Positions 1-64,000 of a DNA stretch of 64,000 nucleotides are shown here, piece by piece (within the stretch, counting starts at the first letter, position 1; every line of letters starts with the position of its first letter). The stretch is from NCBI GenBank assembly GCA_945957605.1, contig CAMFLR010000002.1, positions 232,197-296,196 of the forward strand. The letters are read 5' to 3'. This DNA comes from an uncultured Isosphaeraceae bacterium (lineage in GTDB: Bacteria; Planctomycetota; Planctomycetia; Isosphaerales; Isosphaeraceae). The notes beneath the pieces are model-generated. The model made no database searches and had not been told where the DNA came from. It was given only the letters and a program-made list of their open reading frames with translations. The translations under genes were made by a program, and so were the position numbers.

Positions 1-1137
1 CCCCAAACTCGCCCCGGCCCAGCCGACGCTATTGATCAACCCCGCCGCCGATCCACGCAGCCGCGGCGCGATCACATCAAACAACGCTGCAAAAATATTC
101 GACTCATAAATACCTTTGGCAATCCCAACTCCAAGCAGCCCAGCAATCAACCACATCTGTGAATAAGTCGCGCCAATAAGATAGACGCACGGTGCGCCAC
201 AAATCAGGCCGAACGCCTGCACAAGAGTTCGCCCGCCGCGTGTGTACCGAGAGAAATGATCGGCCCCGAACCCACCAAGCAAGCTGCCAAAAAAGCTGCC
301 AAGCTGCATGTAAAACGTCGCCGTGAAATTATCTTTCACAAGTCCCATCGAGAACCGCTCACCGACGTGCGTCGGCATCCAGGTCACGATCGACATCGTC
401 ACCAGATTCGCCCCGACGAACACACACATCTGCGCCGCCGCAGCGGGATTTTGCAGCAATTCGGCCGCATTGCGGAGAAAGCTCGCCCGCGGCTCGACAA
501 CTTCCGGCTTCGCCTCGAACCCGCCGCGTGGCGGTTCCTTGATCAGTCCCATAAGTGCGATCGAATAAACAATTCCAATCGCACCGAAGATATAAAACGG
601 CATGCGCCAGCCGTAATGATTGGCGATCAAACCCGCGAATACTGATCCGCCAACAACCCCGAAGTAAACGCTCGTCTGATGGATTCCCATCGCACGTGAA
701 CGCGTGCGCGGACCGTGATAATCCGAGAGAATCGACATCGACGCCGGAAAATAAGCCGATTCCCCCAGCCCCTCTGCCCCTCGAAAGAAAATGAGTTGCC
801 AGTAAGACCGCGCAAATCCCGTCCCGGCCGCAATCAGGCTCCAGAATCCGAGGCCAGTCACAATGAGCCAGCGCCTGGAAATCTTATCGACGAGAAAGCC
901 TGCAAACGGCCCAGCAATCGCATAAACAATCATAAATGCAGAGAGAATCGTTCCCGCCTGCTCATTCGTGAGTTGATAGTCCGCCTTGATCAGCGTCATG
1001 ACGGCATTGACCGCCTGACGATCGGCATAATTGAAGAAACCGCAGAACCAGAGCATGCCTACGAGCAGCCAGGGATAGCGCGACGCAAAAAACGGTTTCG
1101 GTCGATTCTCTGGCTCGCTCACCTTGGTACTCCACAT
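1..1137 (-). CDS. MFS transporter (sugar-acid/galactonate-like), partial: C-terminus lies beyond the window start
   Basis: Own translation of the minus strand from the ATG at 1137 (MWSTKVSEPENRPKPFFASRYPWLLVGMLWFCGFFNYADRQAVNAVMTLIKADYQL...). It predicts multiple TM helices and the MFS signature GxLxDRxGRR-like motif (FLVDKISRRW). The ORF runs off the window edge and so is absent from the six-frame track. Confidence 0.8.
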   Translation of the reverse strand, partial: MWSTKVSEPENRPKPFFASRYPWLLVGMLWFCGFFNYADRQAVNAVMTLIKADYQLTNEQAGTILSAFMIVYAIAGPFAGFLVDKISRRWLIVTGLGFWSLIAAGTGFARSYWQLIFFRGAEGLGESAYFPASMSILSDYHGPRTRSRAMGIHQTSVYFGVVGGSVFAGLIANHYGWRMPFYIFGAIGIVYSIALMGLIKEPPRGGFEAKPEVVEPRASFLRNAAELLQNPAAAAQMCVFVGANLVTMSIVTWMPTHVGERFSMGLVKDNFTATFYMQLGSFFGSLLGGFGADHFSRYTRGGRTLVQAFGLICGAPCVYLIGATYSQMWLIAGLLGVGIAKGIYESNIFAALFDVIAPRLRGSAAGLINSVGWAGASLG

Positions 1138-1353
1138 GGCTCAAATTCTTGGGATCAGGAGTTACTCAATTGGGACAGTGTAAGGAATTGGATGGGTGGC
1201 CTGGACAACTCGTTGTCCAGGTTGCGCAGGCACAAGAGGGAAGGCCAGAGAGATCGCGATTTCCTCTTGTCGCTTCGCGACCGGGACAAGCAAGTTGTCC
1301 CGGCCACCCAATTTGCTCTATGCCCAATTCGAAAGCCGTTCTGCAGCAGACAC

Positions 1354-2550
1354 TCAATCACCCTTGAGCACCCAAGCCTCATCGAAACTTGCGTGCATAA
1401 TCGTGCTCCCCGCAGGCACACCGCCACTGGTATAGCTGATGTGTATCCGTCCGTCGCGCGCCTGAATAATCGATGGATAATGATACGAACCCTGCCCCTG
1501 CTCATGCTTCTCGACGTGTCTCGTGGCGCTCCACGTCGCCCCCTCGTCGGTCGAGATCGACACCGCCAGCGAGTGCCGTCCTCGGCTCAGGTCATTGTAG
1601 ATCAAGGCCCAATGACCATTCGCCAACCGCGTAGCTTCGATGCCCGCGCCAGGATTGGGCAAGCTCGAATCGACCGCGTCGGACCATGTTTCGCCGTTGT
1701 CCTTCGAATAGCTCAGCCGGATCTTGTGATGAGGCCCATTGTCGCGCATGAGGGCGACGAGCGTTCCATCATTCTTGCGGACGATACTCGGCTGAATGTT
1801 GCCAAAACCGATGATCGGTCCGCTCGCTCGCCAGGTTTTGCCCTGGTCGTCGCTAATCGCCACAATCGAAATCGAATAGGTATCGCAATAGAGCGGCCAG
1901 AGCCAACGTCCTGAAGGCAACACCGTCGCATGAACTCGCGGCATCCAGCCCAGACGCTGATAGAGCAAGTCTTTCGCCCGCGCTTCGATTGCCTTCACCT
2001 CAGTCTCGTTGATCTTCACGTTCTCACCGCGAATCGCCTCAACCCCGCGCATGAGTTGCTTGGCGAAATCGGGTCCGGGAGTGATGTGCATCACCCCTTC
2101 CTTCGTCCAGTTGGGCGACTTCGGTCCGGCATCGCTGTCGGCTCGGGCGTACTTGAGCAACGCACTTTCCCAGCGATGATCCAGCACCGTCGGCCAGATC
2201 ATCCAGAGTGATTTATCGGGCGCGGCGAAGAGCGCGGGATTCATGTCGGGATAGCCTGGCGTGTCGGCCATCACGAACCATTCCGACCAAGCTTTCGCCC
2301 CCTTTTCCATCCGCGCGCCCATGATCTGCACGTCGTCGGCAGTCCGCTCGCCAGTTCCGCGATACCAGGCCACAAGCAGGCTGCCGTCTGCGCATTCGAC
2401 GATGCACGACGCGTGGTTGTGTTTCTTCTCGCGAGGGAACAGCGGCTCGCTCTGAAACGAGCCGTCTTCCGCATGAATCACAGGCACATCGGCAAACCCA
2501 GCCCAAACGATCGCGCTGGCGATCACGGCACGCAGAATCAACTTCATCAT
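1354..2550 (-). CDS. Secreted BNR/Asp-box repeat sialidase-like glycoside hydrolase (GH33-like)
   Basis: Track ORF 1354..2610. The likely start is MMKLILRAVIASAIVWAGFA (signal peptide) at 2550. Three Asp-box motifs are present (SDDQGKTW, SKDNGETW, STDEGATW), typical of sialidase/BNR beta-propellers. Confidence 0.8.
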   Translation of the reverse strand: MMKLILRAVIASAIVWAGFADVPVIHAEDGSFQSEPLFPREKKHNHASCIVECADGSLLVAWYRGTGERTADDVQIMGARMEKGAKAWSEWFVMADTPGYPDMNPALFAAPDKSLWMIWPTVLDHRWESALLKYARADSDAGPKSPNWTKEGVMHITPGPDFAKQLMRGVEAIRGENVKINETEVKAIEARAKDLLYQRLGWMPRVHATVLPSGRWLWPLYCDTYSISIVAISDDQGKTWRASGPIIGFGNIQPSIVRKNDGTLVALMRDNGPHHKIRLSYSKDNGETWSDAVDSSLPNPGAGIEATRLANGHWALIYNDLSRGRHSLAVSISTDEGATWSATRHVEKHEQGQGSYHYPSIIQARDGRIHISYTSGGVPAGSTIMHASFDEAWVLKGD

Positions 2551-2718
2551 GGTGACTCTCCCACTCTCGCCCCAGGCGCGCACGACGGCGGCGCAACTCA
2601 CGCTTCCCAAATGAGGAGCGTGAGTGTACGCCGCCGTAACTACCGTCGCAAGGGTTTAAGAAACGTATTGATGCTCAACACAATTAACGATTGAGCGTCA
2701 ATTCAAGCAAAAATCTTT

Positions 2719-5511
2719 TCACCGCCGAGTCGCGGGAACTGTCTGCCGCGCACCAGCGGTCGCTCGTGCCTCGCCTGTTGAGAATGTGACGTTTGCGTCC
2801 TTGATCGCCTGACCGTTCAAGGTCGTCATGTGTACCTTCATCGATGGAATACCACCGCCGCCAACTTGCTTGTTGCCGTGTTCATTGACGATGAATTCGC
2901 TGGGATTACCAGACGGCTTCCAACCGACCTTGATCGCCACTGGCTTTTCCCCGCGTTTCGCCTTCGCAAAAGCCGAGAGAAACGCATCGCTCCACACAAA
3001 CGTGTTGTTCTGTAGAGTGGCGGTCATGTAAACCCGTCCCCGCGTCCAGCGAATGGGTGCTTCGTTACAAATGCCCAGCAACGCGCCGGTCCAGGCATCC
3101 TCAAACGTATTGCCGTCGAAAACGAGCCCGAGCATGGGATTGTGCGACCAGCCCCAGTAAACCGGCGCCTCGCTCGCCGAAGCAAAAATCATGAACGCGT
3201 CGCTCCCACCATACGTGTGGTTGCCGGAAAGCACCGTGCCAAAATGCTGTCCGCATAACACGAACGGAATCGCGATATGACTGCCGCGAGCGTCGATCGA
3301 ATTGCGATCGAATACTGTCTTGGTAAATCCAAGCTGGACAGAAACCGCACCTCCGCCGAGTGCAACAGGCTTGTCGAGCAAGAACATGTGCGGACCAAGC
3401 GGCCAGACCACCCTGCGCCACTCGCCTGCCTGCGGCCCGCTGAGAATCGAGAACACAGAGCCAACTACAGCCGGCTCGCCCTGAATGTGCGGCACGGTCA
3501 CGACACGGCCATCGCTCGACGTGCTCAGCGTCTTGCCTTCAAACGTTAACTTGTAGGATTCCGTGAGAATCGTTTCGGGCGAGTTGGGATGATCGCGACC
3601 GTCGTCCTCGCGCGGCCCGACGCCTTCCGTCACGTTCTCACTGACCCGGATGTTCTCACCGCGATTCGTCAGCACCAGCCAGCGCCACGTTTTCGCGACC
3701 GTGTTCTTCTCGACCGTCTTCACCCGATTCCGCGCCACCAGTAAGTCGTGCGGCGCATGAAAGCTTGCGACAGTGTACGTGAAAGTCCCTTGTGGCGTGC
3801 CGTCGTGTCGGTTGCCTACGAACGTCCACGGTCCGCCGAAGAACTCCTGAATGCCTCCCTTGAAGACATTCCCTTCAACGACACCATTCGTCGCACCCAC
3901 CATTCGCAGGATTCGCGGCGTCTCTTCCCACGCCGTGCTCGCTTGCGGTCCCACCACGTCGAGCTTGGTGAAAGTAAGCCCCGCGAGCACGTTGCCGGTC
4001 GGCTTGTCGCGTGCGTCAGTTGTACCAATGATACTGGGCCCGTAGCTCACTTCCTGATCCCAGCGCACCGGACCGCTGAAACGAATTTTGAACCCGTTCA
4101 GCGTGGTTCGGCCCGCGTGGATTTTGATCGCAGTGGTCCAAATTGGCGAACTCGCTGGCTGCGTGAACAGAAGCGTCGCATCGCCGTTCGCGGTGAGCGT
4201 CACAGGTTTGTCCAGCACCAGCGGCTTGCTGAGCGGGTACTCTCCCGGGCCGAGCTCGACGGTCCCAAACTGCGAGACGAGTTGCTGCAGATCATCGCCG
4301 GGCTTCGCCTTCGTGCTGGTGGCCGCTGGGGCAGGCGCGCGAAGTGAGGGATCGCAGTTGCCGCCGGGGAATTCGCAAACGACGACGCGATTCCCTTCGA
4401 ACTGGAAGATCAGCGACATCGTCGCGCCGGTCTCGTCGCGCACAGGAGGAAACCGCAGTTCGGCAGTCGTCGCTTCGCCCGCCGGACGCAACGTCAGCGG
4501 AAGCAAGTCGCCGCTCGGCTTGTCCGACCATCCGCCCACAACACCGTCGCTCAGGCCAATCGACGACACGCGCCCAGCTTTGGGCAGCCCCTTCAAAATC
4601 ACGCGGACATCGCCGTTCGCTTCCTGGCCAATCCACTGCGACTCGATCGCTGGCTTCTCAACCGTGACCACTGGAGACGCCTGCATCTTTAGCGCGGGAT
4701 CGGTTTTGCTCGCCTTCACAACCGTGGTGTCGACGAGATTATTCATATAAGTTACGGTAACTTTCAGCTTCTGGCCGGCGAGGTCGCGCATCGGCTGGAA
4801 GTAGAGATCACCGCGTGTCGCGTCAGACGGATTTCGCAGGAATTCCGCCCCCAGATACGCCTCAGGATTGCGGGCGTATTGCCACTTGAGGTCGTGCGGG
4901 CCGACCACCAGGATCGACTTGACTTCGTCCTTGGCCGCGAGCTTGTTCAGAGCGATATGAACATCCTGAACGCCGTCGGGCCCAGGGTTTTCGGTCGGTC
5001 CGCAACGATCGTGCTTGTCCTGACCAATCCACCGTGATTCGATCCCTGTTCCTGGCATGCGCAGATTTTGATCGGCGCGACCGCCGCGGCAAGTGATGGT
5101 CAGCTTGCGGCCGTCTTCAAACGTCAGGTCGAAGATAAAAGCACGCCCAGGTTCCGCGCGATAGGGCTCCATCCAGACGTCAACTAACCCGCCGCTCGCT
5201 CGCGGAGCGAACAGCGCGAGCCACGAGTTGGGCGGCCCGTTGAACTTCCACTCGCCGTCACCTTCGCCGTGCACGATCGCCGACGCCACCTTCACGCGCG
5301 GGGGCAGACCCGACATCACGAAGTGAAGGTCTTGAATGCCGCTCTTACCCGGATTGACGCTCAGGCCGACGAGGTCGTGCTCGTCCTGGCCGATCCACCG
5401 AATCGCCAGCTCGGCCGATGCTTTTTGCGGCGCTGCCAGGACCAGCCAGCCAGCCGCTACGACGCCGATGAAGCCCAGCGGGATCGCGCGAAGACGCGTC
5501 AGAATCGACAT
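2719..5511 (-). CDS. Secreted repeat protein: three ~120-aa N-terminal repeats (RWIGQD..H..) followed by a beta-helix-like C-terminal region; function unknown
   Basis: Track ORF 2719..5586. An internal Met with a signal peptide (MSILTRLRAIPLGFIGVVAAGWLVLAAPQKASA) gives start 5511. Internal repeats are seen directly in the translation: IRWIGQDEHD.., ESRWIGQDKHD.., ESQWIGQEANGD... Confidence 0.7.
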   Translation of the reverse strand: MSILTRLRAIPLGFIGVVAAGWLVLAAPQKASAELAIRWIGQDEHDLVGLSVNPGKSGIQDLHFVMSGLPPRVKVASAIVHGEGDGEWKFNGPPNSWLALFAPRASGGLVDVWMEPYRAEPGRAFIFDLTFEDGRKLTITCRGGRADQNLRMPGTGIESRWIGQDKHDRCGPTENPGPDGVQDVHIALNKLAAKDEVKSILVVGPHDLKWQYARNPEAYLGAEFLRNPSDATRGDLYFQPMRDLAGQKLKVTVTYMNNLVDTTVVKASKTDPALKMQASPVVTVEKPAIESQWIGQEANGDVRVILKGLPKAGRVSSIGLSDGVVGGWSDKPSGDLLPLTLRPAGEATTAELRFPPVRDETGATMSLIFQFEGNRVVVCEFPGGNCDPSLRAPAPAATSTKAKPGDDLQQLVSQFGTVELGPGEYPLSKPLVLDKPVTLTANGDATLLFTQPASSPIWTTAIKIHAGRTTLNGFKIRFSGPVRWDQEVSYGPSIIGTTDARDKPTGNVLAGLTFTKLDVVGPQASTAWEETPRILRMVGATNGVVEGNVFKGGIQEFFGGPWTFVGNRHDGTPQGTFTYTVASFHAPHDLLVARNRVKTVEKNTVAKTWRWLVLTNRGENIRVSENVTEGVGPREDDGRDHPNSPETILTESYKLTFEGKTLSTSSDGRVVTVPHIQGEPAVVGSVFSILSGPQAGEWRRVVWPLGPHMFLLDKPVALGGGAVSVQLGFTKTVFDRNSIDARGSHIAIPFVLCGQHFGTVLSGNHTYGGSDAFMIFASASEAPVYWGWSHNPMLGLVFDGNTFEDAWTGALLGICNEAPIRWTRGRVYMTATLQNNTFVWSDAFLSAFAKAKRGEKPVAIKVGWKPSGNPSEFIVNEHGNKQVGGGGIPSMKVHMTTLNGQAIKDANVTFSTGEARATAGARQTVPATRR

Positions 5512-5617
5512 GATCGGCCTCCCTTGCCCAGTCGTCGCGGCGCACGCCCCTGCACCGCTTCCCTTGGTCAAAGGGAATTCTATCACATCGTCGCAGTTGA
5601 GGTATCTTGGCCGACGG

Positions 5618-5974
5618 TCAGCCGCCGGCCGGAAGAAGCATCAACGCTTCCGTCAAATCGTCCGCCAGGGTAAACAACGAGATCAACTTCATGGTCGCGA
5701 GCGTGTCTCGAATGAACGGATCGACGTCAAACAGCACCATTTTGCCGTTCTTCGTGGCGACACGACGTCTTAGCGTGATCAAAAATCCGAAATCGGCGCT
5801 CGACATGTACTCGAGCTTACCGAGATCGATCGCATACCGGTTATCCTCGCGGTTTTGCACCGTCTTATAGAGCGCTTCACGATGCGCCGAGCTATCCTCG
5901 GGCGCGTCATCGCCTGTTTCTTCTAGCGTGATGACCATAACGCCCGCGACTTCGTGGGTCGAGCAGGTCAGCAT
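5618..5974 (-). CDS. STAS-domain protein (anti-sigma-factor antagonist, SpoIIAA-like)
   Basis: Translation ...VMVITLEETGDD...YAIDLGKLEYMSSADFGFLITLRRRVATKNGKMVLFDVDPFIRDTLATMKLISLF is typical of the STAS fold. The start is ambiguous between 6049 and 5974. Confidence 0.65.
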   Translation of the reverse strand: MLTCSTHEVAGVMVITLEETGDDAPEDSSAHREALYKTVQNREDNRYAIDLGKLEYMSSADFGFLITLRRRVATKNGKMVLFDVDPFIRDTLATMKLISLFTLADDLTEALMLLPAGG

Positions 5975-6234
5975 GGCGAGTAGCCCTTTACAGTCCAAAA
6001 GATTTGCGATGCAACAATATGCAACCGGATCAGGAGCCTGAGTGCTCACATCCTATACACTCTAGAACACTGCCGTAAACACCGGCGCCCGCCAAATCCG
6101 GAACAAACCGCCCGGATGCCCCTGGACGATCTTTCGTGGGGTCGCTACGCTGGGTCCCTGTCGATTGCGCAAAGTGTAATCGGCATCGCTCTCTTACAAT
6201 TGCATTTTTTCGACCCCTCGGGCGTTCGAACGCA

Positions 6235-6440
6235 CTCTCAAGTGCGGCTCGAACAGGAAGCCGGTGCGAATCCGGCGCGGGACCGCCGCTGTAAGCGAGG
6301 AGGACTCGGGACAAAAGGCCACTTCGAGCGTGATGCTCGCGGGAAGGCGTCCCCTGTCCGACTGACTCGCGAGCCAGAAAACGGCCCGATGGGTCTGCCC
6401 TGCTGACGATGCTTCGGACTAAAGCATCCGGGAATCCCGC
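6235..6440 (+). promoter_or_regulatory. Candidate cobalamin (B12) riboswitch in the 5' leader of the DUF1559/PEP-CTERM unit
   Basis: The + strand reads GGAAgccGGTGcGAATCCggcGCgGGACcGCCGCTGTAAGcgAGGAGG...GCCACTtcg at 6257-6330. This matches the conserved cobalamin-riboswitch core (GGTGnnAAnTCC...GCnGnCCCGCCACTGTnA) plus a B12-box-like GCCACT. A downstream hairpin gatgcttcggactaaagcatc at 6407-6428 could be the expression platform. Confidence 0.7.
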
Positions 6441-6582
6441 GCCACGCGGGTCGATTCGGCCTGTGCTCGATCATTGATCGCACACACCACAGGCACCGAC
6501 CCAACTCATTGCGTCGCGCATCGCACTTTCCGGTCGTTTGTGTCGAAGCCTCGACTGACGGATCGACCGGAAGGAAAGTACG

Positions 6583-7440
6583 TTGAAATCCAATCACCCC
6601 CGCACCCGCGTTCGTCGCGCGTCTGGCGGTTTCACGCTGATTGAGTTGCTGGTCGTCATCGCGATCATCGCAGTTCTCATCGCGCTGCTGCTCCCCGCCG
6701 TTCAGGCCGCACGCGAAGCCGCGCGGCGGGTCAGTTGCACGAGCAACCTCAAGCAAATCGGCCTGGCCCTCCACGGCTATCACGATGTACACAACACCTT
6801 CCCCTCAGGTGGTTGGATCGCCGTCTTCAACCAGCCACAGACGAACAACATGAACATCGGCTGGTCGGCCGTTGTTCTTCCCTGGCTCGAACAGCGCCCG
6901 CTTTATGACAGCTTGAACCTGAGCTTCACCTACAACCACGCGACAAACAGCACGGCCGTCTACACCGTGCTGAACATCTACCTTTGCCCGTCTGAGCCGC
7001 GCCAAACCAACTGGAATAAGGCTCCCGGCGACGCATATTCCTCGGCCGATGCCGACTACGGCGGCATTTACGGCCCTCGCGGACTCGTCTCGCCCACCGA
7101 CGCCAACAATCCCCCGCGCGGGGCAATGCTCTTCAATCAGCCAATCTCGCTGCCTCAGATCATCGACGGTTCCGCGCAGACGATCATCGTCGGCGAGGCC
7201 CCCGAAGCGATCAACGCGATGTGGGCGAGCGGCCACAACCTCTTCGACCAGGCATTTCCCATAAACTCCCGCCCCGCAGTCGAGTTGGGAGAGGAATTAA
7301 CCAGCCAGCATTCCGGCGGCGTCAACGTTCTGCATGCCGATGGCTCGGTTCATTTCCTCAAAAACTCGATCGCTCCCGCACCACTCTCTGCGCTTCTGAC
7401 CCGAGCGCAGGGCGAAGTGATCTCGTCCGACTCGTATTGA
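6583..7440 (+). CDS. DUF1559 domain protein with prepilin-type N-terminal cleavage/methylation motif
   Basis: [53 protein letters not shown] at the N-terminus and ...[21 protein letters not shown].. at the C-terminus (H-X9-DG). A TTG start at 6583 is preceded by ggaaggaaag. Confidence 0.85.
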
Positions 7441-7496
7441 TTTGACGCACTCGTACCGCACTCTCCCGAAAGATTTCCCAACAGGAGGTTCCGCCC

Positions 7497-8297
7497 ATGG
7501 CGTGGCACCGTCTCAAGCTCGCCTTACTCTTCCTCGTCTGCGCCGCCGGAATGGCTCGCGCCGATATCACGATCGACTTCAGCGATCACCCGCTCCCGCC
7601 CAACTCGTTCGACAACGGTAGCTCGGGAAGCGGTGGCTTCACTTCAAACGGCGCGTTCTTGAACAACTCATACGACTCGACTTTCAGCGCGTGGAGTGGC
7701 TGGTCACTCTCCAACGTCAACAACAAGACGACGGCGGGCTTCACGAATCAATACGCTGCGATCACCGGCACATCGCCAACCGGTTCGGGCACATATGCCA
7801 TTGCCAATACGTTCTCGCCCAACGACGCATTCATCAATCTGCCGACCGGATACTCAGCCTCGTCGTTCGATGTAACGAACACCACCTACGCATACCTGTC
7901 GATGAAAACTGGCGACCAGTTCGCCAAGAAGTTCACCACGGGCGACTTCTTCCTGCTGACCGTCACCGGCTATTCCGGACTCGGCGCCACTGGCACAGCA
8001 CTGGCCTCGATTCCGATCTATCTCGCGAACTACACATCCGACGAAGATAATCCGCTAAACGTCTGGCGCAATGTCGGCCTGACTTCGCTTGCTGGGGCCA
8101 AAAGCCTCGGCTTCAGCCTGACTTCGTCCGACAACGGCCAGTTCGGCATGAACACTCCGGCCTACTTCGCGATGGACGAACTCGTCCTCACCCCAACCGC
8201 CGTCCCCGAACCCTCGAGCCTGGCGCTGGCCGGAATCGGCATCGCGGGTTTCGCGGCTGTGCGCTACCGTCGGTCGCGATTGAAAAAGAAGGCCTGA
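7497..8297 (+). CDS. PEP-CTERM-anchored secreted protein (Ser/Thr/Asn-rich, unknown function)
   Basis: Signal peptide MAWHRLKLALLFLVCAAGMARA. The C-terminus VPEPSSLALAGIGIAGFAAVRYRRSRLKKKA carries the PEP-CTERM sorting signal. Confidence 0.8.
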   Translation: MAWHRLKLALLFLVCAAGMARADITIDFSDHPLPPNSFDNGSSGSGGFTSNGAFLNNSYDSTFSAWSGWSLSNVNNKTTAGFTNQYAAITGTSPTGSGTYAIANTFSPNDAFINLPTGYSASSFDVTNTTYAYLSMKTGDQFAKKFTTGDFFLLTVTGYSGLGATGTALASIPIYLANYTSDEDNPLNVWRNVGLTSLAGAKSLGFSLTSSDNGQFGMNTPAYFAMDELVLTPTAVPEPSSLALAGIGIAGFAAVRYRRSRLKKKA

Positions 8298-8330
8298 TCG
8301 TTCAAGCCAATCATAAAGCTCGTCGATCAA

Positions 8331-8374
8331 ACTGGGCTCGGTCGCATCACCGCGATCGGGCCCAGTTCGTTTCT
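8331..8374 (+). terminator. Putative intrinsic terminator after the PEP-CTERM gene
   Basis: Imperfect GC-rich hairpin ctgggctcggtcg...cgatcgggcccag followed by ttcgtttctc. Confidence 0.35.
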
Positions 8375-8683
8375 CAAGTGAAGAACAACCCGCTCTCATC
8401 AGTTGTGATTCAAATACGACGACACAACGCGACGATTCCACATCAAATCTACACCTCTTTTACATTCATGAATCCATCTCGAATCGAATTCTTCGCCTCC
8501 GGCGCTTTCTTCTGTTCAAAACTCTTCCAAAACAGCACTCAACGCACCTGACATTTTTTCCCAACAACAAACCGAATTCCTTGGAATTGCCCTTCGGTTC
8601 GAAGTATTTTGTGAGGCGTCCACGCTTCCCGAGCGTGCGGAAGTACCCTCTCTCGCGGCAAGTCGATCAAAAGGGGATGCACC

Positions 8684-11167
8684 ATGATGCCTTTGAAGGG
8701 GTTAAGGATAACCGTCGCCGTCGTCGCTCTCGGCGCTCTGCTCATCACGCCTGCATTCGGTCAGAAAGAGACCAGCAATTCACTCGCGCGTTACGTTCCA
8801 TCCGACGGGCTGAGCATCCTGCTCGAACACGATGGCCTCCACTCGCAGCCCAAGGTCTGGGAAGCGAGCGCGACGTACAAGATGCTCAACGAAACCAAGC
8901 TGGGGATCATGCTTGAGGATATCCTCACGCAATTGATCGACCACGGCCTTCGTTCGGTTCCACAGCCGCCGCTCAAGGGCAAGGAAATTGTCGGTCTCGT
9001 CGAACACCTGATCGACAAAGGCTTCGCCATCGGCTACTGCGGCCCGCTCAACGCGCCAACGCCAAAGGCCGCCGTGGTAGTCATTCGCGACGCCAATAAG
9101 AGTGACACGTTCAAGAAACTGATGAAGATGATCCCCCAGGCCCAGGAACCGGCTGCCAAGCAGATTGACGCCCCTGGCGGCCGCAAAGTCTGGACGATGG
9201 AAGGTGCCCCGGTCCGCTGGTGGTTCGAGAAGGATGACTTCGTCTTCTCCTTCGCTCCTCCCGGCGCTCCCGATCCTGTCGTTGCCGTCCTCGAAGGCAC
9301 CGCTCCCAGCGCACTCAAATCGCCCCTGCGCAACACGCTTTGGAAAGGGACCTCGTCCGACTACACCCCTATCGGCGTCCTCTTCGTCGATCTCTCAACC
9401 CTTCCCCAGCTCCCGCCTCAAGCGGTTCAGCTTGGACTCGACGGCGTGAAGGCGGTCGAGGCAAGTTGGGGTCTGCAAGGTAAGGCGACGGTCACGATGA
9501 TCGGCATTCAGGCGCCCAAACCGCGCCGGGGGATCATCGCCCTGTTCGACCAGCCCGCGATCGGCACAGCGACTCGCTACACCCCAGCCGACGGCGGAAA
9601 CGACTACACCGTCATGTCGATCGAGCCCGGCAAATTCGTCGATGGCATCTTCGCGCTGATGAAGCAAGCCGACGCGAACTCCGCCGCCAATGCCCAGAAA
9701 TTTGCAGCCGAATTCGAGCGCCGAACGCAGGTCAACTTGCGTAAGGATCTCCTCGGCAAGGTCGGACCGCGTATCGCTTTCTCAAGTGGAGGCGGTCTCG
9801 GCCTGAGCAACATCTTCGGCATGTGGTTCCACCCGCCGGATTTCGGAATCGTCGCCGAGTTGAAAGACCCCGAAGCATTCCAGGCCACGCTCGACAAATT
9901 GATCGCCTCGCTCAATCGCGAGTTGCGAAGTGCAGGCGCAATGGTCCCGCCGCAGCCGGGCCAGCCGGTGCGCAAAGGAACGGCCTACGCGGAATTCCGC
10001 AAACTCCCCGCGCCTGATAACGGCTACATTCTGTCGATTCCTCCTTCGGTACTCACTTTGCCGAGCGGGTTCCGGCCAACGGTGATGATCGACGCCAAGC
10101 GCAACTTGATCGCCCTCGGCGGCACAGCGAAATCGGCCGCCAAGGCTCTCACTTCGCTCGACCTTAACGCCAAGGGTGGCGAGCCAATCGCTGAAAAGGA
10201 CGCGGTCGTTTTCTCGAAGTCAGACCAGGCTCAAATCTTGCCCGAACTCCTCACGAACGTGCCCGCGATCGTGCAGTTCTTCGGTTTCGCCGCAGCACAG
10301 CCCGGCCCTGGGCGTCCCGGCGGGCCTCCGTTCCGCCTCGAAATGGATCCCGACTCGATCCCCGATCCCGACTCGATGCGTAAATTCATGTTCCCGTCGA
10401 CATACACAATGTCGGTCGACAACGATTCGATTCGCTTCACTGGCTACCAGCCGTTCCCGCTCGCAATTCCGCAGATCAGCGGAGGCATGGAAGCCCCGGT
10501 GCTCGTCGCCCTGCTGCTGCCGGCCGTTCAGGCGGCACGTGAAGCGGCCCGACGCGCCCAGTGCGTCAACAATCTCAAGCAGATTGGTCTGGCAATGCAC
10601 AACCATCACGCCGCGCTCGACGGCTTGCCGCCCCGAGCCATCACGAACGCTGCCGGCAAGCCACTACTGAGCTGGCGCGTGGCGATTTTGCCCTACATCG
10701 AACAGCAGGCGCTTTACGAAAAGTTCAAGCTCGATGAACCCTGGGATAGCCCCCATAACAGCGAACTGATCAAGTACATGCCACAGATTTATATGTGCCC
10801 GTCTCGCACAGGCGACGCAAAGGACGGCCAAACCAACTACCAGGCATTCGCTGGCGAAGGTGCCCTGTTCGACTCGCGTCGCAAGGTTTCGTTCGCCCGA
10901 GTGACCGACGGGCTCTCGAACACCCTCATGGTGGTTGAAGCCTCAACGCCAGTCACCTGGACCAAGCCCGATGACCTGCCGTTCGACGCAGCCGCAGCCA
11001 ATCCCGCGAAGCCGCTCTTCGGCGCGGGCTCCAGCCACGCCGGCGGGTTCAACGCACTCATGGGAGACGGTTCCGTTCGCTTCATCAAGTCATTGGTCTC
11101 GCCGCAAGTGATGCGTGCATTGATCACCCGCGCCGGCGGCGAAATCCTCGGTGCCGACTCGTTCTGA
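8684..11167 (+). CDS. Large secreted fusion protein: ~590-aa novel N-terminal domain plus C-terminal DUF1559 domain without the pilin-like leader
   Basis: Signal peptide [27 protein letters not shown]. The internal ...[33 protein letters not shown]... and C-terminal ...[46 protein letters not shown] are DUF1559-like. Confidence 0.8.
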
Positions 11168-11434
11168 CACCCGCAAATTCTTGCCACATTTCCCAGACCG
11201 CCGTTCCGCGCACTTAGGATGAGAGTGCGGGGCGGCGGTTTGGTTTTGCCCCAAAACGTCCTGAATGATCGCTGCAACCGTCAAGGTTGACGCAATAAAC
11301 ACTGAATTTATCGTTACTTCCCGCATTTGCGGCACCCTCGGTGGAAATGTTGCAGGCTGGTGAAACGTCATCCGATTTTGTCGCTGTTGGGTGAAGCCTG
11401 CCCACGCGAGTAACTCCGTGCCTCGGAGCGATGG

Positions 11435-13141
11435 ATGACCATAAGGATGCGGCAATCGGTGTCAGGATGGCGCAGAAAGGTGATCGCGATCGGCGTCGTT
11501 GCCGGTCTCGTGGGCTCGTGTGGATTAAATCGAAGCGCCGTCGCGCAATCGCCGTCTGATTCCGTTGTTGCAAGCAGTGTCATCCGACCCGGATCGGGAA
11601 ATCGAGCCGACGAAGTAAATTCAATCCCGGCCGAGGTCGATTTGCAACGCGCCGTGTTGGCCTACAAGAGCGGCCAATTCGAAGAGGCAATCAGCCGGCT
11701 CGACGGCATCAGCGCGAAGTCTCCCAGCGCGTCGTATTATCGCGGCCTCTCGTTGCTCGGTTTGAAACGGCCGGACGACGCTCTCAAAGTCTTCGAATCC
11801 CTCGATCAATCACCCGAATCACCAATCGAAGCCAAGCTCGGCATCGGTGCCAGCCGGCTCGAACGCGGCGACGTCAAGGAAGCGGCCGAAGCACTCGACG
11901 GCTATCTTAAAGCGAAGCCCAACGACCTCTACGCGCATTACCTGCTCGGCGTCGCACTCTTCAAACAAGGCCGTGCCGACGAATCAAAGATTCACCTCGC
12001 GCGAGCGAATACCGACACCGCACTCTCGCCATTTCTCGACGAATACAAAGCTCTCATCGAATCGGCCGAAGCCGCCGAGCCGCTTCCTCCCCTACCCGCC
12101 TCGGCGGGAGGAACCGGCTCGATCGTCCCGCCCGAGAACAACTACATCCGCGGCAATTTCATCAATCGCATGAACGCACCACCCGGCGGCCCCGGCACAA
12201 TCCCAGGCCCCGGAACAACCGGAGTGGGTGGAGCAACAACCGGCGCCGCCAATCCCGACCGTCGTTGGAACCTCGCGACGGTTAACGGCTACGAATACGA
12301 CACGAACGTCGCCCTCGCGCCCGGTTTCCTCATCACCGGCCTGGGCGCAGCCGCGCATCGGCCCGACTCGCGGTACACGTTCGCCAACTTCGGCGAATAT
12401 CGTTTTATTCAGCAGCAAGATCTCGTCGCCGGCTTCATCGGTTCAACCTACGACACCTTCCAGTTCCACCTGCCGCAGTACAACATTCAAGATTACATGG
12501 GCGGCATTTACGCCAACCAGGCGTTCGGCGACAAGATTCTCGGCGGACGCTACGAGTTCCACGAAAGCCTGCTCGGCGGCAAGCAATTCACGACGGATCA
12601 CCGCGTCACGCCCAACTTCACCTTCCGCGAGGGAAGCTTCGGCCACGTCACAGCGTTCTACGAATTCGAAGCCCTCACGGTTAACGGCCTCGCTCTCACT
12701 CCCGCACAGAGGCGAACCGGCAACATCAACGCAGTCGGTGTCACGCAGGCAATCTATCTCGCCAACGGCAACGGCCGCCTGTTCCTCAACTATCGCTACG
12801 AAAACGCTGCGACACAGGGGACCGACTTCGACCGCAACACGAATCAAATCAGCGCACGCGTCGAATATCCCTTGCCCGGCAAGATGGTATTCAACGCCGA
12901 ATTCCGCCAGTTTTTCGACAATTACATGCACGCGAACAGCCTCGATTTCCTCGGCCATCGCCGGTTCGACAATCGCATCGAATTCCGCACCGGCGTGCAG
13001 AAGTTCCTGACCGACCACTGGAGCCTGCGCGTCGACTACGTCTACATCAACAACACGTCAAACGTCGCCAATCTCTTCGGCACGAGTTTCTACAGCTACC
13101 ATCGCAACGTCATCGGCGCCCAAATGATTTACGACTTCTAA
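11435..13141 (+). CDS. TPR-repeat protein fused to a predicted outer-membrane beta-barrel (C-terminal ...MIYDF)
   Basis: Signal peptide, then TPR-like helices (LQRAVLAYKSGQFEEAISRL.., YYRGLSLLGLKRPDDALKVF.., AHYLLGVALFKQGRADES). The C-terminal half has alternating aromatic strands and ends in an aromatic residue, typical of OM beta-barrels. Confidence 0.7.
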   Translation: MTIRMRQSVSGWRRKVIAIGVVAGLVGSCGLNRSAVAQSPSDSVVASSVIRPGSGNRADEVNSIPAEVDLQRAVLAYKSGQFEEAISRLDGISAKSPSASYYRGLSLLGLKRPDDALKVFESLDQSPESPIEAKLGIGASRLERGDVKEAAEALDGYLKAKPNDLYAHYLLGVALFKQGRADESKIHLARANTDTALSPFLDEYKALIESAEAAEPLPPLPASAGGTGSIVPPENNYIRGNFINRMNAPPGGPGTIPGPGTTGVGGATTGAANPDRRWNLATVNGYEYDTNVALAPGFLITGLGAAAHRPDSRYTFANFGEYRFIQQQDLVAGFIGSTYDTFQFHLPQYNIQDYMGGIYANQAFGDKILGGRYEFHESLLGGKQFTTDHRVTPNFTFREGSFGHVTAFYEFEALTVNGLALTPAQRRTGNINAVGVTQAIYLANGNGRLFLNYRYENAATQGTDFDRNTNQISARVEYPLPGKMVFNAEFRQFFDNYMHANSLDFLGHRRFDNRIEFRTGVQKFLTDHWSLRVDYVYINNTSNVANLFGTSFYSYHRNVIGAQMIYDF

Positions 13142-13207
13142 TGCTTACGTCACGCGCCGCCGGCGAATCGTAATCATTCACAGACAATCGCAGAAAAGGT
13201 TAAACCG

Positions 13208-13549
13208 ATGTTCGCTCGCCTTCTTCAATATAGTTTGCTCGCCCTGCTGGGGACGCTCATCCTTAGCCACGGCACAGCGTCAGCTCAGTCCCCCGCGCCC
13301 GTCACCGTTCCAGCGGGCACGCCCGTCTGCAACTGCGGCGTTTACACCGGCCCGCACTATCACCTCACCGCGCAGTCAACGACTACCCCCCGGCTCTTCG
13401 GCCGCTCGGCGGGACTCAACAATCGCACCAACAACAGCGGACTGACCCCGAACGAACAGGGACTGCCGCGCGGTCGTCGTTACTACGGCGGACGTTACTT
13501 CGGCAGCTTCAACGATCGCTTCTACGGTCCGCAGTACGGCTATTTCTGA
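13208..13549 (+). CDS. Small secreted protein (113 aa), unknown
   Basis: Signal peptide MFARLLQYSLLALLGTLILSHGTASA; Gly/Tyr/Arg-rich C-terminus ending YGYF. Confidence 0.5.
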   Translation: MFARLLQYSLLALLGTLILSHGTASAQSPAPVTVPAGTPVCNCGVYTGPHYHLTAQSTTTPRLFGRSAGLNNRTNNSGLTPNEQGLPRGRRYYGGRYFGSFNDRFYGPQYGYF

Positions 13550-13620
13550 TCCGAATGTTTACAGTGGATGGGTCTGATTGCAATCCGTTCCACCGATCTC
13601 CGCGCCGGAGAGGTTATCTC

Positions 13621-16254
13621 ATGTCTGCTAACTCCTCTGAAAATATGAGAAAACCTCGCCGACGCGCAACGACTGCGCGCATCGAACCACTCGAGTCGCG
13701 CATCGTCCTCGACGCCACGTTCACCCAGATGTTCGGCCTCAACAACGCCACCAACACCGTCGTCTACGGCCCCAACCTGAACAGCAACAACGTCTCATAC
13801 ATCCACACGTTTCACATCACGTTTCTCAAAGACGCCGGCACCGCGAACCTGACATACAACACAGCGCAGCTCCACAACGACAACCTTGTTCATATTCCCA
13901 TCAGCGGAACCGTCACCGGTCCGCAGCCGACCGGATTCCACGGCGCCGAGCTCGACATCATCGTTAACGGCAACACGGCAAATCCCGCAGGCGTGATCAC
14001 AAGCTTCACCGACCTCGGCACCAGTCAACCCGGCGCGAACGGCAATGACACGATCTTCTTCATGCAAGGGATTCTGCTACCAGCCGGCGAAACCGTGAAT
14101 TCGATCGGCCTGGTCTTCAAAAACCAGTCCGTCGGCGAAATGACGCCGCTCATCCCACTCACATCGCTGACGATCGACACCATCGCCCCCAGCATCAAGT
14201 CGATCGGCCCAATTCCGTCGTCGAATCCCACTTCGGTCGACACGATCCCCGTCACGCTTACCGACGCAATCACACCTAGCTCCTTCACACTCAACGCGCT
14301 AAGCCTGACACGCGACGGCGCCAACGTGCCGCTCTCAAGCTCCGCAACAATTGCCCCAACCGATGGCACCAACACCAAGTTTCTCATCTCGGGTCTGAGC
14401 GGCTTCACGAACGTCAGCGGGAACTACAAGCTTACGATCAACGCCGCAAACCTCGTCGACCCCGCGCTGAATTCCGGCGCCGGACTCGTCTCCGCATCAT
14501 TCGGCGTCGGCACCGCGGCCCGCGCGATCCCCACCGTAACCGCCCCCGTCACTCCGCGCAACTCACCCGTTAGTTCGCTCACCGTCGACTTCTCCGCGCC
14601 CGTCGATGCAACCTCGTTCGGCCTCAGCGCACTCAGCTTATTGCGAAACAACGTGAATGTACCTCTGACGAACGCAGTGACGATTTCTCCCTCAAGCGGC
14701 AACGCCACGTCATTCACGATTAGCGGTTTGGGCGGATTCACATCGACCGACGGTTCTTACGTCTTCTCAGTCGACGGCACCAAGGTCTCCGACAGCGCGC
14801 ACACTCCGGGAACCGGGACGAGCGACGTCGGATTCGTCATCGACACCGTCGCACCCACGATCATCGGCGATAAGCTCACTTTCGCCGCACCAGGCGGAGC
14901 CCTCAACGCGGTCACGGTGAATCTGTCGAAGGACATCAACCCCACTTCGTTCACACCAGCATTACTCACACTCACCCGCGCGGGCGTACCCATCGATCTT
15001 AGCCATTTAACGATCACGTCGAATAACGGTTCGCGCTCAAGCTTCATCGTCTCTGGCCTTGGACCCTTCACGACCGAATCAGGAAGCTACATCCTCTCGA
15101 TCGACCCGAGCGGTCTTCGAGACGATGCCGGCAATTCGGGCACCGGTGCACCACTCGCCATTCCGTTCACGGTAAACGGTCCCAAAGTCACAGTCGTGGG
15201 ACCAATCGCCACGCCTCGGCTCGCCCCGCTCGACCCCGTTGCCATCACGTTCTCAGGTCCGATTGACGCCAGCACATTCAATGGCTCGAACATCCTCCTC
15301 TCGCGCGACGGCGTGCCCGTACCACTCACTGGGCTCACCACGTCGCCTTCTTCCGGCGATGTCAGCAGCATCACTGTAAGCGGTCTTGCACCATTCACCA
15401 GCACGCCTGGTGTGTACGTTTTGAGTGCGATCGTCGGCAATTCGACCGACCCGTTCGGCAGCCCGCTCGCGGCTGGCGGCTATGCGACGTTCGTTGTGAA
15501 GGGCCAGCCCTCGGTTCTCGCGAGCGTTACACCCACAACCGACTTCCCGCAGTTCCCGAATCCGAACCCATATTTCCCGTTAAATTCGGCGATCGTCACC
15601 TTCACAGCTCCCATCAACCCTGGCTCATTTTCGCTTGATTCGATTCATCTCACGAACGGCAGCACGAACGTACCAATCATAAGCACCGTCACGATTACGC
15701 GAATCTCGGCCACGCAGTATCAAATCGGCAATCTCGCATCTGTCGCCGGCCGCGCGGGGCTGTATACCCTCACAATCACGCCCGGCACAATTGTCGATCT
15801 CTACAATCAATCCGTTCAAGGCACAGTTTCGACCACATACAATCACATCGTCAGCGCAAAAAATGGCGGACCTGCCGTGAAACGCGTCCAGCGCACGGCG
15901 AATCCGCACCAGCCGACGAACATTGTCATCACGTTCAATCACGCGCTCGACCAAACCTCCGCACTCAACCTCGCGAACTACGCCCTGTTCACCAAGCCGG
16001 CTCGTGGCATCGGTCAACCGGTTGTCATCGGCTACGCCAGCTACAAGGCCGCCACGAATCAGGTTACGCTCTACACCAGCTTCCCGATTCCCATCAAAAC
16101 AAAGCTTCAGCTTTTTGTGTATGGCACTGTCAGCACCGGCGTAACCGACACCCTCGGCCGGCCGCTCACGGGTAGCGTGCTCAATCCGAACGGTGGCGGC
16201 ACGTATGCGACCGTCTTCGGCGGTGCGAGCAGCGTGATCGGTCCCAAAAAGTAA
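13621..16254 (+). CDS. Giant secreted protein with about six tandem Ig-like/Big-like repeats; N-terminal planctomycete-type 'EPLESRIVLDA' motif
   Basis: Repeat units ...FTLNALSLTRDGANVPLSSSATIAPTDGTNTKFLISGLSGFTNVSGNYKLTI.. recur about every 100 aa. The track ORF starts at 13555; an internal Met at 13621 or 13645 is more likely. Confidence 0.75.
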   Translation: MSANSSENMRKPRRRATTARIEPLESRIVLDATFTQMFGLNNATNTVVYGPNLNSNNVSYIHTFHITFLKDAGTANLTYNTAQLHNDNLVHIPISGTVTGPQPTGFHGAELDIIVNGNTANPAGVITSFTDLGTSQPGANGNDTIFFMQGILLPAGETVNSIGLVFKNQSVGEMTPLIPLTSLTIDTIAPSIKSIGPIPSSNPTSVDTIPVTLTDAITPSSFTLNALSLTRDGANVPLSSSATIAPTDGTNTKFLISGLSGFTNVSGNYKLTINAANLVDPALNSGAGLVSASFGVGTAARAIPTVTAPVTPRNSPVSSLTVDFSAPVDATSFGLSALSLLRNNVNVPLTNAVTISPSSGNATSFTISGLGGFTSTDGSYVFSVDGTKVSDSAHTPGTGTSDVGFVIDTVAPTIIGDKLTFAAPGGALNAVTVNLSKDINPTSFTPALLTLTRAGVPIDLSHLTITSNNGSRSSFIVSGLGPFTTESGSYILSIDPSGLRDDAGNSGTGAPLAIPFTVNGPKVTVVGPIATPRLAPLDPVAITFSGPIDASTFNGSNILLSRDGVPVPLTGLTTSPSSGDVSSITVSGLAPFTSTPGVYVLSAIVGNSTDPFGSPLAAGGYATFVVKGQPSVLASVTPTTDFPQFPNPNPYFPLNSAIVTFTAPINPGSFSLDSIHLTNGSTNVPIISTVTITRISATQYQIGNLASVAGRAGLYTLTITPGTIVDLYNQSVQGTVSTTYNHIVSAKNGGPAVKRVQRTANPHQPTNIVITFNHALDQTSALNLANYALFTKPARGIGQPVVIGYASYKAATNQVTLYTSFPIPIKTKLQLFVYGTVSTGVTDTLGRPLTGSVLNPNGGGTYATVFGGASSVIGPKK

Positions 16255-16416
16255 TCGCCGACCGCGAATTTGTTGGCCACAATGCAATGCTTTTCGCACT
16301 GCAACTCTGAAGTGCGCCGCACCCCAACTGCGCGGCACCGGTTTTGGTATGATCAAAAGTCGCACCAAAAGGTTTGGACCGTGGTGAATCATTGTTTGGA
16401 TGTTTGAGACGCTGTA

Positions 16417-19400
16417 ATGGCCGCGTTGATCGACGTCATTGCCTCATATGTACCCACCATATTGCGTCGACGGCTCGCTGCGGGAGCGGGTATTCGAACG
16501 CTCCTCGACATCGAGCATCACGATGCGGCCGTACTCTTCGCCGACATCTCCGGCTTCACGCGTCTGAGTGAACGCCTCGCCGAGCATGGCGCCGAAGGGC
16601 TCGAAGAATTAACGAATGCACTAAACACTTATTTTGATCGCCTCATCGAACTCATCGCCGAACATGGCGGGGACGTCGTGAAAATGGCCGGCGATGCCCT
16701 CATCGCCGTTTGGCCTTGCCGATCTGAAACCGACACACTCGCCGATCAAACCGCACGAGTCGCCCGCTGCTCGCTCCAGTTGCAAGAGTCTTTTCAAGAC
16801 TATCGCGTTGCCGAAGGGATCAACCTCACATCAAAAGTCGCGATTGCCGCGGGCCGCGTGCTCATCATGCACGTCGGTGGCGTGCGCGGGCGCTGGGAGA
16901 TGGCGATCGCCGGCGTGCCGCTCGCGGACATGGGATACGCCGAGAAAAAGGCCGGTCCCGGCGAAGTTGTGATGGCCCCCGCCGCCTGGGAATTGCTTAA
17001 ATCCGAATGCGTCGGCAAGGATCTCGGCGACAATTACTTTCTGCTGCAAGCGCTGAACACGTCCCCCTCGCCGAGCCCGCTCGACTCCCCCGCGCCGACG
17101 GTCGAAGTCGAGGATTCGCTCCGCTCCTATCTCCCGGGCGCGATCCGTGCGCGAATCGCCGCCGGTCAGACCGACTGGCTTGCCGAACTTCGTCGCCTGA
17201 CGGTCCTCTTCGTCCAGTTCCCCGCGATCGAGCTCGACCGGACCGACCTGCTGGAATGGACCCAGCGCACGATGGAAGCGCTTCAGGTCGCGATTTATCG
17301 CTTCGAAGGTAGTGTCAACAAGATCAGCATCGACGAGAAAGGCGCAACTCTCGTCGCCGCATTCGGCCTCCCGCCGCTCGCACATCCCGACGACGCACGC
17401 CTTGGTATCGAAGCCGCGAGCGCAGTGCGTGCCAGTCTCGGACGGCTAGGTCTCACCTGTGCCATCGGAATCGCGACGGGTCGCGTTTATTGCGGCGAAG
17501 TCGGTAACTCCAGACGCCGCGAATACACGATCATCGGCCGCACGGTCAATCTCGCCGCCCGACTCATGCAGGCCGCACATGATGGCAACCACATTTTCTG
17601 TGATGAAGAAACGTTTCACGCCGCTCAATCTTCGTTCGAATTCGACTCCCTGCCGGCGATCCGGCTCAAGAACATCGAGCAACCCGTCGCGATCTACCGC
17701 CCGATCCGCGCAAACGCCACGTCAACGCGATCGCACGATTCGATTGGCCGGTTCCGCGAACGCGCGCTCATCGCCGCCAAGCTCGACGCCGTAAAACAAG
17801 AGCGCGGCGGCGTTCTGGTGATCGAAGGCGAGCCGGGAATCGGCAAGTCGCGACTGATCGCCGACCTCTTCAATCAGGCCGAGGCAAACGGAATCGCCCT
17901 ATGGATCGGCGGCGGCGACGCCATCGAGCGCTCCACCGCATATCACGCCTGGCGTCCACTCATGATCAAAGTTCTTGGCATTGATGAAAATGCCGAGACC
18001 GAAATCCGCAACCGCCAGGCACTTTTGGGAATCGGCGAAGATCCTGAACTAAGCCGCCTCGCCGCGCTCCTCAACGACATCGTCCCCGTCGATCTCCCCG
18101 AGCTCGACCTCACGCGTCATATGGCCGGTCAGGTTCGTGCCGATAACACGAGCGTGCTCTTGCTCGGCCTGCTGAACAAGGCCGTGCGCAACGGCCCTTC
18201 GGTCGTGATTCTCGAAGATGCCCACTGGTTTGACTCATCATCGTGGGGACTGCTGCAACGCGCCGCACGATCGCTTCCCAACACACTTTTCGTGATCACA
18301 ACCCGCCCATCAGCCGGCGCATTTCCCGAAGAGCAAGCCGCGCTGCTTCAAATTCCCGGCGCCGAATTTCTCCGCCTCAAACCGCTCGACGCCGATGAAA
18401 CCCTCACGCTTGCGTGCCACCGAATGGGCGTCGCCCGGCTCCCCACAGCCGTATCAGAGCAAATCCTCGAAAAATCGCAGGGCAATCCGTTCTTCTGCGA
18501 AGAGCTGACCTACGCCCTTCGAGACTCGGGATTGCTCGTCATTAGCAACGGTCATTGCGAGCTCGCCCCTGGTGTCGATCTCAACGCGCTCAGCATGCCG
18601 AACCATGTCGAAGGCGTCGTTACCGGACGCATCGACCGACTCAACCCGTCGCAACAACTCACGCTCAAGGTCGCAAGCATCATCGGCCGGCTCTTCGCTG
18701 TGCGGCTTCTGCACGACGTCTACCCGATCGAGCCCGATCGTCTCGAACTGGCCGACCGCCTTGAATCACTCTCACAACTCGAACTGATTCAGCCCGACGA
18801 GCTCGAGTCGGAGTTCGCCTACCTGTTCCGCCACGTCATCACGCGCGACGTCGTTTACGACCTGATGCCAACATCACAGCGCAGGCAAATTCACCGCCGC
18901 GTGGCCGAGTGGTACGAATCGAAACAAGACGGCGACATCGCCACGTTTTACCCCTTGCTCGCCTATCACTGGACCCACGCGCAAGACGATGCCCGCGCGA
19001 TCGAATACCTCGAAAGGTCGGGCGAACAGGCCCTGCGTGTGGGCGCCTATCAAGAAGTTGTCGGCTTCCTCAACGAAGCGATTCGGCTCGTCAATCAATC
19101 AGGCGGCGTTCACGGCGATTTGACGAGGCTCGCTCGCTGGGAGTACTGGCTGGGCGAAGCACAGCTCGGGCTCGGCAACCTCGTGAAAAGCCAGGAACAC
19201 GCCTTTCGCGCGGTTGAATATCTCGGCTGCCAGGTCCCCAGCGGCGGGCGTCTGATCAGTAGCTTCATCGCCCAGCTCATTCAGCAAACCGCCAGGCGCA
19301 TGCGTGGCAAGCGAGGCACGACGACCGCAATGGGCGCCATGCCCGTCGAACTCCGTCTAGCATCATCAGCGTATGGACTCATCGGCGAGCTTTGCTATTT

Positions 19401-20505
19401 CAATCAAAACCGAACGCTAGGAATATATGCCGCCGTTCGCGCCCTCAACCTCGCCGAGAGCGAGGGTGGCAACTCGGTCGAGCTCGCGCGCAGCCTCGCC
19501 GTGATGTGCGTCGCCAGCGGACTGGTTCCGCTTCACTCGCAGGCGGAAGCGTATGGCAAGCGTGCGTTCGAAGTCGCATCGGCACTCGACGACTTGACGA
19601 CTCGTGCCTGGGTTCTGCAACTCACCGGCATGTACTACCTCGGCGTCGGCCGATGGGATGAAAGCCGGAAAAACCTCGAGCAGGCCGTCGAGCTCAACAA
19701 AAAGCTCGGCGATTGGCGGCGCTGGGAGGAATCGTCGGGCGAGCTGGCGCGGCTCGAGTATTACGCTGGCGAGTTCCATCACGGCGCCGATCGCTTTCGC
19801 GGGATTGGCGAAGTCGGCCGAGCGCGCGGCCACGTTCAAGCGATCGCCTGGGGTTTCAACGGCGGAGCCAAGCTCATGCTCCGGCTGGGACGTCTCGACG
19901 AGGCCCGGGCGATGCTCGAACAATCGCGACTGTTGCCAAGTGATGCTAGCGGCGTTGGCGACGCCATTCTCCGCGAAGGCCTTTTCGCCCTCGTCGAATT
20001 GGCTCGCGACGATTGGGACGGCGTACGTCAGGCCGCGCAGGAAACGCTGCGGCTTGCACAGCTTTCGCCGCCAATCGTTTCTTACACACTCGAAGGCTAC
20101 TCAGGAGCGGCTGCAGGATTCCTTGGCTTGTGGGAACGCTCAGACGTTCACGAGCGGCCGAAGTACGCGAAACTCGCCTGGACCGCCGTTCGTGAGTTGA
20201 GAAACATCGCGCGGGTTTTCCCCGTGGGACGTCCCCGAGCCTATCTCTGCCTCGGCGGCGCGTATTTGATGAACGGCCGAAAGCATCGCGCTTTCGCCGC
20301 CTGGACAAAATCACTCAACGCCGCCGAGAGCCTCAAGATGCCTTTCGAACGCGGACTGGCTCTGTACGAGATGGGCCGTCACAGCGATCCTCACGACCCT
20401 CGCGCCCGCGAGCTTCTCATCAGGGCAAAGGAAATCTTCGACGGACTCAGCGCGGGCCTCTATAGCGAACGAAGCCAGGTTGCTCTCGATAGACTCTCCC
20501 GCTAA
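16417..20505 (+). CDS. Class III adenylate/guanylate cyclase (two cyclase homology domains) fused to P-loop NTPase (STAND/AAA) and TPR region
   Basis: FADISGFTRLSE...MAGDALIAVW and a second cyclase domain (LTVLFVQFPAIEL..FEGSVNKISIDEKGATLVAAFG). Walker A GEPGIGKS at about residue 470, followed by a helical TPR-like C-terminus. Confidence 0.85.
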   Translation: MAALIDVIASYVPTILRRRLAAGAGIRTLLDIEHHDAAVLFADISGFTRLSERLAEHGAEGLEELTNALNTYFDRLIELIAEHGGDVVKMAGDALIAVWPCRSETDTLADQTARVARCSLQLQESFQDYRVAEGINLTSKVAIAAGRVLIMHVGGVRGRWEMAIAGVPLADMGYAEKKAGPGEVVMAPAAWELLKSECVGKDLGDNYFLLQALNTSPSPSPLDSPAPTVEVEDSLRSYLPGAIRARIAAGQTDWLAELRRLTVLFVQFPAIELDRTDLLEWTQRTMEALQVAIYRFEGSVNKISIDEKGATLVAAFGLPPLAHPDDARLGIEAASAVRASLGRLGLTCAIGIATGRVYCGEVGNSRRREYTIIGRTVNLAARLMQAAHDGNHIFCDEETFHAAQSSFEFDSLPAIRLKNIEQPVAIYRPIRANATSTRSHDSIGRFRERALIAAKLDAVKQERGGVLVIEGEPGIGKSRLIADLFNQAEANGIALWIGGGDAIERSTAYHAWRPLMIKVLGIDENAETEIRNRQALLGIGEDPELSRLAALLNDIVPVDLPELDLTRHMAGQVRADNTSVLLLGLLNKAVRNGPSVVILEDAHWFDSSSWGLLQRAARSLPNTLFVITTRPSAGAFPEEQAALLQIPGAEFLRLKPLDADETLTLACHRMGVARLPTAVSEQILEKSQGNPFFCEELTYALRDSGLLVISNGHCELAPGVDLNALSMPNHVEGVVTGRIDRLNPSQQLTLKVASIIGRLFAVRLLHDVYPIEPDRLELADRLESLSQLELIQPDELESEFAYLFRHVITRDVVYDLMPTSQRRQIHRRVAEWYESKQDGDIATFYPLLAYHWTHAQDDARAIEYLERSGEQALRVGAYQEVVGFLNEAIRLVNQSGGVHGDLTRLARWEYWLGEAQLGLGNLVKSQEHAFRAVEYLGCQVPSGGRLISSFIAQLIQQTARRMRGKRGTTTAMGAMPVELRLASSAYGLIGELCYFNQNRTLGIYAAVRALNLAESEGGNSVELARSLAVMCVASGLVPLHSQAEAYGKRAFEVASALDDLTTRAWVLQLTGMYYLGVGRWDESRKNLEQAVELNKKLGDWRRWEESSGELARLEYYAGEFHHGADRFRGIGEVGRARGHVQAIAWGFNGGAKLMLRLGRLDEARAMLEQSRLLPSDASGVGDAILREGLFALVELARDDWDGVRQAAQETLRLAQLSPPIVSYTLEGYSGAAAGFLGLWERSDVHERPKYAKLAWTAVRELRNIARVFPVGRPRAYLCLGGAYLMNGRKHRAFAAWTKSLNAAESLKMPFERGLALYEMGRHSDPHDPRARELLIRAKEIFDGLSAGLYSERSQVALDRLSR

Positions 20506-20720
20506 TCGATCCCCTGTCCCACAAGATTCCGACAATTGAACAATCGCTGCCGAATTCAAGTGTTCGCGCCATTCGAACCCATGGCCCATTTATTGTGTCT
20601 AAAATGACGAACAATTGACACTTTCGCCAACCCCTTTCTCCGCTTAAACTTCGGGCAAACAATGGCGCCAGTTTTTCCTCGAGCATCTTCGGTTTTCGCT
20701 CCGAAATCTCTCTGCCGGGG

Positions 20721-20748
20721 TTGACTTCATTCAATTCGCAACTAAGAT
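20721..20748 (+). promoter_or_regulatory. Possible sigma70-like promoter for the efflux operon
   Basis: TTGACT at 20721-20726, a 16-nt spacer, then TAAGAT at 20743-20748. Planctomycete promoters are poorly defined. Confidence 0.3.
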
Positions 20749-20925
20749 GGTTTCAATTCAAAAGGGCGGCGACCCGAGGTGTGTTTAACACCTTGCGAGC
20801 TGGTTCCTGATATGGCTTGGCCTGGATTTGCGACCAGGCATTCGTTTGGCGCGTTCATCGTTTCGAGCTGGGTAAGTGTGCCCAGCGACGGAGACGGTGT
20901 GCGCTGGTTTCCTGAGGAATCTGCA

Positions 20926-22287
20926 ATGATTCATCTTCTGGATACGATGGCTGGTCGGCCGACGCGGGTGATGGCCGCGGGAATTGTCACCACGCTCGCC
21001 CTGCTGATTTCGGGATGCCAGCATCAGGTCGAAAAAGCCGCGCCCCCTGCTCCAACGGTCGGCGTGTATGAATCAAAGCGAATGAGCTTGCCGATCGAAG
21101 TGGCACCGAACGGCACCACGCGATCGCTTGAAAACGTAACGATTCGCGCCCGTGTCCGCGGCTTCTTGACCGAACGCCACTTTGTCGAAGGGGCGATGGT
21201 CAAGAAGGGACAGCTTCTGCTCGTGATCGACGAAGAGCCGTACCAGGTGGCGTTGCAGTCAGCCAAGGCTCGTCATGCCGAGGCACTCGCATCGCTCAAA
21301 AAAGCCGAAGAATCAAAGGGACGCGAAGTTTCAGCGGCGACGCTCGAACTCGATCGTGCCCAGCTCTTGCTCGCTCAGATTCAGGAAAAACGTAATCGCT
21401 CGCTCGTCACACGGCACGCAGCGCCCGTCGAAGACCTCGATAAAACCGAGGCCGACCGCAAGCGCTGGGAGTCGCAACTCGACGCAGACCGTGCCAACCT
21501 CGAACAGGCCAAGGCCGATTACGACGTCGGACTCGCTTCAGCCCGTGCCCAGGTATCCGCCGCGGCCGCGGCCGTTCGCGACGCCGAACTGAACCTGGGC
21601 TACTGCCGGATGCACGCCCCCATCTCTGGTCGCATTGGCGAGGCCCGCATGAAAGTCGGCAATCTGGTAGGCCCCGACAGTGGCGGCGGTGGTAACTTCT
21701 CCGAACTGGCGACGATTCAACAGCTCGACCCGATGGGCGTTGATATCAAGCTCAGCTCACGGGAACTCGAACGTACCACGACCTTGATGGCGAGCGGCCT
21801 CAAGGTGCAGCTCGTGCGCATGGGACCAACCGGCCTCGTTGAACATCCGCAATCCGGCTCAGGTTACTTCATCGATAACTCAGTCGACGAAACGACCTCG
21901 ACGTTCCTTCTCAAGGCCAGCATTCCCAACCCGGGCGGCAAGCTGCTGCCGGGCGAGTACGTCAAGGTGAGGATGGTCATCGATCACCTGCAAGACGCAG
22001 TGGTTGTGCCTGTCCCCTCGGTTGTTGAGTCGGACGCCGGCACAGTCGTTCACGTTGTTGATAACGACGGGAAAGTGGCCGTGCGCAAGGTTGTGGCAGG
22101 CCAGTCGCACGAAGGCTTGCGAGTGATCACAAAAGGTCTCGACGCCGGTGCCCATGTGATTGTCGACGGCCTGCAGATGATCCGTCCCGGCCTGTCGGTG
22201 AAAACCGTCCCTGCCGAACTGACTCGTAAGGAAACGGCCGGCACAACAATCACCACAGCCGAAGCGTCAACCTCGCCGCGATCCTAA
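20926..22287 (+). CDS. Efflux RND transporter periplasmic adaptor subunit (membrane fusion protein)
   Basis: Lipoprotein-like start MIHLLDTMAGRPTRVMAAGIVTTLALLISGC with GAGGAA upstream. Coiled-coil and lipoyl/beta-barrel regions are typical of HlyD/AcrA-family proteins. Confidence 0.85.
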   Translation: MIHLLDTMAGRPTRVMAAGIVTTLALLISGCQHQVEKAAPPAPTVGVYESKRMSLPIEVAPNGTTRSLENVTIRARVRGFLTERHFVEGAMVKKGQLLLVIDEEPYQVALQSAKARHAEALASLKKAEESKGREVSAATLELDRAQLLLAQIQEKRNRSLVTRHAAPVEDLDKTEADRKRWESQLDADRANLEQAKADYDVGLASARAQVSAAAAAVRDAELNLGYCRMHAPISGRIGEARMKVGNLVGPDSGGGGNFSELATIQQLDPMGVDIKLSSRELERTTTLMASGLKVQLVRMGPTGLVEHPQSGSGYFIDNSVDETTSTFLLKASIPNPGGKLLPGEYVKVRMVIDHLQDAVVVPVPSVVESDAGTVVHVVDNDGKVAVRKVVAGQSHEGLRVITKGLDAGAHVIVDGLQMIRPGLSVKTVPAELTRKETAGTTITTAEASTSPRS

Positions 22288-22311
22288 CCGCGGCGACATT
22301 TCCTGAGTGCC

Positions 22312-22390
22312 ATGCTTCCGCGAATGCGTAAGCATGCAAACCACCTTCGATTCGTCTGAGGCGAACATGCTTACGCATTTGCGTAAGCAT
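22312..22390. promoter_or_regulatory. Pair of palindromic sites in the adaptor-pump intergenic region
   Basis: Site B at 22367-22390 is atgcttacgcattTGCGTAAGCAT, a perfect 11-2-11 palindrome. Site A at 22312-22335 is the related atgcttccgcgaATGCGTAAGCAT. Confidence 0.5.
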
Positions 22391-22480
22391 AACGCTCGCA
22401 CTGCGTAACCACTCCAGCTCTGTCTCTTCGCGGCTGGTCGTTCTCGGTTCACAATCGTTCCTACCTGGGACACAGCGGCC

Positions 22481-25400
22481 ATGGTTGACTTTTTCATTCG
22501 CAGACCCATTTTCGCGACCGTCTCCGCGCTGCTGATGCTCCTCATCGGCGGCCTTTGCGCGTTCCAACTGCCGGTCGCACAGTACCCGCAAATCGTGCCG
22601 CCCCAGGTGCAAGTCACCACGACCTACACCGGTGCCGATGCGTTGAGCGTCGCGCGTACGGTGACAACGCCGATCGAACAGCAGATCAACGGCACGAAGG
22701 GGATGATCTATTACAGTTCCGACAGCACGAGCAACGGTGTCTCGAACATCGTCGCAACGTTCGACGTCGGCTACTCGCAGGATATGGCTGCGGTCGACAT
22801 CCAGAATCGCGTGCAGACCGCCCAGGCGCAGCTTCCGCCCGAAGTAAAACAGTACGGTGTGTCGATCAAAAAGACCTCGACCGACATGGTCTGCGTCGTC
22901 AACTTGATCTCTCCCGACGGCCGTTACGACGCCACATTTCTCGACAACTTCGGCCAGATTCACGTTGCCGACGTGCTGAAACGCGTGAACGGTGTCAGCG
23001 AAGCGACAGTGCTCGGCCGCAAGTACGCCATGCGTATCTGGATCGACCCCGACCGCATGGCCAACATGAAGATCGCCCCGACCGAGGTGATCCAGGCGAT
23101 TCAGCAGGAAAACGTCCAGGCCGCGGCCGGTAAGATTGGTGCTCGTCCCGTCCCCACCGGCCAGGACCTCGAACTTCCAATCACGCTTAAAGGACGACTC
23201 GAAAAGGCGACCGAGTTCGAGGAAATCATTGTTCGCCGCGGCGACGACGGCTCGATCGTCCGCGTGAAGGATGTTGCCCGCGTCGAACTCTCGTCCGAAA
23301 ACTTCGAGTCGGCCTCGTACATCGACGGCAAGCCGGCCGGCGGTATCCTGATCTTCCAGTATGCCGATGCCAACGCGCTCGACATCATCCACACCGTTCG
23401 GCGGGAGATGGATCAGCTCAAAAAGACCTTTCCCGAAGGTCTCGACTACACGATCGTCTACAACACGACCGATTATGTCGACGAGAACATCAAGGAAGTC
23501 GAACATACGCTCATTGAGTCGTTTGTGCTCGTTATGATCGTCGTGTTCGTGTTCTTGCAAGGCTTCCGCGCCACGATCATCCCGATGCTGGCGATTCCCG
23601 TGTCGCTCGTGGCGACGTTCGCGGTCATGCTCGTCTTCGGCTTCTCGATCAACTCACTCACGTTATGCGGACTTGTACTCGCGATTGGCCTCGTCGTCGA
23701 CGACGCAATCATCGTCGTCGAAAACGTCGAAAAATTCCTGCATCGCGGCTTCAAACCAATCGACGCCACGCGCTCGGCCATGCGTGAAATCACCACGCCG
23801 ATCGTCACTATCACCTTCGTGCTGGCTGCGGTGTTCGTCCCCGTCGCGTTCATGCCGGGTATGACGGGCAAGCTCTACAACCAGTTTGCGATGACGATCG
23901 TCATCTCGTTCGTCTTCTCCGCGTTCAACTCACTCACGTTCAGCCCGGCGATGTCGCGTCTCTTCCTCCGTGAAAAACACGGCGAAACCCGCTTTTTCCT
24001 CTTCCGCTGGTTCAACGCTCTTTTGAGCTGGATTGAGAACTCATACGACTCCGTGCTCGAATGGACGGCGAAGCGGTGGTGGACGATCGTCGTGCCCTCG
24101 CTTGCCCTGCTCGTGCTCACGGGTTGGATGATTTCCACGCGGCCGAAAGCGTTCATTCCCACGGAAGACCAAGGCTACGTCATCTGCGTGATTCAAACGC
24201 CGGATGGCACCAGCGGTGAAAAAACCGCAGCGGTGATCCAGCGTGTCGAAAAAATCTGCCGCGAACAGGAAGGCGTGGAACACACGGTTGCGATCGAAGG
24301 TTTGAACGTCATCACCTCGACCAACCAAACGAATTGCGGCGTGGTTTTCGCACGGCTTGAAGACTGGCAAAAACGTCGCACGCCAGCCCTGCGTGCCAGA
24401 GGCCTCGCACAAAGCCTTCAGGGCAAAGTTGGTGCGGTCCGTGAAGCGGTGGTCATGGTGATCGAGCCACCGGCCATTCGCGGTTTGAGCCCGACGGGTG
24501 GCTTCGAGCTGATGGTTGAAGACCGCGCCGGCAAGGGTGTCGATGCCTTGCAAAAAGCGGTCGACCGCTTCCAGGATGAAGCTCGCAAGCGACCTGAACT
24601 CGCGGGCGTGTTCTCAACATTCTCGGCACGCGTACCGCAGCTCAAGTTCGACGTCGATCGCACTAAGGCACGCCGCCTCGACGTGCCGATTTCCGACCTC
24701 TTCGCCACGTTGCAAGCGAACCTGGGCGGTTACTACATCAACGACTTCGACCTATACGGCAAGGTCTGGAAGGTCATGCTCCAGGCCGAAGGCAGCGTGC
24801 GCACCCGTCCTGAAGATATTCAGAATCTCTACGTGCTCAACCGTAAGGGCGAACGCGTTCCGCTCAGTTCGCTGGGTGATGTTCGCTATGCCCTCGGCCC
24901 CATCGACGTGCCGCACTATAACCTTTATGCATCAGCGAAGGTGAACGGCGGCCCCGCGCCGGGTTTCAGCTCGGGCCAGGCGCTCGAAGCGATGAAGGAA
25001 GTCGCCGAAGAGGTGTTGCCCGACGGCTTCAGCACCGAATGGACCGGCACGACGTTCCAGGAACAAAAAACCGGCAATCAGGCCATCTATATCTTCGCAC
25101 TCTCCGTTGTGTGCGTGTTCCTCTTCATGGCCGCGCTCTACGAAAGCTGGATCCGGCCGACGGTCATCATTCTCACCGTCCCCCTGGCCATGTTCGGCGC
25201 AATCGTGGGGCTCTGGCTCTACGACATGCCGCTCGACGTCTTCGGTCAGATCGGCCTCGTCATGCTCATCGGCCTCGAAACCAAGAACGCGATTCTTATC
25301 GTCGAGTTCGGCGTCGAGATGAGACACAAGGGAGTCGGCATCCTCGAATCGGCAAAGGCCGCGTCACGCGAACGGTTGCGACCGATTTTGATGACGTCGT

Positions 25401-25675
25401 TCGCGTTCGTGATGGGCGTGCTGCCGATGGCCCGCGCCACTGGTGCCGGTGCTTACAGCCGAAACTCGCTGGGTATCGTGATCGCCTTCGGTATCGCCGT
25501 CAGTACGATCCTCGGTCGATTCGTAATTCCCATCTACTACGTGCTCGGCGAACGACTGATTGATTACTTTGCCAAGGGCAAGGGCGATTCGACCGCCACG
25601 GAAACGCCGCACGTCGATCACCACAACGGTCACGTCACGCCCGAACACGAACCCGTGCCTATCGGGGCACACTAG
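22481..25675 (+). CDS. Efflux RND transporter permease subunit (AcrB/HAE1 family)
   Basis: MVDFFIRRPIFATVSALLMLLIGGLCAFQLPVAQYPQIVPP... at 1064 aa with the 12-TM / two-periplasmic-loop architecture. Confidence 0.9.
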   Translation: MVDFFIRRPIFATVSALLMLLIGGLCAFQLPVAQYPQIVPPQVQVTTTYTGADALSVARTVTTPIEQQINGTKGMIYYSSDSTSNGVSNIVATFDVGYSQDMAAVDIQNRVQTAQAQLPPEVKQYGVSIKKTSTDMVCVVNLISPDGRYDATFLDNFGQIHVADVLKRVNGVSEATVLGRKYAMRIWIDPDRMANMKIAPTEVIQAIQQENVQAAAGKIGARPVPTGQDLELPITLKGRLEKATEFEEIIVRRGDDGSIVRVKDVARVELSSENFESASYIDGKPAGGILIFQYADANALDIIHTVRREMDQLKKTFPEGLDYTIVYNTTDYVDENIKEVEHTLIESFVLVMIVVFVFLQGFRATIIPMLAIPVSLVATFAVMLVFGFSINSLTLCGLVLAIGLVVDDAIIVVENVEKFLHRGFKPIDATRSAMREITTPIVTITFVLAAVFVPVAFMPGMTGKLYNQFAMTIVISFVFSAFNSLTFSPAMSRLFLREKHGETRFFLFRWFNALLSWIENSYDSVLEWTAKRWWTIVVPSLALLVLTGWMISTRPKAFIPTEDQGYVICVIQTPDGTSGEKTAAVIQRVEKICREQEGVEHTVAIEGLNVITSTNQTNCGVVFARLEDWQKRRTPALRARGLAQSLQGKVGAVREAVVMVIEPPAIRGLSPTGGFELMVEDRAGKGVDALQKAVDRFQDEARKRPELAGVFSTFSARVPQLKFDVDRTKARRLDVPISDLFATLQANLGGYYINDFDLYGKVWKVMLQAEGSVRTRPEDIQNLYVLNRKGERVPLSSLGDVRYALGPIDVPHYNLYASAKVNGGPAPGFSSGQALEAMKEVAEEVLPDGFSTEWTGTTFQEQKTGNQAIYIFALSVVCVFLFMAALYESWIRPTVIILTVPLAMFGAIVGLWLYDMPLDVFGQIGLVMLIGLETKNAILIVEFGVEMRHKGVGILESAKAASRERLRPILMTSFAFVMGVLPMARATGAGAYSRNSLGIVIAFGIAVSTILGRFVIPIYYVLGERLIDYFAKGKGDSTATETPHVDHHNGHVTPEHEPVPIGAH

Positions 25676-25762
25676 GTCTCGCGTGGAACGGCGGAGGCCA
25701 CTCACTCCGCCGTTCTATTCTCGGTGCAATCTACTCTCCAGCGGTTGTAAGGGAGCGGTGTC

Positions 25763-26236
25763 GTGTTGAGTTCGAAGCTGAGTGTGGGCACACACATCAT
25801 GACGATCTTCGCCCTTAAACCGGGCGAACCGCTTACGTCGGAGTTCATCGCGTGTAGCGTGAACACCAATCCCGTCGTCATCCGCCGCCTTCTCGGCTCG
25901 TTGCGCGAAGCGGGAATCGTCGACTCGAAAATCGGCGTCGGCGGCGGCTGGTCGCTCCTGGTTGATCCTGAAAATCTCACGCTACTCGACATCCTCCGCG
26001 CCGTCGAACCACAGAACGCAATCTTCACCCTCCCACGTAGCGTCCCCAACCCCGAATGTCCCTGCGGCCTGTATATTTCGGGTGTTTTGACCGAAGTTTA
26101 CGACAAGGTACAGGCAGGAATGGCCCAGCAACTCGCCGAGATTTCGATCGCGTGGATTGCGGAACAAATCAGCAACCGAATTCACTGCGACGAAGAGGCG
26201 CTGGCTGCCTTCACGAACTGCGAAGTTCCAAGATAG
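25763..26236 (+). CDS. Rrf2 family transcriptional regulator (copy 1)
   Basis: GTG start; LSSKLSVGTHIMTIFALKPGEPLTSEFIACSVNTNPVVIRRLLGSLREAGIVDSKIGVGGGWSLL shows a winged helix typical of the Rrf2 family. Confidence 0.8.
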   Translation: MLSSKLSVGTHIMTIFALKPGEPLTSEFIACSVNTNPVVIRRLLGSLREAGIVDSKIGVGGGWSLLVDPENLTLLDILRAVEPQNAIFTLPRSVPNPECPCGLYISGVLTEVYDKVQAGMAQQLAEISIAWIAEQISNRIHCDEEALAAFTNCEVPR

Positions 26237-26390
26237 ATTGCACAATCGGCAACGCGTGCTGATCTTTTCGCATTTTTTCCGCGCGTTGCGACGGAAAGAC
26301 AATAGAATGGTGTCGCGCAAAGTTGGCTGATTCTTGGCGTCCCCTTTTCAATTGCCGCCGAAACACAGGCGATCTCACAGAGGAGTTGGC

Positions 26391-27398
26391 ATGAGCGCAA
26401 AGGCATGGGTTGCGAAGGGGCCGAAACAGAAAATGGCCCTCGAATCGATCGATCTCGGACCGCTCGGACACGAAGACGTCGAGGTCGCAGTCGAGCATTG
26501 CGGCGTCTGTCACTCCGACCTCTCGGTGTTAAATAACGACTGGGGGATTTCGCAATATCCCGCAGTCCTCGGTCACGAAGTGATCGGCCGCGTAAGCGCA
26601 CTCGGTCCGGGCGCAAAGGGACTGAAAGTCGGCCAGCACGTCGGCGTCGGCTGGACGGCCAATAGCTGCCAGCACTGCCGCCAATGTCTCTCCGGCGATC
26701 AGCATCTTTGCAATAAAGCTCAACCCACAATCGTCGGCCGCCGCGGTGGTTTCGCGTCTCACATCCGCGCTCACTGGTCGTGGACCATCCCCCTGCCCGA
26801 CGCGCTCAATTGTGCGGAAGCCGGCCCGCTGCTTTGCGGCGGCATCACCGTCTTCAACCCGCTCGCCATGTTCGCCAAGCCGACCGACCGTGTCGGAATC
26901 GTCGGCATCGGCGGTCTCGGCCACATGGCAGTGAAATTCGCTCATGCCTACGGCTGCGACGTCACCGCATTCACGTCGAGCGAGAGCAAGTTCGACGAAG
27001 CGCGAGGATTTGGTGCCGATCACGTCGTCTCAAGCCGCGACTCGGCCGCGATTAAATCGCTCGCGGGATCGATCGACATGCTCATCGTCACCGTTAACGT
27101 TCCGCTCGATTGGGACGCGATGCTCGGCACCCTCGCCCCAAACGGTCGTATGCATATGGTCGGCGCGGTGACCGAGCCAGTTCCCGTCGCCGTCTTCCCG
27201 CTCATCCTGAAACAAGGAAGCATCTCGGCTTCACCGACCGGTTCACCCGTCGACATCGCCACGATGCTCGACTTCTCCGCGCGACATAAAATCACGCCGC
27301 AAACCGAACATATGCCGATGAGCCAGATCAACGAAGCATTCGAACGACTCGAAGCCGGTAAGGCCCGCTACCGGATCATCCTCGACGCCGATTTCTAA
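26391..27398 (+). CDS. Zn-dependent alcohol dehydrogenase (cinnamyl-alcohol/aldehyde reductase-like, MDR family)
   Basis: MSAKAWVAKGPKQKMALESIDLGPLGHEDVEVAVEHCGVCHSDLS; GHEVIGRV; GIGGLGHMAVKFA. The ATG at 26391 is preceded by ggagttgg. Confidence 0.85.
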   Translation: MSAKAWVAKGPKQKMALESIDLGPLGHEDVEVAVEHCGVCHSDLSVLNNDWGISQYPAVLGHEVIGRVSALGPGAKGLKVGQHVGVGWTANSCQHCRQCLSGDQHLCNKAQPTIVGRRGGFASHIRAHWSWTIPLPDALNCAEAGPLLCGGITVFNPLAMFAKPTDRVGIVGIGGLGHMAVKFAHAYGCDVTAFTSSESKFDEARGFGADHVVSSRDSAAIKSLAGSIDMLIVTVNVPLDWDAMLGTLAPNGRMHMVGAVTEPVPVAVFPLILKQGSISASPTGSPVDIATMLDFSARHKITPQTEHMPMSQINEAFERLEAGKARYRIILDADF

Positions 27399-27588
27399 CG
27401 CCTGATCAAACCTCGAGACGGCGGGTCTGGTTGCTTCGTGCAGCCATCGCCCGCCGTTTTCTTGCGCCCAATTTGTATGCCCCGGTCGGATCGAAGCATG
27501 ACCAGATTTAACGCGCCGTCTATTCCCTCGAAGTAGGGAGTCATGTACCATGCGGCTGTCGAGTCGTGGCTGATGACCGGGAGGCGCA

Positions 27589-28419
27589 ATGTCGAGGTCG
27601 GGTTCACTGCGCTCGGACGACATCCGCGCGATTTTTCAGCTCGTCGGTGAATGCCGTGAACTGGGCGACGACCGCCTGCTCTGGCGAAATCACCTCCTCG
27701 CCTCACTCGCCAATCTCGTCGATGCCGACCTCGGCTCGTCCGGGGAAATGAGCGGCTGCCGGAGGCTCGAAGTTGCCGACCTCGGCGTAACGCACTGGAT
27801 GCGCCCTGGCCTGTTCGACCCTGCCGTCATCGACGCGGCAATGGAAAATTTTCGAAGCGACCCCGCCCGAACGCCGATTCTGCTCAAATATCTTCGCCAA
27901 GACCCACTCGACCACGGCACGTGCATCGCGCGCCCGGCGTTGCTCGACGACCGACGTTGGTACGCCTCCGACGATTACCAGGTGATCTTTCGCCCCTGCG
28001 GGCTTGACCAGGTTCTGTGGTGCTTCCGCGATCTCGGACATCCATCGACTGGTGAAAGCGCAGGACTAGTCCTCACGCGTTCTCACGGACGACCAAAATT
28101 CTCTCCACGCGAATTGCTGATCGTCCAGGAAACGCATAACGCAATTGCGTCGCTGATCGGTGGCCCACTCGCGCGATTCAACGAGCCCTCACCGCTCGAT
28201 CTGGGACCGCGCGTCCGCCAAGTCTTGATGTGTCTGCTCGAAGGCGACGGCGACAAGCAAATCGCCGCGAGGCTCGCAATGAGCCCGCACACCGTCAATC
28301 AGTACACCAAGGCGATCTTCCGCCATTTTGGCTGTCAGAGCCGTGCAGAACTACTTGCCCGCTGGATTCGTCGCCATTCACACAAAAACAACGGTCAGAC
28401 CGGGATCGATCCGGCCTGA
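27589..28419 (+). CDS. LuxR-family transcriptional regulator (C-terminal HTH)
   Basis: C-terminal ...RQVLMCLLEGDGDKQIAARLAMSPHTVNQYTKAIFRHFGCQSRAELL is a GerE/LuxR-type HTH. Confidence 0.7.
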   Translation: MSRSGSLRSDDIRAIFQLVGECRELGDDRLLWRNHLLASLANLVDADLGSSGEMSGCRRLEVADLGVTHWMRPGLFDPAVIDAAMENFRSDPARTPILLKYLRQDPLDHGTCIARPALLDDRRWYASDDYQVIFRPCGLDQVLWCFRDLGHPSTGESAGLVLTRSHGRPKFSPRELLIVQETHNAIASLIGGPLARFNEPSPLDLGPRVRQVLMCLLEGDGDKQIAARLAMSPHTVNQYTKAIFRHFGCQSRAELLARWIRRHSHKNNGQTGIDPA

Positions 28420-28437
28420 CCGTTTTCTGCCTGCGAC

Positions 28438-28914
28438 TCAATTCGCAGCCTTGGCCTTCACGTCGAAATCAAGCACTCCGCCGCCTGAGGGAACCTCAGC
28501 GGGGAAGGCCCCAGATGCACCTTCCGTCGGATCGGCCTTCTTCTTGGCCTTGGGCGCGGCCGTGGACTCAGCAAGAAGTTGGCCTGCGTCGTTCTTGGGC
28601 GTGGGAGGTTCGTCGCCCGCCGTCGCCACGCTGGCAGGCGCCTTGGAAACTCTTACCTGATATTTCCCAGGCGTAAGACCCGCCCGCCCCGCGGCGGTAT
28701 GCGCCATGTAATTGCCTTCAGGACCAGTCGTGTCGGCGCCGAGCGTGCCTTCGCGATTCGACGCGTCGGGCATGAACTCAACAAGCGCACCGCCGTACGG
28801 CTTGCCGTTGAGCGTGATCGTCCCGGTGACCCTCACAAGCTTGGGCTCGCCACCACCGCAGCCAACAAGGCCGACCGAAACCAAACCGACAAAGAACGCT
28901 GTCGCGTATTTCAT
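28438..28914 (-). CDS. Lipoprotein with carboxypeptidase-regulatory-like beta-sandwich; usual DUF1559 partner
   Basis: MKYATAFFVGLVSVGLVGCGG lipobox, then ...RVTGTITLNGKPYGGALVEF.., immediately downstream of a DUF1559 gene on the same strand. Confidence 0.65.
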   Translation of the reverse strand: MKYATAFFVGLVSVGLVGCGGGEPKLVRVTGTITLNGKPYGGALVEFMPDASNREGTLGADTTGPEGNYMAHTAAGRAGLTPGKYQVRVSKAPASVATAGDEPPTPKNDAGQLLAESTAAPKAKKKADPTEGASGAFPAEVPSGGGVLDFDVKAKAAN

Positions 28915-29049
28915 GAGGTTGTTGAACTCGAAATCCGGGTGTCAAAGTGAACCGCATTTCCAGCGCAATGCGCGTATTCCGCCGTCACGCGAGACGATGC
29001 ATGGCGAAACGCGGCAAAAGCAATTCACCATGCATCGGACAATCACACA

Positions 29050-30039
29050 TCAAAACGAATCAGCACTAATCACTTCACCACCTTGAATCGTGCTCAGCGC
29101 GAACCAGGTGTAAGGGCTGATCGAGTTCTTGATGAACCTCACGCTGCCATCGCCGAACAGCATGTTCACGCCGCCGGGATGCTTGCTGCTGAAGTTCCAG
29201 GCATACGGCTTCTGCGGCGTCCCCGGCGGTGTCGCATTCGGCTGCGAGTACTGTTGCAAGGTCAGAGCGCTCTGGCTCGGGTCGAGAATTCGCCCGTGCA
29301 CGGCAGTGTGCGTACCCGCAGCCCAGTATGGGCCATATGCCGTCGCCTGTTTGATCTGGACCGATTCACCTAGCAGCATCGTGTTGCTCAAACCATCGCG
29401 AATTTCAGAAATCCGCGTCGCGTAATCGGTCCAGAACGGAGCCTTGAACTGAGTTGCAATGCTGCCGTAGGTGTAGCCGCAGTTGTAGTCGGTATAGCTA
29501 CCGGTATTGAACAGGTGGTTACTCCGCGCGACGTTGTTCCGTTCGTAAAAGTCCGTCGTGGAAAGCGCGTTCGACGTGACGGTTTGCGGAGGATCATCCG
29601 ACGGGCAAAGGAATGAGTTGATAATAAGACCGGTCACCGTGGTGTTCACCGCATCGGTGCCAATGACAGCCACACCGTACGGACTCGACATACTCGAAGC
29701 ATGGCTGAAGTTGAATGAGTTAAACGTCTGCTGCTGTTCCATCTGGCCGAGAATCAGCGAAAAACCGGTCGTGTTTTTCACACCGTAGCCAACGGGAGGA
29801 GTGGGCGTTGTTGGTGCATTACAGCGACCGCTACCAATCATCGGCGGCGGAAATGCAGTGTTTGCACTCTCATAATTGTGAAGCGCAAGGCCGACCTGTT
29901 TCAAATTGTTCACGCACTGGGCGCGTCTGGCAGCCTCACGCGCGGCCTGCACGGCCGGCAAAAGCAGCGCAATCAACACGGCGATAATCGCGATGACAAC
30001 GAGAAGTTCAATGAGCGTGAACCCACGGCGCAAGCGCAT
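29050..30039 (-). CDS. DUF1559 domain protein with prepilin-type N-terminal motif
   Basis: [56 protein letters not shown]...[21 protein letters not shown]. The ATG at 30039 is preceded by AGGAGAT. Confidence 0.85.
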
Positions 30040-30851
30040 AAGAATCTCCTGACGTGATGAATGACGTGAAATCACGAAACGAGAAACGGCGACCTGTCAG
30101 CTCAGAAAAAGCCGACGCGTCACAATCGAAAGGGAGAGAGAATCCAGCGGCGAAAGAGGCATGCCTGAAAGGTCTTCGGAAGAGACGAAGACTCAATCAG
30201 AAGATTTGGTGAAATGGTTTCCTGATGAATTACCAATGATTTTATATATCGTGAATTCAACACGACGCAAGTAAAAAAAGTCGCTGTTGTCTAATTTCTC
30301 CACTGAAGAGAAACTCAACGCATTCTCGGGCCGGCGCACTCCGTTCTGTCGCTTATTTATGAGCAGTTTATCAAACTCCGCGATCAGACTTCCGCATCGA
30401 CCGTAACCTCCCGCCTTGACGTCATGAATTCGTCTTGCGCAATTTAAACCGAATACTTGTTTTCTTCTATTAAATGAGCCAAACCGCGAATATCTATATT
30501 CGTTCCCATGAGCGATTCAAACATTTCTAGAAGACTATGAACTGCGTTAACTGACTCTTGCGCACTTTGAACCAAAGAGCATCACAACTGCTACCACGCT
30601 TATGAGCGGAGCAAATCGAAACGTACGGACTCGCCCCACATGTGAACCCGTTGCGAGTCTTCGACGTAGAAATAGGAGCCCGAGGCCGGGCCGAGCCGTG
30701 ACCATCTGAACACCGAGGCCGGGCGATTTTCGGATCCTGGTGTGGTGCCCCTGGCCTTCCCGCGCTAAACTGGTAGGCGGCAACGTTCCTGTGCCGACCT
30801 ACCTGACCATTGCCGGGCGTTCTCTCCATCCGTCGCGAACGGAGCCGAGCT

Positions 30852-31325
30852 GTGTTGAGTTCGAAGCTAAGTGTGGGCACACACATCATGACGATCTTCG
30901 CCCTTAAACCAGGCGAAGGGCTCACGTCGGAGTTCATCGCTTCGAGCGTAAACACCAACCCCGTCGTCATCCGTCGCCTTCTCGGCTCTTTGCGCGAAGC
31001 GGGAATCGTCGATTCGAAAACCGGCGTCGGCGGCGGTTGGTCCCTGCTGGTCGATCCCGCAAAGTTGACGCTGCTCGACATCCTTCGCGCCGTCGAGCCG
31101 CAAAGCGAGATTTTCATGCTGCATCGCAGCACGCCAAATCCCGAATGCCCGTGCGGCCTGCACATTCAAGGTGTGCTGACCGAAGTGTACGACAAGGTTC
31201 AGGAAGGCATGGCGCAGCAGCTTGCCGGTGTGACGATCGCGTGCATTGCGAGCAAGATCACGACGCGAATTCAAAGCGATGAACGCGCGCGAATCGCGTT
31301 TGCAGAATGCAATGGGACCCGCTAA
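30852..31325 (+). CDS. Rrf2 family transcriptional regulator (copy 2, paralog of 25763..26236)
   Basis: The N-terminal ~100 codons are near-identical to copy 1 at DNA level (gtgttgagttcgaagct.agtgtgggcacacacatcatgacgatcttcgcccttaaacc...). The C-terminus diverges. GTG start at 30852; the track ORF starts at 30810. Confidence 0.75.
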   Translation: MLSSKLSVGTHIMTIFALKPGEGLTSEFIASSVNTNPVVIRRLLGSLREAGIVDSKTGVGGGWSLLVDPAKLTLLDILRAVEPQSEIFMLHRSTPNPECPCGLHIQGVLTEVYDKVQEGMAQQLAGVTIACIASKITTRIQSDERARIAFAECNGTR

Positions 31326-31447
31326 GCAACTCGCCGATATCGGCAAATTCTGCCCAATCAAACCAGAACACCCAATTGGCTTATTTCCGATGCGCATAAA
31401 AAAATCCGCCCGGCAAACCGGACGGATTCTTGCGTCTCAGCAGCAAA

Positions 31448-32554
31448 TCAGAGCAAGTTAACAACGCGCTCGGCCAATCCCTTTTCGCCAAGCACGACGT
31501 TCAAATGTCCTGCTGCCGCGATCTTCTCGAGAGCTTCCAGCTCGCGCAGCTTCATAAGCGCAGGGTTGTCGGTAAGCAGCTTCGCCGTATTTGCCTGGCT
31601 GCGCATCGCAGCCGTTTCTTCGCGACGGAAAATCAAGTTTGCCTCGGCCGTCTTGCGGGCCTCGGTCACCTTGTTGAACAGATCCTTCATGTCGCCAGGA
31701 AGAATCACGTCGCGAATGCCGGTTGAAAGCACGAGCAAACCGAGATCGGCTGCACGAGCGCGAAGCGTTTCCTCGGTTTCTCGAGCAACCGCATCCTTGT
31801 CTGCGAGCAACGCGTCAAGATCGCGCACGCCCACAACCGCACGGAACGCAAGCTGAGCTTCGCGATAGAGCGCCTGCTTGGCATCTTCCGTAACGCACGC
31901 AGCACGCTTGGCATCGCCGACACGATACGTCACCTGCGCATTGAGCCGAAGCGTGACCTTGTCCGACGTCATGATCTCCTGACCGCTGATATCGAGCGTC
32001 AATTCGCGCAGGTCGATTTCGACAACGCGTGTATCAGCCACACCACGCCAAAAAGCATAGCGCCCCGGTGCAAGCGTATTCGTGTAATCACCATCGACAA
32101 AAAGAGCCCCGACGCAACCGCGGTTCACCGAGACCAGTTCAAGCGTCGAGTAGACCTGAGGCGCTCGCGCGATCACTTTGAACTGTGGGTGATCGAACCG
32201 AGGCTGCGTCGCGTTGAGGATCTCGATTCGCACGTCGCGCGGATTCGTCCAATACGCGTAGAGGCCAGGCGACAAAATGCCGCTGAAGCGACCATCAATC
32301 CAGACAAGCGCGCGCTGATCGTCCTTGAGGTCGACCATCACGGCAAGCCCCTTGAGTACGCCCGACTTGACGATGAGGTCAAGCTTCTCGTGCACAAGCT
32401 GAGGCGCACGCTGCGAGACCACTTCTACGACGTGGCGTCGGAGTGGGTCGAAAATCCAGTGCGTCCCCTCGTTGAGCAGGCCCTGGAATTCTCCTTCGCG
32501 AAAATGTAGACCTACTTCATAGCTGCGAATCTTGATACGGCGAAGCCGCAACAT
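31448..32554 (-). CDS. SPFH/Band-7 (stomatin/prohibitin-like) domain protein
   Basis: ...DVILPGDMKDLFNKVTEARKTAEANLIFRREETAAMRSQANTAKLL.. is a typical SPFH C-terminal region. Confidence 0.7.
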   Translation of the reverse strand: MLRLRRIKIRSYEVGLHFREGEFQGLLNEGTHWIFDPLRRHVVEVVSQRAPQLVHEKLDLIVKSGVLKGLAVMVDLKDDQRALVWIDGRFSGILSPGLYAYWTNPRDVRIEILNATQPRFDHPQFKVIARAPQVYSTLELVSVNRGCVGALFVDGDYTNTLAPGRYAFWRGVADTRVVEIDLRELTLDISGQEIMTSDKVTLRLNAQVTYRVGDAKRAACVTEDAKQALYREAQLAFRAVVGVRDLDALLADKDAVARETEETLRARAADLGLLVLSTGIRDVILPGDMKDLFNKVTEARKTAEANLIFRREETAAMRSQANTAKLLTDNPALMKLRELEALEKIAAAGHLNVVLGEKGLAERVVNLL

Positions 32555-32933
32555 GGGAGCCTCCTCGCCCCCGGACAGAGTCCATTGGGCAATTATGAAA
32601 AAGACATCGGCAATTGGGTGGTTAAGGAAAAGCCGTCGGGAGACGAATCGCCGAACCGATCACACGAACGGAACGCGGAGAAGGTTTGAGCTACTTCACT
32701 GATTGACGATTGGCCCAGCGCCGGAATACCGAAGCCGAAGCTTTGGGGGATTACCGGACTTTCGGCTGTCATCCAATCAGATGGAGCAGCGGAATCCACT
32801 TTCTACAGGGCGATCATTCGTGGTGCCGAGGATGATATTAAACCATCTTCCACGGTGGATCGAATCGTTCGCTCGTCTCCCTCGGGCCAGAGTAGAGACG
32901 TTTCACGGTCTCGTGAGTCGGTGTTAAGCCGAC

Positions 32934-33007
32934 GGTTGTGGACGGGAGTCGAACCCGCTACCTACAGATTCTAAGTCTGTCGCTCTATCCAGGTGAGCTA
33001 CCACGCC
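32934..33007 (-). tRNA. tRNA-like gene with anticodon UAG but a class-I (short variable loop) shape; acceptor stem has two mismatches, so possibly a pseudo-tRNA
   Basis: Sense strand: GGCGTGG TA GCTC ACCTGGATA GAGC G ACAGA CTTAGAA TCTGT AGGTA GCGGG TTCGACT CCCGT CCACAAC. Confidence 0.5.
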
Positions 33008-33147
33008 TACGACATCGCCCCGGTTTTCATTCCATTCACGGAACGCCCTGCGCCAATCGCCAAAAGCGAGGCCGGTACGCCGCTGGCCCGACGATGCCAT
33101 ATGCTCTCTTGCAAAGTTGAGTATGAGAATTCTGATCCTCATACAAG

Positions 33148-33218
33148 AGACGCTGGTGGGAGTCGAACCCACTTCCACCGGGTTGCAGCCGGTTGCCTGG
33201 CCGTCTGGCTCCAGCGTC
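33148..33218 (-). tRNA. tRNA-Cys (GCA)
   Basis: Sense strand: GACGCTG...ACCGG CTGCAAC CCGGT...TGGG TTCGACT CCCA CAGCGTC; perfect acceptor stem. Confidence 0.8.
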
Positions 33219-33234
33219 ATGTTTACGATTTCAA

Positions 33235-33306
33235 TGTCCTCGCCGGGAGTTGAACCCGGTCCTCGACCTTCGCAGAGTCGTGTGCCATCCATCACACCCC
33301 GAGGAC
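33235..33306 (-). tRNA. tRNA-Arg (GCG), an unusual anticodon for bacteria
   Basis: Sense strand: GTCCTCG GG GTGT GATGGATG GCAC A CGACT CTGCGAA GGTCG AGGA CCGGG TTCAACT CCCGG CGAGGAC. Confidence 0.6.
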
Positions 33307-33328
33307 GTGTTTACCCAAACAACGAAAA

Positions 33329-33399
33329 TCCCCCGCCCGGGAGTCGAACCCGGCCTTGCGGCTTCGAACACCGCCGTGCACCCAACACACTCACAGGGA
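33329..33399 (-). tRNA. tRNA-Arg (UCG)-like; G at position 32 and a wobble-rich acceptor stem
   Basis: Anticodon arm GCGGT GTTCGAA GCCGC; T-arm CCGGG TTCGACT CCCGG; acceptor TCCCTGT/GCGGGGG with three G-U pairs. Confidence 0.5.
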
Positions 33400-33400
33400 G

Positions 33401-33472
33401 TACGCCCGCCAGGAGTCGAACCTGGTCCACAACTTGAGAAAAGTCGTGTGCCGTTCGTAACACTCCAAGGGC
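33401..33472 (-). tRNA. tRNA-Arg (UCU)-like; C at position 37 is non-canonical
   Basis: Anticodon arm CGACT TTTCTCA AGTTG; T-arm CCAGG TTCGACT CCTGG; acceptor GCCCTTG/CGGGCGT with one mismatch. Confidence 0.5.
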
Positions 33473-33481
33473 AAAAAACAG

Positions 33482-33551
33482 CAGGAGCGCAAGGATTTGA
33501 ACCCTGTCCGTCCGGGTTGGAGCCGGAGTCCTCTCCCAGGAGGACGCTCCT
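33482..33551 (-). tRNA. tRNA-Trp (CCA) with an irregular D-arm
   Basis: Anticodon arm TCCGG CTCCAAC CCGGA (anticodon CCA); perfect acceptor AGGAGCG/CGCTCCT. The D region forms a 6-bp hairpin GTCCTC-CTGGGA-GAGGAC instead of a canonical 4-bp stem. Confidence 0.6.
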
Positions 33552-33559
33552 GTCATGAA

Positions 33560-34150
33560 TCACGCAAGTGCGAGACTCGGTGCATCATTTACGAATCGCG
33601 ACCAGCTTGCGATCGCACCGTCATGAATTGCGTGGAATGGCTTCCAGTCGGGCCGAGTCGGCCGGCGACGCAAATGCATTCCCGCCTGCTCGGGCGTGCG
33701 GTCTGCCTTGATCGCATTGCACTCCGGGCAAGCCGCCACGCAGTTCAACCAGCTTGATGTACCACCGCGCGATCGCGGAATGATGTGGTCGATGGTGATT
33801 CGATCCCACCCCGGCTGTACGCCGCAATACTGACACGTGTGATGATCGCGCTTGGCGACGTTGCGGCGGCTGAAAGCAACCGCCTTCGAGGGCACACGGT
33901 CATAATGTGTCAAGCATACAACTTCGGGGACTCGCAGACGCCTGTGAGCCGTGCGAATACAAGGAGCATCGAGCGGAGGAGTGAGTTCCGACCATTCGTG
34001 CCAGCCGTAGAGCCGATACTCATCCGGCTCAACGACCTGGGCCGCCTCGTTCCAGAGCATCGTCAGAGCACGAACCACGCTCGTCACGTGGATCGGTTGC
34101 CAATGTCGGTTGAGAACTAGCGTTTGTCGAGCAAGCACATCGGTCGTCAT
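33560..34150 (-). CDS. HNH endonuclease embedded in the tRNA array
   Basis: Track ORF 33560..34387; its first 79 codons merely overlap tRNA-His and tRNA-Ser. The real start is M80 (MTTDVLARQTLVLNRHWQPIHV) at 34150, preceded by GGAGG. The HNH motif is ...HHTCQYCGVQPGWDRITIDHIIPRSRGGTSSWLNCVAACPECNAIK. Confidence 0.75.
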   Translation of the reverse strand: MTTDVLARQTLVLNRHWQPIHVTSVVRALTMLWNEAAQVVEPDEYRLYGWHEWSELTPPLDAPCIRTAHRRLRVPEVVCLTHYDRVPSKAVAFSRRNVAKRDHHTCQYCGVQPGWDRITIDHIIPRSRGGTSSWLNCVAACPECNAIKADRTPEQAGMHLRRRPTRPDWKPFHAIHDGAIASWSRFVNDAPSLALA

Positions 34151-34176
34151 CGAAACCTCCGAGAAACGAAAACCAG

Positions 34177-34249
34177 GGTGCCCGGCGGGAGTTGAACCCA
34201 GCGCCTTGAGATCCACAATCTCATGTGCTTCCGTTACACCACGGGCACC
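34177..34249 (-). tRNA. tRNA-His (GUG) with genomically encoded G-1:C73
   Basis: Sense strand: G-GTGCCCG TG GTGT AACGGAA GCAC A TGAGA TTGTGGA TCTCA AGGCG CTGGG TTCAACT CCCGC CGGGCAC C. Confidence 0.85.
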
Positions 34250-34334
34250 ATCAATACTGAAACGTGTCGAAACCGTAACTCCTTCTACTCTCCACTCTCT
34301 CCGTTCTCCTCTCTCTTCGCCGCAGGCGAAGAAG

Positions 34335-34420
34335 CGGAAGGCAAGGGATTCGAACCCCCATGCCCTTTCGAGCGCACTCTTTAGCAAAGAGGCCCGGCAA
34401 ACCGTATCCGGCTACCTTCC
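34335..34420 (-). tRNA. tRNA-Ser (GCU), class II with a long variable arm
   Basis: Sense strand: GGAAGGT AG CCGG ... CCTCT TTGCTAA AGAGT GCGCTCGAAAGGGCAT GGGGG TTCGAAT CCCTT GCCTTCC G. Confidence 0.8.
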
Positions 34421-34431
34421 GTAAAAACCAG

Positions 34432-34502
34432 TGGACAGCCGGGGAATTGAACCCCGATCTCCTGGGTGCAAACCAGGTGTCTTCCCATTGGACCAGCCGC
34501 CC
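34432..34502 (-). tRNA. tRNA-Ala (UGC) with the G3:U70 identity pair
   Basis: Sense strand: GGGCGGC TG GTCC AATGGGA AGAC A CCTGG TTTGCAC CCAGG AGAT CGGGG TTCAATT CCCCG GCTGTCC A. Confidence 0.85.
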
Positions 34503-34531
34503 ATCCTCATACGATCACACAAACAACCGAA

Positions 34532-34604
34532 TCATCCCGGCAGGACTCGAACCTGCGGTATCCTGCTTGTAGGGCAGGCGTCTTGGCCGCTAGACGACGG
34601 GACG
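34532..34604 (-). tRNA. tRNA-Val (UAC)
   Basis: Sense strand: CGTCCCG TC GTCT AGCGGCCA AGAC G CCTGC CCTACAA GCAGG ATACC GCAGG TTCGAGT CCTGC CGGGATG A. Confidence 0.75.
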
Positions 34605-34697
34605 ATCATTCGCGAGTTGCGGGTTCAGGAGTTGCACCTGAGGACCAGGTTTATGAGACCCAGTTGAGCGCTGGCCCACCCGCAAATTGTATAACAG

Positions 34698-34772
34698 CGC
34701 CCCCGATGGGATTTGAACCCACGGCCTCTACCTTGACAGGGTAGCGAGCACTCCAGACTGCTCCACGAGGGC
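34698..34772 (-). tRNA. tRNA-Asp (GUC)
   Basis: Anticodon arm CTACC CTGTCAA GGTAG; T-arm GTGGG TTCAAAT CCCAT; acceptor GCCCTCG/CGGGGGC; discriminator G. Confidence 0.85.
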
Positions 34773-34801
34773 GAATGATCGATTGACATAGAGTGAGAGA
34801 G

Positions 34802-34875
34802 TAGCCCGAGAGGGATTCGAACCCCCAATGCCCTGCTTCTAAGGCAGGTGGCTTTGCCAGTTAGCCTACCGGGCC
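34802..34875 (-). tRNA. Well-formed class-I tRNA with anticodon UAG (Leu by anticodon, but a short variable loop); atypical
   Basis: Sense strand: GGCCCGG TA GGCT AACTGGCAA AGCC A CCTGC CTTAGAA GCAGG GCATT GGGGG TTCGAAT CCCTC TCGGGCT A. Confidence 0.6.
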
Positions 34876-34887
34876 ATGTTTCGAGAG

Positions 34888-34962
34888 TTCCGGGTGCTGG
34901 AATCGAACCAGCGGCCTCCGCGTTCAGAGCGCGGTGTCACTACCAACAGCAACTGCCCCGGA
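34888..34962 (-). tRNA. tRNA-Gln (CUG)
   Basis: Anticodon arm CCGCG CTCTGAA CGCGG; T-arm GCTGG TTCGATT CCAGC; U1-A72. Confidence 0.8.
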
Positions 34963-35008
34963 TCAAATTTGATAATTCGTGCTTACGCTACTTGAACACT
35001 TCTCAATG

Positions 35009-35084
35009 TTCGGGGAGCAGGAATCGAACCTGCGAACTCCTGATTCAAATTCAGGGATTTCTTACCAACAGAAACTACCCCCGA
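35009..35084 (-). tRNA. tRNA-Gln (UUG)
   Basis: Anticodon arm CCTGA ATTTGAA TCAGG; T-arm GCAGG TTCGATT CCTGC; acceptor TCGGGGG/TCCCCGA. Confidence 0.8.
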
Positions 35085-35085
35085 G

Positions 35086-35158
35086 AGTGCCCTGCGGGAG
35101 TTGAACCCGCCTGTCCGGTTTGGAAGACCGGTGCCTCAAGCCGCTCGGCCAAGGGCAC
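35086..35158 (-). tRNA. tRNA-Gly (UCC)
   Basis: Anticodon arm CCGGT CTTCCAA ACCGG; T-arm GCGGG TTCAACT CCCGC; acceptor GTGCCCT/AGGGCAC; discriminator U. Confidence 0.8.
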
Positions 35159-35177
35159 TTTTTCAATTCAAACAAAG

Positions 35178-35252
35178 CACCGGGGGCAGGAATCGAACCT
35201 ACGAACTCCTCATTAACAGTGAGGCGCATAAACCAGCTTATGCGACCCCGGT
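35178..35252 (-). tRNA. tRNA-Asn (GUU)
   Basis: Anticodon arm CCTCA CTGTTAA TGAGG; T-arm GTAGG TTCGATT CCTGC; acceptor ACCGGGG/CCCCGGT. Confidence 0.85.
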
Positions 35253-35276
35253 ATGGATCGATCTGGCTGAAAGCCA

Positions 35277-35347
35277 AGTGCCCAGCGGGAGTCGAACCCG
35301 CACATCCGCCATGGCAAGACGGTAGGCTACCGCTACATCATGGGCAC
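35277..35347 (-). tRNA. tRNA-Gly (GCC)
   Basis: Anticodon arm CCGTC TTGCCAT GGCGG; T-arm GCGGG TTCGACT CCCGC; acceptor GTGCCCA/TGGGCAC. The D-arm pairing is ambiguous. Confidence 0.7.
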
Positions 35348-35382
35348 GAACGTATTGCAACCTGATTGTCAAAGAAGCCGAG

Positions 35383-35454
35383 AGCACCGGGTGGGACTCG
35401 AACCCACGTTGCCGCATTACGAATGCGGAGTCTTCGCCGCTAGACGACCAGTGC
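35383..35454 (-). tRNA. tRNA-Thr (CGU)
   Basis: Anticodon arm CCGCA TTCGTAA TGCGG; T-arm GTGGG TTCGAGT CCCAC; acceptor GCACTGG/CCGGTGC. Confidence 0.75.
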
Positions 35455-35462
35455 AAGCCGAA

Positions 35463-35534
35463 TGAGACCGGAGGGATTTGAACCCTCACCCCCTGGTTAA
35501 GAGCCAGGCATGCTGCCAGTAACACTTCAGTCCC
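35463..35534 (-). tRNA. tRNA-Lys (CUU)
   Basis: Anticodon arm CCTGG CTCTTAA CCAGG; T-arm GAGGG TTCAAAT CCCTC; D-stem GTGT/GCAT, shared with the other Lys tRNA. Confidence 0.8.
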
Positions 35535-35551
35535 GAACCTATGTGCGTGAG

Positions 35552-35622
35552 TCGGCTCAGGAGGAGTTGAACCTCCGTCTCGCGGTTATCAGCCGCGTGT
35601 TCTGCCGTTGAACTACAAGCCG
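35552..35622 (-). tRNA. tRNA-Ile (GAU)
   Basis: Anticodon arm CGCGG CTGATAA CCGCG; D-arm GTTC AACGGCA GAAC; T-arm GGAGG TTCAACT CCTCC. Confidence 0.85.
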
Positions 35623-35650
35623 GCAGTGCGTCTTTTCGTTGGCCTATAGA

Positions 35651-35722
35651 TGGGGCCGGAGGGATTCGGACCCTCACCAACCGGCTTAAAAGGCCGATAT
35701 GCCGCCGTTACACCACAGCCCC
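35651..35722 (-). tRNA. tRNA-Lys (UUU)
   Basis: Anticodon arm TCGGC CTTTTAA GCCGG; T-loop TCCGAAT; acceptor GGGGCTG/CGGCCCC. Confidence 0.85.
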
Positions 35723-35845
35723 GCATAAGTCTGCATGAGGGCCGCGCGTTTATACCTAATCATGTTCCGCTCCGAATCTGAACTCTTTCTACTCTCCACT
35801 CTCTTCATTCAACTCTCTATTTTTTGACGCAAAAGCGGCAAAAAA

Positions 35846-35919
35846 TCGGGATGGCCGGATTCGAACCGGCGCTCTCCTGCTCCCAAGGCAGGCGGATTAC
35901 CAGACTTTCCTACATCCCG
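35846..35919 (-). tRNA. tRNA-Pro (UGG)
   Basis: Anticodon arm CCTGC CTTGGGA GCAGG; T-arm GCCGG TTCGAAT CCGGC; perfect acceptor CGGGATG/CATCCCG. Confidence 0.85.
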
Positions 35920-35932
35920 TGCAATGAGCGAG

Positions 35933-36006
35933 CAGCCCGTGAGGGAATCGAACCCTGCCTCTCCGCCTTGAAAGAGCGGTGTCCTGAACCGATAGACGAA
36001 CGGGCC
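35933..36006 (-). tRNA. tRNA-Glu (UUC)
   Basis: Anticodon arm CCGCT CTTTCAA GGCGG; T-arm CAGGG TTCGATT CCCTC; acceptor GGCCCGT/ACGGGCT. Confidence 0.8.
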
Positions 36007-36028
36007 ATAGAACCTTCAACGAGCCGAG

Positions 36029-36100
36029 TGGACTGGGTGGCGCTCGAATCCACGTCTGCGGTGCTTCAAACCGCCGCTATACCGTCTCAGCTACCAGTCC
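36029..36100 (-). tRNA. tRNA-Phe (GAA)
   Basis: Anticodon arm GCGGT TTGAAGC ACCGC; D-arm GCTG AGACGGTA TAGC; perfect acceptor GGACTGG/CCAGTCC. Confidence 0.75.
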
Positions 36101-36108
36101 ATTCAAAC

Positions 36109-36142
36109 GAAAAAGGCCCGGCAGTCGCTGTGACGCCGGGCC
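36109..36142 (-). terminator. Rho-independent-type terminator (minus strand) just upstream of the tRNA array
   Basis: On the + strand: aaaaa GGCCCGGC agtcgctgtgac GCCGGGCC, an 8-bp GC stem. On the minus strand it is followed by a U-run. Confidence 0.45.
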
Positions 36143-36175
36143 CGGTCGAACCATTCAAGGTTGATGAGCTGGCAA

Positions 36176-36436
36176 TCACAATCGCAGATTAAACGCGCAC
36201 TCGGGACCCGTCGGTTGACCGTTCAGTCGACCCGCATCATTATGATCTCGGAGGTAACTGGAACGATTCGTTAACACGGCGGCCTCGGTGGTCTTGTAAG
36301 TGATGACTTCGCGTCTGTGCTCAGTGTAGACGCACATCCCTCGCAAGATGTTCGCGCTTTCTCGGCGATTTTTCGCGAATTGTTCGCTCATCGGCTTTTC
36401 GGACTCCTTATGAGGTGAGGAGCCCGAATTCGCCAA
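36176..36436 (-). CDS. Hypothetical small protein (86 aa)
   Basis: ORF only; a co-directional terminator lies downstream; no recognisable domain. Confidence 0.25.
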   Translation of the reverse strand: MANSGSSPHKESEKPMSEQFAKNRRESANILRGMCVYTEHRREVITYKTTEAAVLTNRSSYLRDHNDAGRLNGQPTGPECAFNLRL

Positions 36437-36607
36437 CTGACCGAATGTGAGCCAGTTCGTCGCAAAGTTTTGATGATCGCTTCAGCCGGTGCCCTAGTTC
36501 TTGGACTCCTTGTCCTTGGATTCTTCGGGCAACGCTTTCTCAATGCGTTCGAGTTTGCGGAGAACTCCTTCAAGCATAATCTCGGTACGTCTCAACCTCT
36601 CCTCCAG

Positions 36608-39469
36608 TTACCGAATGGATTCATCCGTTTGCGTCTTGGGCGCAGTTACCGCTATTCTCGGCTGCATTGCATTGGGAGCAGGCGCCCGCGTATCGACCGC
36701 CTCCTCACGAGGCACAAGCACGATCGTCGAAAGCTCGAAACTACCCTGTTGTCCTTCATCATCACGAGCGAGTGCGGTCAGCCTCATCTCGTACGGAAAC
36801 GTACCCGCCGGAAGCGGTTTACCCGTCAAATCCCGAAACGTCCTGCGCAGCGAAGGTAGATTTCGTTCGGCAGTCGCACTGTCGGTTCGTACTGGAACCT
36901 GGCGAACCTTCCATGCATCAAGCGGCGAAATGCGCAACGTGCCCGACGTACGATCGACGCTCACACCGGGTATGTCTCGCGCCAATGCGTAGGTCAAAGC
37001 ACCTTTACCGCCAGACGCCTTGAGTTTGACTTCGATTTGATCATGCAGCCTGGTTACCAACGGCATTCGCGGGGTATCGAAATGCACGGGCACGGGAGCG
37101 GTTGTAACGGCCACCAGCGGAATGGGCGCGAGATATAATTGATGGTAACGAACGACCGCCATGGTGCCTTGAACGGCGGCGATGAGCGGCGAATCGCTTG
37201 AATGGATGAACTGGTTATAGGGGGTACTCGCCGGCAACTCGCCAATGACTTGACTGTTCAGTACGTTTCCCTGGATCAAGTCGCGATATTCCATAACCTC
37301 GCGCAATGTTCGTGTCGTGCCCGGGGCTTCCATGTGCGAGACGACAACCACCGGGAACTCCGTCAAAATTGTCGCCCGCGCATTATTCCAGCGCGTCACC
37401 TGGTTTCCACGCCAGTCGACCAAAGACTCTCCATTGATGCGCCGGCTCCAGCAGTCGTGGCCTTGCATCACAAAACCGACCATCGGTGCCCCATCGCCTA
37501 TGATCGTCGGGAGATTCAGCGATCCGCTAAGGCAAATCGGCTCGCCACCCTCGGGCGGCAAGCATTGCGCATCGACCCAGACCGTGCCACCGGGTTGCTT
37601 GCTGGCGCGGACAGCCGTCCGCGGAAATAGGCTTGAATCACTGGACGAGCCGTCTGCGCTTTGGTCGATCGGCTGCAGTGTTTTCGGGTTGTACGATCGC
37701 CGCTTGCCGTTCTGTGAGACTACCGACAATACCGACCCCGGCAGTTCCTCAATAAACGTCGCCGGCGAATCGAGGAATACGCGTTCAGCGTCATCAGGCT
37801 CGTTTGGAGATAGTCGATAGAGAAACGCACCTTCTGTAGGTGTGTAGAAAATCGTTCCATCAATCGACACCAAACCGCGCACTTGGCGATGCAGCAGACG
37901 ACGTGTGATGATTCGCCCCTGCTCGGTGTCAACGACGACCACCACACTAGGTGTTCCCTGTCCCAAGCCTTCGACGGCTTGCCCGTCCGTCGATGGCTTC
38001 TGCCCCCAAAGCACAACGCGAGGCCGACGCGCATCGACCGCCATTCCCAGCGCAATCATTCCGAGATCGACCGTTTTGACACCAACGCGAACCTCAATGG
38101 TCGCCCGATCGGTCACATCACCGGACTTCGCGCCGACGACAATCTTGTGCAACCCCGCTTCGACCGCCGTCGGCGACCATACCAACTCGTTGTCCCGCAC
38201 CGCCGCTCCGTCTGGTCCCGAGACAACTTCAAGCGTCGTCTTCGCCTTCAACTCCGGGTTGGTCAACGCCAGCGGCACCTTGATCGTGGTTCCGACGGCG
38301 GCCGTCACTTGCGACGGCACTTCAAGCACCAACGCCGGCGCTGCTTCGACTCCCGCCTTCTTGAGGTCGACGATGTATCCGATCTGACGCCAGGTGACGA
38401 CAAGTCGCTCACGTTTGGCGTCGAACCGAATGTACGGATCTGATCCACCACGGACGCCTTGCACATTGCCACTGTCACGGGGTTCTGCGAAGGCGTCAAC
38501 AAGTGGTCCCAGAACCAGATTCTTCAGCGTGCGGGCTTGTGAGTGCGTTTGAAAAACGACAGACACAGTGCTATTCGTAACTGGCGCGCCCGTCGGCTGA
38601 ACCAGAGGCTTTTGAGCCGAATCAACAAGCGATGCGACGAGGTCGAGCCTGGGATGCACAGCAACCGGTGCTCCCGCAAAAGTCCGGATCGGCCCAGTCA
38701 AGTCGATAGCGTACAGCGTGCTCCCTAAAACCCATCCCCGATTCTGAGGCGCAGCAATGGTCGGCCCAAAGCTCTCGTGAAGGTGCTGCCGACCGCGAAA
38801 CTCCAGAGTTGACTCATCAACTTCCATGAGATCACCACCGCTCGGGCTCGACGCGCCACGAGCATCGGGAGAGATCCAGCGGCCATTGTCCGACATCACC
38901 ACGTGAACCGGATGCGACTGATTCCAGCGCTGCACGCGCACACGTCCTCTGATCGAGCGTGCCGCGACGTCTACCTGAAACACCTCACCATCCCACCAGG
39001 CCGATCCTGTATTGCAAATCGCATAAACATAAGGATTGTCGGCCTTCGAGCCGAAAAGGGCATACGGCCCCTTGCCCGTTAACTGCACATTCCCAAGAAC
39101 CTTGTTGGTATCAAGGTCGATCACATAGAGCGATGATGTCGACTGGCAGGCCGCGACGAGCCGTCTCCCCTTGATAAACAATTCGGTCGGCCTTGCAGCG
39201 ACCGTGAACTGCGTTTTTGGTTCGCTCGACGCAGGATCGATTTCGACGACGCGATTACTTCCAACCAGCGCCGCGAAGATACGCCCGGAAGCCTCGTCAA
39301 GCGCCCACGCCGAGACTTCGTCTTTCACTCGAAACGATTTGATACCCGCAACGGTTTCATCGGCATAAATGCGGGAACTAGTTCCGCACAGAATCCAGAA
39401 CGCGAGACCAATCGGAATTGCGATAGCGAACCCAAATCGACGACATGGCAACAAAGCGAGATTCGACAT
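36608..39469 (-). CDS. Large secreted protein (953 aa) with beta-propeller/Ig-like regions; unknown function
   Basis: Signal peptide MSNLALLPCRRFGFAIAIPIGLAFWILCGTSSRIYA. Long uninterrupted ORF with beta-rich repeat composition (..YVYAICNTGSAWW.., ..LYVIDLDTNKVLGNVQL..). Confidence 0.7.
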   Translation of the reverse strand: MSNLALLPCRRFGFAIAIPIGLAFWILCGTSSRIYADETVAGIKSFRVKDEVSAWALDEASGRIFAALVGSNRVVEIDPASSEPKTQFTVAARPTELFIKGRRLVAACQSTSSLYVIDLDTNKVLGNVQLTGKGPYALFGSKADNPYVYAICNTGSAWWDGEVFQVDVAARSIRGRVRVQRWNQSHPVHVVMSDNGRWISPDARGASSPSGGDLMEVDESTLEFRGRQHLHESFGPTIAAPQNRGWVLGSTLYAIDLTGPIRTFAGAPVAVHPRLDLVASLVDSAQKPLVQPTGAPVTNSTVSVVFQTHSQARTLKNLVLGPLVDAFAEPRDSGNVQGVRGGSDPYIRFDAKRERLVVTWRQIGYIVDLKKAGVEAAPALVLEVPSQVTAAVGTTIKVPLALTNPELKAKTTLEVVSGPDGAAVRDNELVWSPTAVEAGLHKIVVGAKSGDVTDRATIEVRVGVKTVDLGMIALGMAVDARRPRVVLWGQKPSTDGQAVEGLGQGTPSVVVVVDTEQGRIITRRLLHRQVRGLVSIDGTIFYTPTEGAFLYRLSPNEPDDAERVFLDSPATFIEELPGSVLSVVSQNGKRRSYNPKTLQPIDQSADGSSSDSSLFPRTAVRASKQPGGTVWVDAQCLPPEGGEPICLSGSLNLPTIIGDGAPMVGFVMQGHDCWSRRINGESLVDWRGNQVTRWNNARATILTEFPVVVVSHMEAPGTTRTLREVMEYRDLIQGNVLNSQVIGELPASTPYNQFIHSSDSPLIAAVQGTMAVVRYHQLYLAPIPLVAVTTAPVPVHFDTPRMPLVTRLHDQIEVKLKASGGKGALTYALARDIPGVSVDRTSGTLRISPLDAWKVRQVPVRTDSATAERNLPSLRRTFRDLTGKPLPAGTFPYEMRLTALARDDEGQQGSFELSTIVLVPREEAVDTRAPAPNAMQPRIAVTAPKTQTDESIR

Positions 39470-39587
39470 GGATGCCTCGATGTGTTAGGGGCGAGACGGC
39501 AATCCGCCTAGCAACATCATCAACGGCAACGCGACTCGCCTCAAGCAAAAACTCGCCAGCGCGAGGATCAGGCCAGAGACGAGAGAT

Positions 39588-39815
39588 TCACTCCAAAGCT
39601 GCGACCTCCTTGAGAAGGCTCGCTGCAATCGCGATTTCTTCGGCCGCAAAATCTGGGTACTGCGAGCGAAACAATTCGGCGACTAAAACCTCAACCGCCT
39701 CAGCATTCGAAAACGTTAATGACTCCAGTTCCCGAAACATTATCCCAGCGAGCAACCTGAGCAATCTAAACTTGGTCCCTACTTTATCGTTCTCCGCTTG
39801 CACCACTTCCTCCAA
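39588..39815 (-). CDS. Hypothetical small protein (75 aa)
   Basis: ORF only, lying at the boundary of a GC drop. Confidence 0.2.
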   Translation of the reverse strand: MEEVVQAENDKVGTKFRLLRLLAGIMFRELESLTFSNAEAVEVLVAELFRSQYPDFAAEEIAIAASLLKEVAALE

Positions 39816-39869
39816 TGTCAGTTCTTTCGCTGAAAGTCGCTGTACGAAAATGGCAATCGGCTGAATACG

Positions 39870-41065
39870 AACGTCACGGGAACCAACCAGCTTAGATCAG
39901 AGCGCTCCGCGGAATTCCAACGGCTCTCATGCGTTCGACGGAGAGAGCGGCCACAGCTAAGATCCCCATGTCAGTGAATTCTGATCACCGGCGCCAGACC
40001 AGAGTCAACATAAAATCGGCCTCATAATGAATTCTGCAAGTCATAAGGCCTGACCAATTCGACTCGGCACTCAACGACATAGAATCATAAAAGGACTCTA
40101 CGACTAGTTCGTCCTGTTCGTTGAGTCAGTCGGCGGTACTTATCTAAACCATAACAAGGAAAACTTCGAGCCCCAGAACCGCCGAAAGAGAAAACGTTGA
40201 CATTCTTCAACATTATTATAAATACGCTTATCTCTGGCAATTTACCCGGTACACCACACAATTCCCATTTGTTCAACTTCCCATTCTTGCCGAACTCTCA
40301 ACTCATACGTGTTAGAACCAAATAGCGATCGGCCGAAAACAGAGTCTCGTGCAACCGGGCATCGCACCTTTCTATGAGCCGATTTTGATGGCACCGAGAA
40401 TCACGGCAGCCCCGAGAGATTTGATGATCGTCGCTCATTAGCTGAAACGGATCCCCGGCTTGCGAATTGGAAGGAAGCTCACTCGCAGAAGGACCTCAAA
40501 GCGACAAGCCTTCGAAAACGAAGTAGTCACAGCGCTGCCTCAACGTCGAGACAGCGCGTGACCAGGGGGGGATTCAATCACCACGAACGGAGCCGGTGCG
40601 CCGGAACGATTAGCCGGGGATCTAATCAGGCGCGACGGTTGGAGAGTTCCGTTTTACGAGCGGGTCCCATGCACGCATAAAGTGCAGAAAAGACTCCAAT
40701 CGCAAAATCGATCTTTCCACTGTCTCATTGGGACGCACAATCGATCTTCGTAACCAAAGAACGACAGATTTAAGAAACGTTCCGAAAAAGCAACATTCCC
40801 AGCCCGCACCCGGCGAACGTCCGTGCTTTTCAAACATCTCAATTCACATTCGACGCCCACAATGCAGTGGGCACACGCGTCTTTTTGCTCGGTTCCATTC
40901 TGAAAAAAACGCCCATTACAACCGACGGTCGAGTGGCGTTCTGAATTGAAAACGCAGGGAGTGAGTAGATATGCAAGGTTGCTTCTAGGTGCTAAGATCA
41001 CCTATTCTCATTGGGACGATATGCGAGAACCCGTAACCTCTTTCTGAGAATTCCGTTCGGAGAAC
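39870..41065. other. About 1.2-kb AT-rich non-coding region (compositional island boundary)
   Basis: GC content is visibly far below the window average (for example ttcttcaacattattataaatacgcttatctctggcaattt). It contains only short, unconvincing ORFs. Confidence 0.5.
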
Positions 41066-41611
41066 TTGGAAATGGGCTCTCTGATTGCCCCGAAATCGCT
41101 TTCGCCAGCTGAAATTGAAATCGTCGAGAAGGTAATCAGCTCGTACCGCCCTTTTTTGTTGTTCATAGCGCATCGCGTTCGAGGGGACCACAAACGCGGC
41201 CTCGAGCATCCTTCCGACGTGGTTCAACGTGCACTTCTGCGTGCGTTCGTCAAAGCGAAGGGCGGCGAGTCGCCCAGGGTAGACGGTGCGGAATTCAAAA
41301 AATGGATTCGCCGATGTCTCTTCAAATCGACAAAGAAAAGCCGGCCGAAGCGATTCGTGCCGATTGACGCAAGTATTATCGACCCAGGTAGTTCTGTTGG
41401 CACCAAGGCTTCACGGCAGGATGAGGTTCTGCGACTCAGCAAGTGTCTGACAAAAATGGATCCAGCCGATCGCCAGCTTTTGCTCTGGCGTTACCAGGAA
41501 GGCTTAACCTGCGAAGAAATCGGCCGACGACGTGGGCACTCGGCGGCATTCGCTAGTAGAGCGACGCGATCCGCACTGATCCGGCTTAAGCATGCGTTCG
41601 CAAACGAGTAA
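41066..41611 (+). CDS. RNA polymerase ECF-type sigma-70 factor
   Basis: Region 2 (..DVVQRALLRAFVKA..) and region 4 HTH (..DRQLLLWRYQEGLTCEEIGRRRGHSAAFASRATRSALIRLK). Confidence 0.8.
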   Translation: MEMGSLIAPKSLSPAEIEIVEKVISSYRPFLLFIAHRVRGDHKRGLEHPSDVVQRALLRAFVKAKGGESPRVDGAEFKKWIRRCLFKSTKKSRPKRFVPIDASIIDPGSSVGTKASRQDEVLRLSKCLTKMDPADRQLLLWRYQEGLTCEEIGRRRGHSAAFASRATRSALIRLKHAFANE

Positions 41612-41827
41612 TCCAATCACGAATTCATAATCGCGCATACCTTATGTGCCGAGCACTTTGGTTCTAGAGTTTTGACATTTCATCGCTGATGTTTAAAGAT
41701 TGAATCGTTAGATTCAATTCGTCGCTACGCGCCTATCGCATTGTCTGATTTCGACTCTGAACGCCTGCCACTCTGCAGGCAATCGCCGAAACTGCGCGGC
41801 CAAGATTAACCAAAACTTATCGTTCAT

Positions 41828-44800
41828 GTGAGCGCATGGTCGGCCCGACATGCGGTTAAGGTCATGGGTGAAGCAAAATCATTCCCGGATGATGAGAGGC
41901 AGCCAACGTCCACACAACGGGATAAGAAAGCAGATACCATGGCTGACCCGTCAAACGGTGGTGACGAAGGCGAGAGCAATGACAAATCCAACTTTGAAGA
42001 ATATGCACAATTTCTCTCACTATTCCGAGAAGCCGCCGGCCGCCCTAGCAGCAGTCCGATTCCAGCCACTCCAGCAGCCTCATCGAGCATCAATGGATCT
42101 TCGCGATTCGAATCGCTTGGCTTGGTAGGATATGGATCATTCGGCGTCGTCTATCGTGTGCGAGACACCGTGCTAGGCGTCGAGCGAGCAATAAAAATCC
42201 CCAGAAACGATCCTCCTCCTAATGCTAAGACACTCGCAACTTTCTTGAATGAAGCGCGAATCGGCTCCAGAATTCATCATCAAAACATCGTCCAAGTTTA
42301 TTGGGCTGATGAAGTCGATTCGCTGCCATTGATTGTGATGGAGTATTGCCCAGACGGCTCGCTGGCAACATGGCTAAAAACGTGGTCCAAGGATGAACCA
42401 CTTCCCGCCCGATGGGTTGCAGAACTCGTCGAATCGATAGCCGCCGGGTTGCAAGAAGCTCATAATAAGAACATATTGCATCGCGACCTGAAGCCCGGAA
42501 ACATCATGCTGGTCCAACAGGCCGGCGACCATAATGGTCTTCCGCGGTTCATCCCCAAAGTCGGCGATTTTGGTTTGGCCAAAGCGCTTGAGACAAACGA
42601 CGATCGCAGCCAAAGCACTTCGCCGATTGGAACGCTTGCCTACATGAGCCCGGAGCAACTCGCTCCGGGTGCGAAAGCGACCACTGCCGCGGACGTTTAT
42701 GCCCTCGGCGTGATCCTTTATGAATTACTGACGCGCCGATTGCCTTATGAAGGAGTCAGCGGCGCACAGCTCGTTTCCAGGATTCAGGACCTGAGTCCGC
42801 CGGTTCGCCCACGCGTTCTACGTTCAATGGACCTGCCCAAAGATCTCGAAACGATCTGCCTTGTCTGCCTCAGACGAGATCCTGAAGCTCGTTATCCATC
42901 CGCGGATTCGCTCCGGCAAGATCTGCAAAACTTTCGGCTGGGCAAGCCAATCAAGCGCCGGCACTACTCTGTGATCAGGCGTCTCTTGCACTGGTCAAGA
43001 GCGCGGCCGTCTCAGTTGTTATCAGTCCTTCTCACGATTCTTTTCATAACGACAGTGATCGCAAGCTGGTCGATCTACATCGCGCAAAGAATCGGTGTCG
43101 AGAGAGAGTCGGCTTCAAGAGCCGATACCGCACGCAAGCTTGAAGAGGCGAGCTCGCAACTAAGACTGCATGACGATATCGCCTCGATACACAACGCAGA
43201 TACCCAAATGCATCTGTCGAATTTTTCACCAGCCCATGCCTTTTTGTCTCAAGTGAACACCAATCGCCTCATTCACGGTTTTCCCTTTCGCTTCGTGGCG
43301 AACAAAACCAAGCCAGACATGGAGTTTCTCTTTCGACTGGATGCAAAACCGACGAACGCGGCATTTTCTCGCGCAGGTGACAAGATCGCCTGGGCAGATC
43401 AAGCCGGAAACATCTACGTGTTAACCGGACTCAAACACAAACGATTGCTCCTCTCGGATCCATCGGTTCAGCCGATCCACTCACTCGTGTTTTCAAATAA
43501 AGGCGAATTGCTAGCGATCCATCGTGGTGACGAACTGTTGCTCGTTGAATTAGCCACTGGAACTTCGCTACCAATTCCCTACACCCAAGATCCTAAATCT
43601 CGCCCCATCTTCCTCGACAGTGATCGAACTCTTGCGGTTTCCGCGCCCCTTAAACAAAGAGTCGGAACTCTTCAACTTATCGATCTCAATCACACTACCT
43701 CGCCTTCACTTGATCGCAAGCTCACTTATCGCGATTGCTTCGCTACATCGCCGGATGGGCGTTACATCGCATATGGGGCTGCAACAGGAAATGACGTTGA
43801 ATTCTTTGAAATGCGGTCAACGCGAACGGGAGTTCGACTCAAAGAAACGGATGGTCAGATCCTCAACATGGCCTTCTCGCCAAATTCATTGAGACTCGCC
43901 GTGAGCCTCAATGAGCCGCGACGAGTCACAATGTTCAACATTGCCGAAGGTAATCCGCGACTCGATTATGTCTCAACGAGCAAATGCTTCTCGAATACTG
44001 ATCGCGAGCTATTCTCGTTCAGCCCTGACTCGGCGGCATGGTTCTTTTTGAATTGTGCGAACGAAATCATCGCGGAATTCTCAGTGCATCACGGCGACGA
44101 ATTGGCTAACCGCGGAGAGCACAGCCGATTGCAATATCGTACATACAACGACAAATGGTTGTCACCACAAACATTTGCACAGAGCAAAACGACGCTCTGC
44201 GCATTCGACCGATCCGGCAGCATCCTCATGGCCTGGGATTCGAATCCACCTGCATTATGCGGCAACCTGATTCGAGACGAGCCGATACCACAGCAAGAAA
44301 AGCCGGTTGCAGGAATTCCATGCTTCTGCCCCAACGGAGGCGACGACACACTTGTATACTTCAGCGAAACCAACATCATTCGCTGGCACTTGAGGCCAGG
44401 TATCCCTCGCCCTGACGTGATTGATGGCGACTCGGAAGAATGGGTGTGGTCCGTAGCAGCATCATCTGACGGAACCTCTTTCGCAAGCGGCGGCGAAGGT
44501 GCGAAACTTAACATATGGGACCTCGCGACGGGCGAACAAACACATACACTTACCGGTCATAACGCATCGGTTGGCGCCATTGATTACAGCCCCGATGGCC
44601 GATTCATCGCCTCGGGAAGTTTTGAGAACAACAATAATCTGAAGCTCTGGAATACCACGACAGGCCACTTCATTCGCGATTTTGTTGGACACACCGACAA
44701 GGTGCGTTCCGTCCATTTCGATCCGTCCGGCCGGTATCTTGCATCAGCCTCGTGGGACCGCTCGGTTCGAGTATGGAACGTTGAAACCGGTAAATGCGTG

Positions 44801-45289
44801 AACGTTCTCGACGGTATGGATTCCAAGGCGATGAACGCCCGATACTTTCCCGACGGCAAGCGCATTCTCGTCTGCAATCAATACGCATTCATATGGGATC
44901 CTTCAACGGGCACACAGATTCCCCTGCTCCCCCGCGAAAAGCACGACGCCTCAGCAATCGCCGTCGGCCCCGATGGAAACACTGTTGCGGTTGGTGACGA
45001 CCAGGGAAATATTGTCCTGTGGGATGCGGATTCCAGAGAGATCATCAACACCATTGGAGGCGCACCAGGAGAATGTCACGCATTGACCTTCACACCAGAT
45101 GGCCAAACGCTTGCCTCCGCATCCATCAATGGGCAGATTGAACTTTGGGACGTTCCCAAGGCAACGCTACTAACCTACTTGAAGGGCCATAAGAACTGGG
45201 CAAATTCGTTGGTGTTTACGCATGACGCGAAGGCGCTTCTCTCTGGTAGCCACGACGGCACGATCCGCATCTGGCGTGCAAGCCGATAG
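41828..45289 (+). CDS. Serine/threonine protein kinase fused to a TM segment and a C-terminal WD40 beta-propeller
   Basis: Kinase motifs GYGSFGVVYRV, AIKIP, HRDLKPGNIML, DFGLAK, GTLAYMSPE. WD40 repeats GHNASVGAIDYSPDGRFIASGS, WDRSVRVWNV, GSHDGTIRIWRA. The start may be internal (MGEAK or MADPS). Confidence 0.85.
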   Translation: MSAWSARHAVKVMGEAKSFPDDERQPTSTQRDKKADTMADPSNGGDEGESNDKSNFEEYAQFLSLFREAAGRPSSSPIPATPAASSSINGSSRFESLGLVGYGSFGVVYRVRDTVLGVERAIKIPRNDPPPNAKTLATFLNEARIGSRIHHQNIVQVYWADEVDSLPLIVMEYCPDGSLATWLKTWSKDEPLPARWVAELVESIAAGLQEAHNKNILHRDLKPGNIMLVQQAGDHNGLPRFIPKVGDFGLAKALETNDDRSQSTSPIGTLAYMSPEQLAPGAKATTAADVYALGVILYELLTRRLPYEGVSGAQLVSRIQDLSPPVRPRVLRSMDLPKDLETICLVCLRRDPEARYPSADSLRQDLQNFRLGKPIKRRHYSVIRRLLHWSRARPSQLLSVLLTILFITTVIASWSIYIAQRIGVERESASRADTARKLEEASSQLRLHDDIASIHNADTQMHLSNFSPAHAFLSQVNTNRLIHGFPFRFVANKTKPDMEFLFRLDAKPTNAAFSRAGDKIAWADQAGNIYVLTGLKHKRLLLSDPSVQPIHSLVFSNKGELLAIHRGDELLLVELATGTSLPIPYTQDPKSRPIFLDSDRTLAVSAPLKQRVGTLQLIDLNHTTSPSLDRKLTYRDCFATSPDGRYIAYGAATGNDVEFFEMRSTRTGVRLKETDGQILNMAFSPNSLRLAVSLNEPRRVTMFNIAEGNPRLDYVSTSKCFSNTDRELFSFSPDSAAWFFLNCANEIIAEFSVHHGDELANRGEHSRLQYRTYNDKWLSPQTFAQSKTTLCAFDRSGSILMAWDSNPPALCGNLIRDEPIPQQEKPVAGIPCFCPNGGDDTLVYFSETNIIRWHLRPGIPRPDVIDGDSEEWVWSVAASSDGTSFASGGEGAKLNIWDLATGEQTHTLTGHNASVGAIDYSPDGRFIASGSFENNNNLKLWNTTTGHFIRDFVGHTDKVRSVHFDPSGRYLASASWDRSVRVWNVETGKCVNVLDGMDSKAMNARYFPDGKRILVCNQYAFIWDPSTGTQIPLLPREKHDASAIAVGPDGNTVAVGDDQGNIVLWDADSREIINTIGGAPGECHALTFTPDGQTLASASINGQIELWDVPKATLLTYLKGHKNWANSLVFTHDAKALLSGSHDGTIRIWRASR

Positions 45290-45378
45290 ACTCTTTGCGT
45301 GTGCCTGGCGACATCAGGATGCTCGGTAGAACGAGCGATTTCATTGCCGCGACTCACGCTTGTCGCTTTCGACGATCG

Positions 45379-46404
45379 TCAGAAAGTAGCCAAAGTGGGA
45401 GTAAACTCCGCCCAGGTCTCTGCGATCACGCGCTGAGCAATTTGGTTAATTCCTCTGAGATCGGTTCGCTCGAGCGCCGCTTTGATTTCCATAGGATCGG
45501 AGAAAAGAGTCATCTTCTCGATCTGATGATTCTCTTTCATATGCAAAAGCTTCGCGAGCGGCATTTCCGGGCCGTGCAACGCTTCGAGCATGGGGTGATT
45601 TGGAAAATTGTACCGGACAGGAAGTGATGCCGCAGGAATTCCAAGCTTGATAATTGCAATCGTAAGGGCCATCTGAGCCACTAAGTCGGAATCAGTAAGT
45701 TCGCGCAGTTTCAGCAGATAAGAGAAATAGCAAGTCGCAAGTTGCTTCATCACCGTCGCAGGAGCACAGACCACGCCAAAGTTGTAGTAGATCGGCGAAT
45801 ACTGGTAAGCCGCATCGCTGGAAAAGTAATAAGGCCATCCAGGATGTTCGTAGCGAAGTTCCGGAGTCTGTTCGAGCTCGCAGAACTTATAAATATCATG
45901 CCACGTTGTGGGTGATTTACAGAACTGAAGCGGACTGGCGGGAGCAATCATCCCGGCGACGACGCCACGCTCATGCACATCGTGGATCATCTCGTCGAAC
46001 GGCGCGGCGACCAGAATGTCGGCATCCAGAAACAGAACCACATCCGATTTGAAGGCGTGATTGAATCGCGTGTCGCCAGTAGCGTAGTACGAATATCGCC
46101 GGAACGCTTCCTCAGGCACCCAACGAATCTCAACGCCAAGACGAGGGAGCCACGGATAGCGATCGGCAACACCGTGATCAATGTTCACGTCGCCAATCGT
46201 CAAGATTACTGGCGCATCTTTGTATGAACCGCCAAAATGCCTGAGCGACAGTACGAAGCACTGAACCATGTTGAAGAACGTCGGTGTAGGACTGATCGGT
46301 ATATGGATTTCCAGGGACGGCTTTCTCCCCATCGACCTGGTGATCCGCTTCGTAATTCCTGAAAACATCGTCGTGCTCATGTCTATTCGTGTTGCGAGGC
46401 TCAT
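45379..46404 (-). CDS. Nucleotide-diphospho-sugar (GT-A-like) glycosyltransferase-like protein
   Basis: ..VVLFLDADILVAAPFDEM.. is a DxD-type motif. The start is chosen at M36 of the track ORF, giving the common ATGA start/stop overlap with the upstream DegT gene. Confidence 0.55.
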   Translation of the reverse strand: MSLATRIDMSTTMFSGITKRITRSMGRKPSLEIHIPISPTPTFFNMVQCFVLSLRHFGGSYKDAPVILTIGDVNIDHGVADRYPWLPRLGVEIRWVPEEAFRRYSYYATGDTRFNHAFKSDVVLFLDADILVAAPFDEMIHDVHERGVVAGMIAPASPLQFCKSPTTWHDIYKFCELEQTPELRYEHPGWPYYFSSDAAYQYSPIYYNFGVVCAPATVMKQLATCYFSYLLKLRELTDSDLVAQMALTIAIIKLGIPAASLPVRYNFPNHPMLEALHGPEMPLAKLLHMKENHQIEKMTLFSDPMEIKAALERTDLRGINQIAQRVIAETWAEFTPTLATF

Positions 46405-47654
46405 GCCACGCGATGTCGATACCCGGCAGTTGTGCCCGCGATCATCCGTTTGTCCAGGCGCTGGCCCAGCGCATCGCTGTGCTTCACCGCTGTCGCCACA
46501 ATCCTGCAAACCTTTTCAATTTCTTCCTCGCCAACCGCCGTGCCCGTCGGTAGCGAGAAGATCCGGCCGCTCTGGCGCTCAGTTACGGGCAATAGCAGGC
46601 CTGCGTGTGGGAAGTAGGATCGGTACGGTTCCATGCGGTGGCAGCCGGGATAGAAGTACCGTCTTGCCAGGACGCGTTCTGCAGCAAGAATCTGAACGAT
46701 CCGGTCGCGGTCAATTCCTGCCTCGTCCTCATCAACCTCAACAACGACATATTGATAGTTACATTCTTCACGTTCGTCGTACGAAATCACGCTAAGTCCA
46801 GGGATATCTGCCAGACCTTTGCGATACGACCAATAGTTGGCACGATTGGTTTCGATGAAGTGGGGCATATGGTCGAGCGACGTGAGTCCCATCGCTGCGG
46901 AAAGCTCGTTCATCTTTCCGTTCGTGCCGACATGCGTCACGTTATCGTAAGTGACGAAGCCGAAGTTGCGCATGAGTCGCGCTTTCTCGGCCAGTTCGTC
47001 GTTCTTCGTCAGAATCGCCCCGCCTTCAATCGTGTTGATGAACTTGGTCGCATGGAAGCTGAAGACCTCAGCGTCTCCAAAGCTACCAATCGCACGGCCG
47101 CGATGAGTGCAACCGAAGGCGTGGCTCGCGTCGTAGAGTAGTTTGAGATTACGTTCGCGCGCGACTTCGACAAGCATCTGTGTGTTGCACGGCCGTCCCC
47201 ACAAATGAACGCCAAGAATCCCTGTAGTGCGCGGGGTAATCATCTCGGCGACGCGGTTCGGGTCGATGTTGAAGGTGTCGGGATCGATGTCGCAAAACAC
47301 CGGAGTGATTTCTTGCCACTGAAGCGCATGAGCCGTCGCAACGAACGTAAACGACGGCACAATCACCTCGCCCGACAATCCCAGCGCTTTGATCGCGATC
47401 TCGAGAGCGAGCGTCCCATTGCACGTGGCGATGCAATGAGGAACACCGGCAATCTTGGCGACGCGCTCCTCGAATTCCTGCACGTACGGGCCGCCGTTCG
47501 TCAGGCAGCGGCGGTCGAAAATATCATCGAAGCGCTCGCGCAACCGGTCCCGATCCCCAATGTTCGGCGCCCCAACGTGCAACGGCGTTTCAAACGCGGG
47601 CGTGCCACCGCAGATTGCAAGGTCTTCGAGTTGGTCCTTCAGTCCGTCTTGCAT
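46401..47654 (-). CDS. DegT/DnrJ/EryC1/StrS-family PLP-dependent sugar aminotransferase
   Basis: ..GGTPAFETPLHVGAPNIGDRDRLRERFDDIFDRRCLTNGGPYVQEFEERVAKIAG..NGTLALEIAIKALGL..; the catalytic-lysine region ..FSFHATKFINTIEGGAI... Confidence 0.85.
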   Translation of the reverse strand: MQDGLKDQLEDLAICGGTPAFETPLHVGAPNIGDRDRLRERFDDIFDRRCLTNGGPYVQEFEERVAKIAGVPHCIATCNGTLALEIAIKALGLSGEVIVPSFTFVATAHALQWQEITPVFCDIDPDTFNIDPNRVAEMITPRTTGILGVHLWGRPCNTQMLVEVARERNLKLLYDASHAFGCTHRGRAIGSFGDAEVFSFHATKFINTIEGGAILTKNDELAEKARLMRNFGFVTYDNVTHVGTNGKMNELSAAMGLTSLDHMPHFIETNRANYWSYRKGLADIPGLSVISYDEREECNYQYVVVEVDEDEAGIDRDRIVQILAAERVLARRYFYPGCHRMEPYRSYFPHAGLLLPVTERQSGRIFSLPTGTAVGEEEIEKVCRIVATAVKHSDALGQRLDKRMIAGTTAGYRHRVA

Positions 47655-47684
47655 GGGATCCCTCCCGAAAATCCTGGTCGAAGC

Positions 47685-48683
47685 TCAATGCACGCGAAGC
47701 GCAACACCAATTCCCGTCGCGCCAAAGCCGTTGCCGTTGTAGAAGAGATGGTTTCCGTGAAATGCTGCATAAGTCATCATTACGGAATCCCAACCGCTAC
47801 TCGCGCGCTCGAGACCAATCTCATCGTTGCGAATTTCCCACGACAATCCGTCCGCAGAATCCGCAAATCCAAACCGATAAGCATGGTTCGCGTCATCGCG
47901 ATAACCCGCGCGGCCGCGGAACGAGAAAATCATGCGATATTGCGCTCCTTCGCGCCAGACCATCGGCCACGCAATCGCATCGCCACCAGCGAACGTGTCG
48001 ATACAAACATGTGGCGTTCGCCGCCACGAAAGGCCATCACGCGACTCGGCGTGATGAATTCGATAAAGCGGTTCAAGTCGTCCCTCGAAGCTCTGCCACC
48101 CCAGGCCGCCGCAATACCACATTCGGTAACGATCGCCATCGCGAATGACACATGGCGAAGTGCAAAGATATGGTTCATCGATGGATCTATCCATCACCGG
48201 CCCTGCCAGTTTGGTCCAGGTCCGACCGTCTTCAGATCGTGCGCAACCAATTGAGAGATGATATGGGACTGAGTGCAACCGATTCCAACCGATGAGGTAC
48301 ATTAGCTTGCCGTTATCAGTATCAACAACGCAGCGTGCGGCGTGACCATCGGCATCGAACGTTCCAGGCAGCCCTGCTTCAAGCAACGGCTGATCAAAGG
48401 TCGCGATGACATTGAGAGGATCGCCCGAATTGAGGGTTACATAGGAAGTATAAGATTTCCCCTGCTCATTGCGCCGCGAAAAGTAGAGTCGCACCTTACC
48501 GTCAACCTCATCCACGGTGGGATAGGCGGCATGTTCGGTGATGACGCGACCCAGCTTCCGCCACTGCATTCGAAACATTCCTCCTAATCGAGCAAGAGTC
48601 CAATCAGAAATCGAGTGCGTGACTCGGGACATCACTCTTGCGAGCGGGATTACCCTTGTAGACGCCCCACTCCTCTGTATCAC
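47685..48683 (-). CDS. Beta-propeller glycosidase/glycosylase-like protein (GH43/GH130-like), putative
   Basis: ..CTSPCVIRDGDRYRMWYCG.., ..WPMVWREGAQYRMIFSF.. is a repeated hydrophobic-x-x-D/E-G pattern typical of 5-bladed propellers. Tentative. Confidence 0.5.
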   Translation of the reverse strand: MIQRSGASTRVIPLARVMSRVTHSISDWTLARLGGMFRMQWRKLGRVITEHAAYPTVDEVDGKVRLYFSRRNEQGKSYTSYVTLNSGDPLNVIATFDQPLLEAGLPGTFDADGHAARCVVDTDNGKLMYLIGWNRLHSVPYHLSIGCARSEDGRTWTKLAGPVMDRSIDEPYLCTSPCVIRDGDRYRMWYCGGLGWQSFEGRLEPLYRIHHAESRDGLSWRRTPHVCIDTFAGGDAIAWPMVWREGAQYRMIFSFRGRAGYRDDANHAYRFGFADSADGLSWEIRNDEIGLERASSGWDSVMMTYAAFHGNHLFYNGNGFGATGIGVALRVH

Positions 48684-49266
48684 GTGTCACACACGCCGCC
48701 ATCGCGACCAGCGAACCGGTTGAAATGGTGAGGCCATCGCGAATCGTCGCATTCACCCCAAAGAATGAATGCGAACCAACTGTGCAGTGTCCCGAGAGCA
48801 CGACATGTGACGTGAAGAACACATGGTCGCCAATGACACTATGATGGCCGATGTGATTGCCGCTCCAAAGCACAACGTTGTTGCCGATCTTTACGAATGG
48901 CTGAATTGTGTTGTCTTCGAGAATGAAGCAGTTCTCACCAACTTCCAGCCCGGGAAACGTGGTCGCCTTACTGCTAACATAGCTGATGAATTCGAACCCC
49001 TTCGCCCTGGCCCGGTTCACCGTTTCCTCGCGCACCCGATTCATTTTCCTGTGCGACATCGGAGCGAAAAAGCGATGATCGCTTGGCGAGAACCGGTCAG
49101 CAAGATCGTCGAAGGCGACCACCGGCAATCCTTCGAATTGCCCGCTTTCCGGCAAGAATTCACGATCGACGGTGAATGCCACGACCTCGTGGGGGCTATC
49201 GTGCCGAAGGTAAAAGTGGGCGAGGGACGCGAAGTCCTTCACACCGAAGATCACGACCTTGGCCAT
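48604..49266 (-). CDS. Sugar N/O-acetyltransferase, NeuD/PglD-like (left-handed beta-helix, hexapeptide repeats)
   Basis: An N-terminal Rossmann-like region is followed by a hexapeptide-repeat beta-helix (..VGENCFILEDNTIQPFVKIGNNVVLWSGNHIGHHSVIGDHVFFTSHVVLSGHCTVGSHSFFGVNATI..). Confidence 0.8.
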   Translation of the reverse strand: MAKVVIFGVKDFASLAHFYLRHDSPHEVVAFTVDREFLPESGQFEGLPVVAFDDLADRFSPSDHRFFAPMSHRKMNRVREETVNRARAKGFEFISYVSSKATTFPGLEVGENCFILEDNTIQPFVKIGNNVVLWSGNHIGHHSVIGDHVFFTSHVVLSGHCTVGSHSFFGVNATIRDGLTISTGSLVAMAACVTRDTEEWGVYKGNPARKSDVPSHALDF

Positions 49267-49994
49267 CGCGTGGGCTCCCGATAGACATAGGTGGTGTACT
49301 CGTATAGGCCGTAATCGTTTCGGATCACGTAATGGCGCGAAAGCCGAGAGGTAAGAATCCCTGCAAGTGTATCGAGCGGAACATGAAACAGGTCGCTGCG
49401 CTCCCAGTCGACGTGCTTGGACATCACATTGAAGGCAATTCCAACCTTCGCCATCGCGAAGATCTTTTCAAGCATCGCCTCAAAGTATGAAAGCATCGCC
49501 TCGTACGGCATCTCGCGCTTTTCGGTGAATACCCCGTTTGCAACAACATAGTCAAATTGCGGGATAGCTGTTTGGCGGTCTTCAAGGACATCCGTGCAAT
49601 GAAACTCGACATCAGGATGCTTGGTACGGCAAAGAGCGACGAACTTGTCCGATGCATCAAGTCCTGTATATTGAATATGATCTAATCCGCCGCGCTGTAT
49701 GTAGTCCAGGAGATGACCTGCTCCACAGCCGAAGTCGAGCAGACTAACGGGACTGCTGCTTGCATCATGACCGGTGTTGATCACGTCGAGCATCACCGAG
49801 TAGCGTACCTTGGCATCTTCAGGCCGTGGCCAGTCGACGCCGCGGTGTGTATCTCCGTGAAGCGCGAGGCACGATTCATAGTGCTCGACAATGTGCCGAT
49901 AAGTGGTGTCAGCCATCGCGTGATATCCCCTGAGCTGACGAGGCAATCGTCGAGAGCTCGACGGATCGATAGGCGGGGAAATATGAAGCCCCAC
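49251..49994 (-). CDS. Class I SAM-dependent methyltransferase
   Basis: Motif I LLDFGCGAGHLLDY; motif post-I TGLDASDKF. Confidence 0.75.
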   Translation of the reverse strand: MGLHISPPIDPSSSRRLPRQLRGYHAMADTTYRHIVEHYESCLALHGDTHRGVDWPRPEDAKVRYSVMLDVINTGHDASSSPVSLLDFGCGAGHLLDYIQRGGLDHIQYTGLDASDKFVALCRTKHPDVEFHCTDVLEDRQTAIPQFDYVVANGVFTEKREMPYEAMLSYFEAMLEKIFAMAKVGIAFNVMSKHVDWERSDLFHVPLDTLAGILTSRLSRHYVIRNDYGLYEYTTYVYREPTRWPRS

Positions 49995-50877
49995 GCGTCC
50001 CCGTCTCCTTCACGATCTGCTCGTAGGCATCACGCTGGAAGATATGGCGGCAGAGGTAGGCTGTTCGAGATCCGGTTGCCCAGCCCTCTTTGAACCGATC
50101 AAGCCCCCCTGCTCCAGAGCCGATGCCCGCTCCCGCCCCCAGATCAAGCCAGCCCACTTTACCCCTAAACCAGGAGATAGCTTCCCAGAAGAGAGCGAAG
50201 GACACTTTGAGCTCATATCCCTTAGTGCTATAGGCGCCCAAATGATAATAAGCTATGTTGTTCTGGACATACCAAAGCAACATACCAGTGGTTACTCCAT
50301 CAACTTCCGCGCGAAATGCAATGAGACCTGGAACTCTAAACTGGCGCTCAAACGATTGCCTCGAGAATGCGGCGATCCCTTGAATATCGTGGCGAATCCT
50401 GAGCACGTCGTACATTTCTTCCCAGTCGTCGAGGAAGAGTTCGGGCTCGCCTATCTGCTCAACGGTAACCGACTCAAGGGCCTTGAACGCATTCCGCTTG
50501 TGGTGGCGAGAAACGAATTCGTCGATAGAGTGGCCGAGCTCAACAATGTGATGACGCTTGAACGCCGTAACACCCGCGTTGAAGAGCTGGTCCAGGTGTC
50601 CAAAATCAGGCGAGCTAAACGGATCGGTCACGAGCACCAAGCTGACGAGGCCGTCTTGCAGATCTTCAAGGTCTGCCGCGAAGCCTTTCCAGCTTGAACA
50701 GACGAACAGTGGATAAAGCCCCGCCGCATCGTGTTGAGCGAATCCGGGGATCGAACGATCGAGAATCCAGCCCTCGCAATGCTGTAATTGCCGAGGCTGA
50801 CCGAATTCCGATAGCGCTTGAGCGTATTCGCGGCTGAAATAACCCGTCATGAGGCGAAGGCTTATCGCATTCCACAA
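49909..50877 (-). CDS. GNAT/FemAB-like acyl- or aminoacyl-transferase family protein
   Basis: A 322-aa protein at the head of the minus-strand operon. The family assignment rests on overall architecture and is tentative. Confidence 0.5.
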   Translation of the reverse strand: MWNAISLRLMTGYFSREYAQALSEFGQPRQLQHCEGWILDRSIPGFAQHDAAGLYPLFVCSSWKGFAADLEDLQDGLVSLVLVTDPFSSPDFGHLDQLFNAGVTAFKRHHIVELGHSIDEFVSRHHKRNAFKALESVTVEQIGEPELFLDDWEEMYDVLRIRHDIQGIAAFSRQSFERQFRVPGLIAFRAEVDGVTTGMLLWYVQNNIAYYHLGAYSTKGYELKVSFALFWEAISWFRGKVGWLDLGAGAGIGSGAGGLDRFKEGWATGSRTAYLCRHIFQRDAYEQIVKETGTRGASYFPAYRSVELSTIASSAQGISRDG

Positions 50878-51501
50878 TATTCAGCAACCGCAAATTGTCG
50901 ACGGAGCAAAACTGCGAAGCCTGGGAGCTTTGCGAAGTTTGGCCACGATTTCTACAACATCTCATGCTATGAACGCTTTTCTGTCGCAATCTAACACCGA
51001 CACTTGAGAAATTCTTGCGATCGAATCAAGTTGTTGAAACCGCCTCAACCGAGCGAAGCGTCGTAGACCTATTACACGCGGCACCAATAAAGGTGATTGA
51101 GGTTTCAGTTTGGAAGAGACGGATATGTCCCAAGCAACCACTGCGTCCACTCCTGACAAATCGGCGATCTCGGATACGACATTTGCTGTGTGGATGCGAA
51201 CTGGACATAATCTGGCATTCCTGCAGGCTAGTTCGCCCTCGATCGCGCAACAGTTAGGGCTTAATGTCGAGTTTGAGCATTCGTCGCCGGCGGATGCCAA
51301 ATTGCTCGCGAATGTCGCCACCGCGAAGAAGGCCTCATCACGACCCGGTATTTAAGAATTGCCCCAGGCGCACGAATCGATTGGGTGGGCGGGTTGATGG
51401 GTTGGCGGTGGTACGATGAACTGTCTAGATCGGCGCGAGGGAACAAACGCGATTCTCTTCAGTGCGCTCGACGATCATCTGGAAATCGAGGACCTGGCGT
51501 C

Positions 51502-53229
51502 ATGCACGCGATAATTCGCCCGCCGGCCATTTTCGCTGCACTTGCTTGGATTATGGTCCTGCTGTTCGATACTGCCGCGGCTGAAGCGGCTGAGGATCCA
51601 TTCCGCGAGTTCGACACGTATGCCTCGGCGGCGATGAAGGACTGGCACGCGCCGGCGATGGCGGTGTCGGTCGTCAAGGACGGACGCGTGGTTTTCTCGC
51701 GTGGATACGGCATCCGCAAGTTGGGCACGAAAGCCGCTGTCGACGCTGACACCATGTTTCCGATTGCGTCGTGCACCAAGGCATTCAACGCCACTGCCCT
51801 GGCAATCTTGGTAGATGAAGGACGGCTGCGCTGGACCGACCGGGTCATCACCCACCTGCCGGAGTTCCAGCTTCACGATGACTGGATGACGCGTGAAGTA
51901 AGCATCGCGGATCTTCTCGCGCATCGCACGGGACTCGCCGATACCGACAATTTTTATGCCGATTTCACGCGTGCTGAACTGATTCAACGCATGCGATTCG
52001 TTCCGCAGGTTTCGCCGTTCCGGGTGGGCGTCCGGTACAACAACATGGGGACGATCCTGGCGGGCGAAATTGTGGAACGCGTGTCCGGAAAATCGTGGTC
52101 GGAATTTGTTCGAGACCGCGTGCTGAAGCCGCTCGAGATGACCGCGACGGTTCCGGACGTGCTCGAAATGGCCGGCGTTGAGAATGTCGCGACGCAATAT
52201 GTCGACGCTGACGACCGATTGTTGGTCGACGGTCCATTGCAAGAGGACCGCACATGGGCACTCCCGCTTACAGCCAGTGCGCGGCGCTATCGAGAAGCGA
52301 TCCGCCCTGCCGGCGCGATTTGCTCATCGGCGAACGACATGGCAAAGTTTGCAATCTTTCAGTTGGCTGAGGGCGAATTCCGCGGTCGGCGCCTCGTTAA
52401 AGCCGAGACCATTCGCGAGATGCAGACGCTTCACGCGGTCGATCCAATCAAAAACGCTCCGAAGTCTCCCATCGCTCATTGCCAAATCGCAATGGGCGCA
52501 GGGTTTGGCTGGCTCATTCGGGACTACCACGGGAAGAAGCTTGTGTCGCACTCCGGATCGACCGGCGCGATCATCGCGCTCGTGCCCGAAGAGAAATTGG
52601 GGGTGGTGGTGCTGACGAACCTGGCATCCGGCGTGCACTCGATGGTGATGTATGACATCATCGACCGCATGATCGGAGCCCCGCGTGCCTGGACCAATCG
52701 TGAGTTCATCGAGGCTGTGCTCGACGAATACGAAAAGCCGCGTGATGCTGAGAACGCTCGTCTCGACCGCGAACGTGATGTGCAGGTAAAACCGCGCGGT
52801 CCTTTGAGCCAGTACACTGGGATTTACGCGTCAGATCTCGTGGGAAAGCTGATCGTCACAGAGGTGAACGGAAGTTTGCAATTTCAGCTAGGACCGAACT
52901 GCCAGGCCACGCTTCAGCACTGGTCCGGCGATCGTTTCCGCGCGAAGTTCGTCCTTCGGTTTCCTGAAGATTGGTTCCTCTCATTCGAACGCGAACGCGA
53001 CAGCGTTGTTAAAGTGACTATTGAAAGCGTTTTTCCAAAGAGTAACGTGGGCACATTTACTCGAGTCGAGCGACATTCTTTACGCTTTATGTGCATTCAT
53101 GCTAGGTTGTGTGTCAAAGTGGCAGTGGTCGACGGATTTCTTCTTTGCCCCCTTCGTATGACTTCAACCAATCCGAAATCTCGCCGTCGCGATAATCGAT
53201 TTAACAGACGGGAGCCCGCTACGCCTTAA
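51502..53229 (+). CDS. Serine hydrolase, beta-lactamase/transpeptidase-like family (class C-like), secreted
   Basis: Internal start MHAIIRPPAIFAALAWIMVLLF at 51502. S-x-x-K motif in FPIASCTKAFNATALAIL; YxN-like region. The last ~60 residues look like low-complexity read-through (..CIHARLCVKVAVVDGFLLCPLRMTSTNPKSRRRDNRFNRREPATP); the 3' end is uncertain. Confidence 0.7.
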   Translation: MHAIIRPPAIFAALAWIMVLLFDTAAAEAAEDPFREFDTYASAAMKDWHAPAMAVSVVKDGRVVFSRGYGIRKLGTKAAVDADTMFPIASCTKAFNATALAILVDEGRLRWTDRVITHLPEFQLHDDWMTREVSIADLLAHRTGLADTDNFYADFTRAELIQRMRFVPQVSPFRVGVRYNNMGTILAGEIVERVSGKSWSEFVRDRVLKPLEMTATVPDVLEMAGVENVATQYVDADDRLLVDGPLQEDRTWALPLTASARRYREAIRPAGAICSSANDMAKFAIFQLAEGEFRGRRLVKAETIREMQTLHAVDPIKNAPKSPIAHCQIAMGAGFGWLIRDYHGKKLVSHSGSTGAIIALVPEEKLGVVVLTNLASGVHSMVMYDIIDRMIGAPRAWTNREFIEAVLDEYEKPRDAENARLDRERDVQVKPRGPLSQYTGIYASDLVGKLIVTEVNGSLQFQLGPNCQATLQHWSGDRFRAKFVLRFPEDWFLSFERERDSVVKVTIESVFPKSNVGTFTRVERHSLRFMCIHARLCVKVAVVDGFLLCPLRMTSTNPKSRRRDNRFNRREPATP

Positions 53230-53560
53230 TGTCTCGCGTCAAAGCTCGCGAGACTTATCTCACCGCCTACTCATCTGCCAAGCTCGGGCGCCCCCTGTGC
53301 GAACCGTCGCAGTCAGCACGCAGCCGGCAACCAGAGTCCTATCGGTGTTTGGATCAGTCCGTTCACTCATTTTGGCTCGTTCGGTTCACAGCGGTTAAGG
53401 TAGATCAAAAACGAGAATACCTTTGTTACAATGCCGCGGAGAATTGGTGCAGTCGACAAGCGCCGCGCCCCTCTATTCGTTCTCGATCTGACGCTTTCGA
53501 GACACACAATTCAGTCCGACTTGGCTGCATCCGGCAGCAACAACGCGTTAGAGACCATTT

Positions 53561-54481
53561 ATGGACTCGATCCACCCCGAAGGCGTGACGGCGGACTTGG
53601 CGGCACTTGATGACAAGGTGAACGCCCTTCTGCCGCCGCGCTATCAGCATTGCTACACATCGGTCTCCCCCAATTCGATGGGTTCGGCGGGGCTGAAATA
53701 CGCGTGGGACGGAAGCGTTGCGTGGGACCAAATTTGGACGACATTTTGCGATCTCGCATTGGCCGGGGGACCACCACATCGTGGACGCTTGCTCGAACCC
53801 GCGTCTGAAGCAGAGGTCGAAGCGAACTCTAAACGATGCGCTGAGGTGATCGCGGAGATTGCACGCGGTATCGCGCTGACTACCGGATTGCAACACTGTG
53901 AAGGGTACTCGCCAGGTTGGATGGGCGTGCAATGCGAATCGCCGGAACAGGCGGCCTGGTTCCAGTTCGCGGTCACGGCGGAAAATGTTTCTGCTCGGCG
54001 GCGAGACTCCGTCCTTCAACTTCCCATCGGCCCCAAGTTTTACGTTGAAAAAGAGATCAAGAACGTCATCGTCGCGTTAGCCAAGTCCAATCATTATTGG
54101 GACGGCCACCTGACCGACTCTCAGCAAACCTTGGCCGGATTGACCGTCTGGGAACCCGCAACCCCCCACGAGGCTGTCTCGGCTCGACCAGACTACGATG
54201 CGGCGATTGACGAAGTTGAAGCCGCCTTCCGATCAAAAGGGGTGCATGTTTTGCCTCGTCGATACGTCGGCTGGGTCGGCATTCGCGCGACCAGCGACGA
54301 AGATGCAGTATGGCTCTTGCGGGCGGTACTCGCCGAGCGAGTGCTCGCGCGTCGCGAGGAGAATGTCGTCTTTCTGCCGGTCGGTGCGAAGCCAGACCCA
54401 AACCAGGCGGCCAAAGTCGCGCATGCGGCCAGCGAGGCGTTGCGTTTGTGGAAGGCTTCCGTATCGGCGAAGACACTATAA
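53561..54481 (+). CDS. Hypothetical protein (306 aa)
   Basis: A long ORF with coding-like composition and no recognisable motif. Confidence 0.45.
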   Translation: MDSIHPEGVTADLAALDDKVNALLPPRYQHCYTSVSPNSMGSAGLKYAWDGSVAWDQIWTTFCDLALAGGPPHRGRLLEPASEAEVEANSKRCAEVIAEIARGIALTTGLQHCEGYSPGWMGVQCESPEQAAWFQFAVTAENVSARRRDSVLQLPIGPKFYVEKEIKNVIVALAKSNHYWDGHLTDSQQTLAGLTVWEPATPHEAVSARPDYDAAIDEVEAAFRSKGVHVLPRRYVGWVGIRATSDEDAVWLLRAVLAERVLARREENVVFLPVGAKPDPNQAAKVAHAASEALRLWKASVSAKTL

Positions 54482-54521
54482 AAAGCCCACCGCCGCGCTG
54501 GCTTCGCGCCTGATTTCGTTC

Positions 54522-55967
54522 TCAGAACGACCCGAAGATTGATCCCAAAATAATCACGGCGACGAACGAGACGATCACGCTAACGATCACCGTCATCACC
54601 ATATCGAAATAGCTCTCACGATGCGTCAGCCTGCTCACTTGCAGCACGGTCAGCACTGTACCGTTGTGGGGAAGAGCGTCGAGCGTACCCGAGCTGATCG
54701 TGGCGATGCGATGCATCAGCGAAGGGTCAATCCCGTGCTCTTGGGCCAGGCGAAGGTAAGTCTCGCCAAGGGCGTCGAGTGCGATCGCCATCCCTCCTGA
54801 GGCTGAACCAGTAAGCCCCGCGAGCAGATTCATCGCGGCGGTGAGCGATACGAGCGGCCCACCTTGAATCGACAGCACTGCATCTCGGACCCACGCGAAC
54901 GCAGGCATCGCCGCCACCACTGCGCCGAAACCGACGAGACTGCCGACCGTCAGCACCGGCAAGACTGAAGAATTTGCGCCGGCGTCCATACTCTTGCGCA
55001 GAGCGGGCAAACGACGGTAGTTCACGATCACGACCGTCAACGTTCCAAGAGCAAGTGCCACCGCAACCGACCAGATTCCTGCAACGGCGCGGATCGATGT
55101 ACTACCCCATGCCTCCTCTGCCAGGAAAGAGAAATTAAGGCGTGGGAGCACGACGAGGGACATCACGAAGTTCATGACGATCACCATCGCGAGCGGCAAG
55201 ACAGCGAGGCCGAAGGAAGGCAGGCCGTCGCCATGTTTGCCGTTCTTGATTTCCGCGGGGTCGAATTCGCCCGTGGACGAGGCGTGCTCGCGAATCTTCT
55301 CGTCGACCACCGGAGTATCGTCCGGATCGATGCCATATCCTTCCCCTGCCTTGCGTGCGGCGGCTTCGGCTCGAGCGAGCCACCACATCCCAAACGCGAG
55401 AGTGACGATCGACGCGATGATGCCGAGCCCCGGAGCTGCGAATGGCGTGGTGCCGAAATAAGGCATCGGAATCGCATTATTGATCGATGGCGATCCCGGC
55501 AGTGCAGACATCGTGAACGTGAACGCTCCCAGGCAAATCGTCGCGGGCATCAGCCGACGCGGAATGTCGGCCGCCTTGAACATTTGCTGAGCCATCGGCA
55601 CCAGCACGAAGAAGGCGACGAATACACTGACGCCACCGTAAGTCACCACGGCCGAAGCGAGCACCACCGAAAGCATGGCACGACGCGTTCCCAACCGTTC
55701 GGTGAGATAGTTCGCGATGGAGTTGATGGATCCGCTATCGTCCATGAGCTTGCCGAACAACCCGCCGAGCAGAAACAGCGGAAACCACTGCGCGACGAAT
55801 CGGGCGGCACTGCCCATGAAGGTTTGGGTCCAGTGTGCCAAAAGCGGCTGGCCCGACATCAGGGCTGCCAAGATCGCCGCCGCAGGCGCCACCAGGAGCA
55901 CGCTCCACCCTCGGAAGGCGAGCCACATGAGTAGTCCGAGCGCAAGGAAAATCCCCAGAAGCCCCAT
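54522..55967 (-). CDS. GntP-family permease (gluconate/H+ symporter-like)
   Basis: A 481-aa protein with 12-14 TMs and a central hydrophilic loop, of GntP/DsdX-like organisation (MGLLGIFLALGLLMWLAFRGWSVLLVAPAAAILAAL...). Confidence 0.7.
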   Translation of the reverse strand: MGLLGIFLALGLLMWLAFRGWSVLLVAPAAAILAALMSGQPLLAHWTQTFMGSAARFVAQWFPLFLLGGLFGKLMDDSGSINSIANYLTERLGTRRAMLSVVLASAVVTYGGVSVFVAFFVLVPMAQQMFKAADIPRRLMPATICLGAFTFTMSALPGSPSINNAIPMPYFGTTPFAAPGLGIIASIVTLAFGMWWLARAEAAARKAGEGYGIDPDDTPVVDEKIREHASSTGEFDPAEIKNGKHGDGLPSFGLAVLPLAMVIVMNFVMSLVVLPRLNFSFLAEEAWGSTSIRAVAGIWSVAVALALGTLTVVIVNYRRLPALRKSMDAGANSSVLPVLTVGSLVGFGAVVAAMPAFAWVRDAVLSIQGGPLVSLTAAMNLLAGLTGSASGGMAIALDALGETYLRLAQEHGIDPSLMHRIATISSGTLDALPHNGTVLTVLQVSRLTHRESYFDMVMTVIVSVIVSFVAVIILGSIFGSF

Positions 55968-56386
55968 GGATGCGCCCTCTATTTAAGTGGAACAAAATCG
56001 CGGTCGCAGACCAGCTTTTGCTAATGTTTCAAAACGCGACAGGCGAAAGTTTACCGCAAAGTCGATGCGTCATGTACAGCCGACAACAGATTTCCTGACC
56101 GAGATTGCAATTGACGGTATCTCGAATCGAGGTACACTTCCGCTCACCGCGCGGTGTGCACCAATGACGATGGCGTCTTGAGCGAAAAGCTGCATCCGAT
56201 CGTTGCAAACCAAGTCTCACTCCGTCTGTGCGGGACAAGAATCTGCCTGCTGATCTCACCTTTGGATTTCACAATTTCATCCATTGATACGCATTCTGAA
56301 ATTTGTCTGGTTCGCCTGTTTGATCTGAAAGAATGACTGACAACGCGAGATCGTCGTCGACGCGACTCTCGCGCGGAGAAGCGTTT

Positions 56387-58099
56387 ATGCAATTCTTCAA
56401 ACACGTATCGAAATGCTGGGCATTTTGCCTCGCATCATCGCTCGCGTGTTTGATGATTTGTTCGACGGCACACTCGCAGGCCGTCGCGCCTGGTATTCCG
56501 CCGGCCGCAGTCCCACCAGCGCCTGCACCAAAACCGCCGTCGGTCACGATCGAGCAACTCGCCGAACGACTGAATGCGATGGAGGCGGCGAATCGGCGGC
56601 TCGAAGAAGAACTGGCATCGACCAAGCGACAACATAGCGAGCAGATGAAGGAACTCCTTGACCGATTTGGAGGTCCGTCAGCGTCCCCACTTCCGGCCCC
56701 GAGTACGGATCCGCCGATCGAAAACGCGTCGAGAGCCACGCCTGCGTCCTATCGCGAGGCCTTCGATGTGCCCGAGATCGAAACGCCTGTCCCCGACTAC
56801 ACAGAAGGCCAGTTCGCCCCCAACCTTCCGCCACCTGGATTTCCACTCCCCGGCACCGGCGGTTCGAGGCCCTCGAGATCGCCGCTGAATCCCACGTTTG
56901 GACCGGGATTCGATTTTCATACAGAAGGTGGTGACTACCGTTTTCGCATTCACTATGAGTCGCAGATCGAGTCGCGCATCTGGGCGCAGCACGACCAGTT
57001 GCCGGCGAATAGCGGCATTTTCCTGCCTCGACAACGAATCTTCTTCGAAGGCAACATCACCAAGCCAATCGAGTACGAACTTGCCATCAACCGTGGCTTT
57101 GGCGCGCTCAACATTCTGAATGCCTTTATCAATTTCCACTTCGACGATCGCTTTCAATTCCGAATCGGCCGCTTTTTCACGCCCTTTGACTATGACCAGT
57201 ACGCCATTTCGAATTACTGGATGCCAACCCCGGAACGATCCATCTATACAACAAATGTCGGCCTGAATCGTCAGTTCGGCATGATGGGCTGGGGCTACCT
57301 GTTCGACAAGCGTCTCGACTATGCCGCAGGCATTTTCAACGGCTCGCGGAATTCGTTCGAGAGCCTCAACAATAATGTCGACTTCGTCACATACTTGAAT
57401 ACAAGGCCTTTCCAGAATTCCGATACTCATCCGTTTTTGCGGTTCTTGAATATCGGAACGAGTTTCGCCTACGGCTATCAGAATCAGGCGCCGGTTCCGG
57501 TGTCGTTCCGGATCGCCGGTGGTTCGCCGAGTGCCGATAATCCGGGCCCAGGCACGACTCCGTTCCTTATTCTCAATCGCGACGTCGTTGAAAGAGGCGA
57601 GCGATTGCTGGGGTCGGTCCACGCGGCATACTTCTACAAGAGTTTGTCGCTCATCAGCGAGTGGCAATACGGTTATGGTGGCTATTCCAGAACCGGCCAG
57701 CCGTTGTCGTCGCAAGTTCCCTTCTCGGGTTTTTATGTGACTGCCGGCTATTTCCTGACAGGCGAACACATCGAGCGCCGAACGCGGCTCGAACCACTTC
57801 GCCCGCTGATCCCAACGAGCCCCGACGAGAAGCGAGGCATCGGCGCCGTGGAATCAGTGGCTCGAGTCAGCCAACTGAGGCTGGGTGAAGAAATCTTCCG
57901 AGGCGGATTTGCTGACGCCAGCCTCTGGTCGAACTCGGCAACAACAACAGAACTTGGCCTGAATTGGTACTGGAATAAATACGTGAAAGTTTATACATTC
58001 TGGTTGCATGGCGATTTTGGCGATCCTGTGACATATCGACCCGGCGAACGGCAAAAAAGTGCGGATATGTTCTGGAGCCGATTCCAAATTTACTTCTAA
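56387..58099 (+). CDS. Outer-membrane porin, phosphate-selective porin O/P (OprO/OprP)-like
   Basis: Signal peptide MQFFKHVSKCWAFCLASSLACLMICSTAHSQA, a coiled-coil/Pro-rich linker, and a beta-barrel ending ..FWSRFQIYF. Confidence 0.7.
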   Translation: MQFFKHVSKCWAFCLASSLACLMICSTAHSQAVAPGIPPAAVPPAPAPKPPSVTIEQLAERLNAMEAANRRLEEELASTKRQHSEQMKELLDRFGGPSASPLPAPSTDPPIENASRATPASYREAFDVPEIETPVPDYTEGQFAPNLPPPGFPLPGTGGSRPSRSPLNPTFGPGFDFHTEGGDYRFRIHYESQIESRIWAQHDQLPANSGIFLPRQRIFFEGNITKPIEYELAINRGFGALNILNAFINFHFDDRFQFRIGRFFTPFDYDQYAISNYWMPTPERSIYTTNVGLNRQFGMMGWGYLFDKRLDYAAGIFNGSRNSFESLNNNVDFVTYLNTRPFQNSDTHPFLRFLNIGTSFAYGYQNQAPVPVSFRIAGGSPSADNPGPGTTPFLILNRDVVERGERLLGSVHAAYFYKSLSLISEWQYGYGGYSRTGQPLSSQVPFSGFYVTAGYFLTGEHIERRTRLEPLRPLIPTSPDEKRGIGAVESVARVSQLRLGEEIFRGGFADASLWSNSATTTELGLNWYWNKYVKVYTFWLHGDFGDPVTYRPGERQKSADMFWSRFQIYF

Positions 58100-58246
58100 A
58101 ACAATTGCTGAACTTTTGGCGGGCTATTCACGGGGCGTCTCGGCCTAGGTAGGCTGTGGGGGTATACGCCAAAGAAGTGCTGTGCGCCGAAGTCGGCATA
58201 ATCGCTTCAAATTGATCTCGCGCTTGCGACCATTGGAGAGTTTGAT

Positions 58247-58990
58247 ATGAGCAACGATTCGAACTTCTCGCAGGAAAACTCATCGTCGCGACGCGACTTC
58301 ATGAAGCTTTCGGGACTGGCCATCGGCGCGACGGGACTGACACTCTCCGCGTCGTCCGCAAATTCCGCGACACCGGCGCCGACCAACGCAGCACTCGATC
58401 CCGACGCTGTTTTGAAGAAGCTGCTCGAAGGAAACAAGCGTTTCGCGAATGGCGAGGCCGCCCAGCCGCGCCGAAAGCCAGCGGACTTTGTACCTCTGGC
58501 CGAAGGTCAGGCTCCGATGGCGATCATCGTCGGATGTGCTGACTCCCGCGTGTCACCGGAATTGATTTTCGACCAGGGTGTAGGCGACCTGTTCGTGGTG
58601 CGTGTCGCTGGGAATGTCGTCAGCAGCGCGGGCGCGGCGATCAAGGGAAGCATCGAGTTCGCCGTGGCCGAACTTGGTGCCCGCCTGATCATCGTGCTGG
58701 GCCACACAGCCTGCGGCGCGGTGAAGGCGGCAATCGCTCACATCGACGCGAATGACACCCTACCTGGGGCCATTCGCGAACTCGTCGATATCATCCGGCC
58801 GGCAGCCGCTTCGGTGCGTGGCAAGCCTGGCGACAAGCTGGAAAACGCGACCAAGGCGAACGTCAAGCAAGGGATCGAACGCATCAAGACGCTCGATCCC
58901 ATCTTGTCGGAGTTCGTCAAGAAGGGCGAGCTCAAAGTTGTAGGCGGCGTCTACGACCTCGCGACAGGCGTCGTGAACATGGTTGATTAA
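58247..58990 (+). CDS. Beta-class carbonic anhydrase with Tat signal peptide
   Basis: SRRDFMKLSGLAIGATG twin-arginine motif; zinc ligands in ..IIVGCADSRVSPE.. and ..LGHTACGAV... Confidence 0.85.
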   Translation: MSNDSNFSQENSSSRRDFMKLSGLAIGATGLTLSASSANSATPAPTNAALDPDAVLKKLLEGNKRFANGEAAQPRRKPADFVPLAEGQAPMAIIVGCADSRVSPELIFDQGVGDLFVVRVAGNVVSSAGAAIKGSIEFAVAELGARLIIVLGHTACGAVKAAIAHIDANDTLPGAIRELVDIIRPAAASVRGKPGDKLENATKANVKQGIERIKTLDPILSEFVKKGELKVVGGVYDLATGVVNMVD

Positions 58991-59080
58991 AAACATTCAC
59001 ATGGATTGGCATCGCGCTTTTGAGAGCGGCAAAGGTTTGCGCTCTGTAAAGATTTGCGCGCGATTTGTGTCGAGTCTGCG

Positions 59081-59119
59081 AAATTGTCCGGAGGGACTCA
59101 ATTTCCCCCCGGACAATTT
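59081..59119. promoter_or_regulatory. Perfect 11-bp inverted repeat upstream of the urea transporter/urease genes
   Basis: AAATTGTCCGG-agggactcaatttcccc-CCGGACAATTT. Confidence 0.4.
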
Positions 59120-59217
59120 ATCGTTAATCGCTTGACTGCCGAGTCGGAGAATTTAGACTCAGCTTATCTCAAGACTCCAGGTCATTTTCGGCTCCCGATA
59201 ACGCGAGGCTTCCCCCC

Positions 59218-60183
59218 ATGAGTGATGCCAAAGGAGCAGCGCAACTTGCCGCGCTCAAGAGCATTCACCCTGAAGCACCTGATCTTGTTATGTCCATATT
59301 TCGTGGCGTTGGTCAGGTATTTTTTCAGGAGAACGCCATTTCTGGCATTTGCTTTCTTGTGGGGATTGCAATCAGTTCGCCGCTCGTTGCGATCGGTGGA
59401 TTGGTCGGCTCGATCATAGGCACGTTAACCGCGCGACTGCTTAAATTCGATCAAGCTGAGTTGATCGCGGGGATCTTCGGCTTCAATGCGACGCTCGTCG
59501 GCATTGCTACGCTCGTCTTCTTTTCGCCTGGCTTGGGATCGATCGCGTTTCTGATCGTCGGCTGTGTTCTATCCACGATCTTAACGCGAATTATGCGCAA
59601 GTTTGTGCCGTTTCCTACATACACCACTCCGTTCATCGTGACGACGTGGGTGATCTTCGTACTCGGCACGAGCATGGGGTTGGCGCAAACTTCCGCGGGC
59701 GGTCCATCGACCGGTTCAAGCCTCGCAGTGGCGGCCGCAAACGGCATTGGCCAGGTGATGTTTCAGGCGAACGTGTGGACCGCTGCCCTGTTCGTGCTGG
59801 GAATTGCGATCGGCGACTGGCAGCATGCGCTCTGGGTTGTTGCGGGATCGATCATCGGTACGCTGCTATCGAATTATCACGTGACCGTTGGTGCGAGAGC
59901 GATCGATCCCGAGCGGCTGGTCGAGCGGGCGCTCACCGAGAACATCGCGCTTGGGCTTTACGGCTATAACGCTACGCTCGTCGCCGTTTCGCTCTCGTTG
60001 TGGCGGCGATCACTGATTCCGCCGATTCTTGGAATCTTGCTTTCGGTGCTGTTGACCGACCTCTTCCCGCTCGTGGGTTTGCCGGCCCTCACCGCGCCGT
60101 TCGTCCTGGCGAGTTGGTTGGTCATCGGGCTAGGCAAGCTCGAAGCCAGGATTTTCCCCGCGCGAACCTCTACGCCCGGGTGA
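59218..60183 (+). CDS. Urea transporter (UT family)
   Basis: ..FRGVGQVFFQENAISGICFLVGIAISSP.., a repeated two-halves topology typical of the bacterial UT family. Confidence 0.8.
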   Translation: MSDAKGAAQLAALKSIHPEAPDLVMSIFRGVGQVFFQENAISGICFLVGIAISSPLVAIGGLVGSIIGTLTARLLKFDQAELIAGIFGFNATLVGIATLVFFSPGLGSIAFLIVGCVLSTILTRIMRKFVPFPTYTTPFIVTTWVIFVLGTSMGLAQTSAGGPSTGSSLAVAAANGIGQVMFQANVWTAALFVLGIAIGDWQHALWVVAGSIIGTLLSNYHVTVGARAIDPERLVERALTENIALGLYGYNATLVAVSLSLWRRSLIPPILGILLSVLLTDLFPLVGLPALTAPFVLASWLVIGLGKLEARIFPARTSTPG

Positions 60184-60238
60184 TACCGTATCGCCGTTTC
60201 ACCTCTCTCAACGTTGAGTTCTCGCTGGAGATTCTTCC

Positions 60239-60541
60239 ATGCATTTGACGCCTCAAGAACGCGACAAATTGATGATATTCACCGCCGCGCAGGTGGCGCG
60301 AGCGCGCAAGGATCGCGGCCTGAAACTTAACGTCCCCGAATCCATCGCACTGATCACAGCCGAGCTGATGGAAATGGCGCGAGACGGAAAATCAGTCGCC
60401 GAAATCATGAGCCTGGGGCGAGAAATCCTGAGCCGCGCGGATGTGATGGAGGGGATTCCCGAAATGATCCCCATGATCCAGGTTGAGCCGACGTTTCCCG
60501 ACGGCTCGAAGCTGATCACAATCCACGACCCGATTCGCTAA
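60239..60541 (+). CDS. ureA: Urease gamma subunit
   Basis: [40 protein letters not shown]... Confidence 0.9.
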
Positions 60542-60592
60542 TACAACTCGCAGGTGTTTACCGGCCTGTCACTGTTCTATCGGAGCTTGGCT

Positions 60593-60967
60593 ATGATTCC
60601 GGGTGAATATATGTTTGACGGCCCAGACCTCGAGCTCAACGCCGGTCGGCCAGTGGTAACGCTCAAGGTCAATAATACGGGAGACCGGCCGATTCAGATC
60701 GGCTCGCATTACCATTTCTTCGAGACGAATCGCGCGTTGATCTTCGATCGCGAAAAAGCGTACGGCACGCGCCTCGACCTTCCCAGCGGAACATCGGTTC
60801 GCTTCGAGCCTGGGGATATCAAGGAAGTCCGCCTGATTCCCTACGGCGGCCATCGCATTGTGTACGGTTTCTGCGGACTCGTGATGGGCCGGCTTGACGA
60901 TCCCTACACAAAGCAAGCGAGCCTCCAGCGCTGCACCGATGGCGAATTCGGCAACAAGCCCGCCTGA
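60593..60967 (+). CDS. ureB: Urease beta subunit
   Basis: [46 protein letters not shown]... from the internal ATG at 60593. Confidence 0.9.
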
Positions 60968-61076
60968 GGTTTCGGCCGTCGCAGTCTGACGGACCAAACA
61001 CTGATCACAAAATCATATCTCGCGATGCTCGTTGTCGTGACACAAACCACTCCGATCCGGCTGGGGGCATAGTTCA

Positions 61077-62798
61077 ATGAGTGTTCGACTCTCCCGTGCA
61101 GCGTATGCCAAGAAATATGGCCCGACGACCGGGGACCGAATCCGGTTAGCCGACAGCGAACTCATTATTGAGATCGAAAAAGATTACACCGACTACGGCG
61201 AAGAATCGATCTTCGGCGGCGGAAAGTCGGTTCGCGACGGGCAGGCTCAGTGCTCGTTTGAAGAGCCAATGAGCCCTGCGCACTGCGACCTTGTCATCAC
61301 CAATGCGGTCATCATCGACCATTGGGGGATCGTCAAGGGCGACATCGGAATCAAGCACGGCCGGATCGTGGCGGTCGGCAAGTCCGGCAACCCCAACACA
61401 CAGCAAGGTATCGACCCGCGTCTCGTCATCGGGCCGGGTACCGAGATCATCGCGGCTGAAGGGCGGATTGTCACGGCAGGTGGTGTCGACACGCACATTC
61501 ACTTCATTTGCCCACAGCAAATCGAAACGGCGATTGCTTCGGGCATCACCACGCTGATCGGTGGCGGCACTGGCTCGGCTACGGGCACGTGGGCCACAAC
61601 TTGTACGCCAGGCCCCTGGAACATCATGCGGATGCTTCAGGCATTCGAGGGCCTGCCGATCAACGTAGGCATCCTGGGTAAAGGTAACGGCAGCGTTCAG
61701 AAGCCGCTGATCGACCAGATCGAAGCCGGGGCCTGCGGCCTGAAATTGCACGAAGACTGGGGCACGACGCCGGCCGTCATCGACACCAGCCTGACGGTCG
61801 CGGATGAGTACGATATTCAGATCGCCATCCATACCGACACGCTGAATGAGTCAGGCTTTCTCGCTGACTCAGTGGCAGCGATGAAGGGCCGCACGATCCA
61901 TAGCTTCCACACGGAAGGTGCAGGCGGCGGTCACGCCCCCGACATCATCAGCATCGCTGCGCTGCCCAACGTCTTGCCATCGAGCACGAATCCAACGCGC
62001 CCGTTCACGGTCAACACGATCGATGAACATCTTGACATGCTGATGGTTTGCCATCACCTGTCACGAAATATCCCCGAAGACGTGGCATTCGCCGAAAGCC
62101 GAATCCGCGCCGAGACGATTGGCGCGGAAGACGTCTTCCACGACCGCGGCATCATCAGCATGATGAGCTCTGACTCGCAGGCGATGGGTCGAATCGGCGA
62201 GGCGATCGTTCGTTGCTGGCAGACCGCCCACAAGATGAAAGTTCAGCTCGGCGCACTGGCAACGGATTCTTCACGCAACGATAACGAACGCGTGAAACGG
62301 TACGTCGCCAAATACACAATCAACCCCGCGATTGCTCACGGTATTGGCGACTACGTGGGCAGTATCGAAGGTGGCAAGCTGGCCGACCTCGTGGTCTACA
62401 AGCCCGAGTATTTCGGCGTGAAGCCCGAGTTGATTCTCAAGGGCGGCTTGCTCGTGTCGGCGCAAATGGGCGACCCGAACGCCAGCATTGCCACGCCGCA
62501 ACCGGTCTACCCGCGTCCACAGTTCGCATCTTACGGCCGGGCACTTTCCAAGTCGTGCCTGTCGTTCGTCTCGAAGGCTTCGCTGTCGAAGGGGATCATC
62601 GAAGGGTATGGCCTGCAGCGCGAAGTTGTCGCAGTCGAAAACTGTCGCAAGATCGGTAAGAAAGACATGCGGCGCAACGAGGCAACTCCCGAAATCCGCG
62701 TCGACGCCGACACCTATCAGGTGTTCGTCGATGGGGAAAAGGTGGGCAGCGAGCCGCTTGAGACGTTGCCGATGACCCAGCGTTACTTCCTGTTCTGA
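61077..62798 (+). CDS. ureC: Urease alpha subunit
   Basis: ..[16 protein letters not shown].., ..MVCHHL.. are nickel-binding His motifs. Confidence 0.95.
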
Positions 62799-62883
62799 TC
62801 GAATCAAGAATCATGCAACAATTCACGTCGTGGGCTGGGTAAACGCTCAGCCTGCGACGATTTGTTCTCGGACTCCGGCATTC

Positions 62884-63564
62884 ATGAATCTTCGCCTCCT
62901 GCAGATTGCCGACTCTGCTCTGCCGATTAGCGGCTACACTCACTCGTGGGGGCTCGAAGCAGCCATCGCACGCCGAAGGGTCCATGACGCCGAGACCCTC
63001 GAGCGCTGGACGCGGCTCTGGCTGCGGAATTCTCTGGGGCCGCTGGAAGGTGTGCTGGTCGCGTCGTCTTGCCGCTACGCTCAAGAGAAGCGGCACGATG
63101 ATCTTTACGAATTGAACCGGCAGGCTGCCGCCGCGATCGTACCTCCCTCGATAAGACGAGCCAGTCGCGAGATGGGCGACCAGTTGATGGCCCTGGCTTC
63201 AACCTGGTCGTGGTCGTCGCACGCGCTGCTGCCGTTTCAGGCCCCGTTCATCAACGAATCAACTGGTTGGCATCACTCCGTCGTGTTTGGCCTTCTCGGC
63301 GCAATCGCCGGCGGCACGATCGAAGACGTCCTGCTGACCTACACGCATCAGGCGGCGCTCGGAATGGTCAGCGCGGGGGTGCGTGCGATCCCCGTCGGCC
63401 ATACGCACGGCCAGCAAATCCTGGCATATCTTCAGGACGACATTTCCGCAGTTGTCGCCCTTCACGGCAATAGCGATCCTGCAACATCCGGGGCTGGCTG
63501 CCCTTTCTACGAGGTTATGTGCGATGAGCAAACTCAGCTTTACGCTCGGATGTTCCGTTCTTGA
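62884..63564 (+). CDS. ureF: Urease accessory protein UreF
   Basis: [28 protein letters not shown]... There is no ureE between ureC and ureF. Confidence 0.8.
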
Positions 63565-63652
63565 CGACCAGGTCGACACGATGGGCCGCCCCTTGCGGAG
63601 CCGCGGTCGCCGCGTCCGATTCTGCGGCGCCTTTCACAACGATCCCAGCAAT

Positions 63653-64000
63653 ATGGGAGATCATATGGGGCGTCCCGGCCCAGCGCGATACGCCGGCCCG
63701 TCGCGAAACGTGTTCACTCTCGGGGTCGCAGGTCCCGTCGGCTCGGGCAAGACTGCGCTTGTGGAAACGCTTTGCCGCGAGCTATGGCCCGAGATCAATC
63801 TTGCGGTCATCACAAACGACATCTACACCCACGAAGATGCCGAGTTTCTCTCTCGGCGCGACGTGTTGCCGGTCGAACGAATCACAGGCGTGCAGACCGG
63901 TGGATGTCCTCATACTGCCATTCGCGACGACGCCAGCGCCAATCTTAGCGCGGTGGCGAACTTCCAGCGGCAGTATCCCGCGCTCGAGATGGTGATCGTC
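63653..64000 (+). CDS. ureG: Urease accessory GTPase UreG (partial, continues past the window end)
   Basis: Own translation: [67 protein letters not shown]..., with a P-loop. The track shows only an out-of-frame ORF here. Confidence 0.8.

Follow-up and report, generated by a model that had tools for sequence, protein, structure and literature searches.

A conserved HNH nuclease gene embedded in a long tRNA array of an Isosphaeraceae bacterium

Organization of the locus

The window analysed here is a 64 kb stretch (64,000 nucleotides) of DNA from an uncultured Isosphaeraceae bacterium. It carries a long array of 25 tRNA genes, running from Phe to Cys and Leu (32934–36100, minus strand; ARAGORN), with one protein-coding gene inside it; ARAGORN called no further tRNA genes in the window. 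The embedded gene (33560–34150, minus strand) starts with an ATG at 34148–34150, ends with a TGA at 33560–33562 and encodes a protein of 196 aa (MTTDVLARQ...SLALA). A preliminary description of this DNA had identified it as an HNH nuclease gene lying between tRNA-His and tRNA-Trp, and we confirmed both points. The translation contains the HHTCQYCG, IDHIIPRSRGG and CPECN motifs and is matched by Pfam HNH models, while ARAGORN places tRNA-His(gtg) directly 5′ of the gene (34176–34248, minus strand; 52 bits in Rfam) and a non-canonical but conserved tRNA-Trp(cca) directly 3′ of it (33481–33551, minus strand).

The nuclease ORF and all 25 tRNA genes are co-oriented, and the gaps around the ORF are short: 25 nt from tRNA-His to the ATG and 8 nt from the stop codon to the 5′ end of tRNA-Trp, close to the spacing of about 9 nt given before. 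A Shine-Dalgarno sequence, GGAGG, was read at 34156–34160 (minus strand), 5 nt before the ATG; it lies 15 nt past the ARAGORN 3′ end of tRNA-His, and the earlier figure of 27 nt has to be corrected. Leaders of 18–35 nt with GGAG, GAGG or AGGA are present in most array loci. Across the region 32400–36700, the single promoter-like site was on the opposite strand and outside the array, and terminator-like sites (5 found) were about as frequent as expected from shuffled sequence (4.9). The tight spacing, the Shine-Dalgarno sequence and the absence of internal signals together suggest a tRNA-punctuated mode of expression.

Just downstream of the array lies a gene for a 368-aa SPFH/Band 7 protein (31448–32554, minus strand; Pfam Band_7). 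An Rfam scan of positions 30000–38000 returned nothing but tRNAs. The genes of the window are chromosome-like for a planctomycete, including DUF1559/N-methyl proteins, a Ser/Thr kinase-WD40 protein and an AcrB homologue, and no integrase or transposase was found among the called genes flanking the array.

The nuclease gene had also been described as marking the boundary between canonical and degenerate tRNA genes, which holds only in part. The Trp, Arg-tct and Arg-tcg genes just downstream of it were indeed not matched by the Rfam tRNA model, even at E ≤ 1. However, the Arg-gcg, Cys and Leu genes further downstream score about 50 bits each, and odd tRNAs occur upstream as well: the Met tRNA was not matched by the Rfam tRNA model, Ser-gct matched only the tRNA-Sec model and below threshold, and Gln-ctg barely passed (30.7 bits against the Rfam cut-off of 29). 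The tRNA-Trp of the array is non-canonical, not decayed; in a comparison of 19 loci its cloverleaf was kept by compensatory changes in 13 of 21 pairs. The tRNA-His gene encodes the G at position −1 and has C as its discriminator base. Because of these features of tRNA-His and the compensatory pairs of tRNA-Trp, the tRNAs of the array give the impression of being functional and not in decay, as far as can be judged from their sequences.

Recurrence in tRNA arrays, selection and linked genes

Database searches returned more than 7900 homologues of the nuclease; the best 120 were full-length (~194–200 aa) and, one identical sequence aside, shared 64–76% identity with it. A scan of one genome per species yielded 80 loci, nearly all from Planctomycetota (Isosphaeraceae, Pirellulales, Planctomycetaceae and Thermoguttaceae), and the 74 loci at ≥50% identity were taken as the closest genomic homologues. 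Among these, a same-strand tRNA gene lay within 300 nt of the nuclease gene in 44 of 74, and 33 had at least 10 tRNA genes within 5 kb; tRNA-His(gtg) was directly upstream in 34 and tRNA-Trp(cca) downstream in 28. For a random gene in a genome with ~50–100 tRNA genes (Table 1 of PMC4807772), we roughly estimate that a tRNA gene would be found within 300 nt in perhaps 1–2% of cases. The tRNA context of the nuclease thus recurs far beyond chance. It had been considered previously that the homologues might be ordinary McrA-type enzymes with no recurrent tRNA context; since the context is strongly recurrent, this does not apply, and the likeness to McrA does not extend beyond the HNH motif. Chance insertion or a pseudogene is likewise ruled out by the recurrence of the tRNA context (44/74 loci) together with the selection data given below.

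The arrays around the closest homologues are syntenic and contain 20–40 tRNA genes. The order Phe-Glu-Pro-Ile-Lys ... Ser-Arg-His-[HNH]-Trp-Thr-Arg-Arg-Arg-Cys is common to Isosphaeraceae, Pirellulales, Planctomycetaceae and Thermoguttaceae, and the planctomycete families sampled share a fixed His-[HNH]-Trp slot. Another array type, found in Fraserbacteria, Nitrospiraceae and IMG/VR contigs, carries the nuclease gene at the array end (...Arg(cct)-Arg(ccg)-Arg(acg)-[HNH]); among array types, the upstream tRNA may be His, Arg, Ala, Thr, Cys or Leu. The tRNA clusters of jumbo phages and cyanophages also contain HNH homologues, and arrays are carried by plasmids, phages and viral contigs. In the viral-contig relatives, at least 3 tRNA genes within 5 kb were present in 17 of 26 at ≥37% identity versus 10 of 54 below 37%, and more distant relatives (31–34% identity) lie near phage terminase and portal genes. 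HNH-less arrays were not recovered: scanning metagenome contigs with a degenerate pattern of the conserved tRNA-Trp gave a single short locus.

Two homologues belong to arrays that have been described in other phyla. The first is all8564, an HNH “homing endonuclease” with a conserved place upstream of arrays in Cyanobacteria, where translational stress induces it together with the array (PMC8421152). By tblastn, the window protein matched the HNH gene WP_010999558 on the Nostoc/Anabaena plasmid pCC7120delta (33% identity over 84% of the query, residues 3–167; E = 3e-20). This gene precedes 24 tRNA genes by 267 nt, which is where the literature places all8564. The second is the HNH gene inside the pCBMA213_1 array (38% identity, query residues 1–167; E = 4e-22). 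By these alignments, the window protein is homologous over both of its domains to all8564 and to the Mycobacterium array HNH.

Selection on the gene is strongly purifying. Of 21 pairs compared, 20 gave a dN/dS of 0.03–0.19 (0.04–0.19 for array copies and 0.03–0.15 for stand-alone copies outside arrays), and synonymous sites were saturated in the remaining pair. Truncated copies were found at only 3 of the 80 genomic loci (L010, L075 and L078). In the three genomes with two arrays (L011/L013, L053/L054 and L023/L029) the gene is intact in each array, and one metagenome-assembled genome has a stand-alone copy (L025) in addition to its array copy (L060). The low dN/dS, the rarity of truncation and the fixed slot among the sampled loci speak against a free-standing homing endonuclease under relaxed selection or in decay. 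In a neighbour-joining tree, array and stand-alone copies were interleaved and by inspection grouped largely according to the taxonomic labels of their contigs. The neighbours of stand-alone copies are ordinary and varied (aminotransferase, oxidoreductase, HD, FHA and metallo-beta-lactamase-fold proteins, among others), and no RNA-repair theme was seen around them. Array upstream flanks are unrelated between genomes, and the downstream flanks are conserved. Purifying selection and the conserved stand-alone paralogues argue against a decaying selfish element; together with the intact copies, they are what one would expect of a protein that serves the cell and has its own copy in the arrays.

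SPFH and RNA-repair genes recur among the downstream neighbours. SPFH homologues with 61–66% identity to the window protein were found downstream of arrays on the same strand at 7 loci, and a search with an independent query placed SPFH genes downstream of arrays in the window and at 10 other loci; a 29%-identical SPFH gene lies inside the array at two loci (L024 and L043). A Ro60/Rsr orthologue (TROVE + vWA) follows the array immediately at 9 further loci, one of them a viral contig with a different array type, and Ro60/Rsr fragments were found at two additional loci. RtcA follows SPFH at one locus (L022), the phage Tunturi_5 encodes RtcB and RimK within a few kb of an HNH homologue and a tRNA cluster, and one viral array contig ends in an RtcB fragment. 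In the flanks of the window array itself, SPFH is present, and Ro60 and Rtc genes are absent.

A closely similar gene set is known from Anabaena, where deletion of trcR derepresses all8564 and the trn array along with rtcB, rimK and a slipin gene; TrcR footprints were found on several of the promoters concerned, and the regulon also includes a second HNH gene (PMC10272220). Translational stress is reported to induce all8564, the trn array, rtcB and the slipin gene, with the exception of rimK (PMC8421152, PMC10272220). The planctomycete gene set is nearly the TrcR-co-regulated set of Anabaena. Because linkage in Planctomycetes, co-regulation in Anabaena and co-occurrence in phages all agree, they suggest a shared role in dealing with damaged tRNA or stalled translation.

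Domain architecture of the nuclease

The HNH (beta-beta-alpha-metal) domain occupies about residues 95–160 (33671–33868, minus strand). Within it, Pfam matched residues 106–160 with HNH_5 (PF14279; 52.3 bits, cut-off 27.5) and HNH (PF01844; 51.7 bits, cut-off 21.4), which bears out the nuclease assignment made from the motifs. The domain contains two zinc-binding CxxC pairs (C106/C109 and C141/C144) as well as D121-H122, N136 and N145. These eight zinc-binding and catalytic positions did not vary in any of 45 sequences from Planctomycetes and Cyanobacteria. The best NCBIfam models were Cas9d (4.9e-13) and IscB (1e-12), and the PDB sequence matches were TbaIscB (4e-9), Gme HNH (5.5e-7) and EcoKMcrA (0.0038). 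By these sequence comparisons, the HNH domain is closest to those of IscB and Cas9, not to McrA.

JGI annotates homologues of the protein as McrA. We considered a McrA-type (type IV) restriction endonuclease and rejected it: the EcoKMcrA match (E = 0.0038) is confined to the HNH motif, residues 113–145, and the N-terminal domain by its predicted fold resembles PLMP, not a modified-cytosine reader. PADLOC defence systems were rejected as well, the nuclease giving only weak domain-level matches to PtuB, Cas9 and restriction HNHs, and the SPFH protein and two other flanking ORFs gave no PADLOC matches. The HNH models were the sole Pfam domains in the 196-aa protein; neither RuvC nor DNA-binding modules of the NUMOD, IENR or AP2 type were found by Pfam. 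At 50% identity clustering, the family comprises 283 clusters at E ≤ 1e-30, 4112 at 1e-10 and 28727 at 1e-3. The best 150 clusters consist mostly of two-domain proteins of ~185–210 aa, the remainder being fragments and a few longer proteins; the nuclease family is compact.

The N-terminal domain (about residues 1–85; 33896–34150, minus strand) was assigned on predicted structure. Residues 1–95 had no Pfam match. In a Foldseek search the top three matches were IscB and most of the top ten were IscB or IsrB, none of them significant; IF3-N, which we counted in the fold evidence, is a relative reported for the PLMP domain (PMC9581776). An hhalign comparison with the DtIsrB PLMP peptide gave the right register at a non-significant E of 0.29, RRXRR matched none of 18 N-terminal domains in Pfam even at E ≤ 10, and a single protein was recovered when a database was queried with the PLMP peptide. 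The domain is thus best described as having a putative PLMP-like fold, with insignificant sequence similarity to PLMP. Cyanobacterial members of the family carry the pattern VVVFSKNYLPL..RAIVLL..GQAE, and on visual inspection this looks similar to the region of the PLMP motif.

Since a PLMP-like N-terminal fold is predicted, an HNH domain follows and RuvC is absent, the ~180–200 aa architecture of these proteins appears to match the published description of IshB, a PLMP + HNH protein of ~180 aa from the OMEGA family of Altae-Tran et al. 2021, as summarized in later papers (PMC11610941, PMC10734217). If the modelled fold is correct, the array HNHs share a two-domain build with the smallest relatives of Cas9.

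Candidate role, rival explanations and comparison with known systems

Building on the anatomy, recurrence, selection and gene linkage shown above and on the predicted fold, we tentatively favour, at somewhat less than an even chance, the reading that the gene is the planctomycete version of the HNH companion of L-arrays: a PLMP-like + HNH protein that is an integral working component of the array module and not a decaying insert. The nuclease ORF would be co-transcribed with the array tRNAs, and processing of the neighbouring tRNA-Trp and tRNA-His by RNase P and RNase Z would set free an mRNA with a short leader, so that the nuclease would be made only while the array is expressed. A zinc-stabilised HNH site would cleave nucleic acid, and the PLMP-like domain, whose counterpart in IsrB holds RNA hairpins, may dock the enzyme on tRNA-shaped RNA or on the DNA of tRNA genes. 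The protein could then act in a response to translational stress or tRNA damage, alongside the supernumerary tRNAs, SPFH and the Ro60/Rtc RNA-repair genes.

The nature of the substrate is constrained by what related enzymes do. The HNH enzymes closest in sequence (the IscB/Cas9 HNH domains and Gme HNH) cut DNA. HNH products carry 3′-OH and 5′-P ends, which are not RtcB substrates. Both facts weaken a role at the RNA level, and the position of distant relatives near terminase and portal genes points, by analogy, to DNA nicking as the possible basic activity of the family. Given that DNA is what the nearest characterised HNH domains cut, DNA nicking at tRNA genes would be the most conservative biochemical guess.

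The same biochemistry would serve the main rival, in which the nuclease is an array-level selfish or maintenance endonuclease resembling T4 SegB: by cutting or nicking DNA at tRNA genes or array-less sites, it would subject the entire array to gene conversion, duplication, amplification or horizontal transfer, and would be selected for propagating the array and not for a service to the host. The literature reads array HNHs in this manner (PMC8421152, PMC5966550), and amplification of anti-defence tRNA loci by SegB has been reported (PMC13096335). The carriage of arrays by plasmids, phages and viral contigs, their unconserved upstream flanks and their duplication within genomes also agree with it. 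Nevertheless, this rival sits poorly with the low dN/dS and the His-Trp slot fixed across sampled families, with a protein tree that by inspection largely follows contig taxonomic labels, and with array-free stand-alone paralogues that are equally conserved. It would also have to accommodate the missing NUMOD/IENR/AP2-type modules, the lack of an integrase or transposase beside the window array, and the co-regulation of the Anabaena homologue with translation-stress genes (PMC10272220). We consider it possible but rather unlikely. The preliminary description had posed a selfish homing element against a functional partner of the array, with tRNA processing, tRNA targeting or counter-defence as candidate functions. 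The partner is favoured by dN/dS, the fixed slot, the paralogues and the linkage to RNA-repair and SPFH genes; a simple selfish insertion is disfavoured, and the array-level version is kept as the main rival.

Two further explanations carry much less weight. In an RNA-guided or RNA-scaffolded nuclease of the OMEGA type (IshB), PLMP would hold a structured RNA, for which the neighbouring tRNA or its precursor is a possible candidate, and that RNA would direct the HNH domain to complementary nucleic acid. The PLMP + HNH build is the published definition of IshB (PMC11610941, PMC10734217), the HNH domain is closest to IscB/Cas9, and the tRNA sits where the guide RNA of IsrB lies, just 5′ of the ORF, the IsrB PLMP domain contacting the terminal hairpin and the SD of that RNA (PMC9581776). 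The parts that hold the guide and heteroduplex in IscB and IsrB (RuvC, bridge helix and TI) are nevertheless missing, no Rfam family that could represent an omega-RNA partner was found at 14 stand-alone homologue loci, and no conserved non-coding block was seen upstream of the clearest stand-alone clade. There is no IS200/IS605 context either, the flanks being tRNAs with no transposase called, and the upstream tRNA differs among array types; such a mechanism is very improbable here. Still further down the scale, and scarcely credible to us, is the accidental presence in the array of an ordinary restriction or defence enzyme of the McrA type or of an HNH nuclease for phage packaging. The JGI labels, the weak PADLOC matches to PtuB, Cas9 and restriction HNHs, and the distant relatives near terminase genes speak for it. 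Against it stand the restriction of the EcoKMcrA match to the HNH motif, the PLMP-like N-terminal domain in place of a modified-base reader, the far-beyond-chance tRNA context, and window flanks without PtuA, methylase or terminase.

Returning to the reading of the nuclease as a working part of the array module, a bolder extension can be drawn by analogy, one that we regard as a long shot. PLMP + HNH nucleases might work on or with tRNA-shaped RNA, with PLMP gripping the adjacent tRNA or pre-tRNA in the way it grips the terminal hairpin of the guide RNA in IsrB/IscB; array, nuclease, SPFH and Ro60/Rtc might then form one mobile system for rescue from tRNA damage, and IscB and Cas9 might have drawn their PLMP and HNH modules from such free-living nucleases.

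These observations bear on a wider problem. Long tRNA arrays have spread horizontally through many phyla and phages, and they are debated as a reserve for translational stress or as an anti-defence measure against tRNA-cutting toxins. Their near-universal protein companion is an HNH nuclease that is usually dismissed as a homing endonuclease. Our data indicate that this companion is strongly conserved, apparently wired into the tRNA transcript and, by its predicted fold, built like the smallest Cas9 relatives, and that SPFH and Ro60/Rtc genes are physical neighbours of its arrays in Planctomycetes. What had been an annotation footnote becomes a testable question, that of a nuclease acting on tRNA, pre-tRNA or tRNA genes, for which candidate proteins and loci are supplied here. 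The new data on architecture, selection and linkage sharpen the question of the role of array HNHs and do not answer it.

Among known systems, the RNA-repair operons of the rsr-yrlA-rtcBA type resemble these loci in that Ro60/Rsr, RtcA and RtcB lie beside arrays in several of them and the rtcB of Anabaena is co-regulated with the array and its HNH gene. They differ from the window, which contains neither rsr nor rtc genes, and to our knowledge no HNH nuclease is found among the known members of such operons. Phage T4 offers another parallel, since its tRNA gene cluster houses the gene of a homing endonuclease, SegB, which is reported to promote inheritance or amplification of the tRNA region (PMC8421152, PMC13096335). 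Since SegB is a GIY-YIG and not an HNH enzyme, there is no homology between them; moreover, SegB is a patchily distributed phage gene, whereas the planctomycete HNH is under strong purifying selection and shows a largely vertical pattern.

The likeness to IshB lies in the size class (196 aa), the predicted PLMP-like N-terminal fold and the IscB/Cas9-like HNH domain without RuvC; it is judged from secondary descriptions, and the original set may already include these proteins. In contrast to IshB, the nuclease lacks an IS200/IS605 setting and is located in a tRNA operon, its sequence similarity to PLMP is insignificant, and no omega-RNA was detected.

The closest precedents are the array-linked HNHs themselves. 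L-arrays are supernumerary tRNA sets that have spread horizontally across several phyla, including Planctomycetes (PMC8421152), and “degenerate tRNA gene clusters” were previously noted in planctomycetes (PMC4807772). Among the coding sequences in tRNA array units of Mycobacterium, an HNH gene is the one found most widely (PMC5966550), and in M. avium a single embedded HNH gene is conserved in all four array types (PMC12803027). Our full-text literature search found no mention of a PLMP/IshB-type architecture of array HNHs, of the strength of purifying selection on them or of the SPFH-Ro60-RtcA linkage. The planctomycete gene resembles all8564 and the Mycobacterium HNHs in lying in or beside a same-strand array of at least 20 tRNA genes and in being similarly conserved within its phylum. 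Array gene order differs between phyla, and regulation by TrcR is cyanobacterial only (PMC10272220); co-induction with the array under translational stress is known for Anabaena alone (PMC8421152, PMC10272220). Whereas all8564 of Anabaena forms a separate upstream transcription unit, the planctomycete gene lies inside the array in the fixed His-[HNH]-Trp slot. Since the link between HNH nucleases and tRNA arrays has already been published for Cyanobacteria, Mycobacterium and phages, the planctomycete His-[HNH]-Trp case is a phylum-wide new instance of a published association.

Unusual tRNA genes of the array

Four tRNA genes of the window (tRNA-Trp, tRNA-Arg(tct), tRNA-Arg(tcg) and tRNA-Met; 33329-33551 and 34616-34684, minus strand) had no Rfam tRNA match, even at E<=1. 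The unusual sizes of tRNA-Met (~69 nt) and tRNA-Trp (71 nt) were found again in many of the compared loci (designated L, comprising genomes, phages and viral contigs with homologues of the window HNH gene). For tRNA-Trp, 13 of the 21 pairs counted across 19 loci were compensatory, and the molecule featured an acceptor/D linker of 1 nt and a variable loop of 3 nt. The array ends, beyond a 139-nt gap, with a second tRNA-Leu(tag) (32934-33007, minus strand), repeating the anticodon of the mid-array tRNA-Leu(tag) (34801-34875, minus strand). Within the compared arrays, ARAGORN also called several tRNAs of 90-97 nt and, under the label tRNA-???, genes whose anticodon has 2 or 4 bases (L011 1658-1749 and 1890-1984; also L013, L017, L022, L023, L044 and L051), which may be insertion- or intron-bearing genes or decayed copies.

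Insertions and copy number around the HNH gene

In five arrays, a gene was inserted immediately 5' of the tRNA-His/HNH pair (L044 3944-4738, L051 4054-4641, L052 4065-4811, L053 4132-4845 and L070 4075-4863). Its product, a family of ~240-265 aa, gave no Pfam or NCBIfam match and featured a CGHDExHWFVA motif together with a basic RRKxK stretch. At L045, a putative IS3-family transposase-like ORF (3810-4601, minus strand), called by eye from the sequence, stands between tRNA-His and the HNH gene. On the other side of the HNH gene, between it and tRNA-Trp, L013 (5645-6025) and L016 (5623-6003) harbored an antisense gene, on the minus strand, for a 23S-rRNA-intervening-sequence protein, a bAvd-like four-helix bundle. 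In many loci (L002, L011, L015, L017, L019, L022, L030, L031, L042, L043 and others), a GC-rich hairpin, exemplified by GCCCCCGG...CCGGGGGC, lies between the HNH stop codon and the next tRNA; this hairpin is missing after the HNH stop in the window, where the gap to the next tRNA is just 8 nt.

The HNH ORF was truncated in three loci (L010, L075 and L078). Some genomes possessed two full arrays, each with an intact HNH gene (L011/L013, L053/L054 and L023/L029), those of L011 and L013 being located on one contig with 48 kb between them. A single MAG held both a stand-alone HNH copy and an array-borne one (L025 versus L060).

Genes beyond the array end

Directly 3' of the tRNA array, nine loci encoded a Ro60/Rsr orthologue with TROVE and vWA domains (L001 8026-9822, L017 7021-8652, L019, L024, L042, L043, L067, L093 and L109); at L017, a JetD-like gene (Wadjet; DUF3322 and JetD_C; 8752-9909, minus strand) follows immediately. 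RtcA, an RNA 3'-phosphate cyclase, was encoded downstream of the SPFH gene at L022 (8572-9771), and in phage Tunturi_5 (L083), RtcB and RimK genes adjoin the HNH gene and tRNA cluster.

In the window, the array is directly followed by an SPFH/Band 7 gene (31448-32554, minus strand), whose 368-aa product includes an N-terminal extension of 140 aa. Convergent with this SPFH gene is a gene for an Rrf2-family regulator (30852-31325, plus strand), as called in metagenome contigs with the identical locus. An SPFH gene likewise lies downstream of the array in L011, L013, L016, L020, L022, L030, L031, L050, L051 and L092, an arrangement found repeatedly in several planctomycete orders, and in L024 and L043 an SPFH gene with 29% identity is located within the array. 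In Anabaena, a slipin gene shares the stress regulon with the tRNA array (PMC10272220).
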